Part shown: in pieces, positions 1 through 64,000 of the stretch
Layout of the letters: each line of letters starts with the position of its first letter
How positions within the stretch are numbered: the stretch's first letter is position 1
Virus record (IMG/VR): IMGVR_UViG_3300020057_000027
Coordinates: 1 to 64,000 of that record
Length of the DNA stretch: 64,000 nucleotides
Reading direction: 5' to 3' (one strand)
From: a virus
The notes under the pieces: model-generated
What the model was told of the DNA's origin: nothing
Database searches by the model: none
Seen by the model: the letters and a program-made list of their open reading frames with translations, nothing else
Translations under genes and position numbers: made by a program

Positions 1-2
1 AT

Positions 3-1067
3 ATTATTAAACCAGTTTCAATTAATTCACAAGAAGCTTTTGGTACTCATACAATTGTATCTACTATTCATGTTCTATCTATTGATAGCGAAGAATACAT
101 TGGCACACATCAATTAAATCTTACTATTAATCCTATCAGCATATACTCACAAGAATATGTAACACCAACTGGCCAGATCAACATGGCGATCCCAGAAGGT
201 AGTATTGGTTCTGGTGAAATCTTTGGTATACCAAGAGTTCGTAAATGGATTCACGTAACGAATTATGCTATACCTTCACAAGAAATATTTGGGCTACCAA
301 AAATAGCTTCAATTATTAAACCTGTTGGTATTGTTCCTGGAATCATTGGTTCGCATACATTACTACGTGGTGTTGTTTACATAGACCCAATAGGAATAAT
401 ATCTTCTGAAGTTATCGGTTCACATAAGATTAGACAAATAATCAAACCTATAACTATCAATACCGAAGAAGCTCTTGGAATACCAAAACTAAGTAAGACC
501 ATTAAACCTATTGGATTAGGTTCTGCTTCACTATTTGGTTTACATAAGATAAAATATGTAATCACTACAAGTGGATTCGGTGGTGAAGTATTCAGTATAC
601 CTAAAGTACACTTGAAGATTTTCATAGCTGGCTATATACCAACTACAGTTTTTGGTGATATAACTATAACACAAACTGAAGCTAAGATTGGAACTATAAG
701 TATTCCATCATCTGAAGCGTTCGGTTTACATAAGATCAACTATATAATCAAGCCAGTTGGAGTACCATCTGGTGAAGACTTTACAAGATATGACATATAC
801 GCTTCAAGTATTCCAAGTGGAGAAATATTTGGAACACCAAGAATCGGATATGTAATTCATATAAATAACATAAGTTCTGAAGAACAACATGGTAGCCATA
901 TTGTATATCATCAACTGATATCAATGGAAGCTAATAATGGTGGTATAAGTTCTGGTGAGGTATTCGGAAATCATTGGGTTGTTAATCATACAGCTAGAAG
1001 ATTTTTCCGATCAACTGCTAAACCAAGAAATTATAAATATAATATTGAAAGACGTTTTAAACCTTAA
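3..1067 (+). CDS. Repeat-rich putative fibre/structural protein, 5'-truncated by the window
   Basis: Frame is open from position 3 (IIKPVSINSQEAFGTH...) into ORF 183..1067; ~19-20 aa repeat I.P..I.S.E.FG.H/P.I throughout. Confidence 0.6.
   Translation: MIKPVSINSQEAFGTHTIVSTIHVLSIDSEEYIGTHQLNLTINPISIYSQEYVTPTGQINMAIPEGSIGSGEIFGIPRVRKWIHVTNYAIPSQEIFGLPKIASIIKPVGIVPGIIGSHTLLRGVVYIDPIGIISSEVIGSHKIRQIIKPITINTEEALGIPKLSKTIKPIGLGSASLFGLHKIKYVITTSGFGGEVFSIPKVHLKIFIAGYIPTTVFGDITITQTEAKIGTISIPSSEAFGLHKINYIIKPVGVPSGEDFTRYDIYASSIPSGEIFGTPRIGYVIHINNISSEEQHGSHIVYHQLISMEANNGGISSGEVFGNHWVVNHTARRFFRSTAKPRNYKYNIERRFKP
1032..1039 (+). promoter_or_regulatory. T4-type late promoter TATAAATA
   Basis: Exact T4 gp55 consensus upstream of ORF 1083. 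Confidence 0.6.
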
Positions 1068-1082
1068 AGGAGAATAAACAAC

Positions 1083-1490
1083 ATGGCTAATGCACTTTTC
1101 GACAAGGGCCGCGAGGCTTTTCTAAATGGCGATATTGACTTTTTAAATGATGATATTCGTATCATCCTAGTTGACGCTGCTGATTACACAGTAAACTTGG
1201 CTACACATGATTTCCTAGATGACGTTGGTGTTGCTGCTCGTGTAGCGGTTTCATCTGCTTTGGCATCTAAGACTTCAACAAATGGTGTTGCTGATGCTGC
1301 CGACGTAACTTTCCCTCTAGTAACTGGCGACCAATCGGAAGCAATTGTTATCTATAAGCATACTGGTACTGAATCAACTTCAAACTTGATTGCTTATATT
1401 GACACTGCAACTGGTCTTCCTGTTACTCCAAACGGTGGTGATATCACTGTTCAGTGGGATAACGGAGCAAACAAGATCTTCAAACTCTAA
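1083..1490 (+). CDS. Putative virion structural (fibre/minor tail-like) protein
   Basis: Strong SD (AAGGAG), late promoter; Ala/Thr/Asp-rich, ends PNGGDITVQWDNGANKIFKL as in small phage structural proteins. Confidence 0.55.
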   Translation: MANALFDKGREAFLNGDIDFLNDDIRIILVDAADYTVNLATHDFLDDVGVAARVAVSSALASKTSTNGVADAADVTFPLVTGDQSEAIVIYKHTGTESTSNLIAYIDTATGLPVTPNGGDITVQWDNGANKIFKL

Positions 1491-1518
1491 TTAGAGTTTT
1501 CTTAAAGAAGATCATGCA

Positions 1519-1875
1519 ATGGCTTTTGATCGCAGACGACAAGATAATAAGCAACCATATGAGGAATGGCCCATTGAAGTAAGCTTCGGCCACTCTGGTG
1601 GGTCATTCAACTTGCCGCCTGGATCAAAAGAAATTGTTTCCTCAACTGCAAGTGCAGTTAAATGGCAGAGAAGAGATCCTGATAACAAGAGTGATGCCAC
1701 TCTTGAGATATTACAATCTTCTATACCAGTTATTATTAATCCTGGAAAGACTAAATTGGTTGTTTTAGTTAAAGGTGGTATCCACGACTACGACTATCAA
1801 ATAACGATAAGAGTTGTTTTTGATAACGGCGCAAAGTTGGAAGAAGAACTACTAATCAGAGTTCGTGAGGACTAG
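1519..1875 (+). CDS. Putative fibre adaptor protein
   Basis: KQPxE N-terminal motif and GG...Y.IT..V C-terminal pattern recalled from phage fibre-tail adaptor proteins; follows fibre-like genes. Confidence 0.4.
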   Translation: MAFDRRRQDNKQPYEEWPIEVSFGHSGGSFNLPPGSKEIVSSTASAVKWQRRDPDNKSDATLEILQSSIPVIINPGKTKLVVLVKGGIHDYDYQITIRVVFDNGAKLEEELLIRVRED

Positions 1876-1886
1876 ATTTACTGGAT

Positions 1887-1894
1887 TATAAATA
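1887..1894 (+). promoter_or_regulatory. T4-type late promoter TATAAATA
   Basis: Exact consensus upstream of gp22. Confidence 0.7.
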
Positions 1895-1939
1895 TCATTA
1901 CGCAATTAACTAACAAGCTTAGTTTAGGAGATTATTAAA

Positions 1940-3355
1940 ATGTCATTAAAAAGAAACACACTAAAAACTTTGAAGAGCATTCGCGAGAGTGCAGAATCGG
2001 ATCTTCCCACCCATGCTTCTGATGCTGGTGTAGAGATTCCTGATAGTGCTGAAAAGCGCGGAAATCGCGCAATTAAATCGGCGCTTAATGGTAAAGCAAT
2101 TGCTGATGCTTCCGGTAAAAAAGGCTCCGCTGCTGGTCGAGAGATTCCCGAAGAAGTAGAAGATGACGAGAAATTAGATGAAGGCGCAGACGAAGATCTT
2201 CCTACTCATGCTTCTGATGCCGCAGTACAAATTCCTGAGAAAAGAAAACTTCGTAAAGAAGACGATGACAAGATGGCTAAACTTAGAGCCATGAAAGAGG
2301 AAGACGAGGACAAGGAAGAACTTGACGAAGAGGAAGACGAGGACAAGAAAAAACTCGACGAAGACGAAGACAAGGAAGAACTTGACGAAGAGGAAGACGA
2401 GGACAAGATGGCTAAACTTAGAGCCATGAAAGAGTCCGATGAGTCTGACGAAGACGATCTTAAAGAGGAAGAGGACAAGGAAGAACTTGACGAAGAGGAA
2501 GACGAGGACAAGATGGCTAAACTTAGAGCCATGAAAGAGGAAGAAGAGGACAAGAAAGACGCAAAACTTTCTGAAGAAGAAGAAAAAGAACTTGAAGAAG
2601 AAGATGAAGAGGAACTTAAGAAGCACGTAGAGGCTCTTACTTCCGATGAAGATCTTCCTGAAAGTTTTAAGAAAAAGGCCGCAACAATTTTTGAGGCTGC
2701 TGTTAAAGCATCTGCAAAGAAGCGAACTGATCTTTTCCGCAAGAAACTTTCTGAAGTATACAAAAAGAAACTTAATAAAAGAAGTTCAAAAATCTCTGAG
2801 AAGTTAGTTGACAAAGTAGACGGTTATCTGGACTACGTTGTTGAAGAATGGATCAAAGAGAACGAAGTAGCGATTGAAACAGGTCTTAAAACACAGATAG
2901 TTGAAAAATTCATCGGTGGTCTAAAGAACTTGTTTGAAACTCACTACATTGAAGTGCCTGCGACTAAGACTGACGTTTTAGCTGAACAGGCCAACAAGAT
3001 TGATGGGTTAGAGAAAGAGTTAAATGAGTCTCTCAATAAAAATGTTGAGATTCGCAAAAGACTTATTTCTTTAGAAAAACAATCTGTCATTAAAAAGTTA
3101 TCTGCTGGTTTAACTGTCTCAGAGGCAGCTAAATTTTCAGAGCTTTGTGAAGGGGTATCGTTTGAAGATGCGAAAGCATTTTCTGGTAAGCTTGCTATCG
3201 TAAGAGAAACATACTTCCCAAAAACCTCTAAACGTTCAGGTGATTTAGATAGTGCGTTACTGACTGAAGGTGGACTACAAGAGCCAGAATCAAGAACATC
3301 AAAAGATGAGATTGATTTAGCTGTTGACACTATTTCGCGTATGGTGAAAAAATAA
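1940..3355 (+). CDS. gp22: Prohead core scaffold protein
   Basis: FKKKAATIFEAAV, VDGYLDYVVEEW, GLKNLFETHYIEVP motifs; directly upstream of major capsid. Confidence 0.93.
   Translation: MSLKRNTLKTLKSIRESAESDLPTHASDAGVEIPDSAEKRGNRAIKSALNGKAIADASGKKGSAAGREIPEEVEDDEKLDEGADEDLPTHASDAAVQIPEKRKLRKEDDDKMAKLRAMKEEDEDKEELDEEEDEDKKKLDEDEDKEELDEEEDEDKMAKLRAMKESDESDEDDLKEEEDKEELDEEEDEDKMAKLRAMKEEEEDKKDAKLSEEEEKELEEEDEEELKKHVEALTSDEDLPESFKKKAATIFEAAVKASAKKRTDLFRKKLSEVYKKKLNKRSSKISEKLVDKVDGYLDYVVEEWIKENEVAIETGLKTQIVEKFIGGLKNLFETHYIEVPATKTDVLAEQANKIDGLEKELNESLNKNVEIRKRLISLEKQSVIKKLSAGLTVSEAAKFSELCEGVSFEDAKAFSGKLAIVRETYFPKTSKRSGDLDSALLTEGGLQEPESRTSKDEIDLAVDTISRMVKK
2267..2560 (+). repeat. Intragenic repeats in gp22 (DKMAKLRAMKE x3, KEELDEEEDED x3)
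   Basis: Identical DNA block gacaagatggctaaacttagagccatgaaagag at 2267, 2402 and 2507. Confidence 0.9.
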
Positions 3356-3411
3356 AAAAGATAAATACTTTTAGAGAAATTCACAAAGTAATTTAACAAG
3401 GAGAATTAAAC

Positions 3412-4713
3412 ATGTATCTCTCAGAAGAACTTCAAAAGAAATGGGACAAGATTCTTAATCATAAGGATCTCCCACAAATTAAGGATTCACACCGTCGAGC
3501 AGTATGTGCAGTACTGTTAGAAAACCAAGAACGCGACATGCGTGAGCAAGGAACATTCGGGCTTAATATGCTCGCAGAAGCCGCTCCTGCTAACGCCGCA
3601 CAAGGTTTTCCTAACAACAACGCAAACTTGAAGGGTTACGATCCAGTGCTAATTTCACTGATTCGTCGATCATTGCCTAATTTGATGGCATTTGACGTGT
3701 GTGGCGTACAGCCAATGAAAGCTCCAACCGGATTGATCTTCGCATTGAAGAGCAAGTACACATCGCAAGGTGGCGTAGAAGCACTTCATAATGAAGCAGA
3801 TACAGACTTTTCTGGCGACCCTGCATCGGTGCATTCAAATCCTCTTGACCCATTTGGTCCTCCAACTCGTGGCGAAGGTCTTTCGACTTCTGCTGCTGAG
3901 CGTCTTGGTGGCGGTGGAGTCGGTGATGGTGTGTTTGCTGAAATGGCATTCTCGATTGATAAAGTTTCTGTTGAAGCTAAGACTCGTGCCCTTAAAGCAG
4001 AGTACACAATGGAAATTGCTCAAGATTTGAAAGCTGTTCATGGTTTAGATGCTGAGTCTGAACTTGCTAACATTCTTTCTGCTGAAATCTTGGCTGAAAT
4101 CAATCGTGAAATCATTCGTACAATTTACATCTCTGCTGTGCCTGGTGCCCAACAAGATGTTTCTGTTGCTGGCGAATTCGATCTAGATGTAGATTCAAAT
4201 GGACGTTGGTCTGTTGAAAAGTACAAGGGTCTGATGGTTCAGATGGAACGCGATGCTAACGCAATTGCTAAAGAAACTCGTCGTGGTCGTGGTAACTTTG
4301 TTATCTGTGACTCCGATACGGCTTCTGCTCTTAGCGTTGCTGGTCTTCTTGATTGCGGTAGCGCATTGAAAGATAACCTAAACGTTGATGACACTGGCAA
4401 CACTTTTGTTGGTGTTCTTAATGGACGTTTCAAGGTATTCGTTGACCCTTATGCTCCTCTTACACAGAATTTCTATGTAATGGGATTCAAAGGAAGCAAT
4501 CAGTACGATGCTGGATTGTTCTATTGCCCATACGTTCCGCTTCAAATGTTGCGTGCCGTTGGTCAAGATTCATTCCAACCAAAAATTGGATTCAAGACCC
4601 GTTACGGTATTGTTGCTAATCCGTTCTCAAATCTTGCTGGAAATAGCAACGGTGCGATTACTGCTGGCACAAACGTATATTATCGGAAAATTCGTGTTCG
4701 GAACCTCCTCTAG
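3412..4713 (+). CDS. gp23: Major capsid protein
   Basis: LLENQE, DPVLISLIRR, GVQPM, EMAFSIDK, YCPYVPLQM, FQPKIGFKTRYG motifs. Confidence 0.98.
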   Translation: MYLSEELQKKWDKILNHKDLPQIKDSHRRAVCAVLLENQERDMREQGTFGLNMLAEAAPANAAQGFPNNNANLKGYDPVLISLIRRSLPNLMAFDVCGVQPMKAPTGLIFALKSKYTSQGGVEALHNEADTDFSGDPASVHSNPLDPFGPPTRGEGLSTSAAERLGGGGVGDGVFAEMAFSIDKVSVEAKTRALKAEYTMEIAQDLKAVHGLDAESELANILSAEILAEINREIIRTIYISAVPGAQQDVSVAGEFDLDVDSNGRWSVEKYKGLMVQMERDANAIAKETRRGRGNFVICDSDTASALSVAGLLDCGSALKDNLNVDDTGNTFVGVLNGRFKVFVDPYAPLTQNFYVMGFKGSNQYDAGLFYCPYVPLQMLRAVGQDSFQPKIGFKTRYGIVANPFSNLAGNSNGAITAGTNVYYRKIRVRNLL

Positions 4714-4739
4714 GACGAATTGGTTTTTGAATTGAAAAG

Positions 4740-4769
4740 AATCAGGGGGCTTTATGTCCCCTGATTTTT
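4740..4769 (+). terminator. Rho-independent terminator after gp23
   Basis: aatcagggg...cccctgatt stem followed by T run. Confidence 0.85.
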
Positions 4770-4805
4770 ATCTTATATTACTACAATAAAGTATGGTTAC
4801 GCAAT

Positions 4806-5552
4806 ATGGACGTCATTTTTTCAATTTATCGTATTACTAATCTTTCTAATGAAAGAAAATATATTGGCCTGACACAACAAACGCCGCCACGTAAAAGGTG
4901 GGACCAACACAAATCACCTAAGGGACCACAACAAAAAGCAAAACCACTACACAGGGCTATTTTAAAACACGGTAAAGTTAATTTTAAATTTGAAATACTA
5001 TGTCAAACAAAAAATTTGGATCATGCAAAGGAATTAGAAAAGTATTTTATTAAAATATCTAATAGTTTAGCAAATGGTGGTTGGGGATATAATCTCACTG
5101 ATGGTGGTGATGGTGGTATTTGGGGCTATAAATTTTCGGATGAACAGAAAAAACAAATGTCCGAATCAGCCAAGAAAAGATGGACACCAGAAGAAAGAAA
5201 AAAATACTCTGAAATGCAAAAGGGTAAAATACAATCACCCGAATCTAATAGAAAGAGATCGGAAAAACTAAAAGGTATATCCACAAGGGGCTCAGGTTGG
5301 TCTATGTCAATAGAGCATAAACAAGCAATATCAGATGCCATGATGCACCATAAAAAATCTGACGCATTCAAAGAAAAGACTAGAGCAAGAATGTCCAAAC
5401 AATGGAGTCTTACATCGCCAGAGGGAATTATTCACAGAATAACCAATCTCACCAAGTTCTGTCGGGAACATAACCTATCTACCCAAAACCTCTGGAAAGT
5501 ATCTAAAGGTATTATTTCACAGAGCCAGGGCTGGAAATGCAAATCTCTTTAA
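4806..5552 (+). CDS. Free-standing GIY-YIG (Seg-like) homing endonuclease with NUMOD3-like repeats
   Basis: IYRITN...KYIG, GYNLTDGGDG, S.E...K.S repeats. Confidence 0.9.
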   Translation: MDVIFSIYRITNLSNERKYIGLTQQTPPRKRWDQHKSPKGPQQKAKPLHRAILKHGKVNFKFEILCQTKNLDHAKELEKYFIKISNSLANGGWGYNLTDGGDGGIWGYKFSDEQKKQMSESAKKRWTPEERKKYSEMQKGKIQSPESNRKRSEKLKGISTRGSGWSMSIEHKQAISDAMMHHKKSDAFKEKTRARMSKQWSLTSPEGIIHRITNLTKFCREHNLSTQNLWKVSKGIISQSQGWKCKSL

Positions 5553-5665
5553 TCTTGGCCTATTTCTCTTCCAAGCATATATATTTTTATATTGCATTTG
5601 GATAGGGTTCATGTTAAAATAAATACTATGAACCTTATAATACAATCAAAAAGAGCAAGTCTATT

Positions 5666-6226
5666 ATGACCGAACAAATTAAAAATAGGAACTTTGCTTC
5701 ACCTCTCAGATTTGATTTTAGCATAGATCGATTAAAGAACGTAGACTTTTTTGTTCAAGCTGCTAACGTCCCAGGAATAACTTTACCTGCCACTTCAAAC
5801 GCCCAAGGCACTCCGTTCAATAATATTCCTTGGCAGGGTGATAGACTTTCTTGGGGAGAACTTGTTGTTGATTTCAAAGTAGATGAAGACATTAAGAACT
5901 GGACGGATATCTTTAACTGGATGAAAGGCATTGGTTTCCCAGAAAACTTTGTTCAGTATTCTGATCTCAAGAAAGGTATTGATAAAGATATTGATGGTGG
6001 TACACGAAAATTACTTCCACCTGCTACTAAGATCGGACAGATATATGGACAAGCTTTATTAGTTGTTCGTAACAGCCAGAATAATGTTGTGCTAGAAATA
6101 GCATATCAAGATGTTTATCCAACCTCATTAAGTGAATTGAAATTTGATACTAGAGATGAAAATGTAATTGAGTTGACCTGTACTGCTATTTTCAAATATG
6201 ATCTATACCGAATTACAAGACCTTAA
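5666..6226 (+). CDS. gp3: Tail completion / tube terminator protein
   Basis: NFASPLRF, FFVQAANVPGI, F.VDED..NW, YPTSLSEL.FD motifs; position after gp23. Confidence 0.85.
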   Translation: MTEQIKNRNFASPLRFDFSIDRLKNVDFFVQAANVPGITLPATSNAQGTPFNNIPWQGDRLSWGELVVDFKVDEDIKNWTDIFNWMKGIGFPENFVQYSDLKKGIDKDIDGGTRKLLPPATKIGQIYGQALLVVRNSQNNVVLEIAYQDVYPTSLSELKFDTRDENVIELTCTAIFKYDLYRITRP

Positions 6227-6237
6227 AGGAAAATTAT

Positions 6238-6570
6238 ATGGCACGTAGACCTAAGAAAATTAAAATCAACGAAACCGATTATAAGGTTATTAGCCGCGCT
6301 AAATCTTGGGGTGCTAGTAAAGAAGCGCTCGGCCAGATAACATATCATAAACAACTAATAGAGATCACTAAGGGACAAAACGCCAGTGATTATCTTGATA
6401 CAGTTATTCACGAAGTCATGCACGGCATCATAGAAGAGTATGAAGTGTCTATGGACAGACGTAGAGAAGAAAAGTTTGTAACACAGATATCAAATAACTT
6501 AACAGATGTTTTGAAAAAGAATCCTAAGCTACTAGAATGGATCATTGAGCAAGCACAAAAAGCTGAGTAG
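6238..6570 (+). CDS. Small HEXXH metallopeptidase-like protein
   Basis: DTVIHEVMHGI then EE. Confidence 0.6.
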   Translation: MARRPKKIKINETDYKVISRAKSWGASKEALGQITYHKQLIEITKGQNASDYLDTVIHEVMHGIIEEYEVSMDRRREEKFVTQISNNLTDVLKKNPKLLEWIIEQAQKAE

Positions 6571-6585
6571 AAATGTATTATTGTT

Positions 6586-6828
6586 ATGAAAGTTCCAGAG
6601 TGGTTAAAAAGTTTAACACTACAACAAGAATTACTTTTGTATTTCCCATATACAGGTAATAGCGTATATGCTGAGTTCGCTGGCTATCTTGAAGACTGGC
6701 AACCAGGAATACGTGTTCAATATATCTGGAAGGGAGCAATCAAAACCGATCATCTACAATACGATAATTATAAAAATGAACCTGACAGTTACGATAACTG
6801 GATAGCATATGAGATGGGAAAGAAATGA
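6586..6828 (+). CDS. Hypothetical protein
   Basis: ORF packed in operon, ATGA overlap with next gene. Confidence 0.6.
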   Translation: MKVPEWLKSLTLQQELLLYFPYTGNSVYAEFAGYLEDWQPGIRVQYIWKGAIKTDHLQYDNYKNEPDSYDNWIAYEMGKK

Positions 6829-7175
6829 AAGTTATAATTGCTGGTAGTAGAAACTTTACTGATTACCAACTATTTGAAGAAGAGTTTTCAAAACTAAATC
6901 TAAAACCTACAGAGATTATTTCAGGTGGTGCTAGAGGTGCCGACTGTTGTGGAGAAATATACGCTTCACATAATAAGATTCCATTAAGAGTCTTTGAGGC
7001 TGACTGGGCACTATTTGGTAAAGCTGCTGGCCCAATAAGAAACGAAAACATGGCTAAGATAGCTGATTGCTTGGTTGCTTTCTGGGATGGTCAATCAAGA
7101 GGTACACTAGATATGATAAACAAAATGGAAAAGAAACATAAGCCAGTCCACATTATACTTGTTCCAAAATCTTAA
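6825..7175 (+). CDS. SLOG-family (YspA/DUF2493-like) protein
   Basis: IIAGSR, IISGGARGAD, GKAAGPIRN, AFWDGQSRGT. Confidence 0.85.
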   Translation: MKVIIAGSRNFTDYQLFEEEFSKLNLKPTEIISGGARGADCCGEIYASHNKIPLRVFEADWALFGKAAGPIRNENMAKIADCLVAFWDGQSRGTLDMINKMEKKHKPVHIILVPKS

Positions 7176-7195
7176 TAATGTTATTATAGGTTACT

Positions 7196-7513
7196 ATGAA
7201 TTTTGAATACAGAACAGAATTTTCGGAATCAGAGAGTGAATATCTCTGGAGCGCAGGCGTGTGTCTTGATGATTGGGACTATGCTATCATCACTCATGAT
7301 CTAAATGAGTTTGAAGAAACTGATGATATGACTACCGCAGATGAATGGGATGAAAATTCAAAGTCATATAAAACTGTAGCTGTTCCTTTTAAGCTATTAG
7401 CTCCAAAAGAATATAATCTATCAAGACTTTTACAGGGTTGTTGTGATAACACTTGGTATAAAATCAAATGGCAAGGTAAAGATGCTATCATAGGACTTGC
7501 TTACCATGCTTAG
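7196..7513 (+). CDS. Hypothetical protein
   Basis: ORF, phage-like composition. Confidence 0.6.
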   Translation: MNFEYRTEFSESESEYLWSAGVCLDDWDYAIITHDLNEFEETDDMTTADEWDENSKSYKTVAVPFKLLAPKEYNLSRLLQGCCDNTWYKIKWQGKDAIIGLAYHA

Positions 7514-7514
7514 T

Positions 7515-7640
7515 ATGGCAGAAGATTTCTGGTATCATAAAAAAGCTATTATTGATGGCCATGAAATAACTATATCTCTATGTAAAGTTGAAGAAGAAAC
7601 TATTGAAGAAGCAAGATTAGTTCATCATAACGAAGATTAA
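7515..7640 (+). CDS. Small hypothetical protein (41 aa, not in ORF track)
   Basis: MAEDFWYHKK...HHNED fills the gap with 1-nt spacing on each side. Confidence 0.5.
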   Translation: MAEDFWYHKKAIIDGHEITISLCKVEEETIEEARLVHHNED

Positions 7641-7641
7641 T

Positions 7642-8073
7642 ATGAAGTTAGAAGAGATTGAAGCACTATGGGATGAAGATGTTAAGATCGACAGGTCTTC
7701 TCTTGACGAAGAGAGTCTAAAGATTCCATTCTTACATAACAAATATTATAAGTTATACCTAAGAGAAAAAGTCCAACTCAAGTCTGAACAGAATAACGTA
7801 GCTCAGTTCTATAAACTTAAGCATGAATACTACACTGGAAAACTTTCAGGTAATGAATGTAAAGAACTTGGATGGGAACCGTTCCAATTTGTTCTTAAAG
7901 GTGACGTTCAAATATATCTTGATGCTGATAAAGAATTAGCAGATAAATTAATCAAGGTAACAGTTCAAAAAGAAAAGGTAGCATTTCTGGAAGAGATTAT
8001 TAAAACATTGAACACTAGAAACTTTTTGATTAAGAACGCTATTGATTTTAGAAAATTTGCTAATGGGGGTTAA
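7642..8073 (+). CDS. uvsY: Recombination mediator UvsY
   Basis: SLKIP.LH.KY, YY.GK, Y.DAD, IKNAIDFRKF; upstream of uvsW. Confidence 0.92.
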   Translation: MKLEEIEALWDEDVKIDRSSLDEESLKIPFLHNKYYKLYLREKVQLKSEQNNVAQFYKLKHEYYTGKLSGNECKELGWEPFQFVLKGDVQIYLDADKELADKLIKVTVQKEKVAFLEEIIKTLNTRNFLIKNAIDFRKFANGG

Positions 8074-8074
8074 T

Positions 8075-8317
8075 ATGGATTTTGATGAGTTCGCTAGACT
8101 TAAAACGCCACACTTGGTTGCTTTCAGTTTCTCAGTTTTGATCGTTGGTCTTACTGTGGCTTATGGGATATTCGCTTTTACGCACCGCCTAAATAACACT
8201 AGCGAGTGTAATTGTGGGATAAGCGAAAAGTCTAATGGAACATCTATCGATCAAAAAGATCAACCAAGTCTACGTAAGGGTAGAGACTTCTTCTGGAGTG
8301 ATCCAGGAGCTTTCTGA
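8075..8317 (+). CDS. Small membrane protein
   Basis: One hydrophobic segment; 3' part overlaps uvsW. Confidence 0.4.
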   Translation: MDFDEFARLKTPHLVAFSFSVLIVGLTVAYGIFAFTHRLNNTSECNCGISEKSNGTSIDQKDQPSLRKGRDFFWSDPGAF

Positions 8318-10778
8318 ATTTTTTAAATTTAGAGTCCCAGGCTATCAGTTCATGCCAGCGTACAAGATGCGTACCTGGGATGGTTATATTCGCTTATTCA
8401 ATACTATGGATTGGAGTCTATACGCAGGCTTAATTCATTACCTAAAAGTATTCTGTGATGCTAGAGATTATACTTTAGATATCGATCCAGAAATAGAAGA
8501 GATAACTCCTTTCACATTAGAAGATACAAATAGCCTAACTAAACGGCTTAAATTACCCTTTGATGCTCGTGACTATCAACTCAGTGCGATACACTACGCT
8601 GTGAAGCACAGGAGAGCTTTATTAGTGTCTCCTACAGGGTGTCACGTCGCAGGAACTAAGGTCATACAATACGACGGTTCTTGTAAAACTGTGGAAAACC
8701 TACAAGTCGGTGACTTGTTAATGGGACCCGATAATTATCCAAGAACGGTATTAAAGACTATTAAAGGATACGGAAAAATATATAAAATTGCATGTGGTGG
8801 ACGCAAAAGTAACAAATTTAAAAGTTTTGAAGTTAATGGGGAACATATTTTAAGTTTGGTTCATACGTCGAAAGAGAATATAATTAATATTTCAGTGGAA
8901 GATTACATTAAGAAAAGTAAACATTGGAGACACTGCCATAAACTGTACTGGAATGACAAATGTATTGCATTCAATAATGATAATAAAACTCTCTTAGTTG
9001 ATCCATATATTGTTGGTGCCTATCTCGGAGATGGGCATTCGCGCACCCCTGCACTTACCTCGAAAGATAATGAGCTAATTGAACACTTTGCTGATTATGT
9101 TAAGATGGAATTCCATATCACACCAACCATCAAAACAAACAGGAGTAATTGTCGAACGATACGATTTTCTGATATAAAAAACACCACCCGTAGTAGCCCA
9201 AATAAATTCACGGATGCTTTCAGAAAGATTGGAATTGATATCGGTGGCTCTTTAACCTGTGGTAATAAGTATATTCCTGACGTATACAAAACATCATCTA
9301 TTTCTAGTAGATTGCAACTCTTAGCAGGATTAATAGATACGGACGGGTATTTAAGTAAAACCAAAACTTATTATTCATATACATCTAAATCCAAACAACT
9401 GGTCGAAGACGTAGCATTTGTGGCAAGAAGTTTGGGGTTTTTTGTAAAAATCAAAAGCGGATTAAAGTGTGCCACAAATACCATCGCAAAAATTAAGAGA
9501 ATATATTGGTCGTGTTCAATTATTGGAAATATATCTATTATTCCGTGTAAGTTAGATAGAAAAAAGGCAATAGTAGATAACCCAAACAAAAAACACAACC
9601 GACACTGTTTTACAGTGGAAGATGTTGGTAACAATACGTTTTATGGTATGCAGTTAGATGGGGATCATTTATATTTTCTAGGTGATTGGTGTGTAACCCA
9701 CAACTCAGGCAAAAGCCTAATCATCTATTCCCTAGCTAGACATTACAACAAAAAGACTTTGATTATCGTTCCAACAATATCGTTGGTATCTCAGATGATA
9801 TCAGACTTTAGAGACTATGCTAAGAAAGATCCAAAGTTTGATGTTGATAAAATGTGCCACCCTATTTTCTCAGGTCAAGATAAGACAACTAAGAAACCTA
9901 TCGTGGTTTCTACGTGGCAATCGATCTATAAAATGCCAAAAGAATACTTCAAAGATTTTGATGTTGTGATTGGTGATGAGGTTCACCAATTCAAAGCAAA
10001 CTCAATGAAAGGTATAATGGAGAAACTTGTAAATACTACTTACAGGTTCGGCACTACAGGTACACTTGATGGCACACAAACACATAAGCTAGTGCTTGAA
10101 GGTTTGTTTGGCCCAGTCTTCAAAGTTACTACAACCAAAACATTGATGGATAAAAAGCAATTAGCAGAATTAAATATTAAATGTTTAATATTGAAATACT
10201 CTGAAGAGACTTGTAAAGCAAATAAAATTCTGAAGTATCAAGATGAAATCAAATATCTTATTCTAAACAAGAAGCGTAATTTGTTTATTCGCAATCTAGC
10301 AGTAAGCATGAAATCTAATACGCTTATATTATTCCAATTCATAAGTCATGGTAAAGTTTTATATGACTCAATTAAAAAGAAAGTTGAAGAGACTACTCCA
10401 AATAGAAAGGTGTTTTTTGTCTCTGGTGCTACTGAAGGTGAAGTAAGAGAACAGATCAGAAAGATTACTGATAAACAGAAAGATGCGATCATCGTTGCTT
10501 CAAGTGGTGTATTCAGTACAGGTATTAATATAAAGAATCTTGATAACATCATATTCGCTTCGCCTACAAAATCAAGAATTAAAACATTACAGAGTATTGG
10601 CAGAGCATTACGTATTGGTGATTCAGATAAAGCAACACTATATGATATCGTTGATGATATGATACACAAGCAACATAAAAACTTTGCTATCAAACACTTT
10701 CTTGAAAGAGTTAAAATATACAACGCTGAGAAGTTCAAGTACAAGCTCCATCAAATAGATTTGGAGCCCACTAAATAA
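8235..10778 (+). CDS. uvsW: UvsW DNA helicase containing a LAGLIDADG intein
   Basis: WDG.IRLF, RDYQ, SPTG|intein|SGKS Walker A, DEVH, QSIGR. Confidence 0.95.
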   Translation: MEHLSIKKINQVYVRVETSSGVIQELSEFFKFRVPGYQFMPAYKMRTWDGYIRLFNTMDWSLYAGLIHYLKVFCDARDYTLDIDPEIEEITPFTLEDTNSLTKRLKLPFDARDYQLSAIHYAVKHRRALLVSPTGCHVAGTKVIQYDGSCKTVENLQVGDLLMGPDNYPRTVLKTIKGYGKIYKIACGGRKSNKFKSFEVNGEHILSLVHTSKENIINISVEDYIKKSKHWRHCHKLYWNDKCIAFNNDNKTLLVDPYIVGAYLGDGHSRTPALTSKDNELIEHFADYVKMEFHITPTIKTNRSNCRTIRFSDIKNTTRSSPNKFTDAFRKIGIDIGGSLTCGNKYIPDVYKTSSISSRLQLLAGLIDTDGYLSKTKTYYSYTSKSKQLVEDVAFVARSLGFFVKIKSGLKCATNTIAKIKRIYWSCSIIGNISIIPCKLDRKKAIVDNPNKKHNRHCFTVEDVGNNTFYGMQLDGDHLYFLGDWCVTHNSGKSLIIYSLARHYNKKTLIIVPTISLVSQMISDFRDYAKKDPKFDVDKMCHPIFSGQDKTTKKPIVVSTWQSIYKMPKEYFKDFDVVIGDEVHQFKANSMKGIMEKLVNTTYRFGTTGTLDGTQTHKLVLEGLFGPVFKVTTTKTLMDKKQLAELNIKCLILKYSEETCKANKILKYQDEIKYLILNKKRNLFIRNLAVSMKSNTLILFQFISHGKVLYDSIKKKVEETTPNRKVFFVSGATEGEVREQIRKITDKQKDAIIVASSGVFSTGINIKNLDNIIFASPTKSRIKTLQSIGRALRIGDSDKATLYDIVDDMIHKQHKNFAIKHFLERVKIYNAEKFKYKLHQIDLEPTK
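8640..9704 (+). mobile_element. Intein (355 aa) in UvsW Walker A, with LAGLIDADG endonuclease
   Basis: Starts CHVAGT, ends VTHN|S; contains GAYLGDG and LAGLIDTDG. Confidence 0.95.
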
Positions 10779-10807
10779 TTCTGTTAGTTAAACTATCAAG
10801 GTAAACT

Positions 10808-11221
10808 ATGGCAGATCTTAAAGTAATCAAATTAGTTAATGGTGATGAAGTCATCGGATACGTTGATGATGGAGCTGTGAAAGATACTAATGATGAAGGT
10901 GAAGAGTATACCGTTAGAAATTTAATCTTCATTAAAGGCCCAATGCGAGTAGTACAAGAATATGATCGCAAGAGTAGAGGTCACTCTATTTTCTTGATTG
11001 ATTGGATGCCATCTTGTAACAGCAACACTTTACCTATACCCAAAGATAAAATTATAACAATGGATACTCCAAACGAATCTGTAATAGAACATTATGCAGA
11101 GTTGATGGTTGGACGATTAGACGAAGAAGACCGAGAAGAAGAATTAAATAAAGTTGAATTAAAAAAACAAGCAACGTTAGAAATATTAAAAAATCTGAAA
11201 ACAGATGATGATATGCACTAG
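10808..11221 (+). CDS. Conserved T4-like protein (Sm-like N-terminus)
   Basis: IKLVNGDEVIG motif; usual position between uvsW and gp55. Confidence 0.6.
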   Translation: MADLKVIKLVNGDEVIGYVDDGAVKDTNDEGEEYTVRNLIFIKGPMRVVQEYDRKSRGHSIFLIDWMPSCNSNTLPIPKDKIITMDTPNESVIEHYAELMVGRLDEEDREEELNKVELKKQATLEILKNLKTDDDMH

Positions 11222-11326
11222 GTGGAACTATTTTTGAGCCAAGCCGAAATAATTTTGGAAACCCTGTTTTTTTATTCTTTGGAACACTATATACTAGTGT
11301 CAACGAAAAAATAAATCCTTTAATAC

Positions 11327-11488
11327 TAAGCCTTACTATTCTTTAAAGGCCTACTAGGCCAAGAAATCTTTATTAGGCCATAAGCCTTACTATTCTTTAA
11401 AGGCCTACTAGGCCAAGAAATCTTTATTAGGCCATAAGCCTTACTATTCTTTAAAGGCCTACTAGGCCAAGAAATCTTTATTAGGCCA
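11327..11488. repeat. Perfect tandem repeat, 3 x 54 bp
   Basis: taagccttactattctttaaaggcctactaggccaagaaatctttattaggcca at 11327, 11381 and 11435. Confidence 0.97.
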
Positions 11489-11534
11489 AAAGAAATCCCT
11501 TTTATATATTAATAGTTTCTGTTATACTCATGAT

Positions 11535-11735
11535 ATGAATAACATTAACAGACCAATCATTCGCATCGAAGAACAAGAAGTTTCAAAACTATCTGAAACA
11601 TTATTTGAATCTCTTCTTACTCAATGTCAAATTATATTTACTAGAGAGGGAAAAGATACCGTAGTATCTGTTCCTTACGATGACTATGTAAAGATGCAAG
11701 ATACGACTGTCGCTGATATAAACAAGGATGAATAA
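11535..11735 (+). CDS. Phd/YefM antitoxin-like small protein
   Basis: IIFTREGKDTVVSVPYDDYVKMQDT resembles the Phd/YefM pattern V.ITR.GK..AV.....Y..L.ET. Confidence 0.5.
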   Translation: MNNINRPIIRIEEQEVSKLSETLFESLLTQCQIIFTREGKDTVVSVPYDDYVKMQDTTVADINKDE

Positions 11736-12372
11736 TATGGCTGATGAAACAAATGGAAATACGGAAGAACAGTTACCAAAAACAAAACTAAAAGGTAACA
11801 AGCCAATTAAGATCAAAGCAAAAGATAGACCACACTACGTAAACAATGCAGAGTTTCTTGCACACATGAAGCTCCACATCAAAGCTGTAAATGATGCAAA
11901 GCGAAAGAAGCTTCCAGCTCCACAAGTATCAGACTTCATAGGTGAATGTATTCTTAACATGGCAAATAAAATTGTCAACAGACCAAACTTTATGAATTAT
12001 CCTTTCAGAGAAGAAATGATATCTGATGGAATAGAAAACTGCTTAATGTATCTCAATAACTTTAACCCAAAGAAATCTAATAACCCATTCGCATATTTTA
12101 CACAGATCATTTGGTTCGCTTTTATAAGACGAATACAAAGAGAAAAGAAACATCTATATACAAAGTACCGAATGATCGAAGAGAGTTTTACTGGAGAGTA
12201 TCCAGATGAGATAGCTGCACCAACTCAATACGGTAATGAATACTCAGAACAGTATCGGCAAGAGTTTGTAGCAAACTTTGAACGTGGAAGAGAAGAAAAG
12301 AAAGCCAAGAACAAAAAGAAGAAGAAAGGTAAAGCCAATCTGGAAGATGTTCTTGAGGATAAAGATACTTGA
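11728..12372 (+). CDS. gp55: Late-transcription sigma factor
   Basis: HYVNNAEF, PNFMNYPFREEMISDG, NPFAYFTQI...AF.RRI..EK. Confidence 0.96.
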   Translation: MNNMADETNGNTEEQLPKTKLKGNKPIKIKAKDRPHYVNNAEFLAHMKLHIKAVNDAKRKKLPAPQVSDFIGECILNMANKIVNRPNFMNYPFREEMISDGIENCLMYLNNFNPKKSNNPFAYFTQIIWFAFIRRIQREKKHLYTKYRMIEESFTGEYPDEIAAPTQYGNEYSEQYRQEFVANFERGREEKKAKNKKKKKGKANLEDVLEDKDT

Positions 12373-12386
12373 CAAAGGTATAAAGA

Positions 12387-12650
12387 ATGTGTTATTATTA
12401 TCTAGGTAAAGAGATCGGATATGACGGATGTGGAACACCTACCGATGAATTTGTAGTTTATACACTGGATAATAATCCACATCAACACACGCAAAGTTTA
12501 GTTTTCTTGGCGGGATTTGTTGATATTGAAAGTGCAGTTAAATTTTTGAGAGATTGTTATGAGGGAAAAATATCAACCGAATATATTCAGAAAGCTAAAA
12601 TGGAAGCTAGAAGCCGCCCAAGATTGGGTGCGATATCGCACATACGATAA
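12387..12650 (+). CDS. Hypothetical protein
   Basis: ORF; start uncertain, overlaps a TTGACA promoter. Confidence 0.45.
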   Translation: MCYYYLGKEIGYDGCGTPTDEFVVYTLDNNPHQHTQSLVFLAGFVDIESAVKFLRDCYEGKISTEYIQKAKMEARSRPRLGAISHIR

Positions 12651-13296
12651 GTATCATATAGTTCATACAGATCTAGAGCCAGCTTACTACGATAAAGACA
12701 CACTTCTATTACACGCAAATTTTTCTATTCTAGCACAGTTCGTTGAAGTTGAATGTGCTTGGATGAATGATGTATTTGATAAGAAAAAGAGAAACTGGCG
12801 ATTTAAACTTCCTAGAATTATTCGCAACACTTTATTTCCTATATCTTCTCGTGAAGATGGACTTGCTTTTATTGATTGGCATATCACTCACGAATCTACT
12901 GATGAAGATAAACGCAACATGGGATTTGAAACTGATGAAGCTTATGAAGCATATAGAAAAGATTATTCAGCTCCGTGGAAAGAAATTCAAGATCTTTATA
13001 TTTGGTGGAAGGATATAAGACCTGCTAGACAAGACCCAATGGATCTTTCTGGTTGGTCTGCTTGGTGTGATAATAAGAGACAGAAATATGGTTCTTGGCT
13101 TGACCGTTCAAATATGAAAGAGATCGAAGTCAAGGGACAAAAGTTTTTTGAAATGATCAACAGAAATACTCCAGAAGAGCAAGCAGAAGAAAAAAGAATT
13201 CTAGATCTTAATCATAAGATTGAAGAAGAGCAAGAGAAAGAAGATGAGGACATGCTTGTTCGTTTAATTAAAATTCGTAGATGTTTGTGGACATAA
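12559..13296 (+). CDS. Hypothetical protein
   Basis: Long ORF ending LVRLIKIRRCLWT. Confidence 0.7.
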   Translation: MREKYQPNIFRKLKWKLEAAQDWVRYRTYDKYHIVHTDLEPAYYDKDTLLLHANFSILAQFVEVECAWMNDVFDKKKRNWRFKLPRIIRNTLFPISSREDGLAFIDWHITHESTDEDKRNMGFETDEAYEAYRKDYSAPWKEIQDLYIWWKDIRPARQDPMDLSGWSAWCDNKRQKYGSWLDRSNMKEIEVKGQKFFEMINRNTPEEQAEEKRILDLNHKIEEEQEKEDEDMLVRLIKIRRCLWT

Positions 13297-13303
13297 TTTA
13301 GCA

Positions 13304-13555
13304 ATGGCTCTGGACAAAGAAAAATTAATTGATAGTTTATACACTAGATGTGCTGAGAGATCGGCCACAAGTAAGCAAGTCTTTGCTGCTATAGTAAAAG
13401 ATCTAGGATTAATTGGAACCTCTGTAGTAGAAGAGAAGGCTATAGATATAATTCGTCCATACAAGCAATCAGGAAAAAACCTTGAATTAACTAGCAATTT
13501 ACTATATGATATACTTAACACTTCTAATAGTAGCGGTGGATCAACATGGGGCTAA
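13304..13555 (+). CDS. Hypothetical protein
   Basis: ORF packed in operon. Confidence 0.55.
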   Translation: MALDKEKLIDSLYTRCAERSATSKQVFAAIVKDLGLIGTSVVEEKAIDIIRPYKQSGKNLELTSNLLYDILNTSNSSGGSTWG

Positions 13556-13561
13556 ATTATT

Positions 13562-13819
13562 ATGAAGAAATCAAAAGTCAAACCATATTCATTAAAGGGC
13601 GTCTTTAATAAAGAAGAGAAAAAGAATCCACCTGATTACGTAGTCATTGATGGTAATCATTATGAAAGATTAGAAACTAAAACAGTATCAGTAGATCTTG
13701 ATTTAGATCCTGATGTTTTAATTACCATTAATAATACTTTTAAACAAGGTGGTTTCGTTAATAAAGCAGAAGTGATTAGATCGGCCCTTCGTTTTGCTGT
13801 ACTTAATGAAGTCAAGTAA
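13562..13819 (+). CDS. Ribbon-helix-helix (CopG/ParD-like) protein
   Basis: VSVDLD...GGFVNKAEVIRSALR matches the RHH G.F...SE.IR.ALR pattern. Confidence 0.6.
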   Translation: MKKSKVKPYSLKGVFNKEEKKNPPDYVVIDGNHYERLETKTVSVDLDLDPDVLITINNTFKQGGFVNKAEVIRSALRFAVLNEVK

Positions 13820-13821
13820 TA

Positions 13822-14898
13822 ATGAAAGTAGCAATCGTTACTGATACCCATTCGGGAGCGAGAAACGATAATCCCGCTTTTAATGAATTCTTCATATCGT
13901 TTTTTGAAAAACAATTTTTTCCTTATATAAAAGAACATGATATCAAACATGTTATTCATTTGGGTGACGTGTTTGACCGTCGCAAGTATATTAATTTTAA
14001 TACGCTTAGGTCTTGGCAAGAAAGAGTTTTTACGCCTCTGCATGGTCTTGTCTCGCATATGGATATTCTTATTGGTAATCATGATACTTATTTTAAGAAC
14101 ACTAATACAGTAAACAGTGTTGAAGGTTTATTATCTTCATTTCCTAAATTCAAAATCTATACTGAGCCAACAGAAGTTAAGGTTGGAGATAGAGACGTTC
14201 TTTTCTTACCGTGGATATGTGAAGATAACATAATACAATCAAGAAAGATGATTGAAGATACTAAAGCCCAAGTGTGTATGGGACATTTGGAACTTATGGG
14301 ATTTGAAATGCACTCTGGACATATTAATAAAGATAAAGGTCTAACTGCAAGCATCTTTGATAAGTTCTTTATGACTTTGACTGGACACTTTCATCATAAG
14401 TCTAGTAATAATGGTATTCATTATCTTGGTTCTCCATATCCTATTATCTGGAGCGACTGGGGAGATATTCGTGGTTTTCATATCTTTGATACTGAAACGT
14501 TAGATTTACAGTTCATTGAAAATCCAGCACAGATATTTTGTAAGATTTTTTATGATGATAGTAAAGAAACTTTTGATACGTTAGTTAATAAAGACTATTC
14601 TGGACTCACTGGAATGTTCGTTAAGATTATAGTTCAGAATAAAACTAATCCTTATCTGTTTGACCAATTCATAGAAGCATTACAGAAAGTAAATCCAACC
14701 GATATCAGTATAGTAGAAGCTGCATTTGAAAATACTTCAGAAGAAGAAGTTTTAGATGAAGCAAAAGACACACTATCAATTCTTATGGACTATGTTAAAT
14801 CTTTAAGTTTACAAACACATGAAACAGAATTAATGTCACTGTTCAATGATTTATATATTGAGGCACTAAACACTAGCGACCAAATTCAAGGAAGTTAA
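13822..14898 (+). CDS. gp47: Recombination endonuclease subunit (Mre11/SbcD-like)
   Basis: DTH.G, HLGD.FDRRK, GNHD, GHFH. Confidence 0.95.
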   Translation: MKVAIVTDTHSGARNDNPAFNEFFISFFEKQFFPYIKEHDIKHVIHLGDVFDRRKYINFNTLRSWQERVFTPLHGLVSHMDILIGNHDTYFKNTNTVNSVEGLLSSFPKFKIYTEPTEVKVGDRDVLFLPWICEDNIIQSRKMIEDTKAQVCMGHLELMGFEMHSGHINKDKGLTASIFDKFFMTLTGHFHHKSSNNGIHYLGSPYPIIWSDWGDIRGFHIFDTETLDLQFIENPAQIFCKIFYDDSKETFDTLVNKDYSGLTGMFVKIIVQNKTNPYLFDQFIEALQKVNPTDISIVEAAFENTSEEEVLDEAKDTLSILMDYVKSLSLQTHETELMSLFNDLYIEALNTSDQIQGS

Positions 14899-16604
14899 TG
14901 CTTGTATTTAAAACAGTAAGATGGAAGAATCTTCTGGCGACAGGAAATAATTTCATTGAAGTACAACTAGATAAGAATCATACCACAATTTTGCTTGGTC
15001 CTTCTGGTAGTGGTAAGAGTACAATGCTTGATGCTATCTCATTGGCGCTGTTTAATAGACCATTCAGAAACATTAATAAGAATCAAATAGTAAACTCAAT
15101 CAACGAAAAGAATTGTTTAGTTGAATTAGAATTTTCTCTAGGTAGTAAAGAGTATATAATTAAACGTGGAGTTAAACCTGCTATATTTGAAATCTATATT
15201 GATGGTAAACTTGTCAATCAAGATTCTCATATAAAAGACTATCAACAGTATCTTGAAAAACAGATCTTAAAGTTTAATTTCAAAGCGTTCTGCCAGATAG
15301 TAGTTCTCGGAGCATCAAACTTTACTCCATTCATGCAATTGAAGCCAGCAGATCGTAGATTGATTGTAGAAGGACTTCTGGATATAGAAATCTTTTCTGT
15401 GATGAATTTACTTTTGAAGCAGAGAGTGACTAATATTAAAACTTCTATAGTTGAAAATGATTATGCGATATCACTAGCCAAAGAAAAAATTGTAGTTCAT
15501 CAAAGATATCTTGAAGAAATCAGTAAAGATAAAGATGAAAAGATTAAAGACAACCTAGTTAAAATTGAAGAGAATAAACTTCAGATAGTAGATATACAAA
15601 ACAAGAACAAAGAACTATTATCACAAGTAGTAGAATTGGAAGCTAAACTTTCTTTTAAGAAAGAAGTTGAAGCTAACATATCAAAGGTTCAACGGATATC
15701 AAGTAAGCTTAATGACAATGTTAAGAAGTTTAACAAAGAAATAACTTTCTATGAACAGCATGATAGTTGTCCAACTTGTCAACAGGAAATTAAACCAGAC
15801 TTTAAGACTTTAGAAATTCAAAAGAAGAACGATAAGATTGAAGAATGTAATCAAGGTTTGTTACAAGTTCAAAGTAATCTGGAAAAATTAGATTCTAAGT
15901 TAGCAGATGCTCGTAAGATTGAATCAGAAATGGAAGTGATTCAATTACAAGTTCAAAAACATAACAGTACAGTAGATGCTATCAATCAATTCATTAAACG
16001 TATTGCCAAAGAAACTTTAGAGTTAAAAGATAGTGTTGCGTCCACACAAGATGTTGCCATTGAAGATCTAAACAATCAAATAGAAATATTAAACAAGAAG
16101 AAAGAAAATTTCTCAATAGAAAGAGCAGTTAATGATCTAGCATCTTCACTACTTAAAGATAGTGGAGTTAAAGCAAAGATTATTAAACAATATCTTCCAT
16201 TGATTAATAAGTACACCAATCAATTCTTAACTGCAATGAATTTCTTTATTACATTTTCCATTGATGAAGAATTTAATGAATGTATCAAACATCGTGGTAG
16301 AGATGATCTATCATATGCTAATTTTTCGGAAGGCGAAAAGCAGAGAATAGATCTTGCTCTATTATTCTGTTGGAGAAAGATTGCTAAGATGAAGAACAGC
16401 GTAAACACTAATCTATTAGTTCTGGATGAAGTTCTTGATAGTTATCTGGACACAAGTGCTACTGAGAATGTTCTCCAACTGGTTAATTCAGAATTGTTTA
16501 AGGATACAAACGTATTTGTTATTTCTCATAAAGAAAGCATAGCAGATAAGTTCCATGCAAATATTCGCTTTACAAAAAGCAAAAATTTCAGTATAATAGA
16601 ATAA
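14898..16604 (+). CDS. gp46: Recombination ATPase subunit (Rad50/SbcC-like)
   Basis: GPSGSGKS, CPTC zinc hook, coiled coil, FSEGEK, LDE. Confidence 0.96.
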   Translation: MLVFKTVRWKNLLATGNNFIEVQLDKNHTTILLGPSGSGKSTMLDAISLALFNRPFRNINKNQIVNSINEKNCLVELEFSLGSKEYIIKRGVKPAIFEIYIDGKLVNQDSHIKDYQQYLEKQILKFNFKAFCQIVVLGASNFTPFMQLKPADRRLIVEGLLDIEIFSVMNLLLKQRVTNIKTSIVENDYAISLAKEKIVVHQRYLEEISKDKDEKIKDNLVKIEENKLQIVDIQNKNKELLSQVVELEAKLSFKKEVEANISKVQRISSKLNDNVKKFNKEITFYEQHDSCPTCQQEIKPDFKTLEIQKKNDKIEECNQGLLQVQSNLEKLDSKLADARKIESEMEVIQLQVQKHNSTVDAINQFIKRIAKETLELKDSVASTQDVAIEDLNNQIEILNKKKENFSIERAVNDLASSLLKDSGVKAKIIKQYLPLINKYTNQFLTAMNFFITFSIDEEFNECIKHRGRDDLSYANFSEGEKQRIDLALLFCWRKIAKMKNSVNTNLLVLDEVLDSYLDTSATENVLQLVNSELFKDTNVFVISHKESIADKFHANIRFTKSKNFSIIE

Positions 16605-17269
16605 TGATTATCTTTGAGGTAAAAAACATGAGCAGTGAGCCAAAAATTAGCAATGCTATATTAGTCAACGAGTTCACAGAATTTGGAGTGAAATCATTTA
16701 AAGCAGATTTTGATTCATTGAAGAATAGTAATATTCCAATCATACCAATTCTAATTGATAGTTTTGGTGGTGAAATTTATTCATTACTTGCTATGTTAGA
16801 TATTATGGTAAGTTCTGATAGACCTATTGCTACAATCGCATTAGGTAAAGCAATGTCGTGTGGTAGTATATTACTTGCTTGTGGTTCTCCTGGACTAAGA
16901 TTTATCGGGCCACATTCTACTGTTATGATTCATGATGCTGGTTCAGTTTCATTTGGTAAGATAGAAGATCTAAAAGCAGATGTTGGAGAAGCTGAAAGAT
17001 TAAACAATAAAATCTTTGGTATACTTAATGAAAAGTGTGGTAGACCACAGGGATATTTTCAGAAGATTGTAGCAGAAAAGAAACACGCCAATTGGTATTT
17101 AACTCCAGAAGAAGCATTGAAGCATGGTGTGGTTGATAAGATTGGTATACCTATTTTAGATCATGGTTTTAATTTAGATATAGCAACTGGCAAAGAGAAA
17201 AAAGATGACAAAAAGAAAAAAGTGGTTTTACGAAAGAGCGGACGAGTTCCTAGAAAGCCCCGTAAATAA
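16604..17269 (+). CDS. clpP: ClpP-like protease
   Basis: IDSFGG, GKAMSCG, VMIHD, YLTPEEALKHG..D. Confidence 0.88.
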   Translation: MIIFEVKNMSSEPKISNAILVNEFTEFGVKSFKADFDSLKNSNIPIIPILIDSFGGEIYSLLAMLDIMVSSDRPIATIALGKAMSCGSILLACGSPGLRFIGPHSTVMIHDAGSVSFGKIEDLKADVGEAERLNNKIFGILNEKCGRPQGYFQKIVAEKKHANWYLTPEEALKHGVVDKIGIPILDHGFNLDIATGKEKKDDKKKKVVLRKSGRVPRKPRK

Positions 17270-18857
17270 AACTTTTGAAGAAGTTTTGTGGATGTCTGAT
17301 GAACAGTTTGCCAACTGGACGAAGGACGTGCGTGAAACAGTTATCAAGATTTGGGATGAACAGGGTCAACCTCCTCGCGTTGGTTTACTTGAGAAGGAAA
17401 TTAAAGAACAGTTTCGCCAGATGTCTCCTTTTCAAGTTGAAAAGTTTCTATGTAAAGATGAATTGACTGATGATAAAAATGTAATTCGTAATACTAGTAT
17501 CGTAGGTAATGCTTGCAATCAATGGTTTCCTACCATGATGGCAACTCGCATTAATTATACTTCAGATGTTAAAGGTGGTCTATCAATCTATGATCACTTC
17601 AAAAGACCTGAACTATTAAAGAAGATGATTACATATGGTAGAAGACATTTCAAGAGAGATTCCTTTTATCATTATTCTAATCCATTAAGGGTGTTTGATT
17701 CTTCTTGGTCTAAAGCTCAAGTAAGTGAATATCTTTCAATGTTTCTTTTTGCTGCTTCAGATGCAACCGAATGGATAACAAGATTTGAAAAAGACTTTAG
17801 AAAGACTGGTGAATGGGATTACTGGATTCAACCAGTCAAAGATGATGCTGAATATTCTGGATATGGTGGGGATTTAACAAGAGTTAAATGGCACAGATTA
17901 AGTAGAAAACAAATTGATGATATGGGTTCGCTCATACCTGATAAATGTAAAACTGTAATGAATGATGTTGAAACAGATATCTTTCAGGTTAGGCCATTCA
18001 AGTTAGGTCAAAAGATATTTCCTTTAGGTATCAAAGCTTATAGAATTTCAGTATGTCAATATGCTGTAAACTTTCCACCACTAACAGCAAAGTTTTTATA
18101 TGAAAAATATTTGAAGGGTAAAGAAGAAGCAATCGTTTGGGATCCTTCTGCTGGATGGGGTGGCCGTATTCTTGGTGCTATGGCAGTGAAGCCAGAGATA
18201 GTAAAACATTTACATTACATTGGTACAGACCCTAACACAGATCACAACACTGATAATGGAAGAACTAAGTATCATGAGGTAGCAGATTTTTATAATAATC
18301 AAAAACTTGCTGGAGTTATATTAGACGAAGATAAACTTATGAACACATATGAAATCTATCAGTGTGGTTCAGAGGTAATGAAAGATCAAGAAGGTTTTCA
18401 AAAGTATAAAGGTAAAGTTGATTTGGTGTTTACATCTCCACCATACTTTGCTAAGGAAGTATATTCAGAAGATCCAGGACAGAGCGCAATCAAGTTTGAT
18501 ACATATGATACATGGCGAGAAGGTTTTCTAAAACCTACTTTAGAAACTGCTGCCGAGTGGTTAAAGCCTGGAGGATATATACTTTGGAATATTGCTGATG
18601 CTAAATTTGGTGGCCAGATGTTGCCGCTTGAAGGTGACTCAAGAAAAATTATAGAGTCATTAGGTTTTGAGTATGTTGAAACTATGAAAATGGCATTAGC
18701 TCAGATGCCTGGCGGTAATAGAATTGATACGGATGAAGGTACACCAATGGCAAAGAATTTTTGTAAGCTTAGAGAAGCTGGAGATGGTGGTAAAGGTAAA
18801 AATGGAAGATCGGCATGGTTTAAGTATGAACCGATTTTCGTTTATAGAAAAATATGA
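17205..18857 (+). CDS. Amino (N4C/N6A) DNA methyltransferase with long N-terminal region
   Basis: WDPSAGWGGR SAM-binding motif and FTSPPYF catalytic motif. Confidence 0.85.
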   Translation: MTKRKKWFYERADEFLESPVNKTFEEVLWMSDEQFANWTKDVRETVIKIWDEQGQPPRVGLLEKEIKEQFRQMSPFQVEKFLCKDELTDDKNVIRNTSIVGNACNQWFPTMMATRINYTSDVKGGLSIYDHFKRPELLKKMITYGRRHFKRDSFYHYSNPLRVFDSSWSKAQVSEYLSMFLFAASDATEWITRFEKDFRKTGEWDYWIQPVKDDAEYSGYGGDLTRVKWHRLSRKQIDDMGSLIPDKCKTVMNDVETDIFQVRPFKLGQKIFPLGIKAYRISVCQYAVNFPPLTAKFLYEKYLKGKEEAIVWDPSAGWGGRILGAMAVKPEIVKHLHYIGTDPNTDHNTDNGRTKYHEVADFYNNQKLAGVILDEDKLMNTYEIYQCGSEVMKDQEGFQKYKGKVDLVFTSPPYFAKEVYSEDPGQSAIKFDTYDTWREGFLKPTLETAAEWLKPGGYILWNIADAKFGGQMLPLEGDSRKIIESLGFEYVETMKMALAQMPGGNRIDTDEGTPMAKNFCKLREAGDGGKGKNGRSAWFKYEPIFVYRKI

Positions 18858-18937
18858 TTGAACTATTAGGATATCTTGGAGCATTGCTACTTACTTTAAG
18901 TGCTGTGCCTCAATTGGAGTCTCCAGTTAGGCTTTAA
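18854..18937 (+). pseudogene. Truncated PQ-loop/SemiSWEET-like membrane protein remnant
   Basis: MIELLGYLGALLLTLSAVPQL is the first helix plus PQ motif; stops after 27 aa. Confidence 0.5.
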
Positions 18938-19070
18938 CAACGTTTTTCACCTTTTTCCACGGTAAAACGTGATACCTACCACGTTTTACTATGATAGCTT
19001 GCGGTTAAACTCACGATTTTGTATAATTCAATAGTAAGCGCATTAATTGTAACCATGTGTATAAAATACA

Positions 19071-19148
19071 AGCGTAAGTAGCTGATATCACTCACTGAAA
19101 TAAAAATGGATTATAGGGTTGACAGGTGGTCACAATCTGTGATATACT
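19071..19148 (+). promoter_or_regulatory. Early sigma70-type promoter with upstream AGCGTAAGTAGCTGAT box
   Basis: TTGACA(19119)-18 bp-TATACT(19143) with extended TG. Confidence 0.8.
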
Positions 19149-19178
19149 TATAGTATAGACAATCAGAGGTGATTAGTT

Positions 19179-21470
19179 ATGAATGATATTAAATCAGTAC
19201 AAGATAGAAAACGAATTGCAGTTAAAGAAGCACTAGCAAAGCTCATGGCTACTGAGAATATTATAGTAGAACATGCACCAATTCCTACAGCCGCTTTTGA
19301 TCTTGTTAATCGCAAGCTTTTAATTCCTCTCTGGAAAGATATTTCTGAAGATGTCTATACACTACTAATTTCCCACGAAGTAGGTCATGCATTATACACT
19401 CCGCAAGCTGAGTGGATGAAAGCAGTTAAAGAAACTGAAAACAAAAATTATAAACAAGTAGTAAACATTGTTGAAGATGTTAGAATTGAAAAGATGATTC
19501 AATCTAAGTATCCTGGAACTGTACGTTCTTTCAAAGCTGGTTACGATGAATTGGAAAAACAAGATTTGTTTGGTACTCAAACATCTAAAAAAGAAATTAA
19601 AGATTACGGTATTCTTGATCGTATCAATCTACATTACAAGCTTGGACATTATGGTTATGTAAATGTTCCATTTGCTGAAGAGGAAAAATCTTGGTTGTCT
19701 GAAATTGATAACGCAAAAACTTTTCCACAAGTATTAGAAATTTCAAAACGTCTTTTGAAGTATGCTGAAGAAGAAGCTGAAAAGAAAGGTGAAAGTTTGG
19801 AAGAACAAGAAACTACTCAAGGTGATATTACTATCAATGCTGATAGCAAAGAACTTGCAGATGCAATTGAAAAGCAATTGAAAGAACAAAATCCTTCGGA
19901 TGGTTCTGGTCAAGGTCAAAAAGTTACTATCACACATCCAGATCCTAGTGCTCCAAAATCTGGTGATCAACAATCTGCTGATGGTAAAGAAAAATCAGAA
20001 GAAAATTCTAAGAGTGAAAAATCTGGAACTGGTAATGAACAGGGTAAACCGAATCCAATAGTTATCTCAGTTACTCAAGATAATTTTGATAAAAAATTAG
20101 CTCAATACGTAGACTTAACGAGTCAAGTTGATACTATCAATATTCCAGAATTCGATTTGAATAAAATCATAATTGATTATAAAGTAGTTCTTAAGCAATT
20201 GAGAGAATACTATAATCGTAATGATATCTATTCTGCTAAAGCTCAAGAGTATTTGAGTCAATTCAAAGCTAATAATAAACACGTTGTTAATCAACTAGTA
20301 AACCTCTTTGAAATGAAGAAGAAAGCTAGTTCAGATGCAAGGGTATTAATCTCTAAGACTGGAATCCTTGATACTAATAAGGTCCACGGTTACAGATACA
20401 ATGAAGATATTTTCCGCAAGGTCACTAATACACCTAATGGAAAAAATCACGGTTTGGTAGTATTCATTGATATGTCGGGTTCAATGGTTCCACATATGGC
20501 TGGAACTTATGCACAGATGATTAACATCGCAATGTTTTGTCGCAAAGTAAATATTCCATTTGATGTTTATGGTTTTACTGATGTTGGTGCAAGCCGTGGT
20601 CAATCATATAGCTACAACTATGATCCAATCGGCCCAATCGGCACTAAGAAAACTGGAAATGTTTTCTTAAATGGTTCTTTCAGTCTAAGAAATTATCTTT
20701 CAAGTAGAATGACATTACACGAATATAATGATATGCTTGAATGTTTAATGTGTGTTATGTCACATTATGTTAAACGTAAAGATGATTACCCTTATTTTGG
20801 TTTACCTAATTGTGAATCGCTTGGTGGTACACCATTAAATGAAGCTATCATTAGTGCAATGCAGATTGTTCCTAAGTTGAAAGCTAAACATAATTTGGAT
20901 ATCATTCATACGGTTGTCATAACTGATGGTGATGGTACTTCCGGAATCAATTATTTCAATAATGATTCTAATGGTAAACTAAGTGAAGTTTGTGCTAATC
21001 GTGCTAATCGTGATACTAAGAAAATTTATTGCAGATATAAGAATTCATCAAGAACTTGGGATTTGACTAATGTTAAGAATCGTAGCAATGGTTCCAGAGC
21101 TAGGGATTTTACTGCTAATCTTATTGAGATGTATAAAGATATCACTGGTGCTAAAATGATCGGGTTCTTTGTATGTGATAAGAATAGCGCAAAGTATCAG
21201 ATCGCATCCATGAATTATGGTGAGACACAAGAAACTATTGAACGTGCTAAAAATCAATTTGATGATAAGCAATTTGCTGAAGTTAAAAAAGATGGTTACG
21301 ATAGCTACTATATAATTCCAGCAGGTCAAGATCTTTTAACCTCTAGTGAAGATATTGAATTCAGTGATACTACTGCTAAGAGTGCTATTCATAATCAGTT
21401 TGTTAAAGCATTATCGAAGAAGAAGAATTCCAGAATCCTGCTAGGTAGGTTCATAGACCACATAGCGTAA
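19179..21470 (+). CDS. Metallopeptidase-vWA protein (CobT-like partner of MoxR AAA)
   Basis: HEVGH, NIVEDVRIE; MIDAS DMSGS, GGTPL, ITDG. Confidence 0.88.
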   Translation: MNDIKSVQDRKRIAVKEALAKLMATENIIVEHAPIPTAAFDLVNRKLLIPLWKDISEDVYTLLISHEVGHALYTPQAEWMKAVKETENKNYKQVVNIVEDVRIEKMIQSKYPGTVRSFKAGYDELEKQDLFGTQTSKKEIKDYGILDRINLHYKLGHYGYVNVPFAEEEKSWLSEIDNAKTFPQVLEISKRLLKYAEEEAEKKGESLEEQETTQGDITINADSKELADAIEKQLKEQNPSDGSGQGQKVTITHPDPSAPKSGDQQSADGKEKSEENSKSEKSGTGNEQGKPNPIVISVTQDNFDKKLAQYVDLTSQVDTINIPEFDLNKIIIDYKVVLKQLREYYNRNDIYSAKAQEYLSQFKANNKHVVNQLVNLFEMKKKASSDARVLISKTGILDTNKVHGYRYNEDIFRKVTNTPNGKNHGLVVFIDMSGSMVPHMAGTYAQMINIAMFCRKVNIPFDVYGFTDVGASRGQSYSYNYDPIGPIGTKKTGNVFLNGSFSLRNYLSSRMTLHEYNDMLECLMCVMSHYVKRKDDYPYFGLPNCESLGGTPLNEAIISAMQIVPKLKAKHNLDIIHTVVITDGDGTSGINYFNNDSNGKLSEVCANRANRDTKKIYCRYKNSSRTWDLTNVKNRSNGSRARDFTANLIEMYKDITGAKMIGFFVCDKNSAKYQIASMNYGETQETIERAKNQFDDKQFAEVKKDGYDSYYIIPAGQDLLTSSEDIEFSDTTAKSAIHNQFVKALSKKKNSRILLGRFIDHIA

Positions 21471-21531
21471 GTAGCTGATTCCATTAAGGTGGAATAAGTG
21501 CTTGACAGATAGGTATGGAACGTGGTATAAT
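21464..21531 (+). promoter_or_regulatory. Early sigma70-type promoter with upstream AGCGTAAGTAGCTGAT box
   Basis: TTGACA(21502)-18 bp-TATAAT(21526) with extended TG. Confidence 0.8.
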
Positions 21532-21576
21532 AGTATTATAAGATAAAGTTGTTATTTTAGAGGTGAAATAATTGTT

Positions 21577-22566
21577 ATGACAAGTAAGAAAAATCCAGAT
21601 AGTTTGGTACAGAATATAACTTCTGCCGCTGAACATAAAGAAAATTTAATCCCAGATAAAGATCCACTCTTTGTGAAGTTTGGACCCTACGATGATCTTG
21701 CTACTATTATAGCATCAAAATTATTTTACCCATTATTCATTACTGGTTTATCTGGTAACGGTAAAACATTTTCCGTAGAGCAAGCATGTGCTGAACATAA
21801 ACGTGAAATGATTCGCGTAAACATTACAATTGAAACTGATGAAGATGATCTTCTTGGAGGTTTCCGACTCGTTAATGATTCCACAAAGTGGTTTGATGGT
21901 CCGATTGTTCGTGCTATGAAAACTGGTGCCGTAGTTTTACTTGATGAAGTAGATCTAGGTGGAAATAAATTGATGTGTCTTCAACCTGTACTTGAGGGTA
22001 AAGGTATTCTACTTAAGAAAATTAATCAGTTTGTTAAACCCGCTCCTGGATTTAATATCATTGCTACTGCTAATACTAAAGGTCAAGGATCTGAAACTGG
22101 AAAATTCGTAGGTACTAATATTCTGAATGAAGCTTTTCTGGAAAGATTTCCAGCTACTTTTGAACAGAGTTACCCTAACGAAAAAACTGAAACACAGATA
22201 TTGAAAAAGATCTTTGATAAGCATGATATTGAAAAAGATGATGCTAAAGATTTTGTTAATAAGCTGATTAGCTGGGCCGTTGGAACTAGAAAGTCTTTTG
22301 AAGCGGAAGCATCCGCAGATTTGATTACTACTCGCCGCTTGGTTCACATAGCTAATGCTTATGCTATTCTAAAAGACCGTAGAAAGTCTATTGAAGTTTG
22401 TATTGCTCGGTTTGATGAAACTACTAAACACTCATTCATCCAAATGTATGAGAAGTTTGATCCTACAGTAGTTCCAGAGTCGCTTCGTTCAATAGATATG
22501 GATGAACTTGAAGCTGCTGCCGCTGCCAAACAAAACGATATTACGAAAATTCTAGGTGGTTCGTAA
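21577..22566 (+). CDS. MoxR/CobS-like AAA+ ATPase
   Basis: GLSGNGKT, ETDEDDLLGG, LLDE, NEAFLERF. Confidence 0.92.
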   Translation: MTSKKNPDSLVQNITSAAEHKENLIPDKDPLFVKFGPYDDLATIIASKLFYPLFITGLSGNGKTFSVEQACAEHKREMIRVNITIETDEDDLLGGFRLVNDSTKWFDGPIVRAMKTGAVVLLDEVDLGGNKLMCLQPVLEGKGILLKKINQFVKPAPGFNIIATANTKGQGSETGKFVGTNILNEAFLERFPATFEQSYPNEKTETQILKKIFDKHDIEKDDAKDFVNKLISWAVGTRKSFEAEASADLITTRRLVHIANAYAILKDRRKSIEVCIARFDETTKHSFIQMYEKFDPTVVPESLRSIDMDELEAAAAAKQNDITKILGGS

Positions 22567-22599
22567 GAACCATCCAGAGTTCCGTCATAACAACACCTC

Positions 22600-22636
22600 G
22601 GCCCCGATGGAATCTTTCATCGGGGCTTTTTCTTTT
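22600..22636 (+). terminator. Rho-independent terminator
   Basis: gccccgatg...catcggggc stem plus T run. Confidence 0.85.
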
Positions 22637-22735
22637 AAAAAGTCTTGTATAGAATTATAAGTTATGTTATGATGTATAAAGAAATGAAGAGTAGATGAAC
22701 TACTCTTTTTATTATAATAATTGATAAGGAAACAT

Positions 22736-22969
22736 ATGTCAAAGAAAACGCAAATTGAAAAGTTGAAGGCCCGCTTGAACACAGGCGATAACCTTACAGT
22801 GAGTGAAGCTCGTAGTCGTCTTGGGGTTCAGCGTCTTGCTGCCCGTATTCATGAGTTTCGTGAAGCTGGTTTCAACATCTACACTAATAAGGTTAAGGTA
22901 AAGACTGGATCGCTTCGTGGTAAGAAGGTAACAGCATACCGTCTTGATTTCCGTACACCTATTGAGTAA
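22736..22969 (+). CDS. Small winged-HTH DNA-binding protein
   Basis: LT..EA...GV.RLAARI.E.R..G..I...AYRL; ATG 22736 has SD AAGGA. Confidence 0.7.
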   Translation: MSKKTQIEKLKARLNTGDNLTVSEARSRLGVQRLAARIHEFREAGFNIYTNKVKVKTGSLRGKKVTAYRLDFRTPIE

Positions 22970-22980
22970 ACTAAACCGTA

Positions 22981-23009
22981 TTCCCAAGATGCTAAACCCA
23001 TCTTGGGAA
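22981..23009. other. Perfect 11-bp hairpin upstream of gp45
   Basis: ttcccaagatg-ctaaacc-catcttgggaa. Confidence 0.7.
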
Positions 23010-23040
23010 ACTTTCATTTTATTATGAGGAATATAACCAC

Positions 23041-23706
23041 ATGAAATTTTCTTCCGACACACTTACAATTCTAAAAAACTTTTCTGAGATTAATACTGGC
23101 CTTCATTTTAAGAAGGGTGAATCATTAGCAACATGGCATCCTCAGAAGTTTGTTATAGCCGAAGCTTCAATTAAAGAGACACTACCAAAGAACGTAACAG
23201 TATTTGATTTGAATAAGCTATTATCAATCACTTCTCTATTTGAGAATCCTGAGTTTGATTTTCAAGCTGATAAAATTCTTATCAGTACAAACAATCGTTC
23301 TGTTAATTATTTCTATGCTGAACCTAGTCTAGTGCTTGACCCAGGAGATAAAGCTGCAAAGTATCGCACTGAAGCAATCAGTGGTGCAATTGCTAAAGCT
23401 TCTTTTGGTAAAGAAGATCTAAAGAGTCTTAAACAAGCTGCCGCAATTCTATCTCTTCCAGATATTACTATTGTTGGAAAGAAAGATAAGATTACTTTCA
23501 CTGCTCAAGATAGTGAGAATAGTGCTTCGGATAGTTTCCGAGTGGAAATTGCAGGTGAGGTTACTCAAGACTTTGAAGTTACAATGCGGTGCAATCATTT
23601 TAAGGTTCTTGATGGTGACTACGAATTCATTTGTCATCCTAAACTTGCTTACTTCAAGCACACTACTACACCTGTTGAATACTGGATCGCTTATCAGGCT
23701 GAATAG
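23041..23706 (+). CDS. gp45: Sliding clamp
   Basis: MKFSSDTLTILKNFSEIN, Y.YAEPS, DGDY, YWIA. Confidence 0.93.
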   Translation: MKFSSDTLTILKNFSEINTGLHFKKGESLATWHPQKFVIAEASIKETLPKNVTVFDLNKLLSITSLFENPEFDFQADKILISTNNRSVNYFYAEPSLVLDPGDKAAKYRTEAISGAIAKASFGKEDLKSLKQAAAILSLPDITIVGKKDKITFTAQDSENSASDSFRVEIAGEVTQDFEVTMRCNHFKVLDGDYEFICHPKLAYFKHTTTPVEYWIAYQAE

Positions 23707-23709
23707 TCT

Positions 23710-23913
23710 ATGACAGAAGATGATCTTGAGAAGCACTCATTGGATTTAATAGGTAAAGCTCAAGTATTATATTCTCAAGCTATTAAATGTCACGATAAGA
23801 AAGAGAAAGCTAGACTTAGAAAAGAAGCAAGAAACTTTGAGAAGTTAGCTGAAGAAATAGATACAATGAAGAATAAAATAGGTGAAACAAATGGCAATAA
23901 AGAAAAATGTTAA
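23710..23913 (+). CDS. Hypothetical protein
   Basis: Short helical ORF in operon. Confidence 0.5.
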   Translation: MTEDDLEKHSLDLIGKAQVLYSQAIKCHDKKEKARLRKEARNFEKLAEEIDTMKNKIGETNGNKEKC

Positions 23914-24142
23914 AGTGAATAAACCAGAAGTTCCAGAAACTCCACCACTAGATATAGTGAAAGAATCTTTAACTCTTGGACATCTTGTAAAATATAATCT
24001 CTACTTACTAACTAAGTCTATTTTGTTTTCTGCGATACTCGCCAAGAGTGATGGTGATGTTGATAAAGCTGCCGCAGAAGCAAACAGAATAATTGGTGAA
24101 CTTGATTTAGATACTAAGAAGAGATTAGAACAGCAACAATAG
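23891..24142 (+). CDS. Hypothetical protein
   Basis: ORF; ATG 23891 with SD GGTG. Confidence 0.5.
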   Translation: MAIKKNVKVNKPEVPETPPLDIVKESLTLGHLVKYNLYLLTKSILFSAILAKSDGDVDKAAAEANRIIGELDLDTKKRLEQQQ

Positions 24143-24173
24143 TTTCTGTTTATTTTATAATGTGGGTGTGATT

Positions 24174-25121
24174 ATGGAAAGACGTGATGAACACGTTTTG
24201 TGGGTAGAGAAGTATCGCCCGCTTAAAGTAGCAGATTGTATTTTAACTAAAGCATTAAAGAATACCTTTCAGGGTATTGTAAACGATGGTAAGGTTCCTA
24301 ACCTTCTATTGGTTGGTGGTGCCGGTTCAGGTAAGACCACTATAGCAAAAGCAATATGTAATGAGCTAGACTTAGATTACCTCTTCATTAACGCTTCAAG
24401 AGAGCGTGGTATTGAAGAAGTGAGAGTACGTATAGCAGACTACGCTCCGACCTTATCGTTCGAGGGTAAGCGCAAGGTCATCATCTTAGATGAAGCCGAT
24501 AACCTAACGCCTGAAGCTCAATTAGCTTTACGTGCTTCGATGGAAGAGTTTTCAAAGAACTGTTCTTTCATTCTTACTTGTAATTTCAAAAACAAATTAA
24601 TTGATCCAATTCATTCCAGATGTTCTACAAAAGATTTTAGAATTGGTAAAGAAGAGAAGCAAGAACTTATTGCACAGATGTATAAACGCATCGTGCAGAT
24701 ACTTGAAGTTGAGGAAGTTAAATTTGAATCGAAGGTATTAGCAAGCATTGTTGTTAAGTATTATCCAGATTTCCGAAGAACATTAAATGAACTTCAGTCA
24801 TTCAGTAAAGCGAATGGAGAAATCAATGAGGGTGTACTATCTTTTGCTGCTGAACTAAACACAAACAAACTATACAAAGCTCTTAAAGATAAAAAGTTTA
24901 ATGAGGTTCGTGAATGGGTTGTTGAGAATATAGATAATGATCCTCCAAGACTGTATAGAAAGATCTACGATGGTTTGAAAGATAATCTTAAACCAACTTC
25001 AGTACCTCAAGCAATTATTTTTATAGCAGACTATCAATATAAATCCGCATTTGTTGCTGACCCTGAGATTAACTTGTTAGCTTGTCTTATTGAGATTATG
25101 GTAAACTGTGAATTTGTATGA
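24174..25121 (+). CDS. gp44: Clamp loader ATPase subunit
   Basis: LWVEKYRP, GSGKTT, ILDEAD, IHSRC. Confidence 0.96.
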   Translation: MERRDEHVLWVEKYRPLKVADCILTKALKNTFQGIVNDGKVPNLLLVGGAGSGKTTIAKAICNELDLDYLFINASRERGIEEVRVRIADYAPTLSFEGKRKVIILDEADNLTPEAQLALRASMEEFSKNCSFILTCNFKNKLIDPIHSRCSTKDFRIGKEEKQELIAQMYKRIVQILEVEEVKFESKVLASIVVKYYPDFRRTLNELQSFSKANGEINEGVLSFAAELNTNKLYKALKDKKFNEVREWVVENIDNDPPRLYRKIYDGLKDNLKPTSVPQAIIFIADYQYKSAFVADPEINLLACLIEIMVNCEFV

Positions 25122-25591
25122 GCGAAGATTTTGAAATAGTACAACCAAGAAAAGAGAAAGAGGTAGAGAAACCTAAAGCTCCAAATTTCTTTTGGGATTT
25201 TCTTTCTGATATTTCTCAGAAAAAACAAAACATCTATAATGATGAAACTAAAAAATCATATTCATCATATATGATTAATAGGTATCTATCAATGCTTCAA
25301 GGTACGGTGTTGTATGCTCAAGAAATGAACATGCGGCCGTCACTTGCTCCGGAATTACATTATCAATATCTATTAGATGCTATTCGTCCAATGTATAGAA
25401 GGTTTGAATATAAGAAAGCAGATAAAGATCATGAAGATGTTATAATGCTTTCCAATTATTATCAATGTAGTATTACTAAAGCAAGAGATTATTTTAAGTT
25501 ACATACACTAGAGGAACTATTAGAGATAGGAAAGAAACTTAATCAAGGCGGCACTGATGTTAAGACGAGAAGAAAAAAAACCAAGTCCTGA
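25118..25591 (+). CDS. gp62: Clamp loader small subunit
   Basis: Y..YMINRYLS, YAQEMN, YY.CS..KA; follows gp44. Confidence 0.88.
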   Translation: MSEDFEIVQPRKEKEVEKPKAPNFFWDFLSDISQKKQNIYNDETKKSYSSYMINRYLSMLQGTVLYAQEMNMRPSLAPELHYQYLLDAIRPMYRRFEYKKADKDHEDVIMLSNYYQCSITKARDYFKLHTLEELLEIGKKLNQGGTDVKTRRKKTKS

Positions 25592-25742
25592 ACAACTTCT
25601 GGATTTGGTTCAAGAAGTTCTTCTAGCTATCCAAGATAACAATCAAAACATGAAAGATTGTGCCACACTTCTACGAGCAATCCAAAGAAACCTCCAGCCA
25701 GAGAAAAGTAGATGGGAAAGAATTAAGAATGTCTTTCGCTAA
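25557..25742 (+). CDS. Hypothetical protein
   Basis: Short ORF between gp62 and regA. Confidence 0.4.
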   Translation: MLRREEKKPSPEQLLDLVQEVLLAIQDNNQNMKDCATLLRAIQRNLQPEKSRWERIKNVFR

Positions 25743-25780
25743 ATATGACTAGTTGATATTTGTCATATGAAGGCATTAAA

Positions 25781-26242
25781 ATGAATACTGAATTAACTGT
25801 AGATCTGATTGAAGTTCTTTTGAAGAAGCCAGATGACTTTCTAAAAGTCAAGGAAACTCTTACTCGCATTGGCGTAGCTTCAAAGCACGATAAAATTCTA
25901 TATCAATCTTGCCACATCTTACATAAGAAAGGTAAATACTATATCGTTCATTTTAAAGAGCTATTTAAGCTTGATGGTAAACCTACTAACATAACAGAAG
26001 AAGATCTTGCAAGACGTAACACAATTGCTAATATTATAGCTGAATGGGGTTTAGTTGATTTAGTAGATAAGGTTAGAACGTCGGCCCCAGTTGCTTCTAT
26101 TGCTACAATAAAGATTCTTCCATTCAAAGAAAAGAGAGATTGGAAACTTGAAGCGAAGTATAATATAGGTTCAAGTAAGAAAACAGTAAACCAAGTTTCA
26201 TCTCCAACAGTTAAAATCAAACAGCATGAACCAAAGGAATAA
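25781..26242 (+). CDS. regA: Translational repressor RegA
   Basis: PDDFLKVKETLTRIG, LYQSCHILHK.G.YYIVHFKELF. Confidence 0.97.
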   Translation: MNTELTVDLIEVLLKKPDDFLKVKETLTRIGVASKHDKILYQSCHILHKKGKYYIVHFKELFKLDGKPTNITEEDLARRNTIANIIAEWGLVDLVDKVRTSAPVASIATIKILPFKEKRDWKLEAKYNIGSSKKTVNQVSSPTVKIKQHEPKE

Positions 26243-26244
26243 TT

Positions 26245-26778
26245 ATGAGTGAATTAGTTATTGCGGGACTACCACAACTAGGAATTTTCAAACAAGATTT
26301 AGAAGCAAAACTTCCTGAGTTTGCTACAGAGTCTTCTGCTTGTTTTGATCTACGTGCTTGTATTTCTCCATCACAAGTTATTAAGAAAAGAAATGGTATA
26401 GACAATTTAGAAATTACAACTACAGTTGGGCCAGAAAGAAAGATTGATCTTCTTCCTGGAGATAGAGTTCTAGTTCCTACTGGACTTATTTTTGATATAC
26501 CTGTTGGGTATTCAGTTAGACTACATCCGCGTTCTGGTTTAGCATTAAAGAATGGTATTACACTTGCTAATGCTGAAGGCGTTATTGATGCTGATTATGT
26601 TGATCCAGTTTTCGTGTTACTAATAAACACTTCAGATAAACATTTTACAGTAAATCATGGTGATAGAGTTTGCCAAGGTGAATTGGTAAAAGTGGAACCT
26701 CTTATAATCACTGAACTAAATGACGCTCCGCTTCCAAAGACTAACCGAAATGGTGGGTTTGGATCTACAGGAATATAA
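26245..26778 (+). CDS. dut: dUTPase
   Basis: ACFDL, PRSGLA, GVIDADY, R.GGFGSTG. Confidence 0.96.
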   Translation: MSELVIAGLPQLGIFKQDLEAKLPEFATESSACFDLRACISPSQVIKKRNGIDNLEITTTVGPERKIDLLPGDRVLVPTGLIFDIPVGYSVRLHPRSGLALKNGITLANAEGVIDADYVDPVFVLLINTSDKHFTVNHGDRVCQGELVKVEPLIITELNDAPLPKTNRNGGFGSTGI

Positions 26779-26808
26779 TTGACAGCTTTATATCTATTGT
26801 GATATACT
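26779..26808 (+). promoter_or_regulatory. sigma70-type promoter, likely leaderless transcript
   Basis: TTGACA-18-TATACT, ATG only 6 nt downstream, no SD. Confidence 0.75.
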
Positions 26809-26814
26809 TATAGT

Positions 26815-27519
26815 ATGAGAATAGTTTGTATAAGCGATACACACACGCTTCAAGATAACATGACTGCTGATATCCCAGAAGGAGATGTTCTCCTTCATGC
26901 TGGTGATGTTATGAATTCGGGTTATGATGCTAGTGATATTTTCTATTTCTTGGATTGGTTCGGTGCTTTACCCCATAAGCATAAAATTTTCATTGCTGGT
27001 AATCACGATAGACTTTTTGAAAATGATCCTAAAGCAGTAAAAGATATAATTGATAAAAAGAATGGTGTATTAAAATCTTCTAAGAAAAAGAAAATTACAT
27101 ATCTTGAGGATTCTGAAATCGTCATTGATGGTGTTAAGTTTTATGGTTCTCCATATCAGCCTGAATTTTGTAATTGGGCCTTCAATGTGAATCGCGGCCC
27201 TGATATTAAAAGAGTGTGGGATAAGATCCCATTGGACACGGATGTCCTCATCACTCACGGACCTCCATATGGTATTCTTGATTGGACAGAATACGATAGA
27301 TTAAATGTTGGTTGTGAAATGTTAATGCCAAAGATTTTAGAAGTTAAACCAAAGATACATTTGTTTGGACATATACACGAAGCATATGGAGTTAAAGTAG
27401 TAGATGATACAACTTTTGTAAATGCTTCTATTTGTACTCTGAGATATAGACCTATAAATAAACCTATAGTATTTGACTATCATCCAGAAAACAAACTTGT
27501 AGTAGAGGTTACAGAATGA
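26815..27519 (+). CDS. Metallophosphoesterase (MPPED/239FB-like)
   Basis: SDTH, HAGD, AGNHD, THGPP, FGHIHE. Confidence 0.92.
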   Translation: MRIVCISDTHTLQDNMTADIPEGDVLLHAGDVMNSGYDASDIFYFLDWFGALPHKHKIFIAGNHDRLFENDPKAVKDIIDKKNGVLKSSKKKKITYLEDSEIVIDGVKFYGSPYQPEFCNWAFNVNRGPDIKRVWDKIPLDTDVLITHGPPYGILDWTEYDRLNVGCEMLMPKILEVKPKIHLFGHIHEAYGVKVVDDTTFVNASICTLRYRPINKPIVFDYHPENKLVVEVTE

Positions 27520-27965
27520 AAACTTTAGGCAAAGCAGGATCAGACTTAATTAAAGAGTTTGAACAATTAAAACTTGTTGGTTATCTTCCAACACCTAATG
27601 ATGTTCCTACTATTGGTTGGGGTTCTACTCATATCTTTGGCTGTAAAGTTATTCTTAAAGAAACTATTACACAAGAACAAGCACAAGCCCAGTTTGATTT
27701 AGATGTTGCTACTTTTGTTGCCGCAGTAAATAAAAAAGTTGCTGTTCCATTAACACAGAATCAGTTTGATGCATTGGTATCATTGGTGTATAATATTGGT
27801 GAAGCCAATTTTGCTTCTTCTACACTATTAAAAATGCTTAATGGTAATAGAATGAAAGAAGCTAAAGATCAATTTGTTCGGTGGAATAAACAGAAAGGAA
27901 AAGTTCTGAATGGTTTAACCAGACGAAGAGAAAGAGAACGCGATTTATTTGTGAAGGAAAATTAA
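27516..27965 (+). CDS. GH24 lysozyme (endolysin-like)
   Basis: FEQL...Y...DVPTIGWG, QNQFDALVSL.YNIG, GLTRRR..E. Confidence 0.93.
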   Translation: MKTLGKAGSDLIKEFEQLKLVGYLPTPNDVPTIGWGSTHIFGCKVILKETITQEQAQAQFDLDVATFVAAVNKKVAVPLTQNQFDALVSLVYNIGEANFASSTLLKMLNGNRMKEAKDQFVRWNKQKGKVLNGLTRRRERERDLFVKEN

Positions 27966-27966
27966 A

Positions 27967-28257
27967 ATGAGTGATATATTAATTATTAGATTAGCAAGTG
28001 GTGAACAGATTTTAGGTGATATAGATCTGAACTATTCAGATACTCATGTGTTGGTCAAACATCCAACACAGATTGCCGCAGGCCCGAATCCTAAGACGGG
28101 ACAAATTGATGTGCATATGGCACCTCTACTAACATTAGCAGAAGAAAAAGAAATTCCATTAGCTAAGACTGCCATAACTTTTCATTACACTCCTATATTA
28201 GATATCAGAAACAAGTTTTCTAAACTATTTGGATCAGGATTAGTAGCACTATCATAA
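27967..28257 (+). CDS. Conserved T4-like Sm-like protein
   Basis: IRLASGEQILG, FGSGLV; typical gene before gp43. Confidence 0.6.
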   Translation: MSDILIIRLASGEQILGDIDLNYSDTHVLVKHPTQIAAGPNPKTGQIDVHMAPLLTLAEEKEIPLAKTAITFHYTPILDIRNKFSKLFGSGLVALS

Positions 28258-28266
28258 AAATCTGAG

Positions 28267-28295
28267 TTGACGCTAAACTCTTTTTATGGTATGAT
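28267..28295 (+). promoter_or_regulatory. sigma70-type promoter of gp43A, likely leaderless
   Basis: TTGACG-17-TATGAT with TG, ATG 6 nt downstream. Confidence 0.7.
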
Positions 28296-28301
28296 GTTAT
28301 T

Positions 28302-30833
28302 ATGAGTGAAAAATTCTACACAAATTGTTCCGTCATTGGAAACACTATTCTTTATCGTGGTATAGAGAACGGTGAAAGAATAAAAGAGCGAGTGCAGTTT
28401 AAACCTAAACTGTTTCTTCCAACAAATAAACCATCAAAATATAAAACGCTTGATGGTCAAGCTTGTGATAAGATTGAATTCGGTGATATCAAAGAAGCAA
28501 GAGATTTTGTAAAACAATATTCTGATGTTGATGGATTTAAGTTCTTTGGTAATACTCGTTGGGTATATGTTTATCTTTCGGATAGATTTCCTAATGTAGT
28601 TGAGTTTGATCCAACTAAGATCGTTGTCGCAAATATAGATATTGAGGTCGCTTCAGAAAACGGTTTTGCTCCTGTAGAAAATCCAACAGAAGAGATTACT
28701 GCAATCACAATCAAAGCTCACGGAAGGTTTTATGTTTTTGGTTGTGGTATCTTTGAAACAGATAGAGAAGATGTTAAGTATATCAAGTCACGCAATGAAC
28801 CTGAGATGCTCAGAAAGTTTATTGAGTTCTGGGAAACTCTTGCTCCAGATGTAGTTACTGGTTGGAATTGTCTGCCGCTCAATAGTTTTGTTTACACTAA
28901 TAACTCAATTAAAAAACTTAAAAATCTTTATAATAAAGAAATTTTAAATATTGATAATAATGTTACAAATTTATATCCAAAAAGCACCAAAAGAATTTGG
29001 GAGATAAATTTAGCCACTGGTCAAAAAATATCCTCTTCAGGTGAACATAAATTTTTTACTTGTAAACCGAAAGTTCCATATCAGAATATCACTCAAATGT
29101 TAAAAGCCGGAATTTGGACAGAATCTAAAAATATTGACAAAGAATCATTCCTGGTTATTCCAAAACATAAAAATATAAACCAAACAACAGTAGAAGATTT
29201 AGATTTGTTTTATGTTTTAGGGATGCTATTTACCGACGGCACTAAACAGGGTAAGGCCGCCGCAATTTACAACACTAAAGATGAAATTATAAATCGCGTT
29301 GCATTATTTACACAAAAACATAAAATCGCTAACCATGCAAGCAAAAGCGGAATATCACTCAGTCATAGACCGTGTAAAAGAGTTAGAATGTGGCTAAGAG
29401 ATGACCACATTCTTAGCCAGTATATTCATTTAATTTATAACGATGACAAAAAAGAATTAAATGTTGAAGAATTGTCAAAACTATCCAAAGAAGAATTTGA
29501 GTATTTTTTATCGGGTTTAATAGACGGCGACGGTTCCGTTGGTAAAAATGGTAAAATTAGTTTTTGTAATTATAATGATCAAATATCAAACTTAAATGAA
29601 TTGTTGTTATGGAATGGAATTATATCTAGTGGATTTACAGCAAATAGACTTTATATTTCTAAAAGGTGTGAAGTCAATTTAAAACTGTCACATCCAATAA
29701 AAAAATCTCGATTGCTTTCCGCCGACATGAATTTTTTTAGAGCAAAATCCGCTCCAAATAAAATTGCCAAAATATTAGAAAACGATGATTGTTATTTGGT
29801 TAAAGTTAAATCAGTTGTAGAAACTTCTGAATATACCGAAATGATGGATATAGAAACATCAACGCACGAATTTATTGTAAGTGGCGTTAAAACTCACAAT
29901 TGCACCTTTTACGATATACCTTATATTGTTAACAGAATATCCAGAGTGTTTAGTGACAAAGAAGCAAAAAGGCTTTCTCCTTGGGGATTTTTGTCCACTA
30001 GGTCATCTAACTATAAAGGTAAACAACATCAAGTTGTAGAGATAGTTGGTATCAGTACATTAGACTATATTGAATTGTATAGAAAGTTTGGTGCTAGACA
30101 AGAGAGTGAGAAATTAAATTACGTTGCATATGCCGAGCTAGGTGAGAAAAAGATTTCTTATACTGAATTTGGTAGTTTGCACGAACTATATAAGCATGAC
30201 TATCAAAAGTTTATTGAGTATAACATCAAAGACGTTGATCTAGTTGATAAGCTTGAACAGAAGCTCCAGTTGATCAACATGAGTTTTGCAATGGCATTTG
30301 ATGCTAAGGTAAACTTTTCTGATGTGTTCACACAAACAAGAATGTGGGATGCTATCATCTTTGATTACGTTAAAAAGAAAGACTTAGTATTACCACAGGT
30401 TAAAGAGACAGCAAAAGATGAACAGTACGCTGGAGGCTATGTTAAAGAGATTACTCCTGGGATGTATGATTGGGTTTTATCATTCGATCTTAACTCTCTA
30501 TATCCTAACCTAATTGCACAGTTTAATATTTCACCTGAGATGTTAATCCAAGAACAGGTAGACACAGAAACTTTTAGAAAGAAGTCTACTGAAGAGGGTA
30601 TCAAGTATGATATATCTCCACTGCTGGATAAGAAACTTGATCTATCACATTTAAAAGATAAGAACATAACAATGGCAGCAAACGGATATGCTTTTCTAAA
30701 AGAGAAGCAAGGTTTTCTTCCAGATATATTGATGCGTATGTATGAAGATAGAAAGATGTATAAGAAGAAAATGATTGAAGCTCAAAAAGATCTTGAGCTA
30801 GTTAAAGAAGAAATGCGTAGACGTGGAATATAA
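28302..30833 (+). CDS. gp43A: Split family B DNA polymerase, N-terminal part (exonuclease, palm motif A, first fingers helix), with intein
   Basis: DIEV ExoI, TGWN|intein|C.FYD ExoII, YNI.D ExoIII, SFDLNSLYP; ends RKMYKKKMIEA...RRRGI. Confidence 0.95.
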   Translation: MSEKFYTNCSVIGNTILYRGIENGERIKERVQFKPKLFLPTNKPSKYKTLDGQACDKIEFGDIKEARDFVKQYSDVDGFKFFGNTRWVYVYLSDRFPNVVEFDPTKIVVANIDIEVASENGFAPVENPTEEITAITIKAHGRFYVFGCGIFETDREDVKYIKSRNEPEMLRKFIEFWETLAPDVVTGWNCLPLNSFVYTNNSIKKLKNLYNKEILNIDNNVTNLYPKSTKRIWEINLATGQKISSSGEHKFFTCKPKVPYQNITQMLKAGIWTESKNIDKESFLVIPKHKNINQTTVEDLDLFYVLGMLFTDGTKQGKAAAIYNTKDEIINRVALFTQKHKIANHASKSGISLSHRPCKRVRMWLRDDHILSQYIHLIYNDDKKELNVEELSKLSKEEFEYFLSGLIDGDGSVGKNGKISFCNYNDQISNLNELLLWNGIISSGFTANRLYISKRCEVNLKLSHPIKKSRLLSADMNFFRAKSAPNKIAKILENDDCYLVKVKSVVETSEYTEMMDIETSTHEFIVSGVKTHNCTFYDIPYIVNRISRVFSDKEAKRLSPWGFLSTRSSNYKGKQHQVVEIVGISTLDYIELYRKFGARQESEKLNYVAYAELGEKKISYTEFGSLHELYKHDYQKFIEYNIKDVDLVDKLEQKLQLINMSFAMAFDAKVNFSDVFTQTRMWDAIIFDYVKKKDLVLPQVKETAKDEQYAGGYVKEITPGMYDWVLSFDLNSLYPNLIAQFNISPEMLIQEQVDTETFRKKSTEEGIKYDISPLLDKKLDLSHLKDKNITMAANGYAFLKEKQGFLPDILMRMYEDRKMYKKKMIEAQKDLELVKEEMRRRGI
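28869..29900 (+). mobile_element. Intein (344 aa) in gp43 ExoII motif, with LAGLIDADG endonuclease
   Basis: Starts CLPLNS, ends KTHN|C; LGMLFTDG and LSGLIDGDG. Confidence 0.95.
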
Positions 30834-30855
30834 TCCAAACCTATCCAATTGGGTG

Positions 30856-30885
30856 TTGACATAATACTCTAAACTGTGGTATAAT
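30856..30885 (+). promoter_or_regulatory. sigma70-type promoter, likely leaderless
   Basis: TTGACA-18-TATAAT with TG, ATG 5 nt downstream. Confidence 0.8.
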
Positions 30886-30890
30886 AAAAT

Positions 30891-31469
30891 ATGAGCAAAA
30901 CATTTTTCACTGCCGATACTCACTTTGGACACGCAAACATTATTCGTTATTGTGGTCGTCCATTTGAAACTAAAGAAGAACACGATAGAGTTTTAATTGA
31001 AAACTGGAACCACGAAGTATCTCCAAAAGATACGGTGTATCATCTTGGTGATTTTGGTTTTGGTACTCTAGAAGAACTGAGAAAGATTGCTGGCAAACTT
31101 CACGGACGTATTCACTTTCTTAAAGGTAATCACGATAAACCATCTACACTTGATGTTATTGGTGGTAGGTTTGCTTCTATTAAAGATGTGAGTATAATCT
31201 ATCCTAGATATAATGATCGTAAGGTTACAATCTTTCTATCTCACTATGCTCATAGATCTTGGTTCAAGTCTAATCATGGTTCTTGGCATCTTTGGGGACA
31301 CTCTCATGGTAATATGAGTCCACACGGATTGTCTTTTGATGTTGGAGTTGACTGCTGGGACTTCAGACCTATATCTTTGGATCAGGTAGCTAATAAGATT
31401 GCCAGTCTACAGCAAGTCTTGGATTATAATCTAGCAGACCAACATTTAGTAGAAGACAAAGAAAGTTAA
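30891..31469 (+). CDS. Calcineurin-like phosphoesterase
   Basis: ADTHFGH, HLGD, GNHD, SHY, GHSH, DVGVD. Confidence 0.92.
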   Translation: MSKTFFTADTHFGHANIIRYCGRPFETKEEHDRVLIENWNHEVSPKDTVYHLGDFGFGTLEELRKIAGKLHGRIHFLKGNHDKPSTLDVIGGRFASIKDVSIIYPRYNDRKVTIFLSHYAHRSWFKSNHGSWHLWGHSHGNMSPHGLSFDVGVDCWDFRPISLDQVANKIASLQQVLDYNLADQHLVEDKES

Positions 31470-31487
31470 TTGTGATATAATATAATT

Positions 31488-32210
31488 ATGTCTAAAATAA
31501 CATTTAAAGAAATGCAAACTGCAATAGCCTCTCTTCAAAGTAGAGGCGGCAACATTCTTCAAGATATTTTTACTGATGTAATTAAAGTATATAATAAAAA
31601 TATAAAATATAATAGTCTAAAAAATATTCAAAGTATAAAAAAATTAATTAGAACTGATCCAGAAGAATCTAGATTTTTCACTCAAGTTATTATAGATCCA
31701 TACTCAGCAAACAAATCATCTAAAGCAGATTTAGTTATTTGGAAAAATAATGAATTGTTGTTGGTAGAATTAAAAAATGGCTCCAAATTTGATAAGGGAA
31801 AAACTCAAAATATTATTTTGGGCATAGAAACATGGAATGAATATATTAAAGAGCATTTTGTTTATGATGATTTTTTAGTTAGATCTTTAATTGTATGTTT
31901 TGATGAGAACCAATTAAAAGATATTCGGGCAAAATTAAAGGATTTTACTATATCAGGGAAAAAGTTTTGTGATATGTTAGAATTAGATTATAATTTTATA
32001 AGATTGAGTTCAGAAAATTGGATAGAATATAAATTTCAGCAGTTTCAAAACGGAGATAGTCAATGGAAAAAAAACGAAGATTACGCCCATTTTTTAAATG
32101 GTCAGGCGGCAAATCAAAAGAGTTGCCCAAGATCAGGAATTATTATCCGAAGGAATACAACATTAGAAGATATATTGAACCCTTCGTTGGAGGCGGCGCA
32201 GCCTGGTTAG
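31488..32210 (+). CDS. Putative PD-(D/E)XK restriction endonuclease
   Basis: KADLVI...VELK motif; overlaps a Dam-family MTase; very AT-rich. Confidence 0.55.
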   Translation: MSKITFKEMQTAIASLQSRGGNILQDIFTDVIKVYNKNIKYNSLKNIQSIKKLIRTDPEESRFFTQVIIDPYSANKSSKADLVIWKNNELLLVELKNGSKFDKGKTQNIILGIETWNEYIKEHFVYDDFLVRSLIVCFDENQLKDIRAKLKDFTISGKKFCDMLELDYNFIRLSSENWIEYKFQQFQNGDSQWKKNEDYAHFLNGQAANQKSCPRSGIIIRRNTTLEDILNPSLEAAQPG

Positions 32211-32953
32211 CAATTAATCATGATATTAATATTATTAATGATTTTAATCCTGAAGTAGCTAATTTTTATAGAATATTAAAATCCGACACTAATAAACTTA
32301 TAACTTCTATTAATTTTTTGGTTGATGAATATAATTCTTATGATAAAAAACTTTTAACAAAAACTGAATTCCAAACTTTAGGTGATAAATTTTATTATAA
32401 TTATAGAGATATTCCAGCCAAGAATGATTTTGATGCCGCACTTGGTTTTTATTTTATACGACAATTATCCTTTTCAGGAATGATTAGATATAATAGTAAA
32501 GGACAGTTTAATGTTCCTTTTGGTTGGTATAAAAAAATGCATGGTATTAATCAAGAAGAAAAATTGATAAAAAATATATTAAACAACACAGAAATATTAT
32601 GCGGAGATTGGAAGAAATCAGTTCAAAATTCTTCTTCAGAAGATTTTATATTTTTAGATCCACCATACACAACAACATTTAAAGATTATAATTTTGGAGC
32701 TGGTTCTGCTTTTGGAAAAGAACAACATATTGAATTATATGATTGGTTTGCTAATACATCATCAAAAGTATTAATTATATTGAATTATGATGATTTTACT
32801 GGTAAACTATATGAAAATCATATTAAAGAAAAATATGGTCATAATTATAGTATAAAATATAAAGACAGAGTTAGTAAAGAGGATAGTGCTAATATACATT
32901 TTGTTGCTACTAATTATGATGTTAAAATTAAAAAAGATAGTATATTAGAATAA
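32063..32953 (+). CDS. Dam-family (D12 class) N6-adenine DNA methyltransferase
   Basis: FKWSGGK, EPFVGGG, RYN..G.FNVPFG, LDPPY. Confidence 0.93.
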   Translation: MEKKRRLRPFFKWSGGKSKELPKIRNYYPKEYNIRRYIEPFVGGGAAWLAINHDINIINDFNPEVANFYRILKSDTNKLITSINFLVDEYNSYDKKLLTKTEFQTLGDKFYYNYRDIPAKNDFDAALGFYFIRQLSFSGMIRYNSKGQFNVPFGWYKKMHGINQEEKLIKNILNNTEILCGDWKKSVQNSSSEDFIFLDPPYTTTFKDYNFGAGSAFGKEQHIELYDWFANTSSKVLIILNYDDFTGKLYENHIKEKYGHNYSIKYKDRVSKEDSANIHFVATNYDVKIKKDSILE

Positions 32954-32954
32954 T

Positions 32955-34064
32955 ATGAATGATTTAAGTAAACTTTCAGACGCCGAGTTAAAGAACGAAG
33001 CTCGGCGTCTTTCATTTGATATCTCCAAGTATAATAATTATCAGACCACAAAAAAGGTTCAATTGAATTCTGCTTATGGTGCTATGGGTAATCAATATTT
33101 TAGATTCTATGATGTTCGTTTGGCAGAAGCGGTAACTTTATCTGGACAATTAGTCATTCAGTGGCTAGCTAATGATATCAATGCGTATCTTAATACCCTG
33201 TTAAAGACATCCAAGGTTGATTATATCGTTGCTAGTGACACAGATTCGCTCTATATTCGCTTAGATGGGTTGGTTAATGCTGCTTATGGTGGTAAGCTCC
33301 CAGAAGACCGTAGCAAGGTCGTAGACCTATTAGACAAGGTAGCTGAAGACAAGCTACAGAAGGTCATAGACAAGTCGTGTGAGAGTTTAAAGACTTATCT
33401 CAATGCGTTCTCACAGAAGATGGTAATGAAGCGCGAGAGCATTGCAGACAAAGGTATTTGGACAGCAAAGAAAAATTACATCTTAAATGTTTGGGATAGT
33501 GAGGGTGTTAGATATGATAAACCAAAACTAAAAGTTATGGGTATATCAGCAATCAGATCGTCCACTCCAGAGGTATGTAGAAATCATATTAAGAAAGCAA
33601 TTGAAATAGTGATGACTCAGAGACAAGTAGATCTTCACAAGTACATCGCAGAATTTAAGAAAGACTTCAAAAACCTTCCACCTGAAGAGGTTGCGTTCCC
33701 TCGTGGCTTGAATACGTTTGATGAGAAAGAAACTTTCGGAAGTAAGACTACAATGTCCATCCACGCCAGAGGTGCTTTGCTTTATAATGAACTAATAAAG
33801 AAAAACAAACTAAACAAAAAATACCCTTGCATCCAAGAGGGAGATAAGGTAAAATTCATATATCTGAAACAACCGAATGTTGTTCACAGTCACGTTATAA
33901 CTATGGCAGAAGAAGGTCTACCAAAAGAATTAAACTTACATAAGTATGTTGATTATGATGTACAGTTTGAAAAGAGTTTTCTTGATCCGTTGAAGATCAT
34001 TCTTAATTCTATTAAATGGACGACAAAGAAGGTTTCAACTTTAGAAGATATATTTGGAGATTAA
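32955..34064 (+). CDS. gp43B: Split family B DNA polymerase, C-terminal part
   Basis: KVQLNSAYG (motif B), SDTDS (motif C), KK.Y, C-terminal clamp-binding-like TLEDIFG. Confidence 0.95.
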   Translation: MNDLSKLSDAELKNEARRLSFDISKYNNYQTTKKVQLNSAYGAMGNQYFRFYDVRLAEAVTLSGQLVIQWLANDINAYLNTLLKTSKVDYIVASDTDSLYIRLDGLVNAAYGGKLPEDRSKVVDLLDKVAEDKLQKVIDKSCESLKTYLNAFSQKMVMKRESIADKGIWTAKKNYILNVWDSEGVRYDKPKLKVMGISAIRSSTPEVCRNHIKKAIEIVMTQRQVDLHKYIAEFKKDFKNLPPEEVAFPRGLNTFDEKETFGSKTTMSIHARGALLYNELIKKNKLNKKYPCIQEGDKVKFIYLKQPNVVHSHVITMAEEGLPKELNLHKYVDYDVQFEKSFLDPLKIILNSIKWTTKKVSTLEDIFGD

Positions 34065-34065
34065 T

Positions 34066-35130
34066 ATGGCGAAAGATAATTTTTTTGGAGAGCTTGATAA
34101 GCTATTAGAAAATGAATATGCTGGTATTGCCGATGACGGTACTTCTGCTGATGTTGTTGGTTTTCTTGATACCGGCAGTTACATTCTCAATGCTCTTTAT
34201 AGTGGTAGCATCTTTAGAGGTATGCCAGCGAATAAGATATCTGCATTGGCTGGCGAAGAGTCTACAGGTAAGACTTTCTTCATGCTTGCAATACTTAAAA
34301 ACTTTCTTGAAGATCCGAAAGCCGTAGCAATCATATTTGAATCAGAAGGTTCAATCACAAAAGAAATAATGTCCGAACGTGGTATTGATACCAAACGTGT
34401 TTATATTGTTCCAGTTGAAACTATTCAACAGTTTAAAACTCAGGCGGTGCGAGTAGTTGAAAAGCATTTGAAGACTCCAGAAAAGGAAAAGCGGCCCTTG
34501 TTTATGGCATTAGATTCTCTCGGAATGTTATCTACAACTAAAGAGATGGCAGATTCAGAGAGTGGCAAGGAAGTAAAAGATATGACTCGTACCCAAGAAA
34601 TAAGGGCCGCTTTTCGTGTTCTGACTTTGAAGCTAAGTAAAGCAAAGATTCCTCTGGTGGTAACTAATCACGTTTATCAATCTGTAGGTTCATTCTTTCC
34701 AACTAAAGAAATGGCTGGCGGTGGTGGTTTGAAGTATGCCGCCAATAATATTATTACACTTGGCAAAGCTAAAGAGAAAGATGCTGATGGAACTGTAACA
34801 GGTGCTATCATTAGATGTAAGGTTATGAAGTCCCGCTTAACTAGAGAGCAGATTGAAGCTAGGGTTCTTCTATCGTTTGATAGAGGTCTAGATCGCTTCT
34901 ATGGTTTGCTTGAAGTAGCATTAGAGCATAAGATCTTTGAAAAGGTAGTAAACAAAGTAAAACTGCCAGATGGCACATTAGTGTTTGAAAAAGTTATTCT
35001 TAAGAATCCAGAAAAGTATTTCACTGAAGAGATCTTAAAGAAGATTGATGTTTGTGTTGGAGGAGACTTTAAGTTTGGCACTACGATTGATACAGAGGAC
35101 GTTGTAGAGGAGATTCTTCTTAATGAATAA
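34066..35130 (+). CDS. uvsX: RecA-like recombinase UvsX
   Basis: AGEESTGKT, DSLGML, VTNH, GG.GLKYAA; ATG 34066 has SD GGAG. Confidence 0.95.
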   Translation: MAKDNFFGELDKLLENEYAGIADDGTSADVVGFLDTGSYILNALYSGSIFRGMPANKISALAGEESTGKTFFMLAILKNFLEDPKAVAIIFESEGSITKEIMSERGIDTKRVYIVPVETIQQFKTQAVRVVEKHLKTPEKEKRPLFMALDSLGMLSTTKEMADSESGKEVKDMTRTQEIRAAFRVLTLKLSKAKIPLVVTNHVYQSVGSFFPTKEMAGGGGLKYAANNIITLGKAKEKDADGTVTGAIIRCKVMKSRLTREQIEARVLLSFDRGLDRFYGLLEVALEHKIFEKVVNKVKLPDGTLVFEKVILKNPEKYFTEEILKKIDVCVGGDFKFGTTIDTEDVVEEILLNE

Positions 35131-35260
35131 ACAAGCTAAAATTAAATTGGTTAAATTATTAAATAAACTTAACGAAATGCCACAACACGAATGGCACAAG
35201 AAAGAATTGATTATGGCCGAAATGCTTACTATCATAGCAGAGGAAATTTGTGACAGTTGA
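35123..35260 (+). CDS. Small hypothetical protein (45 aa, not in ORF track)
   Basis: MNKQAKIKLVKLL... overlaps both neighbours. Confidence 0.4.
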   Translation: MNKQAKIKLVKLLNKLNEMPQHEWHKKELIMAEMLTIIAEEICDS

Positions 35261-35603
35261 AATAAAAGAAAAATATAAAATCAAATATGATCCTAATGAT
35301 AAGGCTAGATGGTTTGTTCAGCTAACAGATCTAGCTGGAGTCTTTGCTGGCGTGATGTATGGTTATGGAGCATTTAGAATTAAAGAGCCAGAAAGTCCAG
35401 ATGGTAATTTGATGTTTAGTTTTGAACGAGATATTCTATACGTACCAGAAGGCCTGAAAGGTAAAGAGTTATCAGATGATCAAGAAAAAGAATTTACTAT
35501 ATTGCTTGGCTCAATACTATATGATATACTACAAGACAACCTCAATAAAGTTTCAGAACGAGGCGATAAGCTAGTCTTGGAGTTAGAGTCTAATGATAAA
35601 TGA
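35250..35603 (+). CDS. Conserved protein at the gp40 position (possible head assembly chaperone)
   Basis: Between uvsX and gp41 as T4 gp40; G..Y.YG and LG.IL..IL pattern. Confidence 0.45.
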   Translation: MTVEIKEKYKIKYDPNDKARWFVQLTDLAGVFAGVMYGYGAFRIKEPESPDGNLMFSFERDILYVPEGLKGKELSDDQEKEFTILLGSILYDILQDNLNKVSERGDKLVLELESNDK

Positions 35604-36951
35604 TAGAGTTGAAATATTAATCATAAAGAATTTATTCTTTAATGAACCATATACAAGAGAAGTTCTTCCTTTTATAATGCCTGAATATTTTTCTGATGAA
35701 GCTGAAAGAACGCTTGTCACAAAAATAAAAACCTTTATAACTAATTTCAATCATCTTCCTACTCGTGAAGCTATTATCATTCAGGTATCTAATGATACAA
35801 AACTATCACAACCAACAGAAGATAAAATTAGAGAGATTGTTTCTAATTTAAATAATGATGAGAAAAGTGATCCTAAATTCTTAATAGAAGAATCACAAAA
35901 GTTTTGCCAACAAAAAGCATTGGTAAATGCTGTATACAGTACAGTTGATATATTAGAAGACCCTAAGAAAGAGAAAGGTATAATTCCTAAACTACTTAGT
36001 GATGCACTTGCTGTATCCTTTGATCCGAGTGTTGGTCATAGTTATCTTGATGATGCTGATGCAAGATTTGAAACTTATCATAAAACAGAAGAGAAGTTTC
36101 CATTTGACCTATCATATTTTAATAAGATTACTAGGGGTGGTGTTCCAAGAAAGACTTTAAATGTTATTCTTGCTGGAACTGCTGTAGGTAAATCACTTGC
36201 AATGTGCCATATGGCAGGCTCATATTTAATGTCGGGCAAAGATGTTCTATACATTACACTTGAAATGGCACAAGAAAGAATAGCAGAACGTATTGATGCT
36301 AATCTATTGAACGTATCAATGCAGGATCTAGCATCATTACCTAAAGATCTTTATGATAAAAAGATTGCTGCTATTAAAAGTAAAACAGTTGGTAGATTTT
36401 TCATCAAAGAATATCCTACTGCCACAGCATCCGCAACAAACTTTAGAGCATTGTTAAATGAACTTGCATTAAAGAAATCTTTTAGACCTGATGTAATCTT
36501 TGTTGATTATCTGAACATCGCAACAAGTAGCCGACTAGGTAATAATCAAACGGTAAACTCATACACATATGTAAAGAGTATAGCAGAAGAACTTAGAGGT
36601 ATGGCAGTAGAGTTTAATGTTCCAATTTGGACTGCTACACAAACTAATCGCTGTCTAACATTAGATAGTAGCATTATAACTAAAAAAGGTACATTACCTT
36701 TAGGTGATATTAAAGTGGGAGATAGTGTGTTATCTGATGTTGGTTGGAATAATGTTTTGCGTGTGTATCCAATAGAAAAACAGAAAACATATCTTATCAA
36801 AACAAAGTCAGGTAAAACTATAAAATGTTCTGCTAGACATTTATTTCCTTCTAGCGGTGGTTTATTGTCTATTGATAGTGGTCTTAAAATCGGGGATGGT
36901 CTGCAAAACAGAGATGATAAAAAAAGTAATGAAAAATGGAATGTTTTTTGA
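35593..36951 (+). CDS. gp41: Replicative helicase N-terminal part fused to split-intein IntN
   Basis: AGTAVGKS, TLEM..ERI..RID, VDYL, TATQTNR|CLTLDS... Confidence 0.95.
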   Translation: MINDRVEILIIKNLFFNEPYTREVLPFIMPEYFSDEAERTLVTKIKTFITNFNHLPTREAIIIQVSNDTKLSQPTEDKIREIVSNLNNDEKSDPKFLIEESQKFCQQKALVNAVYSTVDILEDPKKEKGIIPKLLSDALAVSFDPSVGHSYLDDADARFETYHKTEEKFPFDLSYFNKITRGGVPRKTLNVILAGTAVGKSLAMCHMAGSYLMSGKDVLYITLEMAQERIAERIDANLLNVSMQDLASLPKDLYDKKIAAIKSKTVGRFFIKEYPTATASATNFRALLNELALKKSFRPDVIFVDYLNIATSSRLGNNQTVNSYTYVKSIAEELRGMAVEFNVPIWTATQTNRCLTLDSSIITKKGTLPLGDIKVGDSVLSDVGWNNVLRVYPIEKQKTYLIKTKSGKTIKCSARHLFPSSGGLLSIDSGLKIGDGLQNRDDKKSNEKWNVF

Positions 36952-37073
36952 AAAAATGGATTTATATGTTTGATGAAATAGTAGAAATTGTTGAAATTGG
37001 ATACGAAGACGTTGTGGATATTGAAGTGTCCGGTAATAATTTATTTTATGCCAATGACATCTTAACGCATAAT
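36652..37073 (+). mobile_element. Naturally split intein (gp41-1-like): IntN 36652..36948, IntC 36966..37073
   Basis: IntN CLTLDS...IKCSARHLFP...GLKIG; IntC ...DIEVSGNNLFYANDILTHN|S in a different reading frame. Confidence 0.92.
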
Positions 37074-37445
37074 TCAGGCTTTGTATCCACTGATATTGGA
37101 TTAGAAAACACCTCCGAGAGTTTTGGTTTACCGGCCACGGCAGATTTTATGGTTGCACTTTGGACTACAGAAGAGTTAGAAAAACTTGGACAAATAGTTG
37201 TAAAACAACTCAAAAACAGGTATAATGATGTAACAACATATAAAAAGTTTGTAGTTGGAATAGATCGATCTAAGATGAGATTATTTGATCTTGATGAAAG
37301 CGCACAAAAAGGTTTACAAGATTCTGGCACAGGCGATGACAAAGACGATGATGTTCCAGCATTTGATAAATCAAAATTTGGTAATGGGATGAAAGCAGAA
37401 AATAAAGTTTATGACAAGTCTAAATTCTCCGATGTTAATTTTTAG
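36966..37445 (+). CDS. gp41: Split-intein IntC fused to helicase C-terminal part
   Basis: After HN: SGFVSTDIGLENTSESFGLPATAD, KQLKNRY, GIDRSKMRL; ATG 36966 preceded by GGA. Confidence 0.93.
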   Translation: MFDEIVEIVEIGYEDVVDIEVSGNNLFYANDILTHNSGFVSTDIGLENTSESFGLPATADFMVALWTTEELEKLGQIVVKQLKNRYNDVTTYKKFVVGIDRSKMRLFDLDESAQKGLQDSGTGDDKDDDVPAFDKSKFGNGMKAENKVYDKSKFSDVNF

Positions 37446-37983
37446 ATAACTTCTTTGCCATATATTTGTTAATATTTAATTGTCTACACGCCTCTCTAAT
37501 ACTTACATATTCTATATTGTTTATAGTAATTGGTTTTCTATTGGGTTGTAGCATTTGATTTCCTTTACTTTTGGATGATTTTTCTTTAAAAATTGTTTTT
37601 GTTTTTTTGGTATGTTTCTTTCCATAAAAGGGATTATTAATTCCTTTTCTTTGTTTACTTAATTTATCTTTCTGTTTTTGTGTCCAGCTTCTACCACAAG
37701 TTCCATCTCCACCTTCAGTTGAATTAAATCCACATTTGAATGTGTTGTATTTTTTAATATATTCTTTTTCCTTGTTTTTTGCTTCTATTTGTGTTAAACT
37801 ATCTTCTAATATGATAAAAGAAAATGAATCCCATCCATATTTGCCTATGGCATTAGATATGTGGGTATTGATGTGTTTATATGAATGTTTGTGCCAACAT
37901 TTTCTGGCTGTAGGATCTTTACTCAATCCTATATATTTACGTCCTGAAATAATATGTTCTAAACAATAGATAGACCAATTCAT
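37435..37983 (-). CDS. Free-standing GIY-YIG homing endonuclease with NUMOD3-like motif
   Basis: IYCL...KYIG, GFN.TEGGDG, NPFYGKKH. Confidence 0.9.
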   Translation of the reverse strand: MNWSIYCLEHIISGRKYIGLSKDPTARKCWHKHSYKHINTHISNAIGKYGWDSFSFIILEDSLTQIEAKNKEKEYIKKYNTFKCGFNSTEGGDGTCGRSWTQKQKDKLSKQRKGINNPFYGKKHTKKTKTIFKEKSSKSKGNQMLQPNRKPITINNIEYVSIREACRQLNINKYMAKKLSKN

Positions 37984-38835
37984 ATGAATAATACTTCAAC
38001 AGTAGATGATAATAAGTATTTAGTGAATCCTCCATTTAAGTGGGTTGGTGGAAAAAGAAGATTATTACCAAAAATAGTACCTTTACTTCCAGAAAAATAT
38101 AATGGTTATTATGAGCCATTCTTGGGTGGTGGTGCCCTATTCTTCCATCTTCAACCTAAAGAAGCATATATCTCAGATGTTAATGCTGAATTGATTAATG
38201 CGTATCAAACTATTAAAAATCGTTTAAGTCTTTTAATTGTAGAATTAAATAAGTATGAAAATAATGAAGATTACTTTTTATCAGTCAGAGAACTTGATAG
38301 AGATCCTAAAGTGTTTTCTAAGCTTAGTTCAGTTCAACGTGCTGCCAGGTTTATTTACTTAAACAAAACTTGTTTCAATGGTTTGTATAGAGTAAACTCA
38401 AAAGGCCAGTTCAATGTTCCATTCGGACATTATAGTTCACCAAACTTCTTAGATATAGAAAATCTTAATGCGTGTTCACTAGCATTAAAAAATACTACGA
38501 TATCATGTGAAAGTTTTACTTCTGTTTTAAGTTATGCTGAATATGGAGATTTTGTTTACTTTGACCCTCCATATATTCCAGATGGTATCAGTTCAACTTT
38601 TACCCAATATACTAAAGATGGTTTTGGTATGATTGAACAACAAGAGTTATTAGATGTTTGTCATCTATTAGATGCTCGTGGAGTTAAATGGATGCTTTCT
38701 AATTCTTCTGCTCCGATAGTCTATACTATGTACGAAAAGTTTAACATTGACACAGTAGAGGTTAATAGAAGCGTTGGTGCTAGTGCTGAGAGCCGCAGAA
38801 AGGTGAACGAAGTCATAGTCAGAAATTATAAGTAA
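37984..38835 (+). CDS. dam: Dam DNA adenine methyltransferase
   Basis: KWVGGK, EPFLGGG, YLNKTCFNGLYRVN, FDPPY, MLSNS. Confidence 0.93.
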   Translation: MNNTSTVDDNKYLVNPPFKWVGGKRRLLPKIVPLLPEKYNGYYEPFLGGGALFFHLQPKEAYISDVNAELINAYQTIKNRLSLLIVELNKYENNEDYFLSVRELDRDPKVFSKLSSVQRAARFIYLNKTCFNGLYRVNSKGQFNVPFGHYSSPNFLDIENLNACSLALKNTTISCESFTSVLSYAEYGDFVYFDPPYIPDGISSTFTQYTKDGFGMIEQQELLDVCHLLDARGVKWMLSNSSAPIVYTMYEKFNIDTVEVNRSVGASAESRRKVNEVIVRNYK

Positions 38836-38866
38836 ACTAATTTGGATTCAGACGGCACCTTATTGC

Positions 38867-38874
38867 GATAAATA
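38867..38874 (+). promoter_or_regulatory. Putative late promoter (GATAAATA)
   Basis: Near-consensus T4 late box in the intergenic gap before ORF 38906; same variant precedes gp23 (3360). Confidence 0.55.
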
Positions 38875-38905
38875 TAATAAGGTTAATACAATGTTTGGAA
38901 TCTGA

Positions 38906-40126
38906 ATGATTACGTTTAAGAAATACATAACAGAAGCCGCAGAGGGTAAGAATACCCATCTTGAACACATAGAAGACGAAGTGTTCAATGGTGGTATTGC
39001 TGGCACACGTAAGGCGATTGCTTTCTTAATCAGTCTTAGAAAGATGTTAGCTGGACACGCTAAAAGCAAAGTCAACGTAACGGCCAAGTGGGATGGCTCT
39101 CCAGCCATTATCTGCGGAATCGCCCCTGAAAGCGGTAGGTTTTTTGTTGGTACTAAAAGTGTATTCAATAAAGACGGCAAGATCAATCACACAGTAGCAG
39201 ACATAGAAAGAAACCACACAGATCCGGTATTACGAGATAAACTTGCGATGTGTTTGCAGCATCTCCCTAAATTGGGTATTAAAGGTATTCTTCAGGGTGA
39301 TTTACTTTTCACTCAAGGTGACGTTAAAACAGTAGATATAGGCGGCGAATCACATCTAGCATTCAGACCTAATACTATCACATATACAGTACCGACCAAT
39401 AGTGAGCTAGCTAATACAATATCAGCAGCTAAACTTGGTATAGTGTTTCATACATCTTATACTGGACAAAGCATTCTCACATCCAAGGCATCGTTCGGTG
39501 TTGATTCATCAAAATTAAAATACACACCAGACGTTTGGGCTACTGATGCAACATTTAGAAACGTGTCAGGCACAGCAACATTAACTAAAGACGAAACAGA
39601 AGAAGTTACCGCCTTGTTGGTTGCCATCAAGCAACAATTTTCATCAATGGATTCTAAAGTGGTAAACTATATCGCATCAAATCTAAATCTAAGATCCCTA
39701 ATCAAAATGTATAGTAATAGTCAAATTAGAGTTGGTGTGGGTATCACAGGTAGCCAAGCATATGCAGCAGGTTTGGTGGATTTTATCGAGCAGCGATATA
39801 GAAAAGATGTGTCAACACTCAAGACGGAAAAAGGCAAAGCGGGAAAAGAACTAGTATTGAATGAACTTAAAGAACTGCTTCGTGAGCACTCAGATCAACT
39901 GATTTTAATGTTTAGTGTCGCACAACTAATTGCCGAAGCTAAGAGTTTATTAATAGCCAAACTTAAAACAGTTAAAAGTTTAGGCACGTTCTTAGAAACC
40001 CCCGATGGGTTTAAGGTGATATCCCCAGAAGGCTTTGTCGCTATCAATGCAAGTGGCTCGGCAGTCAAACTGGTTGACCGACTGGAGTTTTCTCGTAACA
40101 ACTTCAATCTAGCAAAAACGTGGTAA
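38906..40126 (+). CDS. Ligase-superfamily (RNA ligase-like) protein, putative internal head protein
   Basis: KWDG (motif I), LQGD (III), PEGFV (IV), VKLV (V); N-terminus MITFKKYITE-A. Confidence 0.6.
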   Translation: MITFKKYITEAAEGKNTHLEHIEDEVFNGGIAGTRKAIAFLISLRKMLAGHAKSKVNVTAKWDGSPAIICGIAPESGRFFVGTKSVFNKDGKINHTVADIERNHTDPVLRDKLAMCLQHLPKLGIKGILQGDLLFTQGDVKTVDIGGESHLAFRPNTITYTVPTNSELANTISAAKLGIVFHTSYTGQSILTSKASFGVDSSKLKYTPDVWATDATFRNVSGTATLTKDETEEVTALLVAIKQQFSSMDSKVVNYIASNLNLRSLIKMYSNSQIRVGVGITGSQAYAAGLVDFIEQRYRKDVSTLKTEKGKAGKELVLNELKELLREHSDQLILMFSVAQLIAEAKSLLIAKLKTVKSLGTFLETPDGFKVISPEGFVAINASGSAVKLVDRLEFSRNNFNLAKTW

Positions 40127-40127
40127 T

Positions 40128-40472
40128 ATGTACGAATATAAAGCAAAAGTATTAGAAGTAATAGACGGCGATACGATAGATGTTATTATTGATCTTGGTT
40201 TTGATGTTAAGTTCGTTTCAAGATTGCGTCTGTATGGTATTAATTGTCCAGAGAGTAGAACTAGAGACAAAGTAGAAAAAGTAAAAGGCCTAGCTGCCAA
40301 AGCAAGATTGAAAGCTCTTATACAAGATAAAGAAGTTGTAGTAAATACATTCAAAGATAAAGAAGAAAAGTTTGGTAGAATGTTAGCAAACATTACATTA
40401 GATGGTACACTTATTAATGATCAATTAATTGTTGAAGGTCACGCCGTAGCTTATTTTGGAGGCAAACGATAA
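40128..40472 (+). CDS. Thermonuclease (SNase-like)
   Basis: VIDGDT, RLYGINCPE, KFGRMLA, EGHA. Confidence 0.92.
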   Translation: MYEYKAKVLEVIDGDTIDVIIDLGFDVKFVSRLRLYGINCPESRTRDKVEKVKGLAAKARLKALIQDKEVVVNTFKDKEEKFGRMLANITLDGTLINDQLIVEGHAVAYFGGKR

Positions 40473-40903
40473 TGAAAGCATTTACACAATATCTAAAAGA
40501 AGCTTCGGGTGATAAAGTTGGTGAGCCGCATACTCCACTTAAAGGACACACAGACGAAAAGACTGCATTTGTTGTTGATGATTATCCTTACGGATTTCAT
40601 GCAAGAACACAAATTAGATATTGGGTAGAATATAAGAAAGGTAAAGGTTGGAGATTTGTAGCTCAAACACTAGACCCAAAAAGACAAAGATGGAATAAAC
40701 CTAAAGCAGAAACCTACGTAGATTTTGGTGGGTTCATGTTTAAAGATGCTAAGGGTTTTGTTGGCTTCAAAGGACTTAGTCAATATTCAGATTTAGAAGA
40801 GCAAAAGCATTGGTTGCAACATTATAGAAACTATCTTGACAGTACGGGCATAGCAGTGATAGAATATATCATAAAGCGAAAGACTGAAATGGAAGCAAAA
40901 TGA
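40472..40903 (+). CDS. Hypothetical, putative internal head protein
   Basis: N-terminus MKAFTQYLKE-A resembles the T4 capsid-targeting sequence. Confidence 0.55.
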   Translation: MKAFTQYLKEASGDKVGEPHTPLKGHTDEKTAFVVDDYPYGFHARTQIRYWVEYKKGKGWRFVAQTLDPKRQRWNKPKAETYVDFGGFMFKDAKGFVGFKGLSQYSDLEEQKHWLQHYRNYLDSTGIAVIEYIIKRKTEMEAK

Positions 40904-40945
40904 AAGCTAATCCACCCACACATACGATTAAACAATACGAATAAT

Positions 40946-41947
40946 ATGAAGACTCTTTCTGAAATACGACAAGCAAAGACTGCCGTATTTACCTTTGGTA
41001 GAATGAATCCGCCTACGGCAGGACATGAAAAACTCATTCGCAAAGTATTAGATGTTGCTCATTCTAAAGGTGCTGATCCTTTTGTGTACGTTTCTTTTAC
41101 ACAAGACCCATCAAAGAATCCATTAACAAACAAACAGAAAATTAAGTATATCAGACTTGGTGTTCCAGAAGCCGCTAAAGCAATTAAAGAAGACCCTAAA
41201 GTAAGAACACCATATCAAGCAATAACTAGATTAATTGAATTAGGTTATCAACATATTATAATGGTAGTTGGTGATGATAGAGTAAAACAATTTAGAAAAG
41301 AAATTACTCCATATGTTAATCATCCAGATAAGAAAAAATCATTTGAAATTGATAAGTTTGAAGTAGTATCAGCAGGAGAAAGAGATCCTGATGATGAGGG
41401 TGTGACAGGTATCAGTGGCACTAAGATGCGTGAAGCTGCCATTCATAACAAATATTCAAATTTTCGTCAAGGCGTTCCTTCTGGTTTAAGTGATCGTTTC
41501 TCAAGAGAAATGTTTGAGCTAGTTAAAAAAGGAATGAAGATCGCTGAATCAATACTACGAACACAAGGTAGTCTTAATATACCAAGAAATAAGATGCCTC
41601 AGATCATGCAAGATCATATTAAAGAGTTTATTAAAGAGTTAGAGAAAGAAGGTATTCCAGTTAGCATGAGAAGTGTTCCTATAAGCACGTTGAAACCTAC
41701 TCAGAAAGAAGTAAACAGCGAGAAGATTTTGAAAAAAATGGATGCATTAAGTTCAGGTGCTACTCCCAAGCCGTTCATTATATCAATAGACAATTTCGTT
41801 TTAGATGGGCATCATCAATTTTATGCTCTAAAAGAGTTAGATTCCAAGAGTAAAGTTGTAGCTTACATTGTTGGATTAAAAATGAATGAGCTATTAAAGT
41901 ATGCCCATGATTTTGATAAAGTTGGGTATAAAGAAATAGACGAATAA
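40946..41947 (+). CDS. HIGH-family nucleotidyltransferase fused to a ParB/Srx-like domain
   Basis: FGRMNPPTAGH and SGTKMRE; C-terminal LKPTQ...VLDGHH. Confidence 0.8.
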   Translation: MKTLSEIRQAKTAVFTFGRMNPPTAGHEKLIRKVLDVAHSKGADPFVYVSFTQDPSKNPLTNKQKIKYIRLGVPEAAKAIKEDPKVRTPYQAITRLIELGYQHIIMVVGDDRVKQFRKEITPYVNHPDKKKSFEIDKFEVVSAGERDPDDEGVTGISGTKMREAAIHNKYSNFRQGVPSGLSDRFSREMFELVKKGMKIAESILRTQGSLNIPRNKMPQIMQDHIKEFIKELEKEGIPVSMRSVPISTLKPTQKEVNSEKILKKMDALSSGATPKPFIISIDNFVLDGHHQFYALKELDSKSKVVAYIVGLKMNELLKYAHDFDKVGYKEIDE

Positions 41948-41958
41948 ATAGAGGTACT

Positions 41959-42504
41959 ATGAAGAAGTTTAAAGTTTATATAAAAGAATCCACTGGTGCT
42001 GTCAATCAGGTTGTTTGGCATGGTGCTGATAAAGGTTCTGCTATCATCATGGTTCCTAAACAAGATTTCAATAAAAATAGAGATCTTGCCACATTAAAAC
42101 TTTTAAAGGCCAAAGTTCCTAGAGCAAGAGCATTAACAAAATTCAAAGCAGATAGTAACTTGATTCGCCAAGCAGGCGGAGCAAACGAAGGTGAATATTA
42201 TTTGGTTCACGTAGACTTTACAACCAGAGAACTAAATGAAGCTGCCGATGAAGGTCCTCCATCATCTACTGAACTAGCTAAAGATAGACACGATAAAGAA
42301 AAAGACGATCTCAAAAGACGCCAAGATTTGGATAATGAAAAAGCTAGAGAGACAGATTTCAGAAAGAAAGAAGCAGACAGAAAACGTGAAACTCAAAAGA
42401 AAGACTCGGCCGCCCGATCTAAAAAAGTTAATGAGTATCTGGAAGATGGAACAGATGAGTTAGTATCCACATATAAGAAATATGTTCCAGGTCAGAATAA
42501 ATAA
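41959..42504 (+). CDS. Hypothetical, putative internal head protein
   Basis: MKKFKVYIKE-S; late-like box AATAAATA at 41943. Confidence 0.55.
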   Translation: MKKFKVYIKESTGAVNQVVWHGADKGSAIIMVPKQDFNKNRDLATLKLLKAKVPRARALTKFKADSNLIRQAGGANEGEYYLVHVDFTTRELNEAADEGPPSSTELAKDRHDKEKDDLKRRQDLDNEKARETDFRKKEADRKRETQKKDSAARSKKVNEYLEDGTDELVSTYKKYVPGQNK

Positions 42505-42578
42505 TCCTTGACTTTATAGATGATACATATATAATGGTACTGTAGTAATGTTTATTATTAAATGAATGGAGAATAATT

Positions 42579-42848
42579 ATGTCTAACAAAACTAAAGAAG
42601 CCGCAGCCCCAGCACCACAAGTTCAAGAACTTACTGCTGAACAGGAAATTCAAGTGCTACGACAAGCTCATGAATTTTTTGGTAATTTTAATGCTGTACC
42701 TGGCTTTGCCGCATCTAAATGGGGCCAAGCCCTTGATGCTATCGCGCTAGTAGCAAATTCACTGATTAAGAAAGCTGGACTTCTAACACCTGAAGTTTCA
42801 GAGCCATCGGAAGATGAATCTGATTCTGATGCTCAGCCTTCTGCTTAA
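42579..42848 (+). CDS. Hypothetical protein
   Basis: SD GGAG, upstream TTGACT...TATAAT. Confidence 0.65.
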   Translation: MSNKTKEAAAPAPQVQELTAEQEIQVLRQAHEFFGNFNAVPGFAASKWGQALDAIALVANSLIKKAGLLTPEVSEPSEDESDSDAQPSA

Positions 42849-42890
42849 TCCAAGCCAGTAAGCCACAAACACAACTAAATAAGGTTAGCT

Positions 42891-43050
42891 ATGCCAACCT
42901 ATGAATACGAGTGTAAGAGTTGTGGAATTTTATGTTGAAGACAGGAAAGAATGGTGTAAAGATAATAATCTTTATTATCCAACGATTAATAAAAATTGGA
43001 GAAAAAAATAAACCATATAAAGGATATTTCGGAGTTAAACAATGTCAGTA
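42891..43050 (+). pseudogene. Scar: truncated FmdB-type zinc ribbon plus homing-endonuclease C-terminal remnant
   Basis: MPTYEYECKSCG then stop; followed by KEWCKDNNLYY...KPYKG broken by a frameshift. Confidence 0.5.
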
Positions 43051-43929
43051 ATTTGCGCCAAATATTTTCAGGATGTTGGGTGGGTGTTGGCCAAAAATAG
43101 GGATCAGACATACAAGCCAACTGTAAGAATCCGTAAATCTTTTAGACGTGATATTGAGCGTCTTTATATCTGGGATGAATTCACAAAATATACTGAAGGA
43201 CTTAATGAGTTTGGAGTGGGAATCGTATCTGCTAAGATTGACTTAGAAGATTATGATTTTAAGGGTGCTAAAGATTCACAGATAGAAGATTTCAATCCAA
43301 GTAAAAGAACCTATTATTCTCCTGATGGACTTCGTATCCGTACTGCTCTATTTGAAGCTGATGTTTTAAAAGCTACAAAACGATTAATTGACTTTGAAAT
43401 TACTGGTAACACAATCATTGCAGATAAAGATAGATGTTTTGTGTTTGAAGGTGCATACATTACCAATGGTGATGAAGAAGAGAAATACGTTTATAAAGTG
43501 TTAGAAGTTCCACAAGATAAGTTTGTCGTAAGAACCAATCACGGCATCATGTTACCGTTTACTGGTTTTCAATCTGATATACCAAAACAGTCGGCAGATA
43601 GAGCAAGTTCAGAAGTAAGATATAAGACAGTCAATGAAGGCTTAAAGAAAGCTAATTCATTTCAAGAACTGCTTGAAGTCATATCAAATAAAGACGATCC
43701 TAATCCACAGGTAAATCCACTACGAATGGACGTAACTAAAGGTTCTCAAAGAACTACAGGTCAAATAATAGTGGTTCCTTCTGAGAATACATTGCACTAT
43801 AGAGCGATCTGGTGTGAAACTATGTTCGACTTAGAAACACTAAATAAAGAAGAAGAAAAGACCTTTTTTGAAATAGTGTCTACTCGTAAATTAATAAGTT
43901 TTAAAGAAAAGCTCAAAGGAGAAGAGTAA
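43042..43929 (+). CDS. Ntn-hydrolase-like protein
   Basis: N-terminal M-S-VI..., AKNRD, EGLNEFG, RTNH, SS..R. Confidence 0.7.
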   Translation: MSVICAKYFQDVGWVLAKNRDQTYKPTVRIRKSFRRDIERLYIWDEFTKYTEGLNEFGVGIVSAKIDLEDYDFKGAKDSQIEDFNPSKRTYYSPDGLRIRTALFEADVLKATKRLIDFEITGNTIIADKDRCFVFEGAYITNGDEEEKYVYKVLEVPQDKFVVRTNHGIMLPFTGFQSDIPKQSADRASSEVRYKTVNEGLKKANSFQELLEVISNKDDPNPQVNPLRMDVTKGSQRTTGQIIVVPSENTLHYRAIWCETMFDLETLNKEEEKTFFEIVSTRKLISFKEKLKGEE

Positions 43930-43930
43930 A

Positions 43931-44995
43931 ATGTTTAAGAATCTTCCAAAAGACTTGATTGATGCCGCCTCAGGTATCATGAAAGAAAGTTCTAACAATC
44001 GTTCAAAGTCATATCGTAAGCTTGTTAAGGAAGCTCTTAAAGCTTTTAAAGTAAAATCAATCACACAGTTAAGCGAATCAGAACAACATCTTTTTGCTAC
44101 TTGGGTAGCCAATCGTTTAGATGAAGCTTGTGGTTGTGGTTACTCAGAAGAAAGTGATGACGAATTGCTACACAAGAAAGCTGCCGTAGATGCTCAGTCA
44201 GGACTTCCCGAATTAGGCGAAGAAGACGAAAAAGAATTAGACGAAGAGGAAGACGAAGAAGATAAGTTAGAAGAATCCGATGATTCTGATGAAGACGATC
44301 TTAAAGAAGAAGACGAAGAAGATAAACTTGAAGAAGAGGAAGATGATGAAAGAATTGATGGCCCTGCCTCGGCCAAGAAAAATGCTCCACTTCCTGGTGC
44401 TGCTCTTAGTTCATTAACCGCTGGCGATGATAGCGATGAATTAAAAGACAAAGATGAACTAGAGGAAGAAGAGGAAGATAAAGATCTAAACGAATCATTC
44501 AAAGTTGGTGATGTTGTTTATGTTAAAACTGGTCCACTAAAAAACTATCCGCATAAAATTATATACGACAACAAAAACGGATCATATAATGTTGTAGCTC
44601 CTGGAGCTCCGAACAGATTAAATTACCGCCAAGGCGCTGCATCTGCTAAAGCTTCTGAGTTATCAAGTAAACTAATCAAAGAAGATTATTGTTCTCCTGA
44701 ACCTCTTGCGGCCATCGGTGCAAGATCTGGATTAGAAAACCCAAAACACGTTGACATTATTAAAGATATTGATGTTGTGTCTGGTATTAATACTTATAGA
44801 CTATTAATTAATTATGTAAATGGCCGCCCAGAGATTATACCTTCTGTAGATCTTCCTGGAGCTCCTTCGGTTGAAGCATTAGCTGATCTTGTTTCTGGTT
44901 TTGAAGATGTTGATGGTGTAATTAGTCAGGCGATAGCCGACGCACTTGATGTGCCTTCTGAAAGACCAGTTTACAGAGGCAATGATAAAACTTAA
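43931..44995 (+). CDS. Acidic repeat protein, putative prohead core/internal protein
   Basis: Many L.E motifs; shares ESD.SDEDDLKEE and ELDEEEDE with gp22. Confidence 0.6.
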   Translation: MFKNLPKDLIDAASGIMKESSNNRSKSYRKLVKEALKAFKVKSITQLSESEQHLFATWVANRLDEACGCGYSEESDDELLHKKAAVDAQSGLPELGEEDEKELDEEEDEEDKLEESDDSDEDDLKEEDEEDKLEEEEDDERIDGPASAKKNAPLPGAALSSLTAGDDSDELKDKDELEEEEEDKDLNESFKVGDVVYVKTGPLKNYPHKIIYDNKNGSYNVVAPGAPNRLNYRQGAASAKASELSSKLIKEDYCSPEPLAAIGARSGLENPKHVDIIKDIDVVSGINTYRLLINYVNGRPEIIPSVDLPGAPSVEALADLVSGFEDVDGVISQAIADALDVPSERPVYRGNDKT

Positions 44996-45007
44996 ACCCT
45001 GGCTCTA

Positions 45008-45562
45008 ATGAAAAGTTTAAAAGACTTTATTGTAGGTAAAGAACTTCCTGCCATATATCTTGATATGGACGAGACAATAGTAGATTGGTATCAAGGGGCC
45101 GACGCCGCGCTAGAAAAGTTTGGTTATCCAAAATGGACACATGAATTTTGGAAACAGTATACTAATGACGGAGCAGATGCAATCAGATGGGCGGTTCTTA
45201 ATAAGATACCACATTTTTGGATTAACCTTAAATGGATGAAAGACGGTAAGAAACTCTGGGAGTTTGTTAAACCATATAAACCCAATATTTTGAGCGCATA
45301 TTCAGATTATTCTCCTACAAGCATTCCAGAGAAGCAACAATGGATAGCAAAGAATCTTGGACTAAATAACCTTAGCAATGTTCATTTTGTTGGTCGTAAA
45401 GATAAGAAGAAATATGCGGTAGCCGCAAACGGTAATCCTAATCTTTTGATTGACGATTATGATAAAAATTGTAATGAATTTAGAAGTAGTGGTGGCATAG
45501 CAATTCAAGTCACCAATGTTTCGGAAGTTATAAGTAAATTAAAAAGTCTTGGATTTAAATAG
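45008..45562 (+). CDS. HAD-family 5'(3')-nucleotidase
   Basis: YLDMDETIVD, LSA, K..W, LIDD...N...F...GG. Confidence 0.88.
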   Translation: MKSLKDFIVGKELPAIYLDMDETIVDWYQGADAALEKFGYPKWTHEFWKQYTNDGADAIRWAVLNKIPHFWINLKWMKDGKKLWEFVKPYKPNILSAYSDYSPTSIPEKQQWIAKNLGLNNLSNVHFVGRKDKKKYAVAANGNPNLLIDDYDKNCNEFRSSGGIAIQVTNVSEVISKLKSLGFK

Positions 45563-45573
45563 GAGAAAACAAC

Positions 45574-46056
45574 ATGTCACTTTGGACTAACGATACACCC
45601 CCAACATTTCAAAACCCTAAATCTGGCCCTGCCGTTGCAACGGCCGCTGGTTGGGTTGACCCTAATACTGGAGAAGTTCTAGTAGCTATTAGCAATCTAA
45701 CAACAAAAGCCGGTGCTGCCGATGTATTAACCACACGTTTTGAAAATGGTTCATATATACAAGGACAAGCACTTAAGGTGTTTGTACACTACAACGAAAA
45801 AGTTGATGTGGTTGTCGGAGCAACAATAGAAGCTTCATGGTCGGGTCCTTTTGGTAACGTAACGCTTACTGCCCCAGCACAAATTGGAACATATGATGTT
45901 CGGTTTGATGGTGTTGTTCCTTCAGAAGCAGGAACACTTTCAGTTGCCGCACAAACTCTTTTAGGTACTGTGACTGATAATCTAGGTGGCGCTCCATCTA
46001 ACGTTAGTATTTCAAGTGTTGCCGGAGCCGCTGCAGGAACACGTCCAGTAGCGTAA
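45574..46056 (+). CDS. Putative structural (Ig-like) protein
   Basis: Strong SD; AGWV...EVLVAI motif, V.YNE.V.V, Ala/Gly/Thr-rich. Confidence 0.5.
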   Translation: MSLWTNDTPPTFQNPKSGPAVATAAGWVDPNTGEVLVAISNLTTKAGAADVLTTRFENGSYIQGQALKVFVHYNEKVDVVVGATIEASWSGPFGNVTLTAPAQIGTYDVRFDGVVPSEAGTLSVAAQTLLGTVTDNLGGAPSNVSISSVAGAAAGTRPVA

Positions 46057-46069
46057 CGACAGAATTATT

Positions 46070-46483
46070 ATGTTGAGTATGATGAGCAAAATCAACTACG
46101 AACGGTTGACGGATGAAAACTTCTTGATGTATGCTATGCAGAACTATGAGAATCCTCAGTGCGTAAGTATTGATGACTTTCACGATGATCTGTTAAGGAT
46201 AAAATATCTCAAGAGACTCCTCAACCGTTATAAAGAAACGGGAGAATTAAAAGATCAATTGATTCTTAATCATATGATCGTTCTTTATAATGTATTTGGT
46301 GTTGAAGCCTGTACAAGAATGTTATTCTTCAAAATTGATTCTCATCTTTGGTCTTATCTTAAGACCTTTTTAGTTTATAAACATTATATGCCAGATAGAG
46401 TCTATGGTATAAATGGTAAAACAATTTTAGACACTGATATTCCACTAGACGCAGGAATAATTAAAGCTCTGAGAGAAATCTAA
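46070..46483 (+). CDS. Conserved T4-like hypothetical protein
   Basis: YA...Y.NP.C....F..DL.RIKYLKRL, LILNH.I.LYNVFG. Confidence 0.7.
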   Translation: MLSMMSKINYERLTDENFLMYAMQNYENPQCVSIDDFHDDLLRIKYLKRLLNRYKETGELKDQLILNHMIVLYNVFGVEACTRMLFFKIDSHLWSYLKTFLVYKHYMPDRVYGINGKTILDTDIPLDAGIIKALREI

Positions 46484-47019
46484 TGAGTACACCAAAACGA
46501 ACATTGCTAACTGAAGGTGCCGTAGATTTTCTAGTTCTATATTCCTTTCTTAAAAAATTAACAACTCCATTTACAGAATGGGAAGCCTTCAAACTTGGCA
46601 TCATAGATGAAGATGGTAAAGTTCTCCGCAAGCGAGCAACACTAACAGAACCAAAAGAAAAAGGCGCATTTACTTTGTTTGATATTCTAGTATTGAATAT
46701 TAAAAAAATCATTGAAAGATTACCAAACGGCAAAAGCAAGCTGGCAACATTCATAGCTGGATTATTCTTAATGAAAGAAGAAAGAAACCACGAACTATGT
46801 TTGAATGAAGATATTGCATATGAATCATTCATGGACTTCTATGATATAGTTCTTTCAGATCCAGAACTTAAAAAACAAGTTGAATTGTTAATGAAGAAAG
46901 AAATAGAAGAAGACGCCGCAGCAAATTCCGTTGGTGGAGGTGGTGTAGCCGGTTTAACCGTTGCCACAGGTGGTCCAGTCATAAGAAACCGCAAGAAATT
47001 CAAGAGTTATTCTAAGTAG
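46483..47019 (+). CDS. Conserved T4-like hypothetical protein
   Basis: LTTPF..W.AFKLGIIDEDG; C-terminal EDAAANSVG. Confidence 0.7.
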   Translation: MSTPKRTLLTEGAVDFLVLYSFLKKLTTPFTEWEAFKLGIIDEDGKVLRKRATLTEPKEKGAFTLFDILVLNIKKIIERLPNGKSKLATFIAGLFLMKEERNHELCLNEDIAYESFMDFYDIVLSDPELKKQVELLMKKEIEEDAAANSVGGGGVAGLTVATGGPVIRNRKKFKSYSK

Positions 47020-47121
47020 TTACAAGCTCCAAAATATATCAAATACCCTATTGTCAAGGTGATATAGATATGTTATAATAAGATTATAGAGTTTAATCTA
47101 TGCTTGGAGATAAATATTATT

Positions 47122-47439
47122 ATGAGTAACGAAAAAGATTTTTTTGATAAGTTTGGTTTAGAGGTTGTATCTGGCGATATTGAAGTCGGACAAACATACC
47201 CAATCTACGGAATGATTACCAAGATAATTGATGATAGGGTTGGTTCAGTTGTAGTAGAAATAAATTATAACATTCAAGCCAACTTACAGATACCAGATGA
47301 AGAAAAAATTCAACTCATTAAAGAACGTGCTTTTGAGCCGGGAATCTTTGTTAGTACGGTTACTTCAAAAGATCCGAAAGTTATTGTGGAGGTCGTAACC
47401 GTTGTCTTCGGTAGAAAACAAACAAGTCAAGTACAATAA
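47122..47439 (+). CDS. Hypothetical protein
   Basis: ORF with upstream TTGTCA-17-TATAAT and GGAG. Confidence 0.7.
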   Translation: MSNEKDFFDKFGLEVVSGDIEVGQTYPIYGMITKIIDDRVGSVVVEINYNIQANLQIPDEEKIQLIKERAFEPGIFVSTVTSKDPKVIVEVVTVVFGRKQTSQVQ

Positions 47440-47440
47440 T

Positions 47441-47782
47441 ATGAGTGACACTCCACAAAAAGAAATTATCATAAAACTTAAACAGAGTGTCTCAGTATTA
47501 GAGGGTGCTATCAGCATGGCTGCCGCAACCATAATTCAAAAATTTGGAAAAGATCATCCAGCTTCCGTTAGACTTGATTCTTATACTGAGGTAATTAAAA
47601 CTCAAAAAGAATATATTAATAATTTAATCAATGCGGTGGAAAACAACAATTGGTCTGATGTTTCACGAATGACACAGATCATAAATGGTTTATCATCCAT
47701 GATTAAAGATGATGCTAGAGCCATGGTGGAATGTATGTATGAAGGAAAAGATTGCGAAATAGATAAAGATGTGTTAAACTAG
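47441..47782 (+). CDS. Hypothetical helical protein
   Basis: ORF; ATG directly after previous stop. Confidence 0.65.
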   Translation: MSDTPQKEIIIKLKQSVSVLEGAISMAAATIIQKFGKDHPASVRLDSYTEVIKTQKEYINNLINAVENNNWSDVSRMTQIINGLSSMIKDDARAMVECMYEGKDCEIDKDVLN

Positions 47783-47828
47783 ATAAAATAAAATTACTTT
47801 TGTAATTAATTAATTGGAGTGAATAAAA

Positions 47829-49268
47829 ATGAATAAACTAATAACCTGTTGTCTTATTTTGTGTTGCTGTTGTAGTACAGCATATGCAACAAATAAAGAC
47901 AAATGTAAAGACAAATGTAAATCCCAAGGTAAAGACGTAGCTCATATCTGTAGTAATGCAGATCTTGATCGGGGCAAAGTAAATGTATGTCACGTACCTC
48001 CAGGATGTCCTAAAAATGAACATACAATTTGTGTATCGCAAAATGCGGTAGATAATGATGGTGTTGGTCACTTTCCTGGACAACACGGTGGAGATTATTT
48101 TGGTGTTTGTGAATCAGACCAAGGAAATCCTACACCAACTCCGACTGCTACACCTACAGCGACTCCGAGTTGTACTCCAACTCCTAGACCGAGTGCGAGC
48201 CCGACTCCAAACCCAAGTGTAAGTCCAACCCCTGAAGGTAGTCCAACTCCTCAGCCGAGTTCTACTCCAACTCCTGAACCAAGTGCGAGTCCAACTCCTC
48301 AGCCGAGTTCTACTCCAACTCCTCAGCCGAGTGCGAGTCCAACTCCTTCTGAAAAGGTTAAGATTTGTCACTTGACTGGTGAATCAGATCCTCGCGCAAT
48401 TAATATTGAAGTTGCGCTAGAAGCTCTCCCAGCACACATTCAGCACGGCGATCATCAAGGCGCTTGTGTGTTTGACTGTGCCGGTGCTCCATTCGGTGAA
48501 GCTACGGTAGATGCTTGTGGTATCTGCGGCGGCGATGGTTCAGCATGTAAAGGTTGTGATGGTACTGCAAACAGTGGTAAGAAACTAGACGATTGTGGAG
48601 TGTGTGGTGGACAAAACAACACATGTCTTGATTGTGCTGGTGTACCAAACGGTGGCAAGAAAACAGATAGTTGTGGTATGTGTGGTGGCGATGGTACATC
48701 ATGTGTAGATTGTTCTGGTATACCTAATGGTCCAAATAAACCCGACTCGTGTGGTGTTTGTTCTGGTTCAAATAGTTGTCTTGATTGTTCTGGAATTCCT
48801 AATGGTGGTACACTTGTAGATAAGTGTGGTACTTGTGGTGGTTCTGGTGGTGAAGTTACTAAGATTAGGATTGATAAGAAAAAGCTTATCAAGCTTGCTC
48901 ATACTTTACTTCTCAAGAAAACTATTCCTTACTTTAATGGTGCGGTAAAATGTAATAAAGCATTTACTAAACTTGCTGGTAAGGGTACTACTTCTGCAAA
49001 AGCTACACATAAAGCAATCGTAGAAGCTATTACTAAACTTAAGACTGAAGTGTTACTATGTCCTGGAGAATGTGAACGAGATATCAACAAAGAATTGTTG
49101 AAGCTTATTAGTTCTCTTGCAAAGACACAATACAAGTATGCTGCTCAAGCTCAACACGCTGGGCGCGCTGCATGTAAGAATGATGGTCCTGGACTTGCTC
49201 TAACCAAGCCAATTGAAAACAATATTCATACTATTGTTAATAATTGTCCAACACATGTGTGTAAGTAA
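47829..49268 (+). CDS. Secreted cysteine-rich protein with Pro/Thr/Ser linker and DxCGxCGG repeats
   Basis: Signal peptide-like N-terminus, two K...CH...H..D..G.C modules, (S/T)PTPxP repeats, DC.G.PNG...D.CG.CGG repeats. Confidence 0.85.
48130..48350 (+). repeat. Degenerate 24-bp coding repeats (SPTPQPS)
   Basis: ccaactcctcagccgagt-type units recur. Confidence 0.8.
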
Positions 49269-49281
49269 GTTGAAATAAACT

Positions 49282-49316
49282 AAGGGCGGGGTAGAAATAT
49301 CCCGCCCTTTCTTTTT
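49282..49316 (+). terminator. Rho-independent terminator
   Basis: aagggcggg...cccgccctt stem plus T run. Confidence 0.85.
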
Positions 49317-49328
49317 GGGATATACATT

Positions 49329-49835
49329 ATGAAAATGACAGTGATGCTTATTGCTACTATTGGATCTTTAATTTACCCTCAAGATATTCAGATGAATCCA
49401 ATGCCAAAATATATTATACCACAACATAAAGAAACTTTAGCTGAACAGATAATTAGAATTTCATTAAAGTATCAGATAAATCCTAAACTAATTTTTTCAA
49501 TAATTCAACAAGAAAGCAAATTCAATTCACTAGCAATATCAAAAAAAGGCGCTGTAGGTTTAATGCAGTTGATGCCAAAAACTGCTAAGTGGTTAAAAGT
49601 TGACCGCCATCATCCAGAACAAAATCTTGATGGTGGTATTAGATATCTTGCCATGCAATTACGTAAATATAAATCAGTAAAGCTTGCATTGGCCGCTTAC
49701 AATGCAGGTCCAGGAAATGTTGATAAATACAATAAGACAATACCTCCGTTTAAACAAACAGAGGTTTATATAAAAAATATTTGTTCGGTGTACCAAAGAT
49801 GCGAGCATTTTTCATCTTCAATAATCTCAGGGTAG
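49329..49835 (+). CDS. Lytic transglycosylase (SLT domain)
   Basis: QES, GAVGLMQLMP, ALAAYNAG. Confidence 0.95.
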   Translation: MKMTVMLIATIGSLIYPQDIQMNPMPKYIIPQHKETLAEQIIRISLKYQINPKLIFSIIQQESKFNSLAISKKGAVGLMQLMPKTAKWLKVDRHHPEQNLDGGIRYLAMQLRKYKSVKLALAAYNAGPGNVDKYNKTIPPFKQTEVYIKNICSVYQRCEHFSSSIISG

Positions 49836-50197
49836 ACAAGTTTAGACTTGATGATGCTCCGTTTCCTGGATTTGAGTTACTAACTTGGGAAGATCACACA
49901 AAGGTTTTTGGAACATTGTGGGATATGGGTGAAGATGCTGGATACACACAGATAGGAAATTCATACGTAGCTGGACAATTATGGATAGCACACGATCTGA
50001 ATCAGATAGATGAGTTAGAATATTTCCTTGGAGCTAAGTCAGGTTTAACAGAGCCGTGTAAAGTAAAAGCTCTTGTGGAAGATAAAGAAATAAAAGAAGA
50101 AATAGATGCTACAGTCTACAAACTTAAAAAAATTGATACTATATATAAGATAGTTGATGATGGTTACTGGTTGATTAAACGACAAATGATGAGATAA
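49799..50197 (+). CDS. Gamma-glutamylcyclotransferase/AIG2-like fold protein (tentative)
   Basis: G.LWD.G...G....G...V.G.LW...LDELE pattern. Confidence 0.4.
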   Translation: MRAFFIFNNLRVDKFRLDDAPFPGFELLTWEDHTKVFGTLWDMGEDAGYTQIGNSYVAGQLWIAHDLNQIDELEYFLGAKSGLTEPCKVKALVEDKEIKEEIDATVYKLKKIDTIYKIVDDGYWLIKRQMMR

Positions 50198-50201
50198 TAT
50201 T

Positions 50202-50612
50202 ATGCCTCCACAAATACTTGCTTTAATATTTAATAAGTACACAGCCGCAATAGTTCTTGTTCTAAGTGTATTGGGTTATATTTACTTCCTTCGCCATTCG
50301 GTTGAAGTTCTACAGAAAGAAAAAACAGAATTACTTTTGGTTGTAGAGCAACAGAAACGTGCAGTAGAACAGATGCAAAAAGATATTGCTAATGTTGTAA
50401 AAGCAAAAGATGATCTTGTAGCCGCAAAAGAAAGTCTTGATGCTGAAAAGAAAAAGCTAGAAGAAACGTTATACAGAGAAACCAAGAAAAAGAAATCATT
50501 AGAAGAACTAGCACAAAAGAAAACTACATTAGTTCAGAAGCTAGTTAATAAAGCCACCCAGGAAGTTTTTGATTGTTTTGAAGTAATTAGTGCAGGCGGA
50601 GATTGCAAGTGA
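50202..50612 (+). CDS. Putative i-spanin (Rz-like)
   Basis: N-terminal TM, long coiled coil, C-terminal Cys; lipoproteins follow. Confidence 0.7.
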   Translation: MPPQILALIFNKYTAAIVLVLSVLGYIYFLRHSVEVLQKEKTELLLVVEQQKRAVEQMQKDIANVVKAKDDLVAAKESLDAEKKKLEETLYRETKKKKSLEELAQKKTTLVQKLVNKATQEVFDCFEVISAGGDCK

Positions 50613-50737
50613 AATTTATATTATGTTTAGTTATAATGTTTTGTTTTGGTTGTGCCTGTAAAAGTAAACCAAAAAGTGATTGTAATTTAGACCCAGCCAC
50701 GGGATTAATATTATGTATTTGTAAAGGTGTAAAATGA
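50609..50737 (+). CDS. Small Cys-rich putative lipoprotein (42 aa, not in ORF track)
   Basis: GTG start, MKFILCLVIMFCFGC...; GTGA and ATGA overlaps with both neighbours. Confidence 0.6.
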   Translation: MKFILCLVIMFCFGCACKSKPKSDCNLDPATGLILCICKGVK

Positions 50738-51063
50738 AAAATATAATTGTAAGTCTATTAATGTTGTGTATGCTAACTGGTTGTGGGTTAAATACCTTTA
50801 CAACACCAACGGAAAGAGTTCCACTTAATCTTTCTCAGCCAGCTCCACTTAAACTTAAGAAGGTTGAGTTTGTCGTTATTCATAAAGACAATGCTGCCAC
50901 AGTATTTGCTGAACTTGAAAAGCAAGGTCTTCAGCCTGTAGTGTTTGCTTTAACTGGTGCTGATTATAAAGCACTAGCGATCAATGTTGGTGATATTAAA
51001 ACACATCTTTTACTACAAAGAAAAATTATCATTCTATATAAACATTACTACGAGGGGAAATAA
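50734..51063 (+). CDS. Putative o-spanin lipoprotein (Rz1-like)
   Basis: Lipobox LTGC, Pro-rich segment, Y..LA.N...I...Y..YY end. Confidence 0.75.
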   Translation: MKNIIVSLLMLCMLTGCGLNTFTTPTERVPLNLSQPAPLKLKKVEFVVIHKDNAATVFAELEKQGLQPVVFALTGADYKALAINVGDIKTHLLLQRKIIILYKHYYEGK

Positions 51064-51303
51064 ATGGCTAAAGAAAAGAAAGAGAAGAAACCAAGAAAAG
51101 CTAAACAAGCAACACAAGAACAACTTCTTCCGTCAAAGATTATAGAAGTTGATAAAGATGCTGTAGCTGTTGGAGTCCAAGAAAAGGTTGTCGTATCTCA
51201 AGAGAAGAAGAGATTACTTCCTCACCAATTAGTTCAAACTCTTGAAGCTCTCCTTGTCCGAGTGTCCAATCTGGAAGTAGAAGTAAAAGCACTAAAAAAA
51301 TAG
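51064..51303 (+). CDS. Hypothetical protein
   Basis: SD GAGG; C-terminal coiled coil. Confidence 0.55.
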   Translation: MAKEKKEKKPRKAKQATQEQLLPSKIIEVDKDAVAVGVQEKVVVSQEKKRLLPHQLVQTLEALLVRVSNLEVEVKALKK

Positions 51304-51348
51304 TTGCCTTTATTTGTCCGATTTGATATACTGTATTTGTTATTTTAA

Positions 51349-52623
51349 GTGAGAAATATTATGGGAACTCCACGCTACAATCAAACACCAGAACAAATGA
51401 AACCTTGGCAGAAAGGTTTTGATATAAAAGAAATTGAAGACTACAGATCTACTTTTGATTGTAGTTATAATAAGTTTGCCAGAGGTCCATTCTCTACGTG
51501 GAACAATCCTAAAGTTGCCGATAGTCTTTCTAAACAGCGTATAGTTGAATTATGTGAATGTTATTACGAAAATTTAGGTGGTGGTAAAAACGGCAAACTT
51601 TTATATTGCGAAAACGTTCCTTGTCCTGGATACATTGATACTCATATAGCAAAAACATCTACTGATATTGTGATGTATTTTGATGTTGTGATTGGTCGTA
51701 AGCTTAGAGGTGATAGAATTATTAATGCTATTGCTTATAGTCAAGGTGTTTCAGAAGCTCCAGATATTGCTGCCTTCATTTCACGTATTAATGAATGGCG
51801 AGAACCTATTTGGTTTTATATTTGGGAAGAAGATCCAGTTCAAAAAGAAATTGCTTTAGGTGCAGGCTTCAAAAAGATTGGTGTTAAGATTAGTTCATTC
51901 TCTGAGGTATATGGTATTTACTTCCGAGATGGTGACAATGAGACACCGACTCGGAAACATCCAGTTGTAGATCAAGCTGAACTTGCTTATATGTTACAGC
52001 TTAAAACTCTTCCTGATTTTAAAGCATTAGCTGAAGCAATGGGTGATCGTATTCGTGAACTTGATGGAGAGTTTGCTAATCACTATTCAAAATATAATAA
52101 GTCTAAAGCTTGGGGTGCGTTGTCTATTAGAGGTTATTCTTCTGAAATAACAATGATTGAAAAACCTTCTTGTATGAATGAAGCGTGGCAGAAAGAACAC
52201 GAAAACGATAATCTAGTATTACAAGATACTGAATTACGTAAAAAGTTTCCTGAACTTGAAAAGATACTCAGAGATTTTCCAAGTACAAATTTTGACCGTA
52301 TCAGATTGATGAGACTTCAACCAGGAGGCGGTGAATTATCTAGGCACGTAGATCACGTTGAAGGTGATTCTGGAATCTCTGATGGACGTATTATGAGGTT
52401 TCATATTCCTATTATAACTAATCCTAAAGTATTATTCACTATGTGGAACACAAACGGCGAGAAAGTAGAACAGACAATGAAACAGGGTGAAGCTTGGTTA
52501 TTTGATTTTCGTAAGCCGCATATGGCAGTAAATGGTGGTGATGATATTCGTATTCATCTTGTAATTGACGTTGTAATGGACGAAAAATTCCGCAAGCTGA
52601 TACGAGAAAATCTATGCAATTAA
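51349..52623 (+). CDS. Fusion of GNAT-like domain and Asp/Asn beta-hydroxylase-type 2OG-Fe(II) oxygenase
   Basis: C-terminal RH.D...RFHIP...KPH..VN....RIHLVID; N-terminal W.Y..EE.......GF...G GNAT-like pattern. Confidence 0.75.
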   Translation: MRNIMGTPRYNQTPEQMKPWQKGFDIKEIEDYRSTFDCSYNKFARGPFSTWNNPKVADSLSKQRIVELCECYYENLGGGKNGKLLYCENVPCPGYIDTHIAKTSTDIVMYFDVVIGRKLRGDRIINAIAYSQGVSEAPDIAAFISRINEWREPIWFYIWEEDPVQKEIALGAGFKKIGVKISSFSEVYGIYFRDGDNETPTRKHPVVDQAELAYMLQLKTLPDFKALAEAMGDRIRELDGEFANHYSKYNKSKAWGALSIRGYSSEITMIEKPSCMNEAWQKEHENDNLVLQDTELRKKFPELEKILRDFPSTNFDRIRLMRLQPGGGELSRHVDHVEGDSGISDGRIMRFHIPIITNPKVLFTMWNTNGEKVEQTMKQGEAWLFDFRKPHMAVNGGDDIRIHLVIDVVMDEKFRKLIRENLCN

Positions 52624-53045
52624 ATCATGCAGATTTAGATGACTTGAATGAAATCTTTCAAGCTTTCTATAAAAACAAAACTTGGTTCCCTCATATCCGA
52701 AAGGACTATCTACGTAGACAGATCGAAAGAGGTAACTGTATTTTTGAGCAGGGAGTTATAATCACATATAACGAATATCAAAAAAGACAAAGAATAGGCA
52801 CTCAAGAAGCCAAACGTGGAGATATAATTCTACATCAAATATTAAATGCTCAAGAAGGTTCAGGTAAAGCTGGATTGATATTAGAGCAGTTTTTTAAACT
52901 AGTTAATAAGCCAGTATGGTTGACCGTGAGAGCAGAAAATAGTAGAGCAATCCAATTCTATGAAAAACACGGTATGAAAAACGTTGGAGAAACTTCTTGG
53001 CTTGGTGGAACGATGAAGGGTGTTGTGTTCCTTAAAGAAGTATGA
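52614..53045 (+). CDS. GNAT acetyltransferase
   Basis: EGSGKAG, WLTVRAENSRAIQFYEKHGM. Confidence 0.88.
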   Translation: MQLNHADLDDLNEIFQAFYKNKTWFPHIRKDYLRRQIERGNCIFEQGVIITYNEYQKRQRIGTQEAKRGDIILHQILNAQEGSGKAGLILEQFFKLVNKPVWLTVRAENSRAIQFYEKHGMKNVGETSWLGGTMKGVVFLKEV

Positions 53046-53057
53046 TATGATTAGATC

Positions 53058-54065
53058 ATGCAGTATCTTGATGTAAAATATATAAATCTGTGTGGATCTC
53101 AATTACGTAATTTCAAGCGTAAAGATAAAGACACGTATAATTGTTCGTGTCCAATCTGCGGTGACAGTGAAAAGAAGTTATCTAAAGCAAGAGGTTTTTT
53201 CTTAGCCAAAGGAACCTCAGTATATTATCACTGCCATAATTGCGGTATCAGTCTTTCATTCGCACATTTTTTGAAGAAAGTTTTCCCTCTTCAGTATAAT
53301 GAATATATTCTTGAGAAATATAAAGATAAAAAAGAAACAACTATTAGCATCCCAGCTCCTATAGTTAAAATACCATTAAAGAAAATGGTATCACAACACG
53401 CAACATCTATAGATCTTTTAGATGATGCTCATTATGCTAAAGAGTATATTAAAGCAAGAATGATTCCAGAAGATAAACTTTCTTTGTTATATTTTACTGA
53501 TGATTTTGCAAAGCTTACAGAAGATCTGTTTCCCGGCCAGTATCCATCATTACGTTCTAATGATGCTAGAATTGTAATACCATTCTTTAATAAACAGAAT
53601 GAAGTCATAGGACTTCAGGGTAGATCATTAGATGGTGATAGTCAGTTGAGATATATTACTGCAAGAGCTAATAAAGAAGTAGCATTGATTTTCGGTCAAG
53701 AGCGGCTAGACTTAACTAAAAAAGTTTTAGTTGTTGAAGGTCCGATTGATAGTTTGTTTCTTCCAAATTGTTTAGCTGTGGCAAGTTCAGATCTTGAAAG
53801 ATCTTTTCGCGTTGTTACTAACATTAATGATTATGTTTTGGTGTTTGATAATGAACCAAGAAATAAAGAAATTGTTTCTTTAGTATCAGCCGCAGTAGAA
53901 AATAATAGAACTGTTTGTATTTGGCCACAACAGTTTCAAGAAAAAGATATCAATGATATGGTTAGAGTTGGACATTCTAAAGAAGAAATATATAAAGAGA
54001 TTCTTGCTAATTCTTTCTCTGGTATTAGAGCTAAAATGAAACTGGCTGAATGGAAAAGGTGTTGA
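53058..54065 (+). CDS. gp61: DNA primase
   Basis: CPICGDS, CHNC, QGR, VEGPIDSLF, FDNEPRN, KDIND. Confidence 0.96.
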   Translation: MQYLDVKYINLCGSQLRNFKRKDKDTYNCSCPICGDSEKKLSKARGFFLAKGTSVYYHCHNCGISLSFAHFLKKVFPLQYNEYILEKYKDKKETTISIPAPIVKIPLKKMVSQHATSIDLLDDAHYAKEYIKARMIPEDKLSLLYFTDDFAKLTEDLFPGQYPSLRSNDARIVIPFFNKQNEVIGLQGRSLDGDSQLRYITARANKEVALIFGQERLDLTKKVLVVEGPIDSLFLPNCLAVASSDLERSFRVVTNINDYVLVFDNEPRNKEIVSLVSAAVENNRTVCIWPQQFQEKDINDMVRVGHSKEEIYKEILANSFSGIRAKMKLAEWKRC

Positions 54066-54066
54066 G

Positions 54067-54300
54067 ATGACTTTAATTGTTTTTGAAATATTCACGCAAA
54101 GTTTAGTATTAGGAGATACTTTTTCTAAGGGTTTATATTTTCGTAGTGCTACCGTAGTTAAGAAAGCTAAAGCTATAGCAAAACAAAATAACTGGAAAAA
54201 AGTTAAAGTGGAAGGATATAAATTTGTTTGGGGTGAAGCAGATGATTATGGACTTCTTGCTGGTGTTTATATAATAGAAAGAACGATAAGTGAGGAATAA
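54067..54300 (+). CDS. Hypothetical protein
   Basis: ORF packed in operon. Confidence 0.55.
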   Translation: MTLIVFEIFTQSLVLGDTFSKGLYFRSATVVKKAKAIAKQNNWKKVKVEGYKFVWGEADDYGLLAGVYIIERTISEE

Positions 54301-54303
54301 AAT

Positions 54304-55938
54304 ATGACTGATGAAGAACAGAAGACCAAACGACACGAAGCATTAACAAAACTAACACAGATGTCCCAAGATATGGGTTTATATGATACACCTGAAGACA
54401 GAATTGTCCGAGTCCTAGATAAAGGATTTGTTCGTCTAGTTGATAGTATGGGTAATGATAGTTCTATCGTACAAGCTGCCAGAGTTTCTTATGGAGAAGG
54501 CACTAAGAAAGTTAGTGAAGATGAAGGCCTCATTAGATATCTTCTAAGACATAGACATACTACACCAATGGAGATGGTTCAATTTAAGTTCCACGTTAAG
54601 GCGCCAATATTTGTTATTCGCCAATGGCACCGCCATAGAACTTGGTGTTTATCTGGAGATACCGAATTGTGGTATGATAGTCCTAGTTCAATCAGAGAAG
54701 GCACAAAAGGTAGAAATAAAATTACTATTGCAGATTTTTATGATAAATGGCACCACGGCGCCAAGCCTATTACTACACAAGATGGTATTATTATGAGAAT
54801 GCCATTAAAAAAATATTTAGAAAAAAGATCATTCAGGTGTTTGAATGAAGAAAATAAAACCATAGAACATACCAATATTACTGACGTATGGAAATCTGGC
54901 ATTAAACATATATTTGAAATTGAGTTAGAAAACGGATATAAAATAAAAACATCTCAAGATCATTTATTTTATACTGAAAATGGTTGGAAAAAATTAAAGG
55001 AGTTTGTTGGCATAAAAAATACAGATATTGTGTATTGGGATGATATTTCTCTTTATACTAACGGACAGTCAGTAAATTCTAGTTATTTTGAAAAAGGTAG
55101 TATTCCTTGGAATAATAATATAAAAATCCCACCAGAAGAAAAGAAAGCAAAATGTCATCGGGGTCATCACTTGGTAGGTAAACTAAGCAAAATTAAAAAA
55201 GTCTCTTATGTGGGACAGGAATATACCTATGATATCTCCGTTTCTGGTTCTTTTCATAATTTTATTGCTAATGGTTTTGTAGTCCATAATTCTTATAATG
55301 AAGAATCAGGAAGATATTCTGAAATGAAAAATGAATATTATGTTCCAGATCCCAGTAAAGTCACCTTTCAAAATCCTAATAATAAACAAGGCGGCACAGA
55401 TGATATCATAACACCTTTTAATATTAAGAATCCTGATGATTGGTGGGATTGTTTAACTCCAGAACAAATTGCTTCTACTTGGAACTGGCAGAAATATTTT
55501 GAAGACGAACAAAAATTAACTAGACATAATTATGAAAGATATTTGAATAGTGGAATGAGAAAAGAGTTAGCAAGAATTAATCTTCCTTTAGCTCAATATT
55601 CTCAGATGTATGGATGTGTAGATCTACATAATCTCTTCCACTTCTTGAAGTTGCGCCAAGATCCTCATGCACAATATGAGATTAGAGTTTATGCTGATGC
55701 GTTGCTTCAGTTAATCCAACCTATTGTTCCTGTGGCAGTTAAAGCATATGAAGATTATATTCTTAATTCTGTTACATTAACAGGTAAAGATATAGAAGCA
55801 TTGAAAGATGCACTACGTTCTGTGGATGAAAGTTTATTTTTTGGTAGTGCTATCGGCTCGGCCGCCAATACTGTTTTTTCCAATAAGAGAGAAAAAGATG
55901 AATTCCTAGCAAAAATTCAACGTCTAAAACATATATAG
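54304..55938 (+). CDS. thyX: Flavin-dependent thymidylate synthase with intein
   Basis: AARVSY, RQW.RHRTW|intein|[22 protein letters not shown]. Confidence 0.95.
54646..55290 (+). mobile_element. Intein (215 aa) in ThyX, endonuclease apparently lost
   Basis: Starts CLSGDT, block B KTSQDH, ends VVHN|S. Confidence 0.92.
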
Positions 55939-55983
55939 TATTAGGTCGTCTATACCTAATATAAAAAGGGTAAGTGAAACATA

Positions 55984-57402
55984 ATGAAATCAAAAATTAG
56001 TTTTGTATTTGGATTAATATTTTCTGTTATTGTGTTGGGTGGAATTCTTACACGAAACAATTTTTTTCAATTCGCAGATACGGTAACTCCAGGTCAATCG
56101 GGATTTTTTGATCCTAATCATCCAACCAGAGTCGCATATAGAGAAACACGAGAAAGAAAACTTGTAAACGTTGGCCGCGCTCCATTTGCTATTGCTGCCA
56201 ATAAATTTGATTGTAAGTCTTTTGTTTCTTCATTAAAAGATTTAGATTTTGTGCATATTTCATGGCTTTTTAATACTTTCGGAACTAAGTATTCTTGTCT
56301 GAATAAAATCTTAGATGATCCAAGATTAATAACACTTCAAACTAATTTAATTAATGAGCCAGGACACAGAAACAGACGTTTAGAAAAACATGAGTTTCTG
56401 TATAATATTTCTAGTCCACAAAAATTTGATCAACTATTAAAATCTCGTAATCCAAAGCTTAAAGCACAGTTTGATAAGTATGTTGGGCCCCTTCAAGATC
56501 TTTTAGTTTCAAGACTTCAACCACAAACAGAATGTTTAATCAATCCTGGACTTGAAAGTAATGTTAGTAGCAGAGCCGCAAAAGTTTTAAATGAATGGGC
56601 AAGAGAAGCTTTTCCTTTCTGTAAAATCATTTGGAATCCAATAGCAAAAGCTAATACACCTGTAAATAGTGGTGCTGATCTTATAGAGCAACATGGCTGG
56701 GAACCAACATTCAAAACACATTCGTGTACTTTTAACAATGACGGTTCTGATATTAATTTTCCAGAGCGTAAAGCTGGATCAGCATTAGCACATGAAAAAG
56801 ATCCACTATCACCGAAAAATTATGTCAATTCTGGTAATGCTTTACAGTATGAAATACAAGAATATGCTAATCAATGCAAAGTAATCTATTTGTGGACTGT
56901 TGAAGATAATTGTTTTGCTTATGATAATGTAACTGCGCCTTGGGCACCTCCAACTAAAAGACCGTGTAAAGTAGGTCCAGTAAATAGATTGGTAGCAAAA
57001 GAAATAAAAACTGCTCATACGCAGAGAGAAGTTGAACCAAAAAGTTTTGAGTACACCGACGAAGAAGAAGCTGCCTTTGCTGGCTGCTCTGAGATTAGAA
57101 AGCCAAATGACGGCGCGAAAAAAGGTTTCTTATTAAAACAATCAGAATTTTCTGATCGTGGTGGTGCGTTGTTGTTACCTAGTAATCTTCGTGGTGTAGA
57201 TAGCGCAACAGTAGTATATAAAAATAAAAAAGTAGACTCATATAAATTCTCAGGAATTTATGGGCACGATAGCTCAGGTAGACCATTATGGAGAAGTGAT
57301 GTGTCTCCTTTGAAATATCCCTATCGTTCAACACTTATTTTGAAAGACGGTAATAAAAAAATTTGTTACCGCTTAAGTAATCCTAAAATTCGTAACGATT
57401 AG
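55984..57402 (+). CDS. Hypothetical membrane-anchored/secreted protein
   Basis: N-terminal hydrophobic helix, paired Cys; no family recognised. Confidence 0.7.
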   Translation: MKSKISFVFGLIFSVIVLGGILTRNNFFQFADTVTPGQSGFFDPNHPTRVAYRETRERKLVNVGRAPFAIAANKFDCKSFVSSLKDLDFVHISWLFNTFGTKYSCLNKILDDPRLITLQTNLINEPGHRNRRLEKHEFLYNISSPQKFDQLLKSRNPKLKAQFDKYVGPLQDLLVSRLQPQTECLINPGLESNVSSRAAKVLNEWAREAFPFCKIIWNPIAKANTPVNSGADLIEQHGWEPTFKTHSCTFNNDGSDINFPERKAGSALAHEKDPLSPKNYVNSGNALQYEIQEYANQCKVIYLWTVEDNCFAYDNVTAPWAPPTKRPCKVGPVNRLVAKEIKTAHTQREVEPKSFEYTDEEEAAFAGCSEIRKPNDGAKKGFLLKQSEFSDRGGALLLPSNLRGVDSATVVYKNKKVDSYKFSGIYGHDSSGRPLWRSDVSPLKYPYRSTLILKDGNKKICYRLSNPKIRND

Positions 57403-57430
57403 GCCCAAAGAAAAAATAAATATTCACTCA

Positions 57431-57462
57431 AGAGGGACAGAGTTCTTTACTACTGTCCCTCT
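57431..57462. other. Hairpin upstream of nrdJ (terminator or regulatory)
   Basis: agagggacag...ctgtccctct inverted repeat. Confidence 0.6.
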
Positions 57463-57515
57463 TTCTGTTATACTCTTCAAGACAAGAAGTTTTATGTTAA
57501 TTATTAAGGTGCAAA

Positions 57516-60149
57516 ATGCAGAATCTTCCCTCCTTGTATCAGGAATTCATCCATCTTTCACGCTATTCAAGATGGGTGCCAGAAGAAAAGCGAAGAGAGA
57601 CATGGGAAGAAACAGTAAAAAGATATTTTACATTCTTTGAAGTTCATCTTAAAGAACGCACAGGTTACGAATTAAAAAAATCTGATCGTAGCGAATTAGA
57701 AAAAGCAATTTTGGAATTAAAAGTGATGCCTTCAATGCGGTGTCTAATGACAGCAGGAGAAGCATTGAAGAGAGATGAAGCTGCCGGATATAATTGTTCA
57801 TTCATAGCAATAGACAATCCAAGATCATTTGATGAAATACTTTATATTTTAAGCTGTGGAACAGGAGTAGGTTTTTCCGTTGAAAGACAGTATGTTAGCC
57901 AACTACCTGTAATTGCTGAATCGTTCTATGGGACGGATAGCACAATAGTAGTACAAGATAGCAGAATAGGGTGGGCTAAAGCTCTTAAAGAGCTTCTAGG
58001 GTTGTTATATCAGGGTCAGATACCACAGATAGACACTAGCAAGGTAAGACCGGCAGGAGCGGTCCTAAAGACCTTTGGAGGTCGTGCTAGTGGTCCCCAG
58101 CCGCTAATAGAGCTATTTAACTTCTGTATACGAGTTTTTCGTAGTGCTAGTGGTCGTAAGTTGCAGTCTATAGAATGTCACGATATTGTATGCAAGATCG
58201 CGGAGGTTATCGTGGTGGGCGGCGTGAGACGTTCTGCCCTTATCTCATTGAGTAATCTATCAGATGATAGAATGAGAAATGCTAAATCAGGACAATGGTG
58301 GGTTGAAAATGTTCAAAGAGCTTTGGCTAATAATTCTGCTTGTTATACTGAAAAGCCTGATGTTGCTGTTTTCATGGATGAGTGGAAATCTCTTTATGAA
58401 TCTCGTAGCGGTGAGAGAGGAATATTCAATCTTGTTGCTGCGAAGAAATCAGCAGAAGCAGGAGGCAGAAGAGATCCTTTAAAAGTTGCTGGAACAAATC
58501 CGTGTGTTCCGGGGGACACAAGAATATTAACTAAAGACGGCTATGTTGAAATTGCCAAAACGGTCGGTAAAGAAGTGGAAATTTGGAATGGGCTTGAGTG
58601 GTCGGTAGTAAGGCCATTTAGCACAGGCATCAACGACTTGATGGAAATAACATTTTCAGATGGTAGTAATTTAAAATGTACTCCGTATCACAAATTTGTT
58701 TTAGATGATGGGAGAACAAAAAGCAAGATAGTCAAAAGGAAGGAAAAAAGGGTCGAAGCAAAAGATCTAAAACTTAACGACCGACTATTTAAATATAATA
58801 TGCCCGCCGTCAAGTTGTCTGATGCAATAGATCCGACAATCGATGCTTACTCGCAAGGATTTTATTCTGGTGATGGGTGTAGTGATAATACATCCTCATA
58901 TCTATATGAAACAAAATATTCATGCGAACCCCGCCTAAAAGGCAATTTTGGAAAACTTGAATCTAATAGAAAACGATGGGTGCATGGGGCGATGTTGCCA
59001 AAAACGTTTGTTCCGTTAAATTCGTCTTTGGTATATTGTCTAAATTGGTTTGCTGGTTTGTGTGATTCTGATGGTACTGTGACGAGAGATATTAACAGTT
59101 CCGGTATACAGATTTGTTCGGTCGACCTTGAGTTTCTTAAAGATACAAAATTAATGCTGTCGAGATTATCAGTAAAAGCTAAAATTGTCGATGGTAGAGA
59201 AGAAGGCACTTATACTATCGCTACAGGCACGTATGTTTGCAAAAAACAATACCGCATATTAGTTGGTAACGCCGACACGGCAAAATTAATCTCGTTGGGG
59301 TTAAAAACGGAAAGATTAGTATTTGATAAAATTAAACCACAAAGAGATGCGCGACGTTTTATTACCGTGGTTGCTGTGAAAAACTTAGACAAAAAACAAG
59401 AAACTTTTTGCTTTACGGAGCCAAAAAATAATACAGGGACCTTTGAGGGTATAGTAACAGGGCAGTGTGCCGAGATACTCTTGCGTAATCGAGGCTTTTG
59501 TAACTTATCTGAAGTAGTAGTAAGAGCAGATGACACAAAAGAAAGTTTATTAAAAAAAGTTGAGTTGGCAACAATATTAGGAACGTTTCAATCAACGCTA
59601 ACTAAGTTCCGATATCTTACTAAAGATTGGGAAAAAAATGCAGAAGAAGAAAGATTACTTGGCGTTTCTTTAACTGGCATATTAGATAATGAATTTTTAT
59701 CTACTCCAAGTCCAGAATTACAAACGTTTTTAGAAGAATTAAAAGATCACGCAATTAAAGTAAATAAAAAATGGGCCACAAAATTGGGCATTCCACAATC
59801 TGTGGCAATTACTTGCGTGAAGCCTAGTGGATGTCAAAGTTTGTCGAATAAAATTAAAACCAATTTGGGTGTTCTTTCCTTCGAGGAAATTTTGGATCTA
59901 TGTAAAGTTAAAACTACATTTGCCGACACATGGCATCCCGTAAATATAGACTTATCGGTATTTGATGAAAATAACGAATCGCAGAAGGTTACAAAACTTT
60001 TCATCAACGGAGAGGCTTTGGTGCATGAAATTGAGTTTGAAGATGGCACCACGGCAAAATTCACGTCAAACCATAAACTTTTAACAAAAGATCGTGGTTA
60101 TGTCAGAGTTGACGAATTAAAACCAGAAGATGATATAGTTTCTTTTTAA
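57516..60149 (+). CDS. nrdJ: Class II (B12-dependent) ribonucleotide reductase N-terminal part, with cis intein and split-intein IntN
   Basis: RRETW.E, PSMR, YNCSF, GGVRRSA, GTNP|intein|CAEI, FCNLSE, CVKPSG|IntN. Confidence 0.94.
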   Translation: MQNLPSLYQEFIHLSRYSRWVPEEKRRETWEETVKRYFTFFEVHLKERTGYELKKSDRSELEKAILELKVMPSMRCLMTAGEALKRDEAAGYNCSFIAIDNPRSFDEILYILSCGTGVGFSVERQYVSQLPVIAESFYGTDSTIVVQDSRIGWAKALKELLGLLYQGQIPQIDTSKVRPAGAVLKTFGGRASGPQPLIELFNFCIRVFRSASGRKLQSIECHDIVCKIAEVIVVGGVRRSALISLSNLSDDRMRNAKSGQWWVENVQRALANNSACYTEKPDVAVFMDEWKSLYESRSGERGIFNLVAAKKSAEAGGRRDPLKVAGTNPCVPGDTRILTKDGYVEIAKTVGKEVEIWNGLEWSVVRPFSTGINDLMEITFSDGSNLKCTPYHKFVLDDGRTKSKIVKRKEKRVEAKDLKLNDRLFKYNMPAVKLSDAIDPTIDAYSQGFYSGDGCSDNTSSYLYETKYSCEPRLKGNFGKLESNRKRWVHGAMLPKTFVPLNSSLVYCLNWFAGLCDSDGTVTRDINSSGIQICSVDLEFLKDTKLMLSRLSVKAKIVDGREEGTYTIATGTYVCKKQYRILVGNADTAKLISLGLKTERLVFDKIKPQRDARRFITVVAVKNLDKKQETFCFTEPKNNTGTFEGIVTGQCAEILLRNRGFCNLSEVVVRADDTKESLLKKVELATILGTFQSTLTKFRYLTKDWEKNAEEERLLGVSLTGILDNEFLSTPSPELQTFLEELKDHAIKVNKKWATKLGIPQSVAITCVKPSGCQSLSNKIKTNLGVLSFEEILDLCKVKTTFADTWHPVNIDLSVFDENNESQKVTKLFINGEALVHEIEFEDGTTAKFTSNHKLLTKDRGYVRVDELKPEDDIVSF
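58503..59465 (+). mobile_element. Intein (321 aa) ending in Gln, inserted before the RNR thiyl-radical Cys
   Basis: NP|CVPGDT ... CTPYH ... FAGLCDSDG ... VTGQ|CAE. Confidence 0.92.
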
Positions 60150-60332
60150 ATACACACCAAAAATGCAGAAAATAGAAAGTTTTGAAGAATTTTTAGAAAA
60201 AAACAAACAATTCCGTAGGGGTAGAATATGAAAATAAAATCAATAAAAATTGCTGGCATAGAATTAACGGGAGATGTTGAGGTGGCGAACACACATTCGT
60301 ATCAGTTAGAAAATGGATGCGTCTCTCATAAC
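59832..60332 (+). mobile_element. Naturally split intein in NrdJ: IntN 59832..60146, IntC 60228..60332
   Basis: KPSG|CQSL...FTSNH...ELKPEDDIVSF stop; MKIKSIK...DVEV..THSY...VSHN|TVSQL. Confidence 0.92.
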
Positions 60333-60890
60333 ACAGTTTCACAATTGGCGGACAGCGCATCTGGGATTCATGCAAGACATTCTCCATATTACATTCGCAC
60401 CGTTAGATCTGATATAAAAGATCCATTATGCAAACTGATGAAAGAAATGGGTTTTCCTAATGAGCCAGACGTAACAAAACCTGAACACACTGTTATATTT
60501 TCTTTTCCGGTTAAGGCACCCGATAATTCAATATTCAGATACGATTTAAACGCAATTCAACATTTAGAGTTGTGGTTATTTTATAAAAAATTCTGGGCCG
60601 AGCATACCGTATCAATTACCGTATCAGTAAAAGATAGCGAATGGTTTGACGTTGCCGCATATGTTTATAAACATTTTGATGACATATCTGGAATTTCATT
60701 TTTGCCATTTAGTGATCACGTTTATAAACAAGCGCCATATCAAGATTGCTCCAAAGAAGAATATCAGGCGCTCGTAAATAAAATGCCACAAAACGTAGAT
60801 TGGTCCAAACTTAAAGAATTTGAATCCATAGATAATACTACCAGTTCACAGGAATTGGCGTGCGTTGCCGGTAATTGCGAAATATTATAA
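60228..60890 (+). CDS. nrdJ: Split-intein IntC fused to NrdJ C-terminal part
   Basis: TVSQL.DSASGIH, W.EH..SIT, SGISFLP, YKQAPYQ, C-terminal ELACVAGNCEI. Confidence 0.94.
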   Translation: MKIKSIKIAGIELTGDVEVANTHSYQLENGCVSHNTVSQLADSASGIHARHSPYYIRTVRSDIKDPLCKLMKEMGFPNEPDVTKPEHTVIFSFPVKAPDNSIFRYDLNAIQHLELWLFYKKFWAEHTVSITVSVKDSEWFDVAAYVYKHFDDISGISFLPFSDHVYKQAPYQDCSKEEYQALVNKMPQNVDWSKLKEFESIDNTTSSQELACVAGNCEIL

Positions 60891-60927
60891 ATGCTATATA
60901 AGAGCGTGTTATACAAACAGGATATTA

Positions 60928-61161
60928 ATGCCAAAACAAAAAAAAGTAAAAATAGAATGTGATCACTGTGAAGAAACCTGCACAATCCATTTTAATAAAA
61001 ACGCGGTGCATATTCAGTGTTGTCCTTTCTGTGGAGAGAGCGTAACAGTTCCGGACGGCGACGATAGACCACTACTAAATAGTTTTGAAGACCTTGATGA
61101 ATTTAGCGAAGCCCGTTTCTATGATGAAGACGAGGATATCAGGGATGATGAAGATGAGTAA
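60928..61161 (+). CDS. Small zinc-ribbon protein
   Basis: CDHC...CPFCG, acidic tail; ATG with SD AGGA. Confidence 0.75.
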   Translation: MPKQKKVKIECDHCEETCTIHFNKNAVHIQCCPFCGESVTVPDGDDRPLLNSFEDLDEFSEARFYDEDEDIRDDEDE

Positions 61162-61163
61162 TA

Positions 61164-61781
61164 ATGAAAATAATTGTTGGCATAGATTACAGTATGACAA
61201 GTCCAGCTATCTGTGTTCACAGAGCTGGATGGGGAGAACCATTCTCCTTTTCTAATTGTCGTTTCTATTTTGTCACAGATAGAAAACGATGCATAGTTTC
61301 AGATAAATTCTTTTTTGGTTTTTCTCACGAAGATTATCTTTGTCAAGAACAGAGGTTTGATAACCTTGCAGCCTGGGCAGTTCACAAAATAGATCCAGAA
61401 GCAGAAGTCTATATTGAAGGGTATGCCTTTGGTGCCAAAGGACAAGTGTTTAACATTGGCGAAAACACTGGAGCACTTAAGAAGAAAATTTGGGAACGCA
61501 AAGGTTATTCTCCACAATCATATACAGCATTTACTCCAGGCACTATTAAAAAGTTCGCCGCAGGAAAAGGTAATGCTGATAAAGTTATGATGCATGAAGC
61601 TTTCGTAAAAGAGACTGCTATAAAATTAGATGTTCATTTTGGAGTTAATCCAGGAGATAGTCCTATATCAGATATCGTAGATGCATACTACATTTGTAAA
61701 TTTGGATATAATCACTTCTATAAAATAGATCAAAAGGATGAACCAAAAGTGAAGCAGACTATAGCTAAGAAGAAAAAGTAG
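61164..61781 (+). CDS. RuvC-like nuclease / Holliday junction resolvase
   Basis: GIDYS, IEGYA, KK.A.GKGNA.K, DI.DA. Confidence 0.85.
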   Translation: MKIIVGIDYSMTSPAICVHRAGWGEPFSFSNCRFYFVTDRKRCIVSDKFFFGFSHEDYLCQEQRFDNLAAWAVHKIDPEAEVYIEGYAFGAKGQVFNIGENTGALKKKIWERKGYSPQSYTAFTPGTIKKFAAGKGNADKVMMHEAFVKETAIKLDVHFGVNPGDSPISDIVDAYYICKFGYNHFYKIDQKDEPKVKQTIAKKKK

Positions 61782-61908
61782 CATCCTATTGATTTGTGTG
61801 TCTTTAACCTACTGATATCACACAACTATAAAACATAAATTTTTGCTTTACATCCGCTTGTTATAGTGTTATTATACTATTATAATGAACTTTAATAATG
61901 AGTAATGT

Positions 61909-62169
61909 ATGGAATTAAAAGAAATTCAAGAAAAGCTTTTGGAGAATGTTTGTAAGGTTGTGTTTACCAAAGTTGATGGAACAGAACGCACTATGAATTG
62001 TACGTTGAAGGTTGATTTGCTTCCAGAACAAAAAGAGTTTCATTCAAAATCAGAACAGAGACGAGTTGAAGCTACTTTACCTCCAACTTCAGTTAGAGTG
62101 TTTGATCTTGATAAGAAAGACTGGCGAGCATTTAGAATTGATTCGGTTAAATCATTTGAGATCGTATAA
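61909..62169 (+). CDS. Small SH3/WYL-like domain protein
   Basis: V.FTKVDGTER.M.CTL, VFDLDK..WR.FR. Confidence 0.75.
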   Translation: MELKEIQEKLLENVCKVVFTKVDGTERTMNCTLKVDLLPEQKEFHSKSEQRRVEATLPPTSVRVFDLDKKDWRAFRIDSVKSFEIV

Positions 62170-63293
62170 TGTCTGGCGTAACCTCTGTTGAACGTAAAGC
62201 AAGACGCAATCACGCGATCTTAGAAGCTATGGGCGGAGAACCAGTTTGGGACCTGAAGAAGGATATTTCCCAAATAGGTTCTCTGCTTAATTGGTACAGT
62301 CAAAATAAAGATTCTACCGATGGTCAAAAATATTTTGTTCAATATTTCAAAAGAGAAAACAAGCCCGCATTAGAGATTAAGCATTTAGAAAAACTTAAAC
62401 CGTGGGAGATTGGCACACACGGATGGTTAGCTAGAATTGTAGCATTAACTGAGCCTAGACCTGAAGAGCTAGTTAAAAAGCTAGATGAAAAATATGCAAC
62501 ATTAATAGCTGGAATTGTACCAGAAGTTCCAGAGGTTGTAGAAGTTAAAAAAGAATTACCAAACATTCAAGATAGATTACAAGAACAACTATCAGAATAT
62601 ATGTCCGAAGTTGAAGGTTGGATAGATGATTTTTTTGAAAATAAATTTGAATCAAAAATAGTTCCATTTGAATGGTTCAAAGAGAAACAGATCAAACCAT
62701 TACAGATTAAAAATCTCAGTGAGCATTATAAAAATCATAATTTAGCTGAACTTAAACTGGCACAATCAGGTAAAGATGACCAGTTAGTTGAAGCTTATGA
62801 ATTTTTAGGTAAATCTGGCTTAAAGAAAATAATTGGTTTTATTGAAACTATTATAGAAGGTGCCGACAAGTGGTACGATATTTCTAAACAGCTATCTTCT
62901 CTTGGAAGAAAACCTAGAATTAAAAAGACGAAACCAGCAATCAAACAGATTGCAAAATTAAAATACTTAAAAGAGAGTGGTGAGTTTAAGAGTATAGATC
63001 CAATCAAAGTTATTGGTGCCGAACAGTTATGGGTATATAACGTAAAGTATAGAACACTTGGAGTTTATGTGTGTTCTAATCCACACGGCTTTCAAATTAA
63101 AGGTTGTACAATCTTGAACTTTGATGAAAAAGAATCTTCAGCTAAGAAGTTGCGAAAACCTGAAGAGGTTATTCCGAAAGTCCTAGAAGCAGGTAAAGTA
63201 GCTTTACGTAAGATACTTCCAACAGTGCGAGCAAAGGAAAAGAAGTTGACTGGAAGAATCAATAAAGATACAATACTAATTAAAGTCATATGA
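62169..63293 (+). CDS. Conserved T4-like hypothetical protein
   Basis: L.EAY, S..P..IIGA..LW.YN.K.R, KKLRKP, GRIN..T. Confidence 0.75.
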   Translation: MSGVTSVERKARRNHAILEAMGGEPVWDLKKDISQIGSLLNWYSQNKDSTDGQKYFVQYFKRENKPALEIKHLEKLKPWEIGTHGWLARIVALTEPRPEELVKKLDEKYATLIAGIVPEVPEVVEVKKELPNIQDRLQEQLSEYMSEVEGWIDDFFENKFESKIVPFEWFKEKQIKPLQIKNLSEHYKNHNLAELKLAQSGKDDQLVEAYEFLGKSGLKKIIGFIETIIEGADKWYDISKQLSSLGRKPRIKKTKPAIKQIAKLKYLKESGEFKSIDPIKVIGAEQLWVYNVKYRTLGVYVCSNPHGFQIKGCTILNFDEKESSAKKLRKPEEVIPKVLEAGKVALRKILPTVRAKEKKLTGRINKDTILIKVI

Positions 63294-64000
63294 AAACAAT
63301 ATTTTTTGATTTAGAAACTACAGACCTCAATTTTGTTGGGCAGATATTAAACTACGCTTTTGTTGCTGTAGATAGTAGCTGGAAGATCACAGATACTCTT
63401 CACGGTACGATTAAAGTATCTCCGCTTCAGTTACCATCTCCGTATGCTATTCTTGCTAATCGGGTTGATTTGATTAAACACCAAGAGACAGCAGAAGATA
63501 CAGAGCCTAATGCGATGTTAAAAATTCGTCATTGGTTGGATGATGTTATTGAGAAAGAAAAAGATCCAGTTAAGCTGATTGGTTTTAACTCTGTTAGATT
63601 TGACGTTCCTTTTCTTAGAACTTCTATGATAAGAAACGGAATCAATCCGTATCATCCTCAGTTAAGATATGGAGATGTACTTCACGTTGCACAGAAGTTA
63701 GCAGCAGTAAATCCTTCTTTTGATGCTATGCTTGGAGTAAATAAGTCCTTGAAGCTTGAAAGACTTTGCCAATTAGAAAATATAATGCAAGGTAAGCAGA
63801 CACACGAAAGTTTAGATGACGTGTTAATCACTATTGAACTAGCAAAACACTTTTCTAATAACTATGGTATTGATGTTAGGTCGTGGTCAGAATATGAAGC
63901 GAAGAAATTTGAAGACGGAAAGAAAGTTGTTATAAAAGTCTTTCCAGAGAAAGATGCTAAGTATCATCAAGATGAATATGCTAACAATAAAACTTCAGCA
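63290..64000 (+). CDS. DEDDh 3'-5' exonuclease (exonuclease I-like), 3'-truncated by the window
   Basis: MKTIFFDLETT, GFNSVRFD, HESLDDV; frame open to the window end. Confidence 0.8.
   Translation, partial: MKTIFFDLETTDLNFVGQILNYAFVAVDSSWKITDTLHGTIKVSPLQLPSPYAILANRVDLIKHQETAEDTEPNAMLKIRHWLDDVIEKEKDPVKLIGFNSVRFDVPFLRTSMIRNGINPYHPQLRYGDVLHVAQKLAAVNPSFDAMLGVNKSLKLERLCQLENIMQGKQTHESLDDVLITIELAKHFSNNYGIDVRSWSEYEAKKFEDGKKVVIKVFPEKDAKYHQDEYANNKTSA

Follow-up and report, generated by a model that had tools for sequence, protein, structure and literature searches.

A putative T4-type capsid-targeting leader on predicted enzymes of an uncultured marine T4-like phage

Several unrelated proteins of an uncultured marine T4-like phage with a 164-kb genome begin with the same short N-terminal leader, which is likely to be a T4-type capsid-targeting sequence (CTS) that would mark them for loading into the head. 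Since the proteins with this apparent head-loading tag are several and unrelated, an RNA-ligase-like enzyme among them, the phage probably injects ready-made enzymes together with its DNA. The window analyzed here is a stretch of 64,000 nucleotides (positions 1 to 64,000 of the record IMGVR_UViG_3300020057_000027), in which an initial annotation had described a late cluster of enzymes with shared N-termini. That observation was confirmed, and its interpretation was partly supported. The features of the window that bear on this reading are the following.

1940..3355, + strand: gp22-type head scaffolding core protein (Pfam T4_CASP, E 3.5e-59; PHROG head scaffolding protein)
3412..4713, + strand: gp23-type major capsid protein (Pfam Gp23, E 3.8e-132)
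38868..38874, + strand: ATAAATA late-type promoter box, 31 nt upstream of the 38906 start
38906..38935, + strand: leader of the DUF6267 protein, 10 codons, capsid-targeting type (strict motif match)
38906..40126, + strand: DUF6267 protein, ligase-like covalent nucleotidyltransferase, predicted cargo (PF19782, E 8e-115)
40128..40472, + strand: staphylococcal-nuclease-type nuclease, no leader (Pfam SNase, 46.5 bits)
40472..40903, + strand: basic protein with a leader, predicted cargo; its family conserves a D-D-Y-P-Y-G core (strict motif)
40836..40865, + strand: sigma-70-like promoter match, 11 of 12, upstream of 40946 (consensus match only)
40946..41947, + strand: HIGH-type nucleotidyltransferase with a ParB/Srx-like C-terminal part (Pfam CTP_transf_like, 21.9 bits; PHROG cytidyltransferase, E 1e-59)
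41944..41950, + strand: ATAAATA box, 8 nt upstream of the 41959 start
41959..42504, + strand: basic protein, predicted cargo, which begins with a leader and is highly charged in its C-terminal half (strict motif; pI 9.4)
42508..42535, + strand: sigma-70-like promoter, TTGACT, 16 nt, TATAAT, upstream of 42579
43042..43929, + strand: leaderless protein, possible Ntn hydrolase, a lead only (ESM Atlas neighbours)
43931..44995, + strand: very acidic protein, no leader (pI 4.3)
45008..45562, + strand: HAD-type 5'(3')-deoxyribonucleotidase-like phosphatase, possible cargo, its leader a looser variant of 12 residues (PHROG 2643, E 1.8e-19)
45574..46056, + strand: homologue of S-SM1 T4-GC425 ('S-layer domain' protein), no leader (BLASTP, 34% identity, E 6e-12)

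The strict leader was defined as M-x-x-[F/L]-x-x-Y-[I/L]-x-E at Met1, and its expected frequency was taken from the match rate at internal positions. In a genome-wide ORF scan it was found on 5 of 229 ORFs, with 0.074 expected, so that the shared pattern is stronger than first stated. The flagged block holds three of these leaders (38906, 40472 and 41959, each with M-x-x-F-x-x-Y-[I/L]-x-E), and the other two are found beyond the window, at genome positions 71484 and 73301; a variant with one additional residue occurs at 72789, also outside. A scan of all ATGs in the six frames of the genome revealed no extra strict leader. Every ORF named in the initial annotation is present and starts at the first ATG following a stop. 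Two of the leaders listed there depart from the full form. That of 45008 is looser (L4, F7, I8, with the Glu at position 12) and lacks [IL]-x-E, and that of 40946 is degenerate: in the alignment it is homologous to the others, shortened by four residues, and carries Gln at the place of the relatives' cleavage Glu. Both departures count against the loading reading. The N-termini of the nuclease at 40128, 43042 and 43931 bear no leader; the nuclease is therefore not predicted as cargo.

In 80 related loci there are 850 unique ORFs, of which 63 carry the leader directly after Met1, where 0.14 would be expected; these belong to at least 10 unrelated protein families, and internal matches amount to just 33 per 203,042 positions, 17 of the 33 within the first 12 residues. 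An unbiased residue count gave a 3.5-fold enrichment of F at position 4, about 2-fold of Y/F at position 7 and 2.3-fold of E at position 10. In addition, a single DNA pattern written from the leader was searched in six genomes, with the reversed pattern as control. It matches T4 ipII, ipIII and gene 61.1, as well as three genes of this phage, S-SM1 GC190, Syn9 gp184 and S-SCSM1 ORF91; the reversed pattern gave zero matches across the six genomes. A likeness arising by chance or from AT-rich composition could draw on the 32-40% G+C of the genome, in which codons for Lys, Phe, Tyr and Ile abound, but it is contradicted by the reversed-pattern control and by an enrichment over the internal rate of approximately 70-fold in this genome and 450-fold in the relatives, and its probability is negligible.

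The CTS of the T4 internal proteins IPII and IPIII is MKTYQEFIAE (Mullaney and Black 1996, as described in PMC9026906 and PMC8442874), in which residues 4 and 7 act in targeting and residues 8 and 10 in processing (PMC9026906). Positions 4, 7, 8 and 10, to which mapping in T4 assigned capsid targeting and gp21 cleavage, are also the conserved ones in the leader. In both systems approximately 10 residues right after Met1 show Lys at 2, aromatic residues at 4 and 7, Ile/Leu at 8 and Glu at 10. In both, the proteins that carry the leader are unrelated to one another and mostly basic, and an S77 protease and a gp22-type scaffold are encoded in the genome, the protease of this phage being of the gp21 type; the two sets of proteins are retrieved by one DNA pattern. 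In the gp23-type capsid protein a propeptide cut, L-A-E|A, is predicted to follow residue 56, just ahead of the Pfam domain, and the leader ends in the matching motif [IL]-x-E|A. As for differences, most of the cargo here would be enzymes 140-400 residues long, reaching about 1,100 in relatives, whereas that of T4 consists of small inhibitor-type proteins; moreover, the genes of this lineage are located between gp41 and gp61, and their loading, cleavage and ejection are predicted.

The leader also behaves as a separable element. In three families (DUF6267, the nucleotidyltransferase and 40472) it is absent from some members, which begin exactly at the conserved domain; judging by these alignments it is a modular add-on set at domain boundaries. 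In the 40472 family it is present on the three closest homologues and absent from 16 more distant ones. The Pfam domain of the DUF6267 protein begins at residue 16, and in its AlphaFold2 model residues 1-18 are unstructured (pLDDT below 50) and outside the fold. The T4 head machinery, the T4 functional positions, the matches to T4 ip genes, this modularity and the virion orthologues described below all favour the capsid-targeting reading.

Proteins annotated as NMNAT-like or cytidylyltransferase are virion-associated in three cultured relatives: S-SM1 T4-GC190, S-SCSM1 ORF91 and S-CREM2 ORF154 (PMC3037559, PMC9602691, PMC10665884). They belong to the family of 40946 and come from the same gp41-gp61 block; 40946 is 43% identical to GC190 (BLASTP). 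GC190 and ORF91, nucleotidyltransferase orthologues from purified virions, both begin with the leader, and the ORF91 start coincides exactly with the leader-pattern match; in contrast, the copy of this phage has the degenerate leader. GC190 was represented by 25 peptide counts, five other proteins of the block were detected in S-SM1 virions, and the S-CREM2 enzyme is listed in the virion table. T4-GC425, the homologue of leaderless 45574, was also detected in S-SM1 virions (Sullivan 2010 Table S8). The papers on these enzymes report virion detection without naming a loading signal and leave contamination open.

The N-terminus could be instead another signal, such as a feature of the mRNA or of the translation start, a peptide that docks to a cytoplasmic machine (for example the replisome) or a stability tag, with the virion detections due to contamination. 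The flagged block is placed among replication genes, between those for the helicase and the primase; the proteome authors themselves raised carry-over of abundant proteins, GC190 was undetected in the S-PM2 and Syn9 studies (two of three early proteomes), and late promoter boxes are only modestly enriched. We consider this explanation unlikely, since the leader is conserved as amino acids with varied codons, exactly at the T4 targeting and cleavage positions, its end equals the capsid cut site, its pattern retrieves the T4 internal protein genes themselves, and the same enzyme family is present in at least three independent virion proteomes. T4 gene 61.1 occupies the place that this block has here, between genes 41 and 61, and its product opens with the same leader; a difference is that this product is a tiny hypothetical protein of 54 residues with no enzyme domain.

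Regarding transcription, the ATAAATA boxes reported before 38906 and 41959 are indeed present, and the 8-nt spacing of the second would give a nearly leaderless late mRNA. The same box occurs 20-45 nt upstream of the scaffold, capsid, sheath and tube genes, and a late-type box precedes 73301. Among relatives, ATAAATA lies within 60 nt of 16% of leader-bearing genes and of 8% of other genes (p = 0.02). A single uniform late cluster, as first proposed, is not sustained: sigma-70-like promoters precede 40946 and 42579, and the one predicted at 42508 would split the block into separate transcription units. These promoters, the setting among replication genes and the modest late-box enrichment were counted against the loading reading.

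As to the predicted cargo, the ligase motif noticed in the DUF6267 protein is borne out by residues invariant among relatives (K61-x-D-G, E375-G376 and K388). The protein models as an RNA-ligase-like enzyme, closest to RNA ligases, which take the first eight places among its structural matches (Z 6.3-7.7); DNA ligases also occur among the fold matches, at Z 5-6. It carries a 130-residue helical insert, and no sequence similarity to Rnl1/Rnl2 is detectable. In 40946, proposed as a HIGH nucleotidyltransferase-ParB fusion, the first part is backed by Pfam and PHROG; the ParBc_2 match scores under the Pfam cut-off, and an I-A-E|S site follows residue 201 at the domain junction. The HAD nucleotidase at 45008 has a D-x-D-x-T motif at residues 19-23 and agrees with its PHROG match, and the nuclease was recovered by Pfam. 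No fold match was found for 40472 (best Z 3.5), and no Pfam or PHROG match for 41959. The Ntn hydrolase assignment of 43042 comes solely from a weak ESM Atlas lead, neighbour clusters with PF03417 in 10-16% of members; Pfam, PHROG and PDB searches gave no match. The acidic protein 43931 was rejected as a gp22 homologue, since its likeness to gp22 is compositional (BLASTP against the real gp22, E = 0.39). Motif frequency, virions of cultured relatives and active-site motifs, named beforehand as the points on which the reading could fail, all came out in its favour.

T4 Alt is an ADP-ribosyltransferase with propeptides at both ends. Similar to what is predicted here, it is a large head-carried enzyme that the prohead protease processes and that is delivered along with the DNA (in part from PMC9026906); unlike the present proteins, it has no homologue in cyanomyoviruses. 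Predicted cargo of at least 400 residues, far larger than T4 IPI-III, was counted against loading. Five of the six leader-bearing proteins of this phage are basic (pI 9.1-9.7), as are the T4 internal proteins, which are embedded in the packaged DNA (PMC3012670); 71484 is the exception, also counted against loading. This basicity, together with the long charged tail and lack of a recognisable fold of 41959, would fit proteins that act inside the head, in DNA condensation, charge balance or assembly, and not in the next host, their enzyme folds being incidental or serving the packaged DNA. Such a role is quite improbable: the catalytic motifs of the ligase-like protein (K-x-D-G, E-G, K) and of the HIGH nucleotidyltransferase are invariant in relatives, which argues that enzyme activity is under selection, and the likely substrates (ATP, RNA ends, nucleotides) are unavailable within a filled capsid.

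In the favoured reading, loading followed by delivery to the host, the leader of approximately 10 residues would dock each protein during prohead assembly onto the gp22-type scaffolding core (1940..3355), its presumed partner; the conserved positions of the leader have an aromatic or hydrophobic residue at both 4 and 7, Ile/Leu at 8 and Glu at 10. Once the shell is closed, the gp21-type (S77) prohead protease would process the protein after its Glu, using the [I/L]-x-E motif that it also cuts in the capsid protein; the mature protein would remain in the head alongside the DNA and enter the host together with it. The cargo set would include the DUF6267 protein, the basic proteins 40472 and 41959, probably the HAD phosphatase 45008 and, outside the window, the pol-beta-type nucleotidyltransferase 71484 and the 73301 protein.

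The T4 tRNA repair pair, Pnkp and Rnl1, is made after infection and is not packaged. Its chemistry is that of the AAA_33-type kinase, HAD phosphatase and K-x-D-G ligase found on leaders here and in relatives; in contrast to that pair, the kinase is absent from this genome and the DUF6267 protein has its helical insert. The end-healing kit initially proposed is not supported as a complete one, because no polynucleotide kinase or CCA-adding enzyme is recognisable in this genome, and end healing is therefore incomplete here. It is possible that the injected proteins act on incoming phage DNA or on nucleotide pools and not on RNA, in DNA-end protection or processing or in NAD/nucleotide adjustment. 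The absence of those two enzymes agrees with this, as do the NMNAT-like annotation and the role in NAD suggested by the proteome authors, the absence of gp2 from most cyanomyoviruses (PMC2984593), the DNA ligases among the DUF6267 fold matches, and the ParB/Srx-like part, deoxyribonucleotidase-like HAD enzyme and nuclease of the block. Against it, RNA ligases are the best DUF6267 fold matches, and in relatives leaders are found on a class II CCA-adding enzyme, an AAA_33 kinase and a PNK-like HAD phosphatase; furthermore, the 71484 domain is fused in other viral proteins to kinase, phosphatase and HIGH nucleotidyltransferase domains, an arrangement that resembles multi-domain RNA repair enzymes. 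Tentatively, the cargo of this phage, which could have an anti-defence role, for instance against anticodon nucleases or NAD-based systems, may constitute a pre-made RNA-end or nucleotide-handling set available at the start of infection.

The record that carries this stretch comprises 164,106 bp with a 106-bp terminal repeat, and the window is its first 64 kb. The virus is a T4-like myovirus; its capsid protein shows 57-59% identity to those of Stenotrophomonas phage DLP6, Methylophilales phage Melnitz, Pelagibacter phage HTVC008M and cyanomyoviruses. The two components required for targeting of the T4 type, an S77 prohead protease and a gp22-type scaffold, are both present in the genome. The capsid protein includes an L-A-E/A site at residue 56, immediately ahead of its conserved domain, and this is the type of site found at the end of the N-terminal leaders described below. 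The block under study (38867-47019) is bordered by the genes encoding a gp41-type helicase and the gp61 primase, and in S-SM1, Syn9 and Melnitz a homologous block is located between the same two genes.

Head genes of the phage and borders of the block (positions in the window unless marked as genome)
gp20 portal, with an intein inside
genome 155893-156558, gp21-type prohead protease (Peptidase_S77, E 2e-37)
1940-3355, gp22-type scaffolding core (T4_CASP, E 3.5e-59)
3412-4713, Gp23 capsid protein
35593-37445, gp41-type helicase, left border of the block
53058-54065, gp61 primase (36% identity to S-SM1 gp61), right border of the block

The helicase gene is split around an apparent intein remnant, with ORFs at 35593-36951 and 36936-37445 that overlap, and next to it the minus strand carries a gene (37435-37983) for a GIY-YIG/NUMOD3 homing endonuclease. 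Beyond the block, positions 47829-49835 encode a protein of 479 residues that begins with a signal-peptide-like stretch and contains many cysteine residues as well as a long repeat of Pro/Thr/Ser; an SLT lytic transglycosylase comes after it.

The initial annotation proposed that several proteins of this block share an N-terminal leader similar to the capsid targeting sequence of T4; all the ORFs that it named were confirmed, and in each case the start is the earliest ATG of the frame (ORFs are designated here by their start positions). The regular expression M-x-x-[FLYIM]-x-x-[YF]-[IL]-x-E matched 5 of the 229 ORFs of the genome, against 0.074 expected from the rate at internal positions. Three of these are in the block (38906, a DUF6267 protein, together with 40472 and 41959), and the other two, 71484 and 73301, are outside the window. 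In the five proteins the leader comprises approximately 10 residues straight after Met1, of which positions 4 and 7 are hydrophobic or aromatic and positions 8-10 form the cleavage motif [I/L]-x-E; no further ATG followed by the motif was found in any frame among ATGs with 40 open codons. Other ORFs carry related forms: a looser one in 45008, one longer by one residue in 72789 and, in the nucleotidyltransferase 40946, a homologous leader that is four residues short and has Gln at the position of the relatives' Glu, so that it lacks [I/L]-x-E. The genes 71484, 72789 and 73301 lie in a second small cluster of leader genes (genome 71484-73951), directly upstream of a tRNA island. The DNA encoding the leaders of seven genes revealed no common nucleotide cassette, and thus gives no evidence of recent recombinational shuffling of leaders.

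The distribution of the leader was also analyzed in 80 related loci, obtained from a scan of IMG/VR, that encode a DUF6267 protein with 38-48% identity. Before the removal of duplicates the leader starts 126 of 1,088 ORFs; in the deduplicated set 63 of 850 ORFs have the motif directly after Met1. Internal matches number only 33 over 203,042 positions, and 17 of them fall no further than residue 12 and appear to reflect shifted start calls. A residue count made independently of the motif showed enrichment of F at position 4, Y/F at 7, L/I at 8 and E at 10. The leader is thus far more frequent than the internal-position rate in this genome and is specifically N-terminal in the relatives. It is present on at least ten families that have no other mutual similarity. 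In the DUF6267, nucleotidyltransferase and 40472 families some members carry it, and in others the protein starts precisely where conservation of the domain sets in (the DUF6267 protein of S-SM1, T4-GC71, has no leader), which indicates that the leader is a modular N-terminal extension.

In T4, the capsid targeting sequence corresponds to residues 1-10 of IPII and IPIII (PMC8442874), and suppressor studies assigned targeting to residues 4 and 7, and processing to residues 8 and 10 (PMC9026906); these are the four positions conserved in the leaders described here. A 30-nt degenerate DNA pattern built from the leader was searched against whole records, with the following result.

Matches of the 30-nt leader pattern in whole phage records
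T4: 3 matches (ipII, ipIII and gene 61.1)
This phage: 3 matches (40472, 41959 and 71484)
S-SM1: 1 match (T4-GC190)
Syn9: 1 match (gp184)
S-SCSM1: 2 matches (ORF91 and ORF30)

The reversed pattern gave zero matches across these five records. T4 gene 61.1 (NC_000866, 18966-19130) encodes a hypothetical protein of 54 residues with a leader resembling the targeting sequence at its start, and it is placed between genes 41 and 61, the position that the cargo block occupies in marine T4-like phages. The only full-pattern match in S-SCSM1 besides ORF91 is ORF30 (NC_070962, 44215-44535), a 106-residue hypothetical protein encoded among tail-fibre genes.

Published proteomes of cultured relatives bear directly on the question of packaging. 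For purified virions of S-SM1, Table S8 of Sullivan et al. 2010 (PMC3037559) gives 25 peptide counts for the cytidylyltransferase T4-GC190, and T4-GC1453, 1454, 1455, 425 and 426 were likewise detected; in the S-SM1 record, all six of these listed proteins map to the block between gp41 and gp61. GC190 has the full leader at its start and GC1455 a nine-residue variant ending in L-Q-E. ORF 40946 shares 43% identity with GC190, and 45574, another ORF of the block, shares 34% identity with GC425. In S-SCSM1, the NMNAT-like ORF91, also detected in virions, begins at 88819, the exact place of the pattern match. The virion table of S-CREM2 includes a cytidylyltransferase as well; its authors noted that such enzymes recur in cyanophage particles and did not exclude carry-over (PMC10665884). 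More generally, purified cyanophage particles have yielded NMNAT-like or cytidylyltransferase enzymes and kinases in the hands of several groups, and the choice between cargo and contamination was left undecided (PMC9602691, PMC10665884). The virion papers on S-SM1, S-SCSM1 and S-CREM2 name no loading signal, and in the searchable literature we found the T4 targeting sequence linked neither to cyanophage proteins nor to those of other marine T4-like phages. Leader-bearing orthologues have been detected in virions of S-SM1 and S-SCSM1, which are relatives of this phage. The T4-type reading of the leader is sustained by its conservation at the T4 positions, by the presence of the protease and the scaffold, and by these orthologues; the leader is a genuine, modular feature of the T4 targeting type that is strictly confined to the N-terminus. 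We consider it probable that the proteins bearing it are loaded into the head with processing of the gp21 type.

Regarding the cargo, the product of 38906 had been described as a protein with ligase motifs, and this description was strengthened. It belongs to DUF6267, and in 27 sequences K61-x-D63-G64 (motif I), E375-G376 (motif IV) and K388 (motif V) are invariant. In the AlphaFold2 model of DUF6267 (pLDDT 81) residues 1-18 are unstructured, and a helical insert of 130 residues lies between the early motifs and the pair IV and V. Neither a Foldseek search with this model (nothing at E <= 0.001) nor a search of PDB sequences with the DUF6267 profile gave useful matches; the fold emerged only from an exhaustive structural alignment against 48,161 chains, in which the top eight matches were all RNA ligases, with 176-199 residues aligned. 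The Z scores were 7.7 for 5cot and 1xdn (the Naegleria nick-sealing ligase and trypanosome REL1), 7.0 for T4 Rnl2, 6.8 for Trl1 and 6.3 for T4 Rnl1, and DNA ligases ranked after RNA ligases. Although these scores are middling, the matches point consistently to one family and the motifs agree with it; the predicted structure is that of a ligase nucleotidyltransferase fold, similar to that of RNA ligases.

ORF 40946 encodes a HIGH-type nucleotidyltransferase (PF01467, 21.9 bits versus a cut-off of 21; PHROG cytidyltransferase, E 1e-59); G26, H27, S157 and R162 are invariant in the family, in agreement with the motifs (T/H)-x-G-H and I-S-x-x-x-x-R. It had been annotated as a fusion with ParB, and this second part is less firm: the C-terminal region scores 20.2 bits with Pfam ParBc_2, below the cut-off of 23.6, and includes a D-G-H-H motif, so it is tentatively regarded as ParB/Srx-like. 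In all long forms of this family [I/L]-x-E occurs right after the enzyme domain and is followed by C-terminal parts that vary, and short forms end there; this suggests that cleavage between the domains of the long forms may be a further activity of the prohead protease.

Site in the nucleotidyltransferase 40946
41534-41548, [I/L]-x-E, residues ~197-201

The assignment of 45008 as a HAD nucleotidase was upheld by PHROG 2643 (E 1.8e-19) and by D19-M-D-E-T23, which fits D-x-D-x-T; the protein gave no Pfam match at E 0.01, and its sequence identifies it as a 5'(3')-deoxyribonucleotidase-like phosphatase. The putative Ntn hydrolase 43042 had no Pfam, PHROG or PDB match; its neighbour clusters in the ESM Atlas include PF03417 in 10-16% of their members, and it has Cys at position 5. 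The acidic protein 43931, previously called gp22-like, is unrelated to gp22: it had no Pfam match, T4_CASP included, and BLASTP against the phage's own gp22 gave E 0.39. For 40472 the model (pLDDT 80) gave no fold match (best Z 3.5), no assignment was obtained for 41959, 43931, 42579 and 73301, and PDB sequence searches with 43042, 71484 and 40946 yielded nothing useful. Within the block, 38906, 40472 and 41959 have the strict form of the leader; the view of the block as a cluster of leader-bearing enzymes does not extend to the SNase (40128), 43042 and 43931, which have no leader.

Outside the block, 71484 is a nucleotidyltransferase of the pol-beta type, a domain that in other viral proteins is fused to a HIGH nucleotidyltransferase, a PAP2 phosphatase or an AAA_33/Zeta kinase. 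In the relatives, further bearers of the leader are a class II CCA-adding enzyme, an AAA_33 kinase, a PNK-like HAD phosphatase and a P-loop family. Neither an AAA_33 kinase above the cut-off nor a CCA-adding enzyme of the PolyA_pol type is present in this genome; therefore a full healing-and-sealing pathway cannot be assembled from it, and the earlier proposal of a complete end-healing kit was not supported.

The block had also been considered a late cluster. ATAAATA boxes precede 38906 and 41959 as proposed, but the block is not a single late unit, given that 40946 and 42579 each have a strong sigma-70-like match upstream. Since sigma-70-like matches are not commoner in the block than in shuffled sequence, only the three 11/12 matches were counted. 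In the relatives, ATAAATA is present within 60 nt of 16% of the leader-bearing genes versus 8% of the others, a modest enrichment (p = 0.02). Block orthologues were absent from PMC7238727, which was consulted for their temporal expression class. In four genes of this phage the box is located 5-8 nt before the ATG (window 41944-41961 and 47110-47124; genome 73288-73303 and 155710-155724). A spacing of 6 nt recurs in relatives, and such short distances would give rise to late mRNAs that are leaderless or nearly so.

What the predicted cargo has in common is chemistry at the ends of nucleic acids and on nucleotides, of the kind seen in RNA repair. That it constitutes an RNA-end or nucleotide-handling set acting on arrival is a tentative possibility. 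A more specific proposal, which we regard as rather unlikely, is that marine T4-like phages (cyanophage, pelagiphage-like and methylophilales-phage-like) inject a ready-made, leader-addressed RNA-end repair set that would undo the damage caused to tRNA or mRNA by RNA-cutting defences of the host before phage gene expression. Its parts would be the RNA-ligase-like DUF6267 protein, the HIGH-type and pol-beta-type nucleotidyltransferases and the HAD phosphatases, with a CCA-adding enzyme and a PNK-like kinase as further parts in relatives. If this were true, the injected proteome of a phage could be read from its sequence alone. A T4-type leader on enzymes found in virions provides a mechanism, and a direct test, for the question of cargo versus contamination. 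The enzymatic nature of the predicted cargo (ligase-like proteins, nucleotidyltransferases and phosphatases) points to counter-defence or host conditioning in the first minutes of infection, an activity undescribed for these phages. Given that the leader is short, strictly N-terminal and easily scanned, genomes and metagenomes could be used to predict which proteins accompany the DNA of abundant ocean phages into the host.

Follow-up and report, generated by a model that had tools for sequence, protein, structure and literature searches.

A phage class II ribonucleotide reductase gene with two halves very probably joined by a split intein and a spacer that derives from a lost endonuclease gene

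Organization of the nrdJ locus

The stretch of DNA analysed here (the window; 64,000 nucleotides) encodes the B12-type (class II) ribonucleotide reductase of a T4-like phage as two separately translated open reading frames (ORFs). These ORFs and their parts are as follows:

57516..60149, + strand: NrdJ N-half ORF, 877 aa, running through CVKPSG into a 105-aa Cys-led segment, with TAA at 60147
57516..58502, + strand: NrdJ N-extein part 1, ending GTNP; Pfam RNR_Alpha, RNR-II_ins_dom and Ribonuc_red_lgC; colinear with uninterrupted NrdJ
58503..59465, + strand: intein 1, a contiguous 321-aa LAGLIDADG intein; Pfam LAGLIDADG_3 and Intein_splicing; limits set by colinearity with intein-free NrdJ
59466..59831, + strand: NrdJ N-extein part 2, ending CVKPSG; placed by colinearity, with KP(S/E)G and Gly-1 in 26 of the 26 loci listed
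59832..60149 (amino-acid part 59832..60146), + strand: IntN, 105 aa and its TAA stop; identified by Pfam and by alignment of the family
59832..59834, + strand: IntN Cys1, directly after KPSG
60063..60065 and 60072..60074, + strand: IntN block B Thr78 and His81 (FTSNH), the TxxH motif T78-S-N-H81
60228..60890, + strand: NrdJ C-half ORF (IntC and C-extein), 220 aa, from the ORF translation
60228..60332, + strand: IntC, 35 aa, blocks F and G, ending SHN, with His34-Asn35 at 60327..60332
60333..60890, + strand: NrdJ C-extein from Thr+1 (TVSQL...), stop included; colinear with uninterrupted NrdJ

The break after CVKPSG, the 105-aa IntN, the 35-aa IntC ending SHN and the TVSQL that follows all lie where the original prediction had placed them. 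The IntN and IntC ORFs share one frame and are separated by a 78-nt spacer. At least two in-frame stops had been predicted between them (60147 and 60183); both exist, but the actual count, from the sequence and the read-through Pfam match, is four (TAA 60147, TGA 60183, TAG 60216 and TAG 60222). All three stop codons are thus present in the gap, and the frame cannot be made continuous by a recoded genetic code.

Intein 1, further upstream in the same gene, begins with Cys and ends in Gly-Gln, with the thiyl-radical Cys in the +1 position. The close relative P0122 is without this intein.

A split intein at the KPSGT motif

Read through as one sequence, IntN and IntC match Pfam Intein_splicing (PF14890) at 42.2 bits against a cut-off of 35.8 bits, with IntN alone reaching 29.5 bits (E 7e-7), under that cut-off. 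Together with this match above threshold, the two halves have the features of a class 1 intein, namely Cys1, the block B TxxH motif, blocks F and G with His-Asn, and Thr+1. The recognized residues of IntC are Asp16 and His23 in block F, and His34-Asn35 followed by Thr+1. Cys1, the block B His and Gly-1 do not vary among the 21 distinct IntN sequences, the block B Thr/Ser is conserved across the family, and HN followed by Thr is found in about 106 of the IntC-led protein clusters listed. Thr+1 with Gly-1 is an uncommon junction among characterized fast split inteins.

A contiguous member of the family resembles solved inteins in sequence (Ssp DnaB intein, E 5e-7). The HINT fold was predicted on a contiguous homologue (L076:709-1155), which stands in for the two separate chains of the window. 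Its AlphaFold model has a pLDDT of 73.8, and the Foldseek PDB matches listed are inteins, including gp41-1 and NrdJ-1, apart from one bacterial intein-like domain.

When both inteins are removed in silico, the resulting NrdJ has 636 aa and aligns colinearly with uninterrupted NrdJ at 80.5% identity, and neither junction shows an insertion or deletion. Between a relative that carries an endonuclease gene (L073) and one that does not (L086), dN/dS is 0.07 for IntN and 0.04 for IntC. The intein halves and the exteins are under purifying selection, which is strong for the intein halves. The predicted split intein with Cys1, TxxH, HN and Thr+1 is thus borne out by its residues, by the Pfam read-through match and by the colinear spliced product, and we conclude from these sequence comparisons that the NrdJ halves are very probably joined by a naturally split intein.

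The intein family in metagenomes

A search for homologues of the intein halves in metagenomes, which the original prediction had proposed, was productive: by IntC homology, at least 108 metagenomic protein clusters (about 216–231 aa) begin with a homologous IntC. Both intein halves are visible in 44 distinct loci. In 34 of these a long gap holds an HNH or GIY-YIG endonuclease gene; a further five, including the window, have a short gap, one has overlapping halves and four are contiguous mini-inteins. The gap in the endonuclease-bearing relatives with the same intein measures 569–1117 nt, and the gap genes are of the HNH (PF01844) or SegE-like GIY-YIG (PF19835) type.

An independent assembly contains a 556-aa N-half with the same IntN end (98% identical) and a 220-aa C-half with the same Met start (97% identical). 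The relative P0002/P0122, 97–98% identical, lies on a 17-kb contig. The occurrence of the split in an independent assembly and in more than 100 other IntC-led clusters rules out an assembly error.

Two peptide patterns specific to the family gave no relative in 185,579 prokaryote genomes, which is weak evidence that the family may be confined to phages. Two tblastn matches that seemed to include IntC, in L024 and in Rhizobium phage RHph_N3_19, were alignment over-extensions; KPSGT is uninterrupted in both.

Origin of the spacer

Three features lie in or across the spacer:

60145..60231, + strand: 3'-terminal relic of a free-standing homing endonuclease gene of the HNH type, 28 codons and stop; from a profile match and alignments to endonuclease tails
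60163..60231, + strand: 22-aa mini-ORF, which begins at what was an internal Met codon of the endonuclease and runs to the end of the relic; its TGA and the IntC ATG overlap
60217..60222, + strand: Shine-Dalgarno-like AGGGGT, 5 nt before the IntC ATG, encoded by Arg-Gly codons near the end of the relic

The mini-ORF, with its ATGA overlap of the IntC start, is present as predicted. Relative to nrdJ the relic is in frame +1, and the IntN stop lies within its first codons. A profile built from the last 40 residues of eight intact endonucleases matched the window in one frame piece, 60139..60228, at E 8.5e-14, the next best match having an E of 0.92. In protein alignments the relic is 39–57% identical to endonuclease tails, and its DNA was also aligned to L157 and L142. 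The QKIESF run and the FRRGR ending are common to the relic and the L157 endonuclease, and KYTPKMQ to the relic and L142. The sister pairs L073/L086 and L121/L091 differ by clean deletions, and the same tail was left behind in each. These matches, and the HNH or GIY-YIG gene that relatives carry in the gap, agree with the proposal that an endonuclease was deleted and left a scar.

The mini-ORF had, however, been read as the start of that endonuclease. Its Met corresponds instead to an internal Met (KYTPKMQ is found in L142 too), and the homology evidence places the mini-ORF at the 3' end of an HNH endonuclease gene, of which it represents the final 22 codons. A search for an endonuclease that starts with the mini-ORF sequence would therefore fail.

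The mini-ORF peptide is probably without a function of its own. The substitutions that separate the relic from its relatives are conservative amino-acid differences, with dN/dS of about 0.16–0.2 on only about 21–23 codons, and weak selection may act on the relic peptide. Two minus-strand ORFs also cross the gap (60146..60292 and 60117..60206); the spacer is accounted for by the plus-strand relic.

Translation of the C-terminal half

A purine-rich motif equivalent to the AGGGGT of the window precedes IntC in 34 of 40 distinct loci. No Shine-Dalgarno-like motif was found in the sequence upstream of the mini-ORF ATG at 60163. The spacer has no stable predicted RNA structure (z +0.72), and a scan of it for promoter-like and terminator-like sites found none.

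The mini-ORF could nevertheless act as a relay, being translated by re-initiation and passing ribosomes to IntC through the ATGA, with the relic kept because it fixes a 1:1 output of the two halves. The geometry would suit this, as ATG 60163 lies 13 nt past TAA 60147 and the mini-ORF TGA overlaps the IntC ATG. Where the endonuclease gene is intact, its stop codon overlaps the IntC start likewise, so that coupling into IntC would be ancestral. All five endonuclease-less loci retain endonuclease-derived sequence up to the IntC start, and three deletion end points fall within about 21 nt of one another. We nevertheless regard a relay as distinctly unlikely. The equivalent relic of L091 has no start codon and is frameshifted, that of L086 has only a TTG, inside IntN, and L068 retains only the last few endonuclease codons. 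IntC has its own Shine-Dalgarno motif here and in most of the family, and the mini-ORF has none. The relic also diverges faster than the intein (dN 0.18 versus 0.03). The idea that the mini-ORF peptide keeps the halves translationally coupled is not supported, on the same grounds, the L086 and L091 relics being without an ATG.

In at least three lineages separate deletions end near the KYT codons, and the last 70–100 nt before IntC are always kept. The endonuclease tail might in a broader sense have been co-opted, as a translation-initiation region or as a termination–reinitiation relay that sets the output of the IntC half; we consider this improbable. Were it true, an essential split gene would have domesticated part of a selfish gene as one of its expression elements.

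A model for nrdJ and its alternatives

With the spacer taken as an inert endonuclease relic, we think it highly probable that nrdJ is a fractured gene that lost its endonuclease and whose halves trans-splice. A deletion of about 0.6 kb removed an HNH-type endonuclease gene from between the halves, sparing its last 28 codons; this remaining stretch carries the IntC ribosome-binding site, and the mini-ORF is the portion of the relic from the old internal Met codon onward. Because the spacer has no promoter-like or terminator-like site, we infer that a single transcript carries both halves. The N-extein, intein 1 and IntN would be translated separately from IntC and the C-extein, the latter from their own Shine-Dalgarno sequence. 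IntN is acidic (net -7) and IntC begins with a Lys-rich stretch (net +2 in its first 14 residues), and the two would then associate into a HINT fold. Class 1 trans-splicing is predicted to proceed through a Cys1 thioester, attack by Thr+1 and cyclization of Asn35, joining KPSG to TVSQL; with intein 1 excised in cis, the end product would be the 636-aa NrdJ.

Alternatively, the intein halves may no longer splice and may instead hold the NrdJ fragments together non-covalently, like the tails of NrdA-a and NrdA-b of phage Aeh1. As a +1 nucleophile, Thr is weaker than either Cys or Ser. There is a documented case of a ribonucleotide reductase in pieces that functions without splicing (Crona et al. 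2010, PMC3045599). Against this, Cys1, TxxH, the block F Asp and His, HN and Thr+1 are all kept across the sequences examined, and the intein halves evolve at dN/dS of 0.04–0.07. KPSGT, the motif in which the break falls, is moreover conserved and would be interrupted by 140 aa if the insertion were not spliced out, and family members that are contiguous at this site can yield NrdJ only by splicing. We judge loss of splicing to be very improbable. That the gene is simply broken (a pseudogene, or an artefact of assembly or sequencing), with the phage relying on host nucleotide reduction, is a reading to which the four stops and the presence of a second intein in the gene might point, but it has almost no likelihood given the same split in independent assemblies, more than 100 variants with intact halves, purifying selection on both inteins and exteins, and the same layout in 40 distinct loci.

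Relation to known split and fractured genes

The inteins of the NrdJ-1 and NrdJ-2 fractured genes from GOS metagenomes are inserted one residue after the thiyl Cys and have Ser+1 (Dassa et al. 2009, PMC2677866). The window intein shares with them a phage class II ribonucleotide reductase as host, a split into about 105 and 35–40 aa on one strand, an acidic IntN and a basic IntC, and a free-standing endonuclease gene between the halves, the last in relatives of the locus. Unlike them, it lies 122 extein residues downstream, at KPSG|T with Thr+1, and has no endonuclease gene in the window. The NrdJ-1-type IntC proteins P0112, P0113, P0117 and P0119 aligned with the query in the shared extein stretch alone, 42% of the query, leaving IntC unmatched, and NrdJ-1-type IntC runs into SEI(I/V)L; the predicted distinction between the KPSG|T site and the thiyl-radical Cys site of NrdJ-1 therefore stands.

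The layout is that of a fractured gene, with N-extein–IntN and IntC–C-extein as separate ORFs in order on one strand. The endonuclease is reduced in the window to the 28-codon relic and is present in 34 of 44 related loci. The halves of gp41-7 likewise adjoin with no endonuclease gene between them, an arrangement attributed to loss of a free-standing endonuclease (Dassa et al. 2009, PMC2677866). Host gene and intein differ from those of gp41-7, and here the loss can be traced through the recognizable 28-codon relic and through sister alleles in which the gene is still present.

A homologous split intein occupies the equivalent class I site of Klebsiella phage KP13-7 nrdA (OP617745; IMPGE|...HN|TSSQ), with a 324-aa ORF containing a candidate HNH motif between the halves and an IntC that is 43% identical over a 60-aa query. 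Its host, unlike that of the window intein, is the class Ia NrdA of a cultured jumbo phage, and its candidate endonuclease gene is intact. In the KP13-7 record nrdA is not annotated as split and its pieces are called hypothetical proteins.

In Aeromonas phage Aeh1 the large subunit of ribonucleotide reductase is also cut in two, as nrdA-a / mobE / nrdA-b, by a free-standing endonuclease gene, and is still functional (Crona et al. 2010, PMC3045599). Aeh1 has non-splicing interaction tails, whereas the window locus keeps every splicing residue. The cyanobacterial DnaE split intein (Ssp, Npu), which is matched in sequence and fold at E 1e-5 to 1e-4, is likewise class 1 and split between blocks B and F, but its halves are encoded far apart and it has Cys+1; those of the window are 78 nt apart with Thr+1.

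Implications

The literature searched on a KPSGT intein site, on RIR1 insertion sites and on Thr+1 or T4-like split inteins did not describe this site, although InBase may list a contiguous intein of a cellular reductase there. The locus is a real but fairly ordinary addition to the known fractured-gene class. Unannotated homologous splits also occur in cultured phages, with KP13-7 as an example, and a short ORF lying between the halves of a split intein should be taken for a remnant of an endonuclease gene before any role is suggested for it. The intein belongs to a large natural family of typically split inteins with more than 100 variants, Cys1/Thr+1 and Gly-1. Because this junction is unlike those of gp41-1, NrdJ-1, IMPDH-1 and DnaE, the family might supply orthogonal ligation tools.

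Several stages of the gene-breaking model (Dassa et al.) are present in one intein family at one site: mini-inteins that are contiguous, inteins interrupted by an HNH or GIY-YIG gene, and several apparently independent losses of that gene, each of which left a datable relic. Within this family it should therefore be possible to measure in what order events occurred and how fast endonuclease genes were lost.

Anatomy of the nrdJ locus

The virus record is 164,106 bp long with direct terminal repeats, the window being its first 64 kb; its products include a Gp23 major capsid protein of T4 type (E 3e-132). The NrdJ ORF carries two interruptions: a contiguous intein (intein 1) and the N-terminal half (IntN) of a split intein whose C-terminal half (IntC) opens a second ORF.

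Features of the nrdJ locus
57516..60149, + strand: nrdJ N-half ORF, 877 aa, class II ribonucleotide reductase (Pfam RNR_Alpha, RNR-II insertion domain, barrel domain)
58503..59465, + strand: intein 1, LAGLIDADG type, 321 aa, within the nrdJ ORF
Directly after CVKPSG to TAA at 60147, + strand: IntN, 105 aa by sequence, with Cys first and T78-x-x-H81 inside
60163..60231, + strand: mini-ORF, 22 aa, its TGA overlapping the IntC ATG
60228..60890, + strand: IntC and C-extein ORF, the first 35 residues ending His-Asn and followed by TVSQL

This is the anatomy of the original prediction, with the break after CVKPSG, the 105-aa IntN, the 35-aa IntC and the 22-aa mini-ORF all present. The N-half and C-half ORFs share one frame. 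Both of the stops named in the prediction's 'at least two' (60147 and 60183) lie between them, and the full count is four (also 60216 and 60222), as it is in the read-through profile match of IntN-IntC. An alternative genetic code that would close the gap was rejected because all three stop codons occur there.

Identity and reality of the split intein

Pfam Intein_splicing matches IntN alone (E 7e-7), and IntN and IntC together at 42.2 bits (curated cut-off 35.8). When both inteins are excised in silico, the 636-aa product is colinear end to end with the unbroken NrdJ of related viral contigs (that of locus L005 is 80.5% identical, with zero indels at both junctions). This profile match and colinear product bear out the presence of a split intein in nrdJ. 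KPSGTVSQL is unbroken in most IMG/VR relatives of the NrdJ C-terminal half, showing that the insertion is a polymorphism.

In a second virus (loci L035/L068) the break is the same, at KPEG/C...HN/T, with IntN 39% and the IntC region 59% identical to those of the window and an unrelated 87-nt spacer. At least 108 clusters (~216-231 aa) in a 5.8-billion-protein collection start with a homologous IntC, and HN is followed by Thr in ~106 of them. One such cluster, P0002, is 97% identical to the window's C-half and lies on one 17-kb contig of an independent assembly together with P0122, a 556-aa N-half that has the same IntN at its end. By sequence, a contiguous family member matches inteins of solved structure (Ssp DnaB intein, E 5e-7; also Npu DnaE), and the Foldseek matches shown for its AlphaFold model (pLDDT 73.8) are all inteins, including gp41-1 and an NrdJ-1 fusion, except for one bacterial intein-like domain. 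A comparison of L073, where a GIY-YIG gene separates the halves, with L086, where it is absent, gave dN/dS values of 0.07 (IntN) and 0.04 (IntC), indicating strong purifying selection on the intein in both states.

No variation occurs at Cys1, Gly-1 or the block B His among 21 distinct IntN sequences. We propose that the two NrdJ halves would be made by separate translation, that the acidic IntN (net -7) would pair with the Lys-rich start of IntC, and that class 1 trans-splicing via Cys1, Thr+1 and Asn35, with the LAGLIDADG intein excised in cis, would yield a 636-aa NrdJ. The halves might instead assemble non-covalently, on the model of Aeh1 NrdA (Crona et al. 2010), a reading disfavoured by the conservation of every catalytic residue in the split intein. 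Unspliced enzyme would be unlikely to work, because the split falls within the conserved KPSGT motif.

Compared with window positions 57516-60146, P0122 is 98% identical in IntN (2/105 residues differ) and only ~85% in the N-extein (66/451 differ). The relationship is mosaic, and its change-over, just upstream of IntN, suggests that a recombination event had its boundary at this cassette. P0107, a 225-aa protein, opens like an IntC but is missing the last residues, His-Asn among them, and continues directly with KPSGTVSQL. It may represent either a dead chimera or a misassembly.

Family census and gap endonucleases

A degenerate DNA pattern of the IntC end and junction recovered 37 IMG/VR loci and 50 metagenome loci. 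Deduplication gave 64 distinct junction regions, with both halves visible in 44.

Arrangement of the intein halves at the 44 loci
Gap of 569-1117 nt: 34/44
Gap of 69-124 nt: 5/44 (window, L086, L087, L091/L123, L068)
Halves overlapping by 20 nt in different frames: 1/44 (L118)
Contiguous mini-intein of 140-149 aa at the same KPSG/T site: 4/44 (L076, L085, L103 group, L165)

At L118 (1-412) the IntN ORF extends 20 nt beyond the IntC start in another frame; either a frameshift has split a contiguous mini-intein, or the sequence is in error.

The long gaps contain a plus-strand ORF of 152-356 aa. Among ten tested against Pfam, five matched HNH (PF01844) and three SegE-like GIY-YIG (PF19835), and PHROGs identifies those of L157 and L073 as homing endonucleases. 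HNH and GIY-YIG gap endonucleases have a common C-terminal region (L073, L079, L078 and L088 compared with L106, L077, L075 and L102). There are two tail types, KYT...KGR and Cys/His zinc-finger-like, each occurring with both catalytic domains, a pattern suggesting that endonuclease families have exchanged domains at this one site. Some IntN ORFs (L093, L101, L102) have a 25-30-aa C-terminal extension overlapping the HNH gene start.

Origin of the 78-nt spacer

The mini-ORF is the surviving tail of an endonuclease gene that was deleted. In its frame, 28 codons from ~60145 to the TGA at 60229..60231 are homologous to the C-terminus of the gap endonucleases; six of these codons lie upstream of the mini-ORF ATG, overlapping the IntN stop. 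This relic is 47-53% identical to the tails of intact endonuclease genes (alignment A3), having QKIESF and the ending FRRGR in common with L157 and KYTPKMQ with L142. The last match indicates that the mini-ORF Met is an old internal Met. A profile of the C-terminal 40 residues from eight intact endonucleases, built with the window excluded and scored against all 2,301 stop-to-stop frames that the 64-kb window contains, matched solely the piece at 60139..60228 (E 8.5e-14; next best 0.92). The endonuclease stop also overlaps the IntC ATG (ATGA) in many intact loci, which implies that the window's overlap is inherited.

Two sister pairs display the deletion directly. L086 corresponds to L073 minus ~685 nt, from just past the IntN stop to the KYTKK codons, with IntN DNA ~91% identical, and L091 to L121 minus ~634 nt. 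The predicted loss of an endonuclease is thus upheld by the tail-profile match and the sister loci; the mini-ORF had been taken for the start of that gene, which is the wrong end, since it is the C-terminal tail that survives. The short gap of L087 keeps a zinc-finger-like tail of the second type, and that of L068 part of a GIY-YIG N-terminal region together with the final few codons. Given these different remnants, the endonuclease was probably lost several times. On their right-hand side the deletions of the window (60145), L086 (~5080) and L091 (~1100) end within ~21 nt of one another, near the KYT codons, which is unexpected for independent, random events. Selection that favours the IntC initiation region could account for the clustering, as could a hot spot of microhomology within the A-rich KYTKK codons or common descent with later recombination.

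Translation of IntC

The mini-ORF peptide probably does nothing. The L091 relic is frameshifted and without a start codon, that of L086 has no ATG, and no Shine-Dalgarno motif precedes the window's ATG at 60163. IntC has a motif of its own, AGGGGT (60217..60222), with a comparable one before IntC in 34/40 distinct loci, and the invariant Gly-Arg that ends the endonuclease tails coincides with it. The suggestion that the peptide couples translation of the halves is therefore unsupported. Divergence is faster in the relic than in the intein (dN 0.18 versus 0.03), but 23 codons do not suffice for a firm test. Neither a promoter-like nor a terminator-like site was seen in the spacer, nor a stable RNA fold (z +0.72), which makes co-transcription of the halves probable.

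Other inteins in the phage

Intein 1 (58503-59465) ends Gly-Gln, not His-Asn, and its +1 residue is the thiyl-radical Cys. Its absence from the P0122 N-half makes it polymorphic between near-identical split alleles. A second split intein lies in a gp41-type helicase (35593-36951 and 36936-37445; QTNR/C..., IntC ending THN/S); its halves overlap by 16 nt with no endonuclease gene between them, and a minus-strand GIY-YIG-like gene (37435-37983) sits just downstream. Three more Intein_splicing matches above the Pfam cut-off occur in other long ORFs of the whole record (28938-29900, 54838-55290, 154607-155116), giving at least six inteins in the phage.

Relation to known split inteins

Fractured genes described from GOS data include NrdJ-1 and NrdJ-2, inserted one residue after a site just N-terminal to the thiyl-radical Cys (Dassa et al. 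2009, PMC2677866). NrdJ-1-type IntC proteins recovered here continue into SEI(I/V)L. The window's site lies 122 extein residues downstream and has Thr+1, and its IntC gave no alignment to the NrdJ-1 type, in agreement with the prediction of a distinct site. One endonuclease-less fractured locus, gp41-7, has been reported, and endonuclease loss proposed as a step in split-intein evolution (Dassa et al. 2009, PMC2677866); this kind of arrangement was therefore already known.

We found no description of a split intein at KPSG/T in the literature searched (InBase lay outside that search), no NrdJ split there in deposited phage genomes, and no relatives in representative prokaryote genomes by a low-sensitivity search. 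The cultured Klebsiella jumbo phage KP13-7 (L108, OP617745 33225-36407) has nrdA in at least three pieces, all annotated as hypothetical proteins. One split intein is at the thiyl-Cys site with a GIY-YIG-like gene before it; a second, homologous to the window's, is at the equivalent class I site, IMPGE/T, with a 324-aa gap ORF. The window's intein belongs to a new, widespread allele family with an arrangement of known kind. The family is useful for supplying split inteins and offers a clean natural series in which endonuclease genes invade and are lost.
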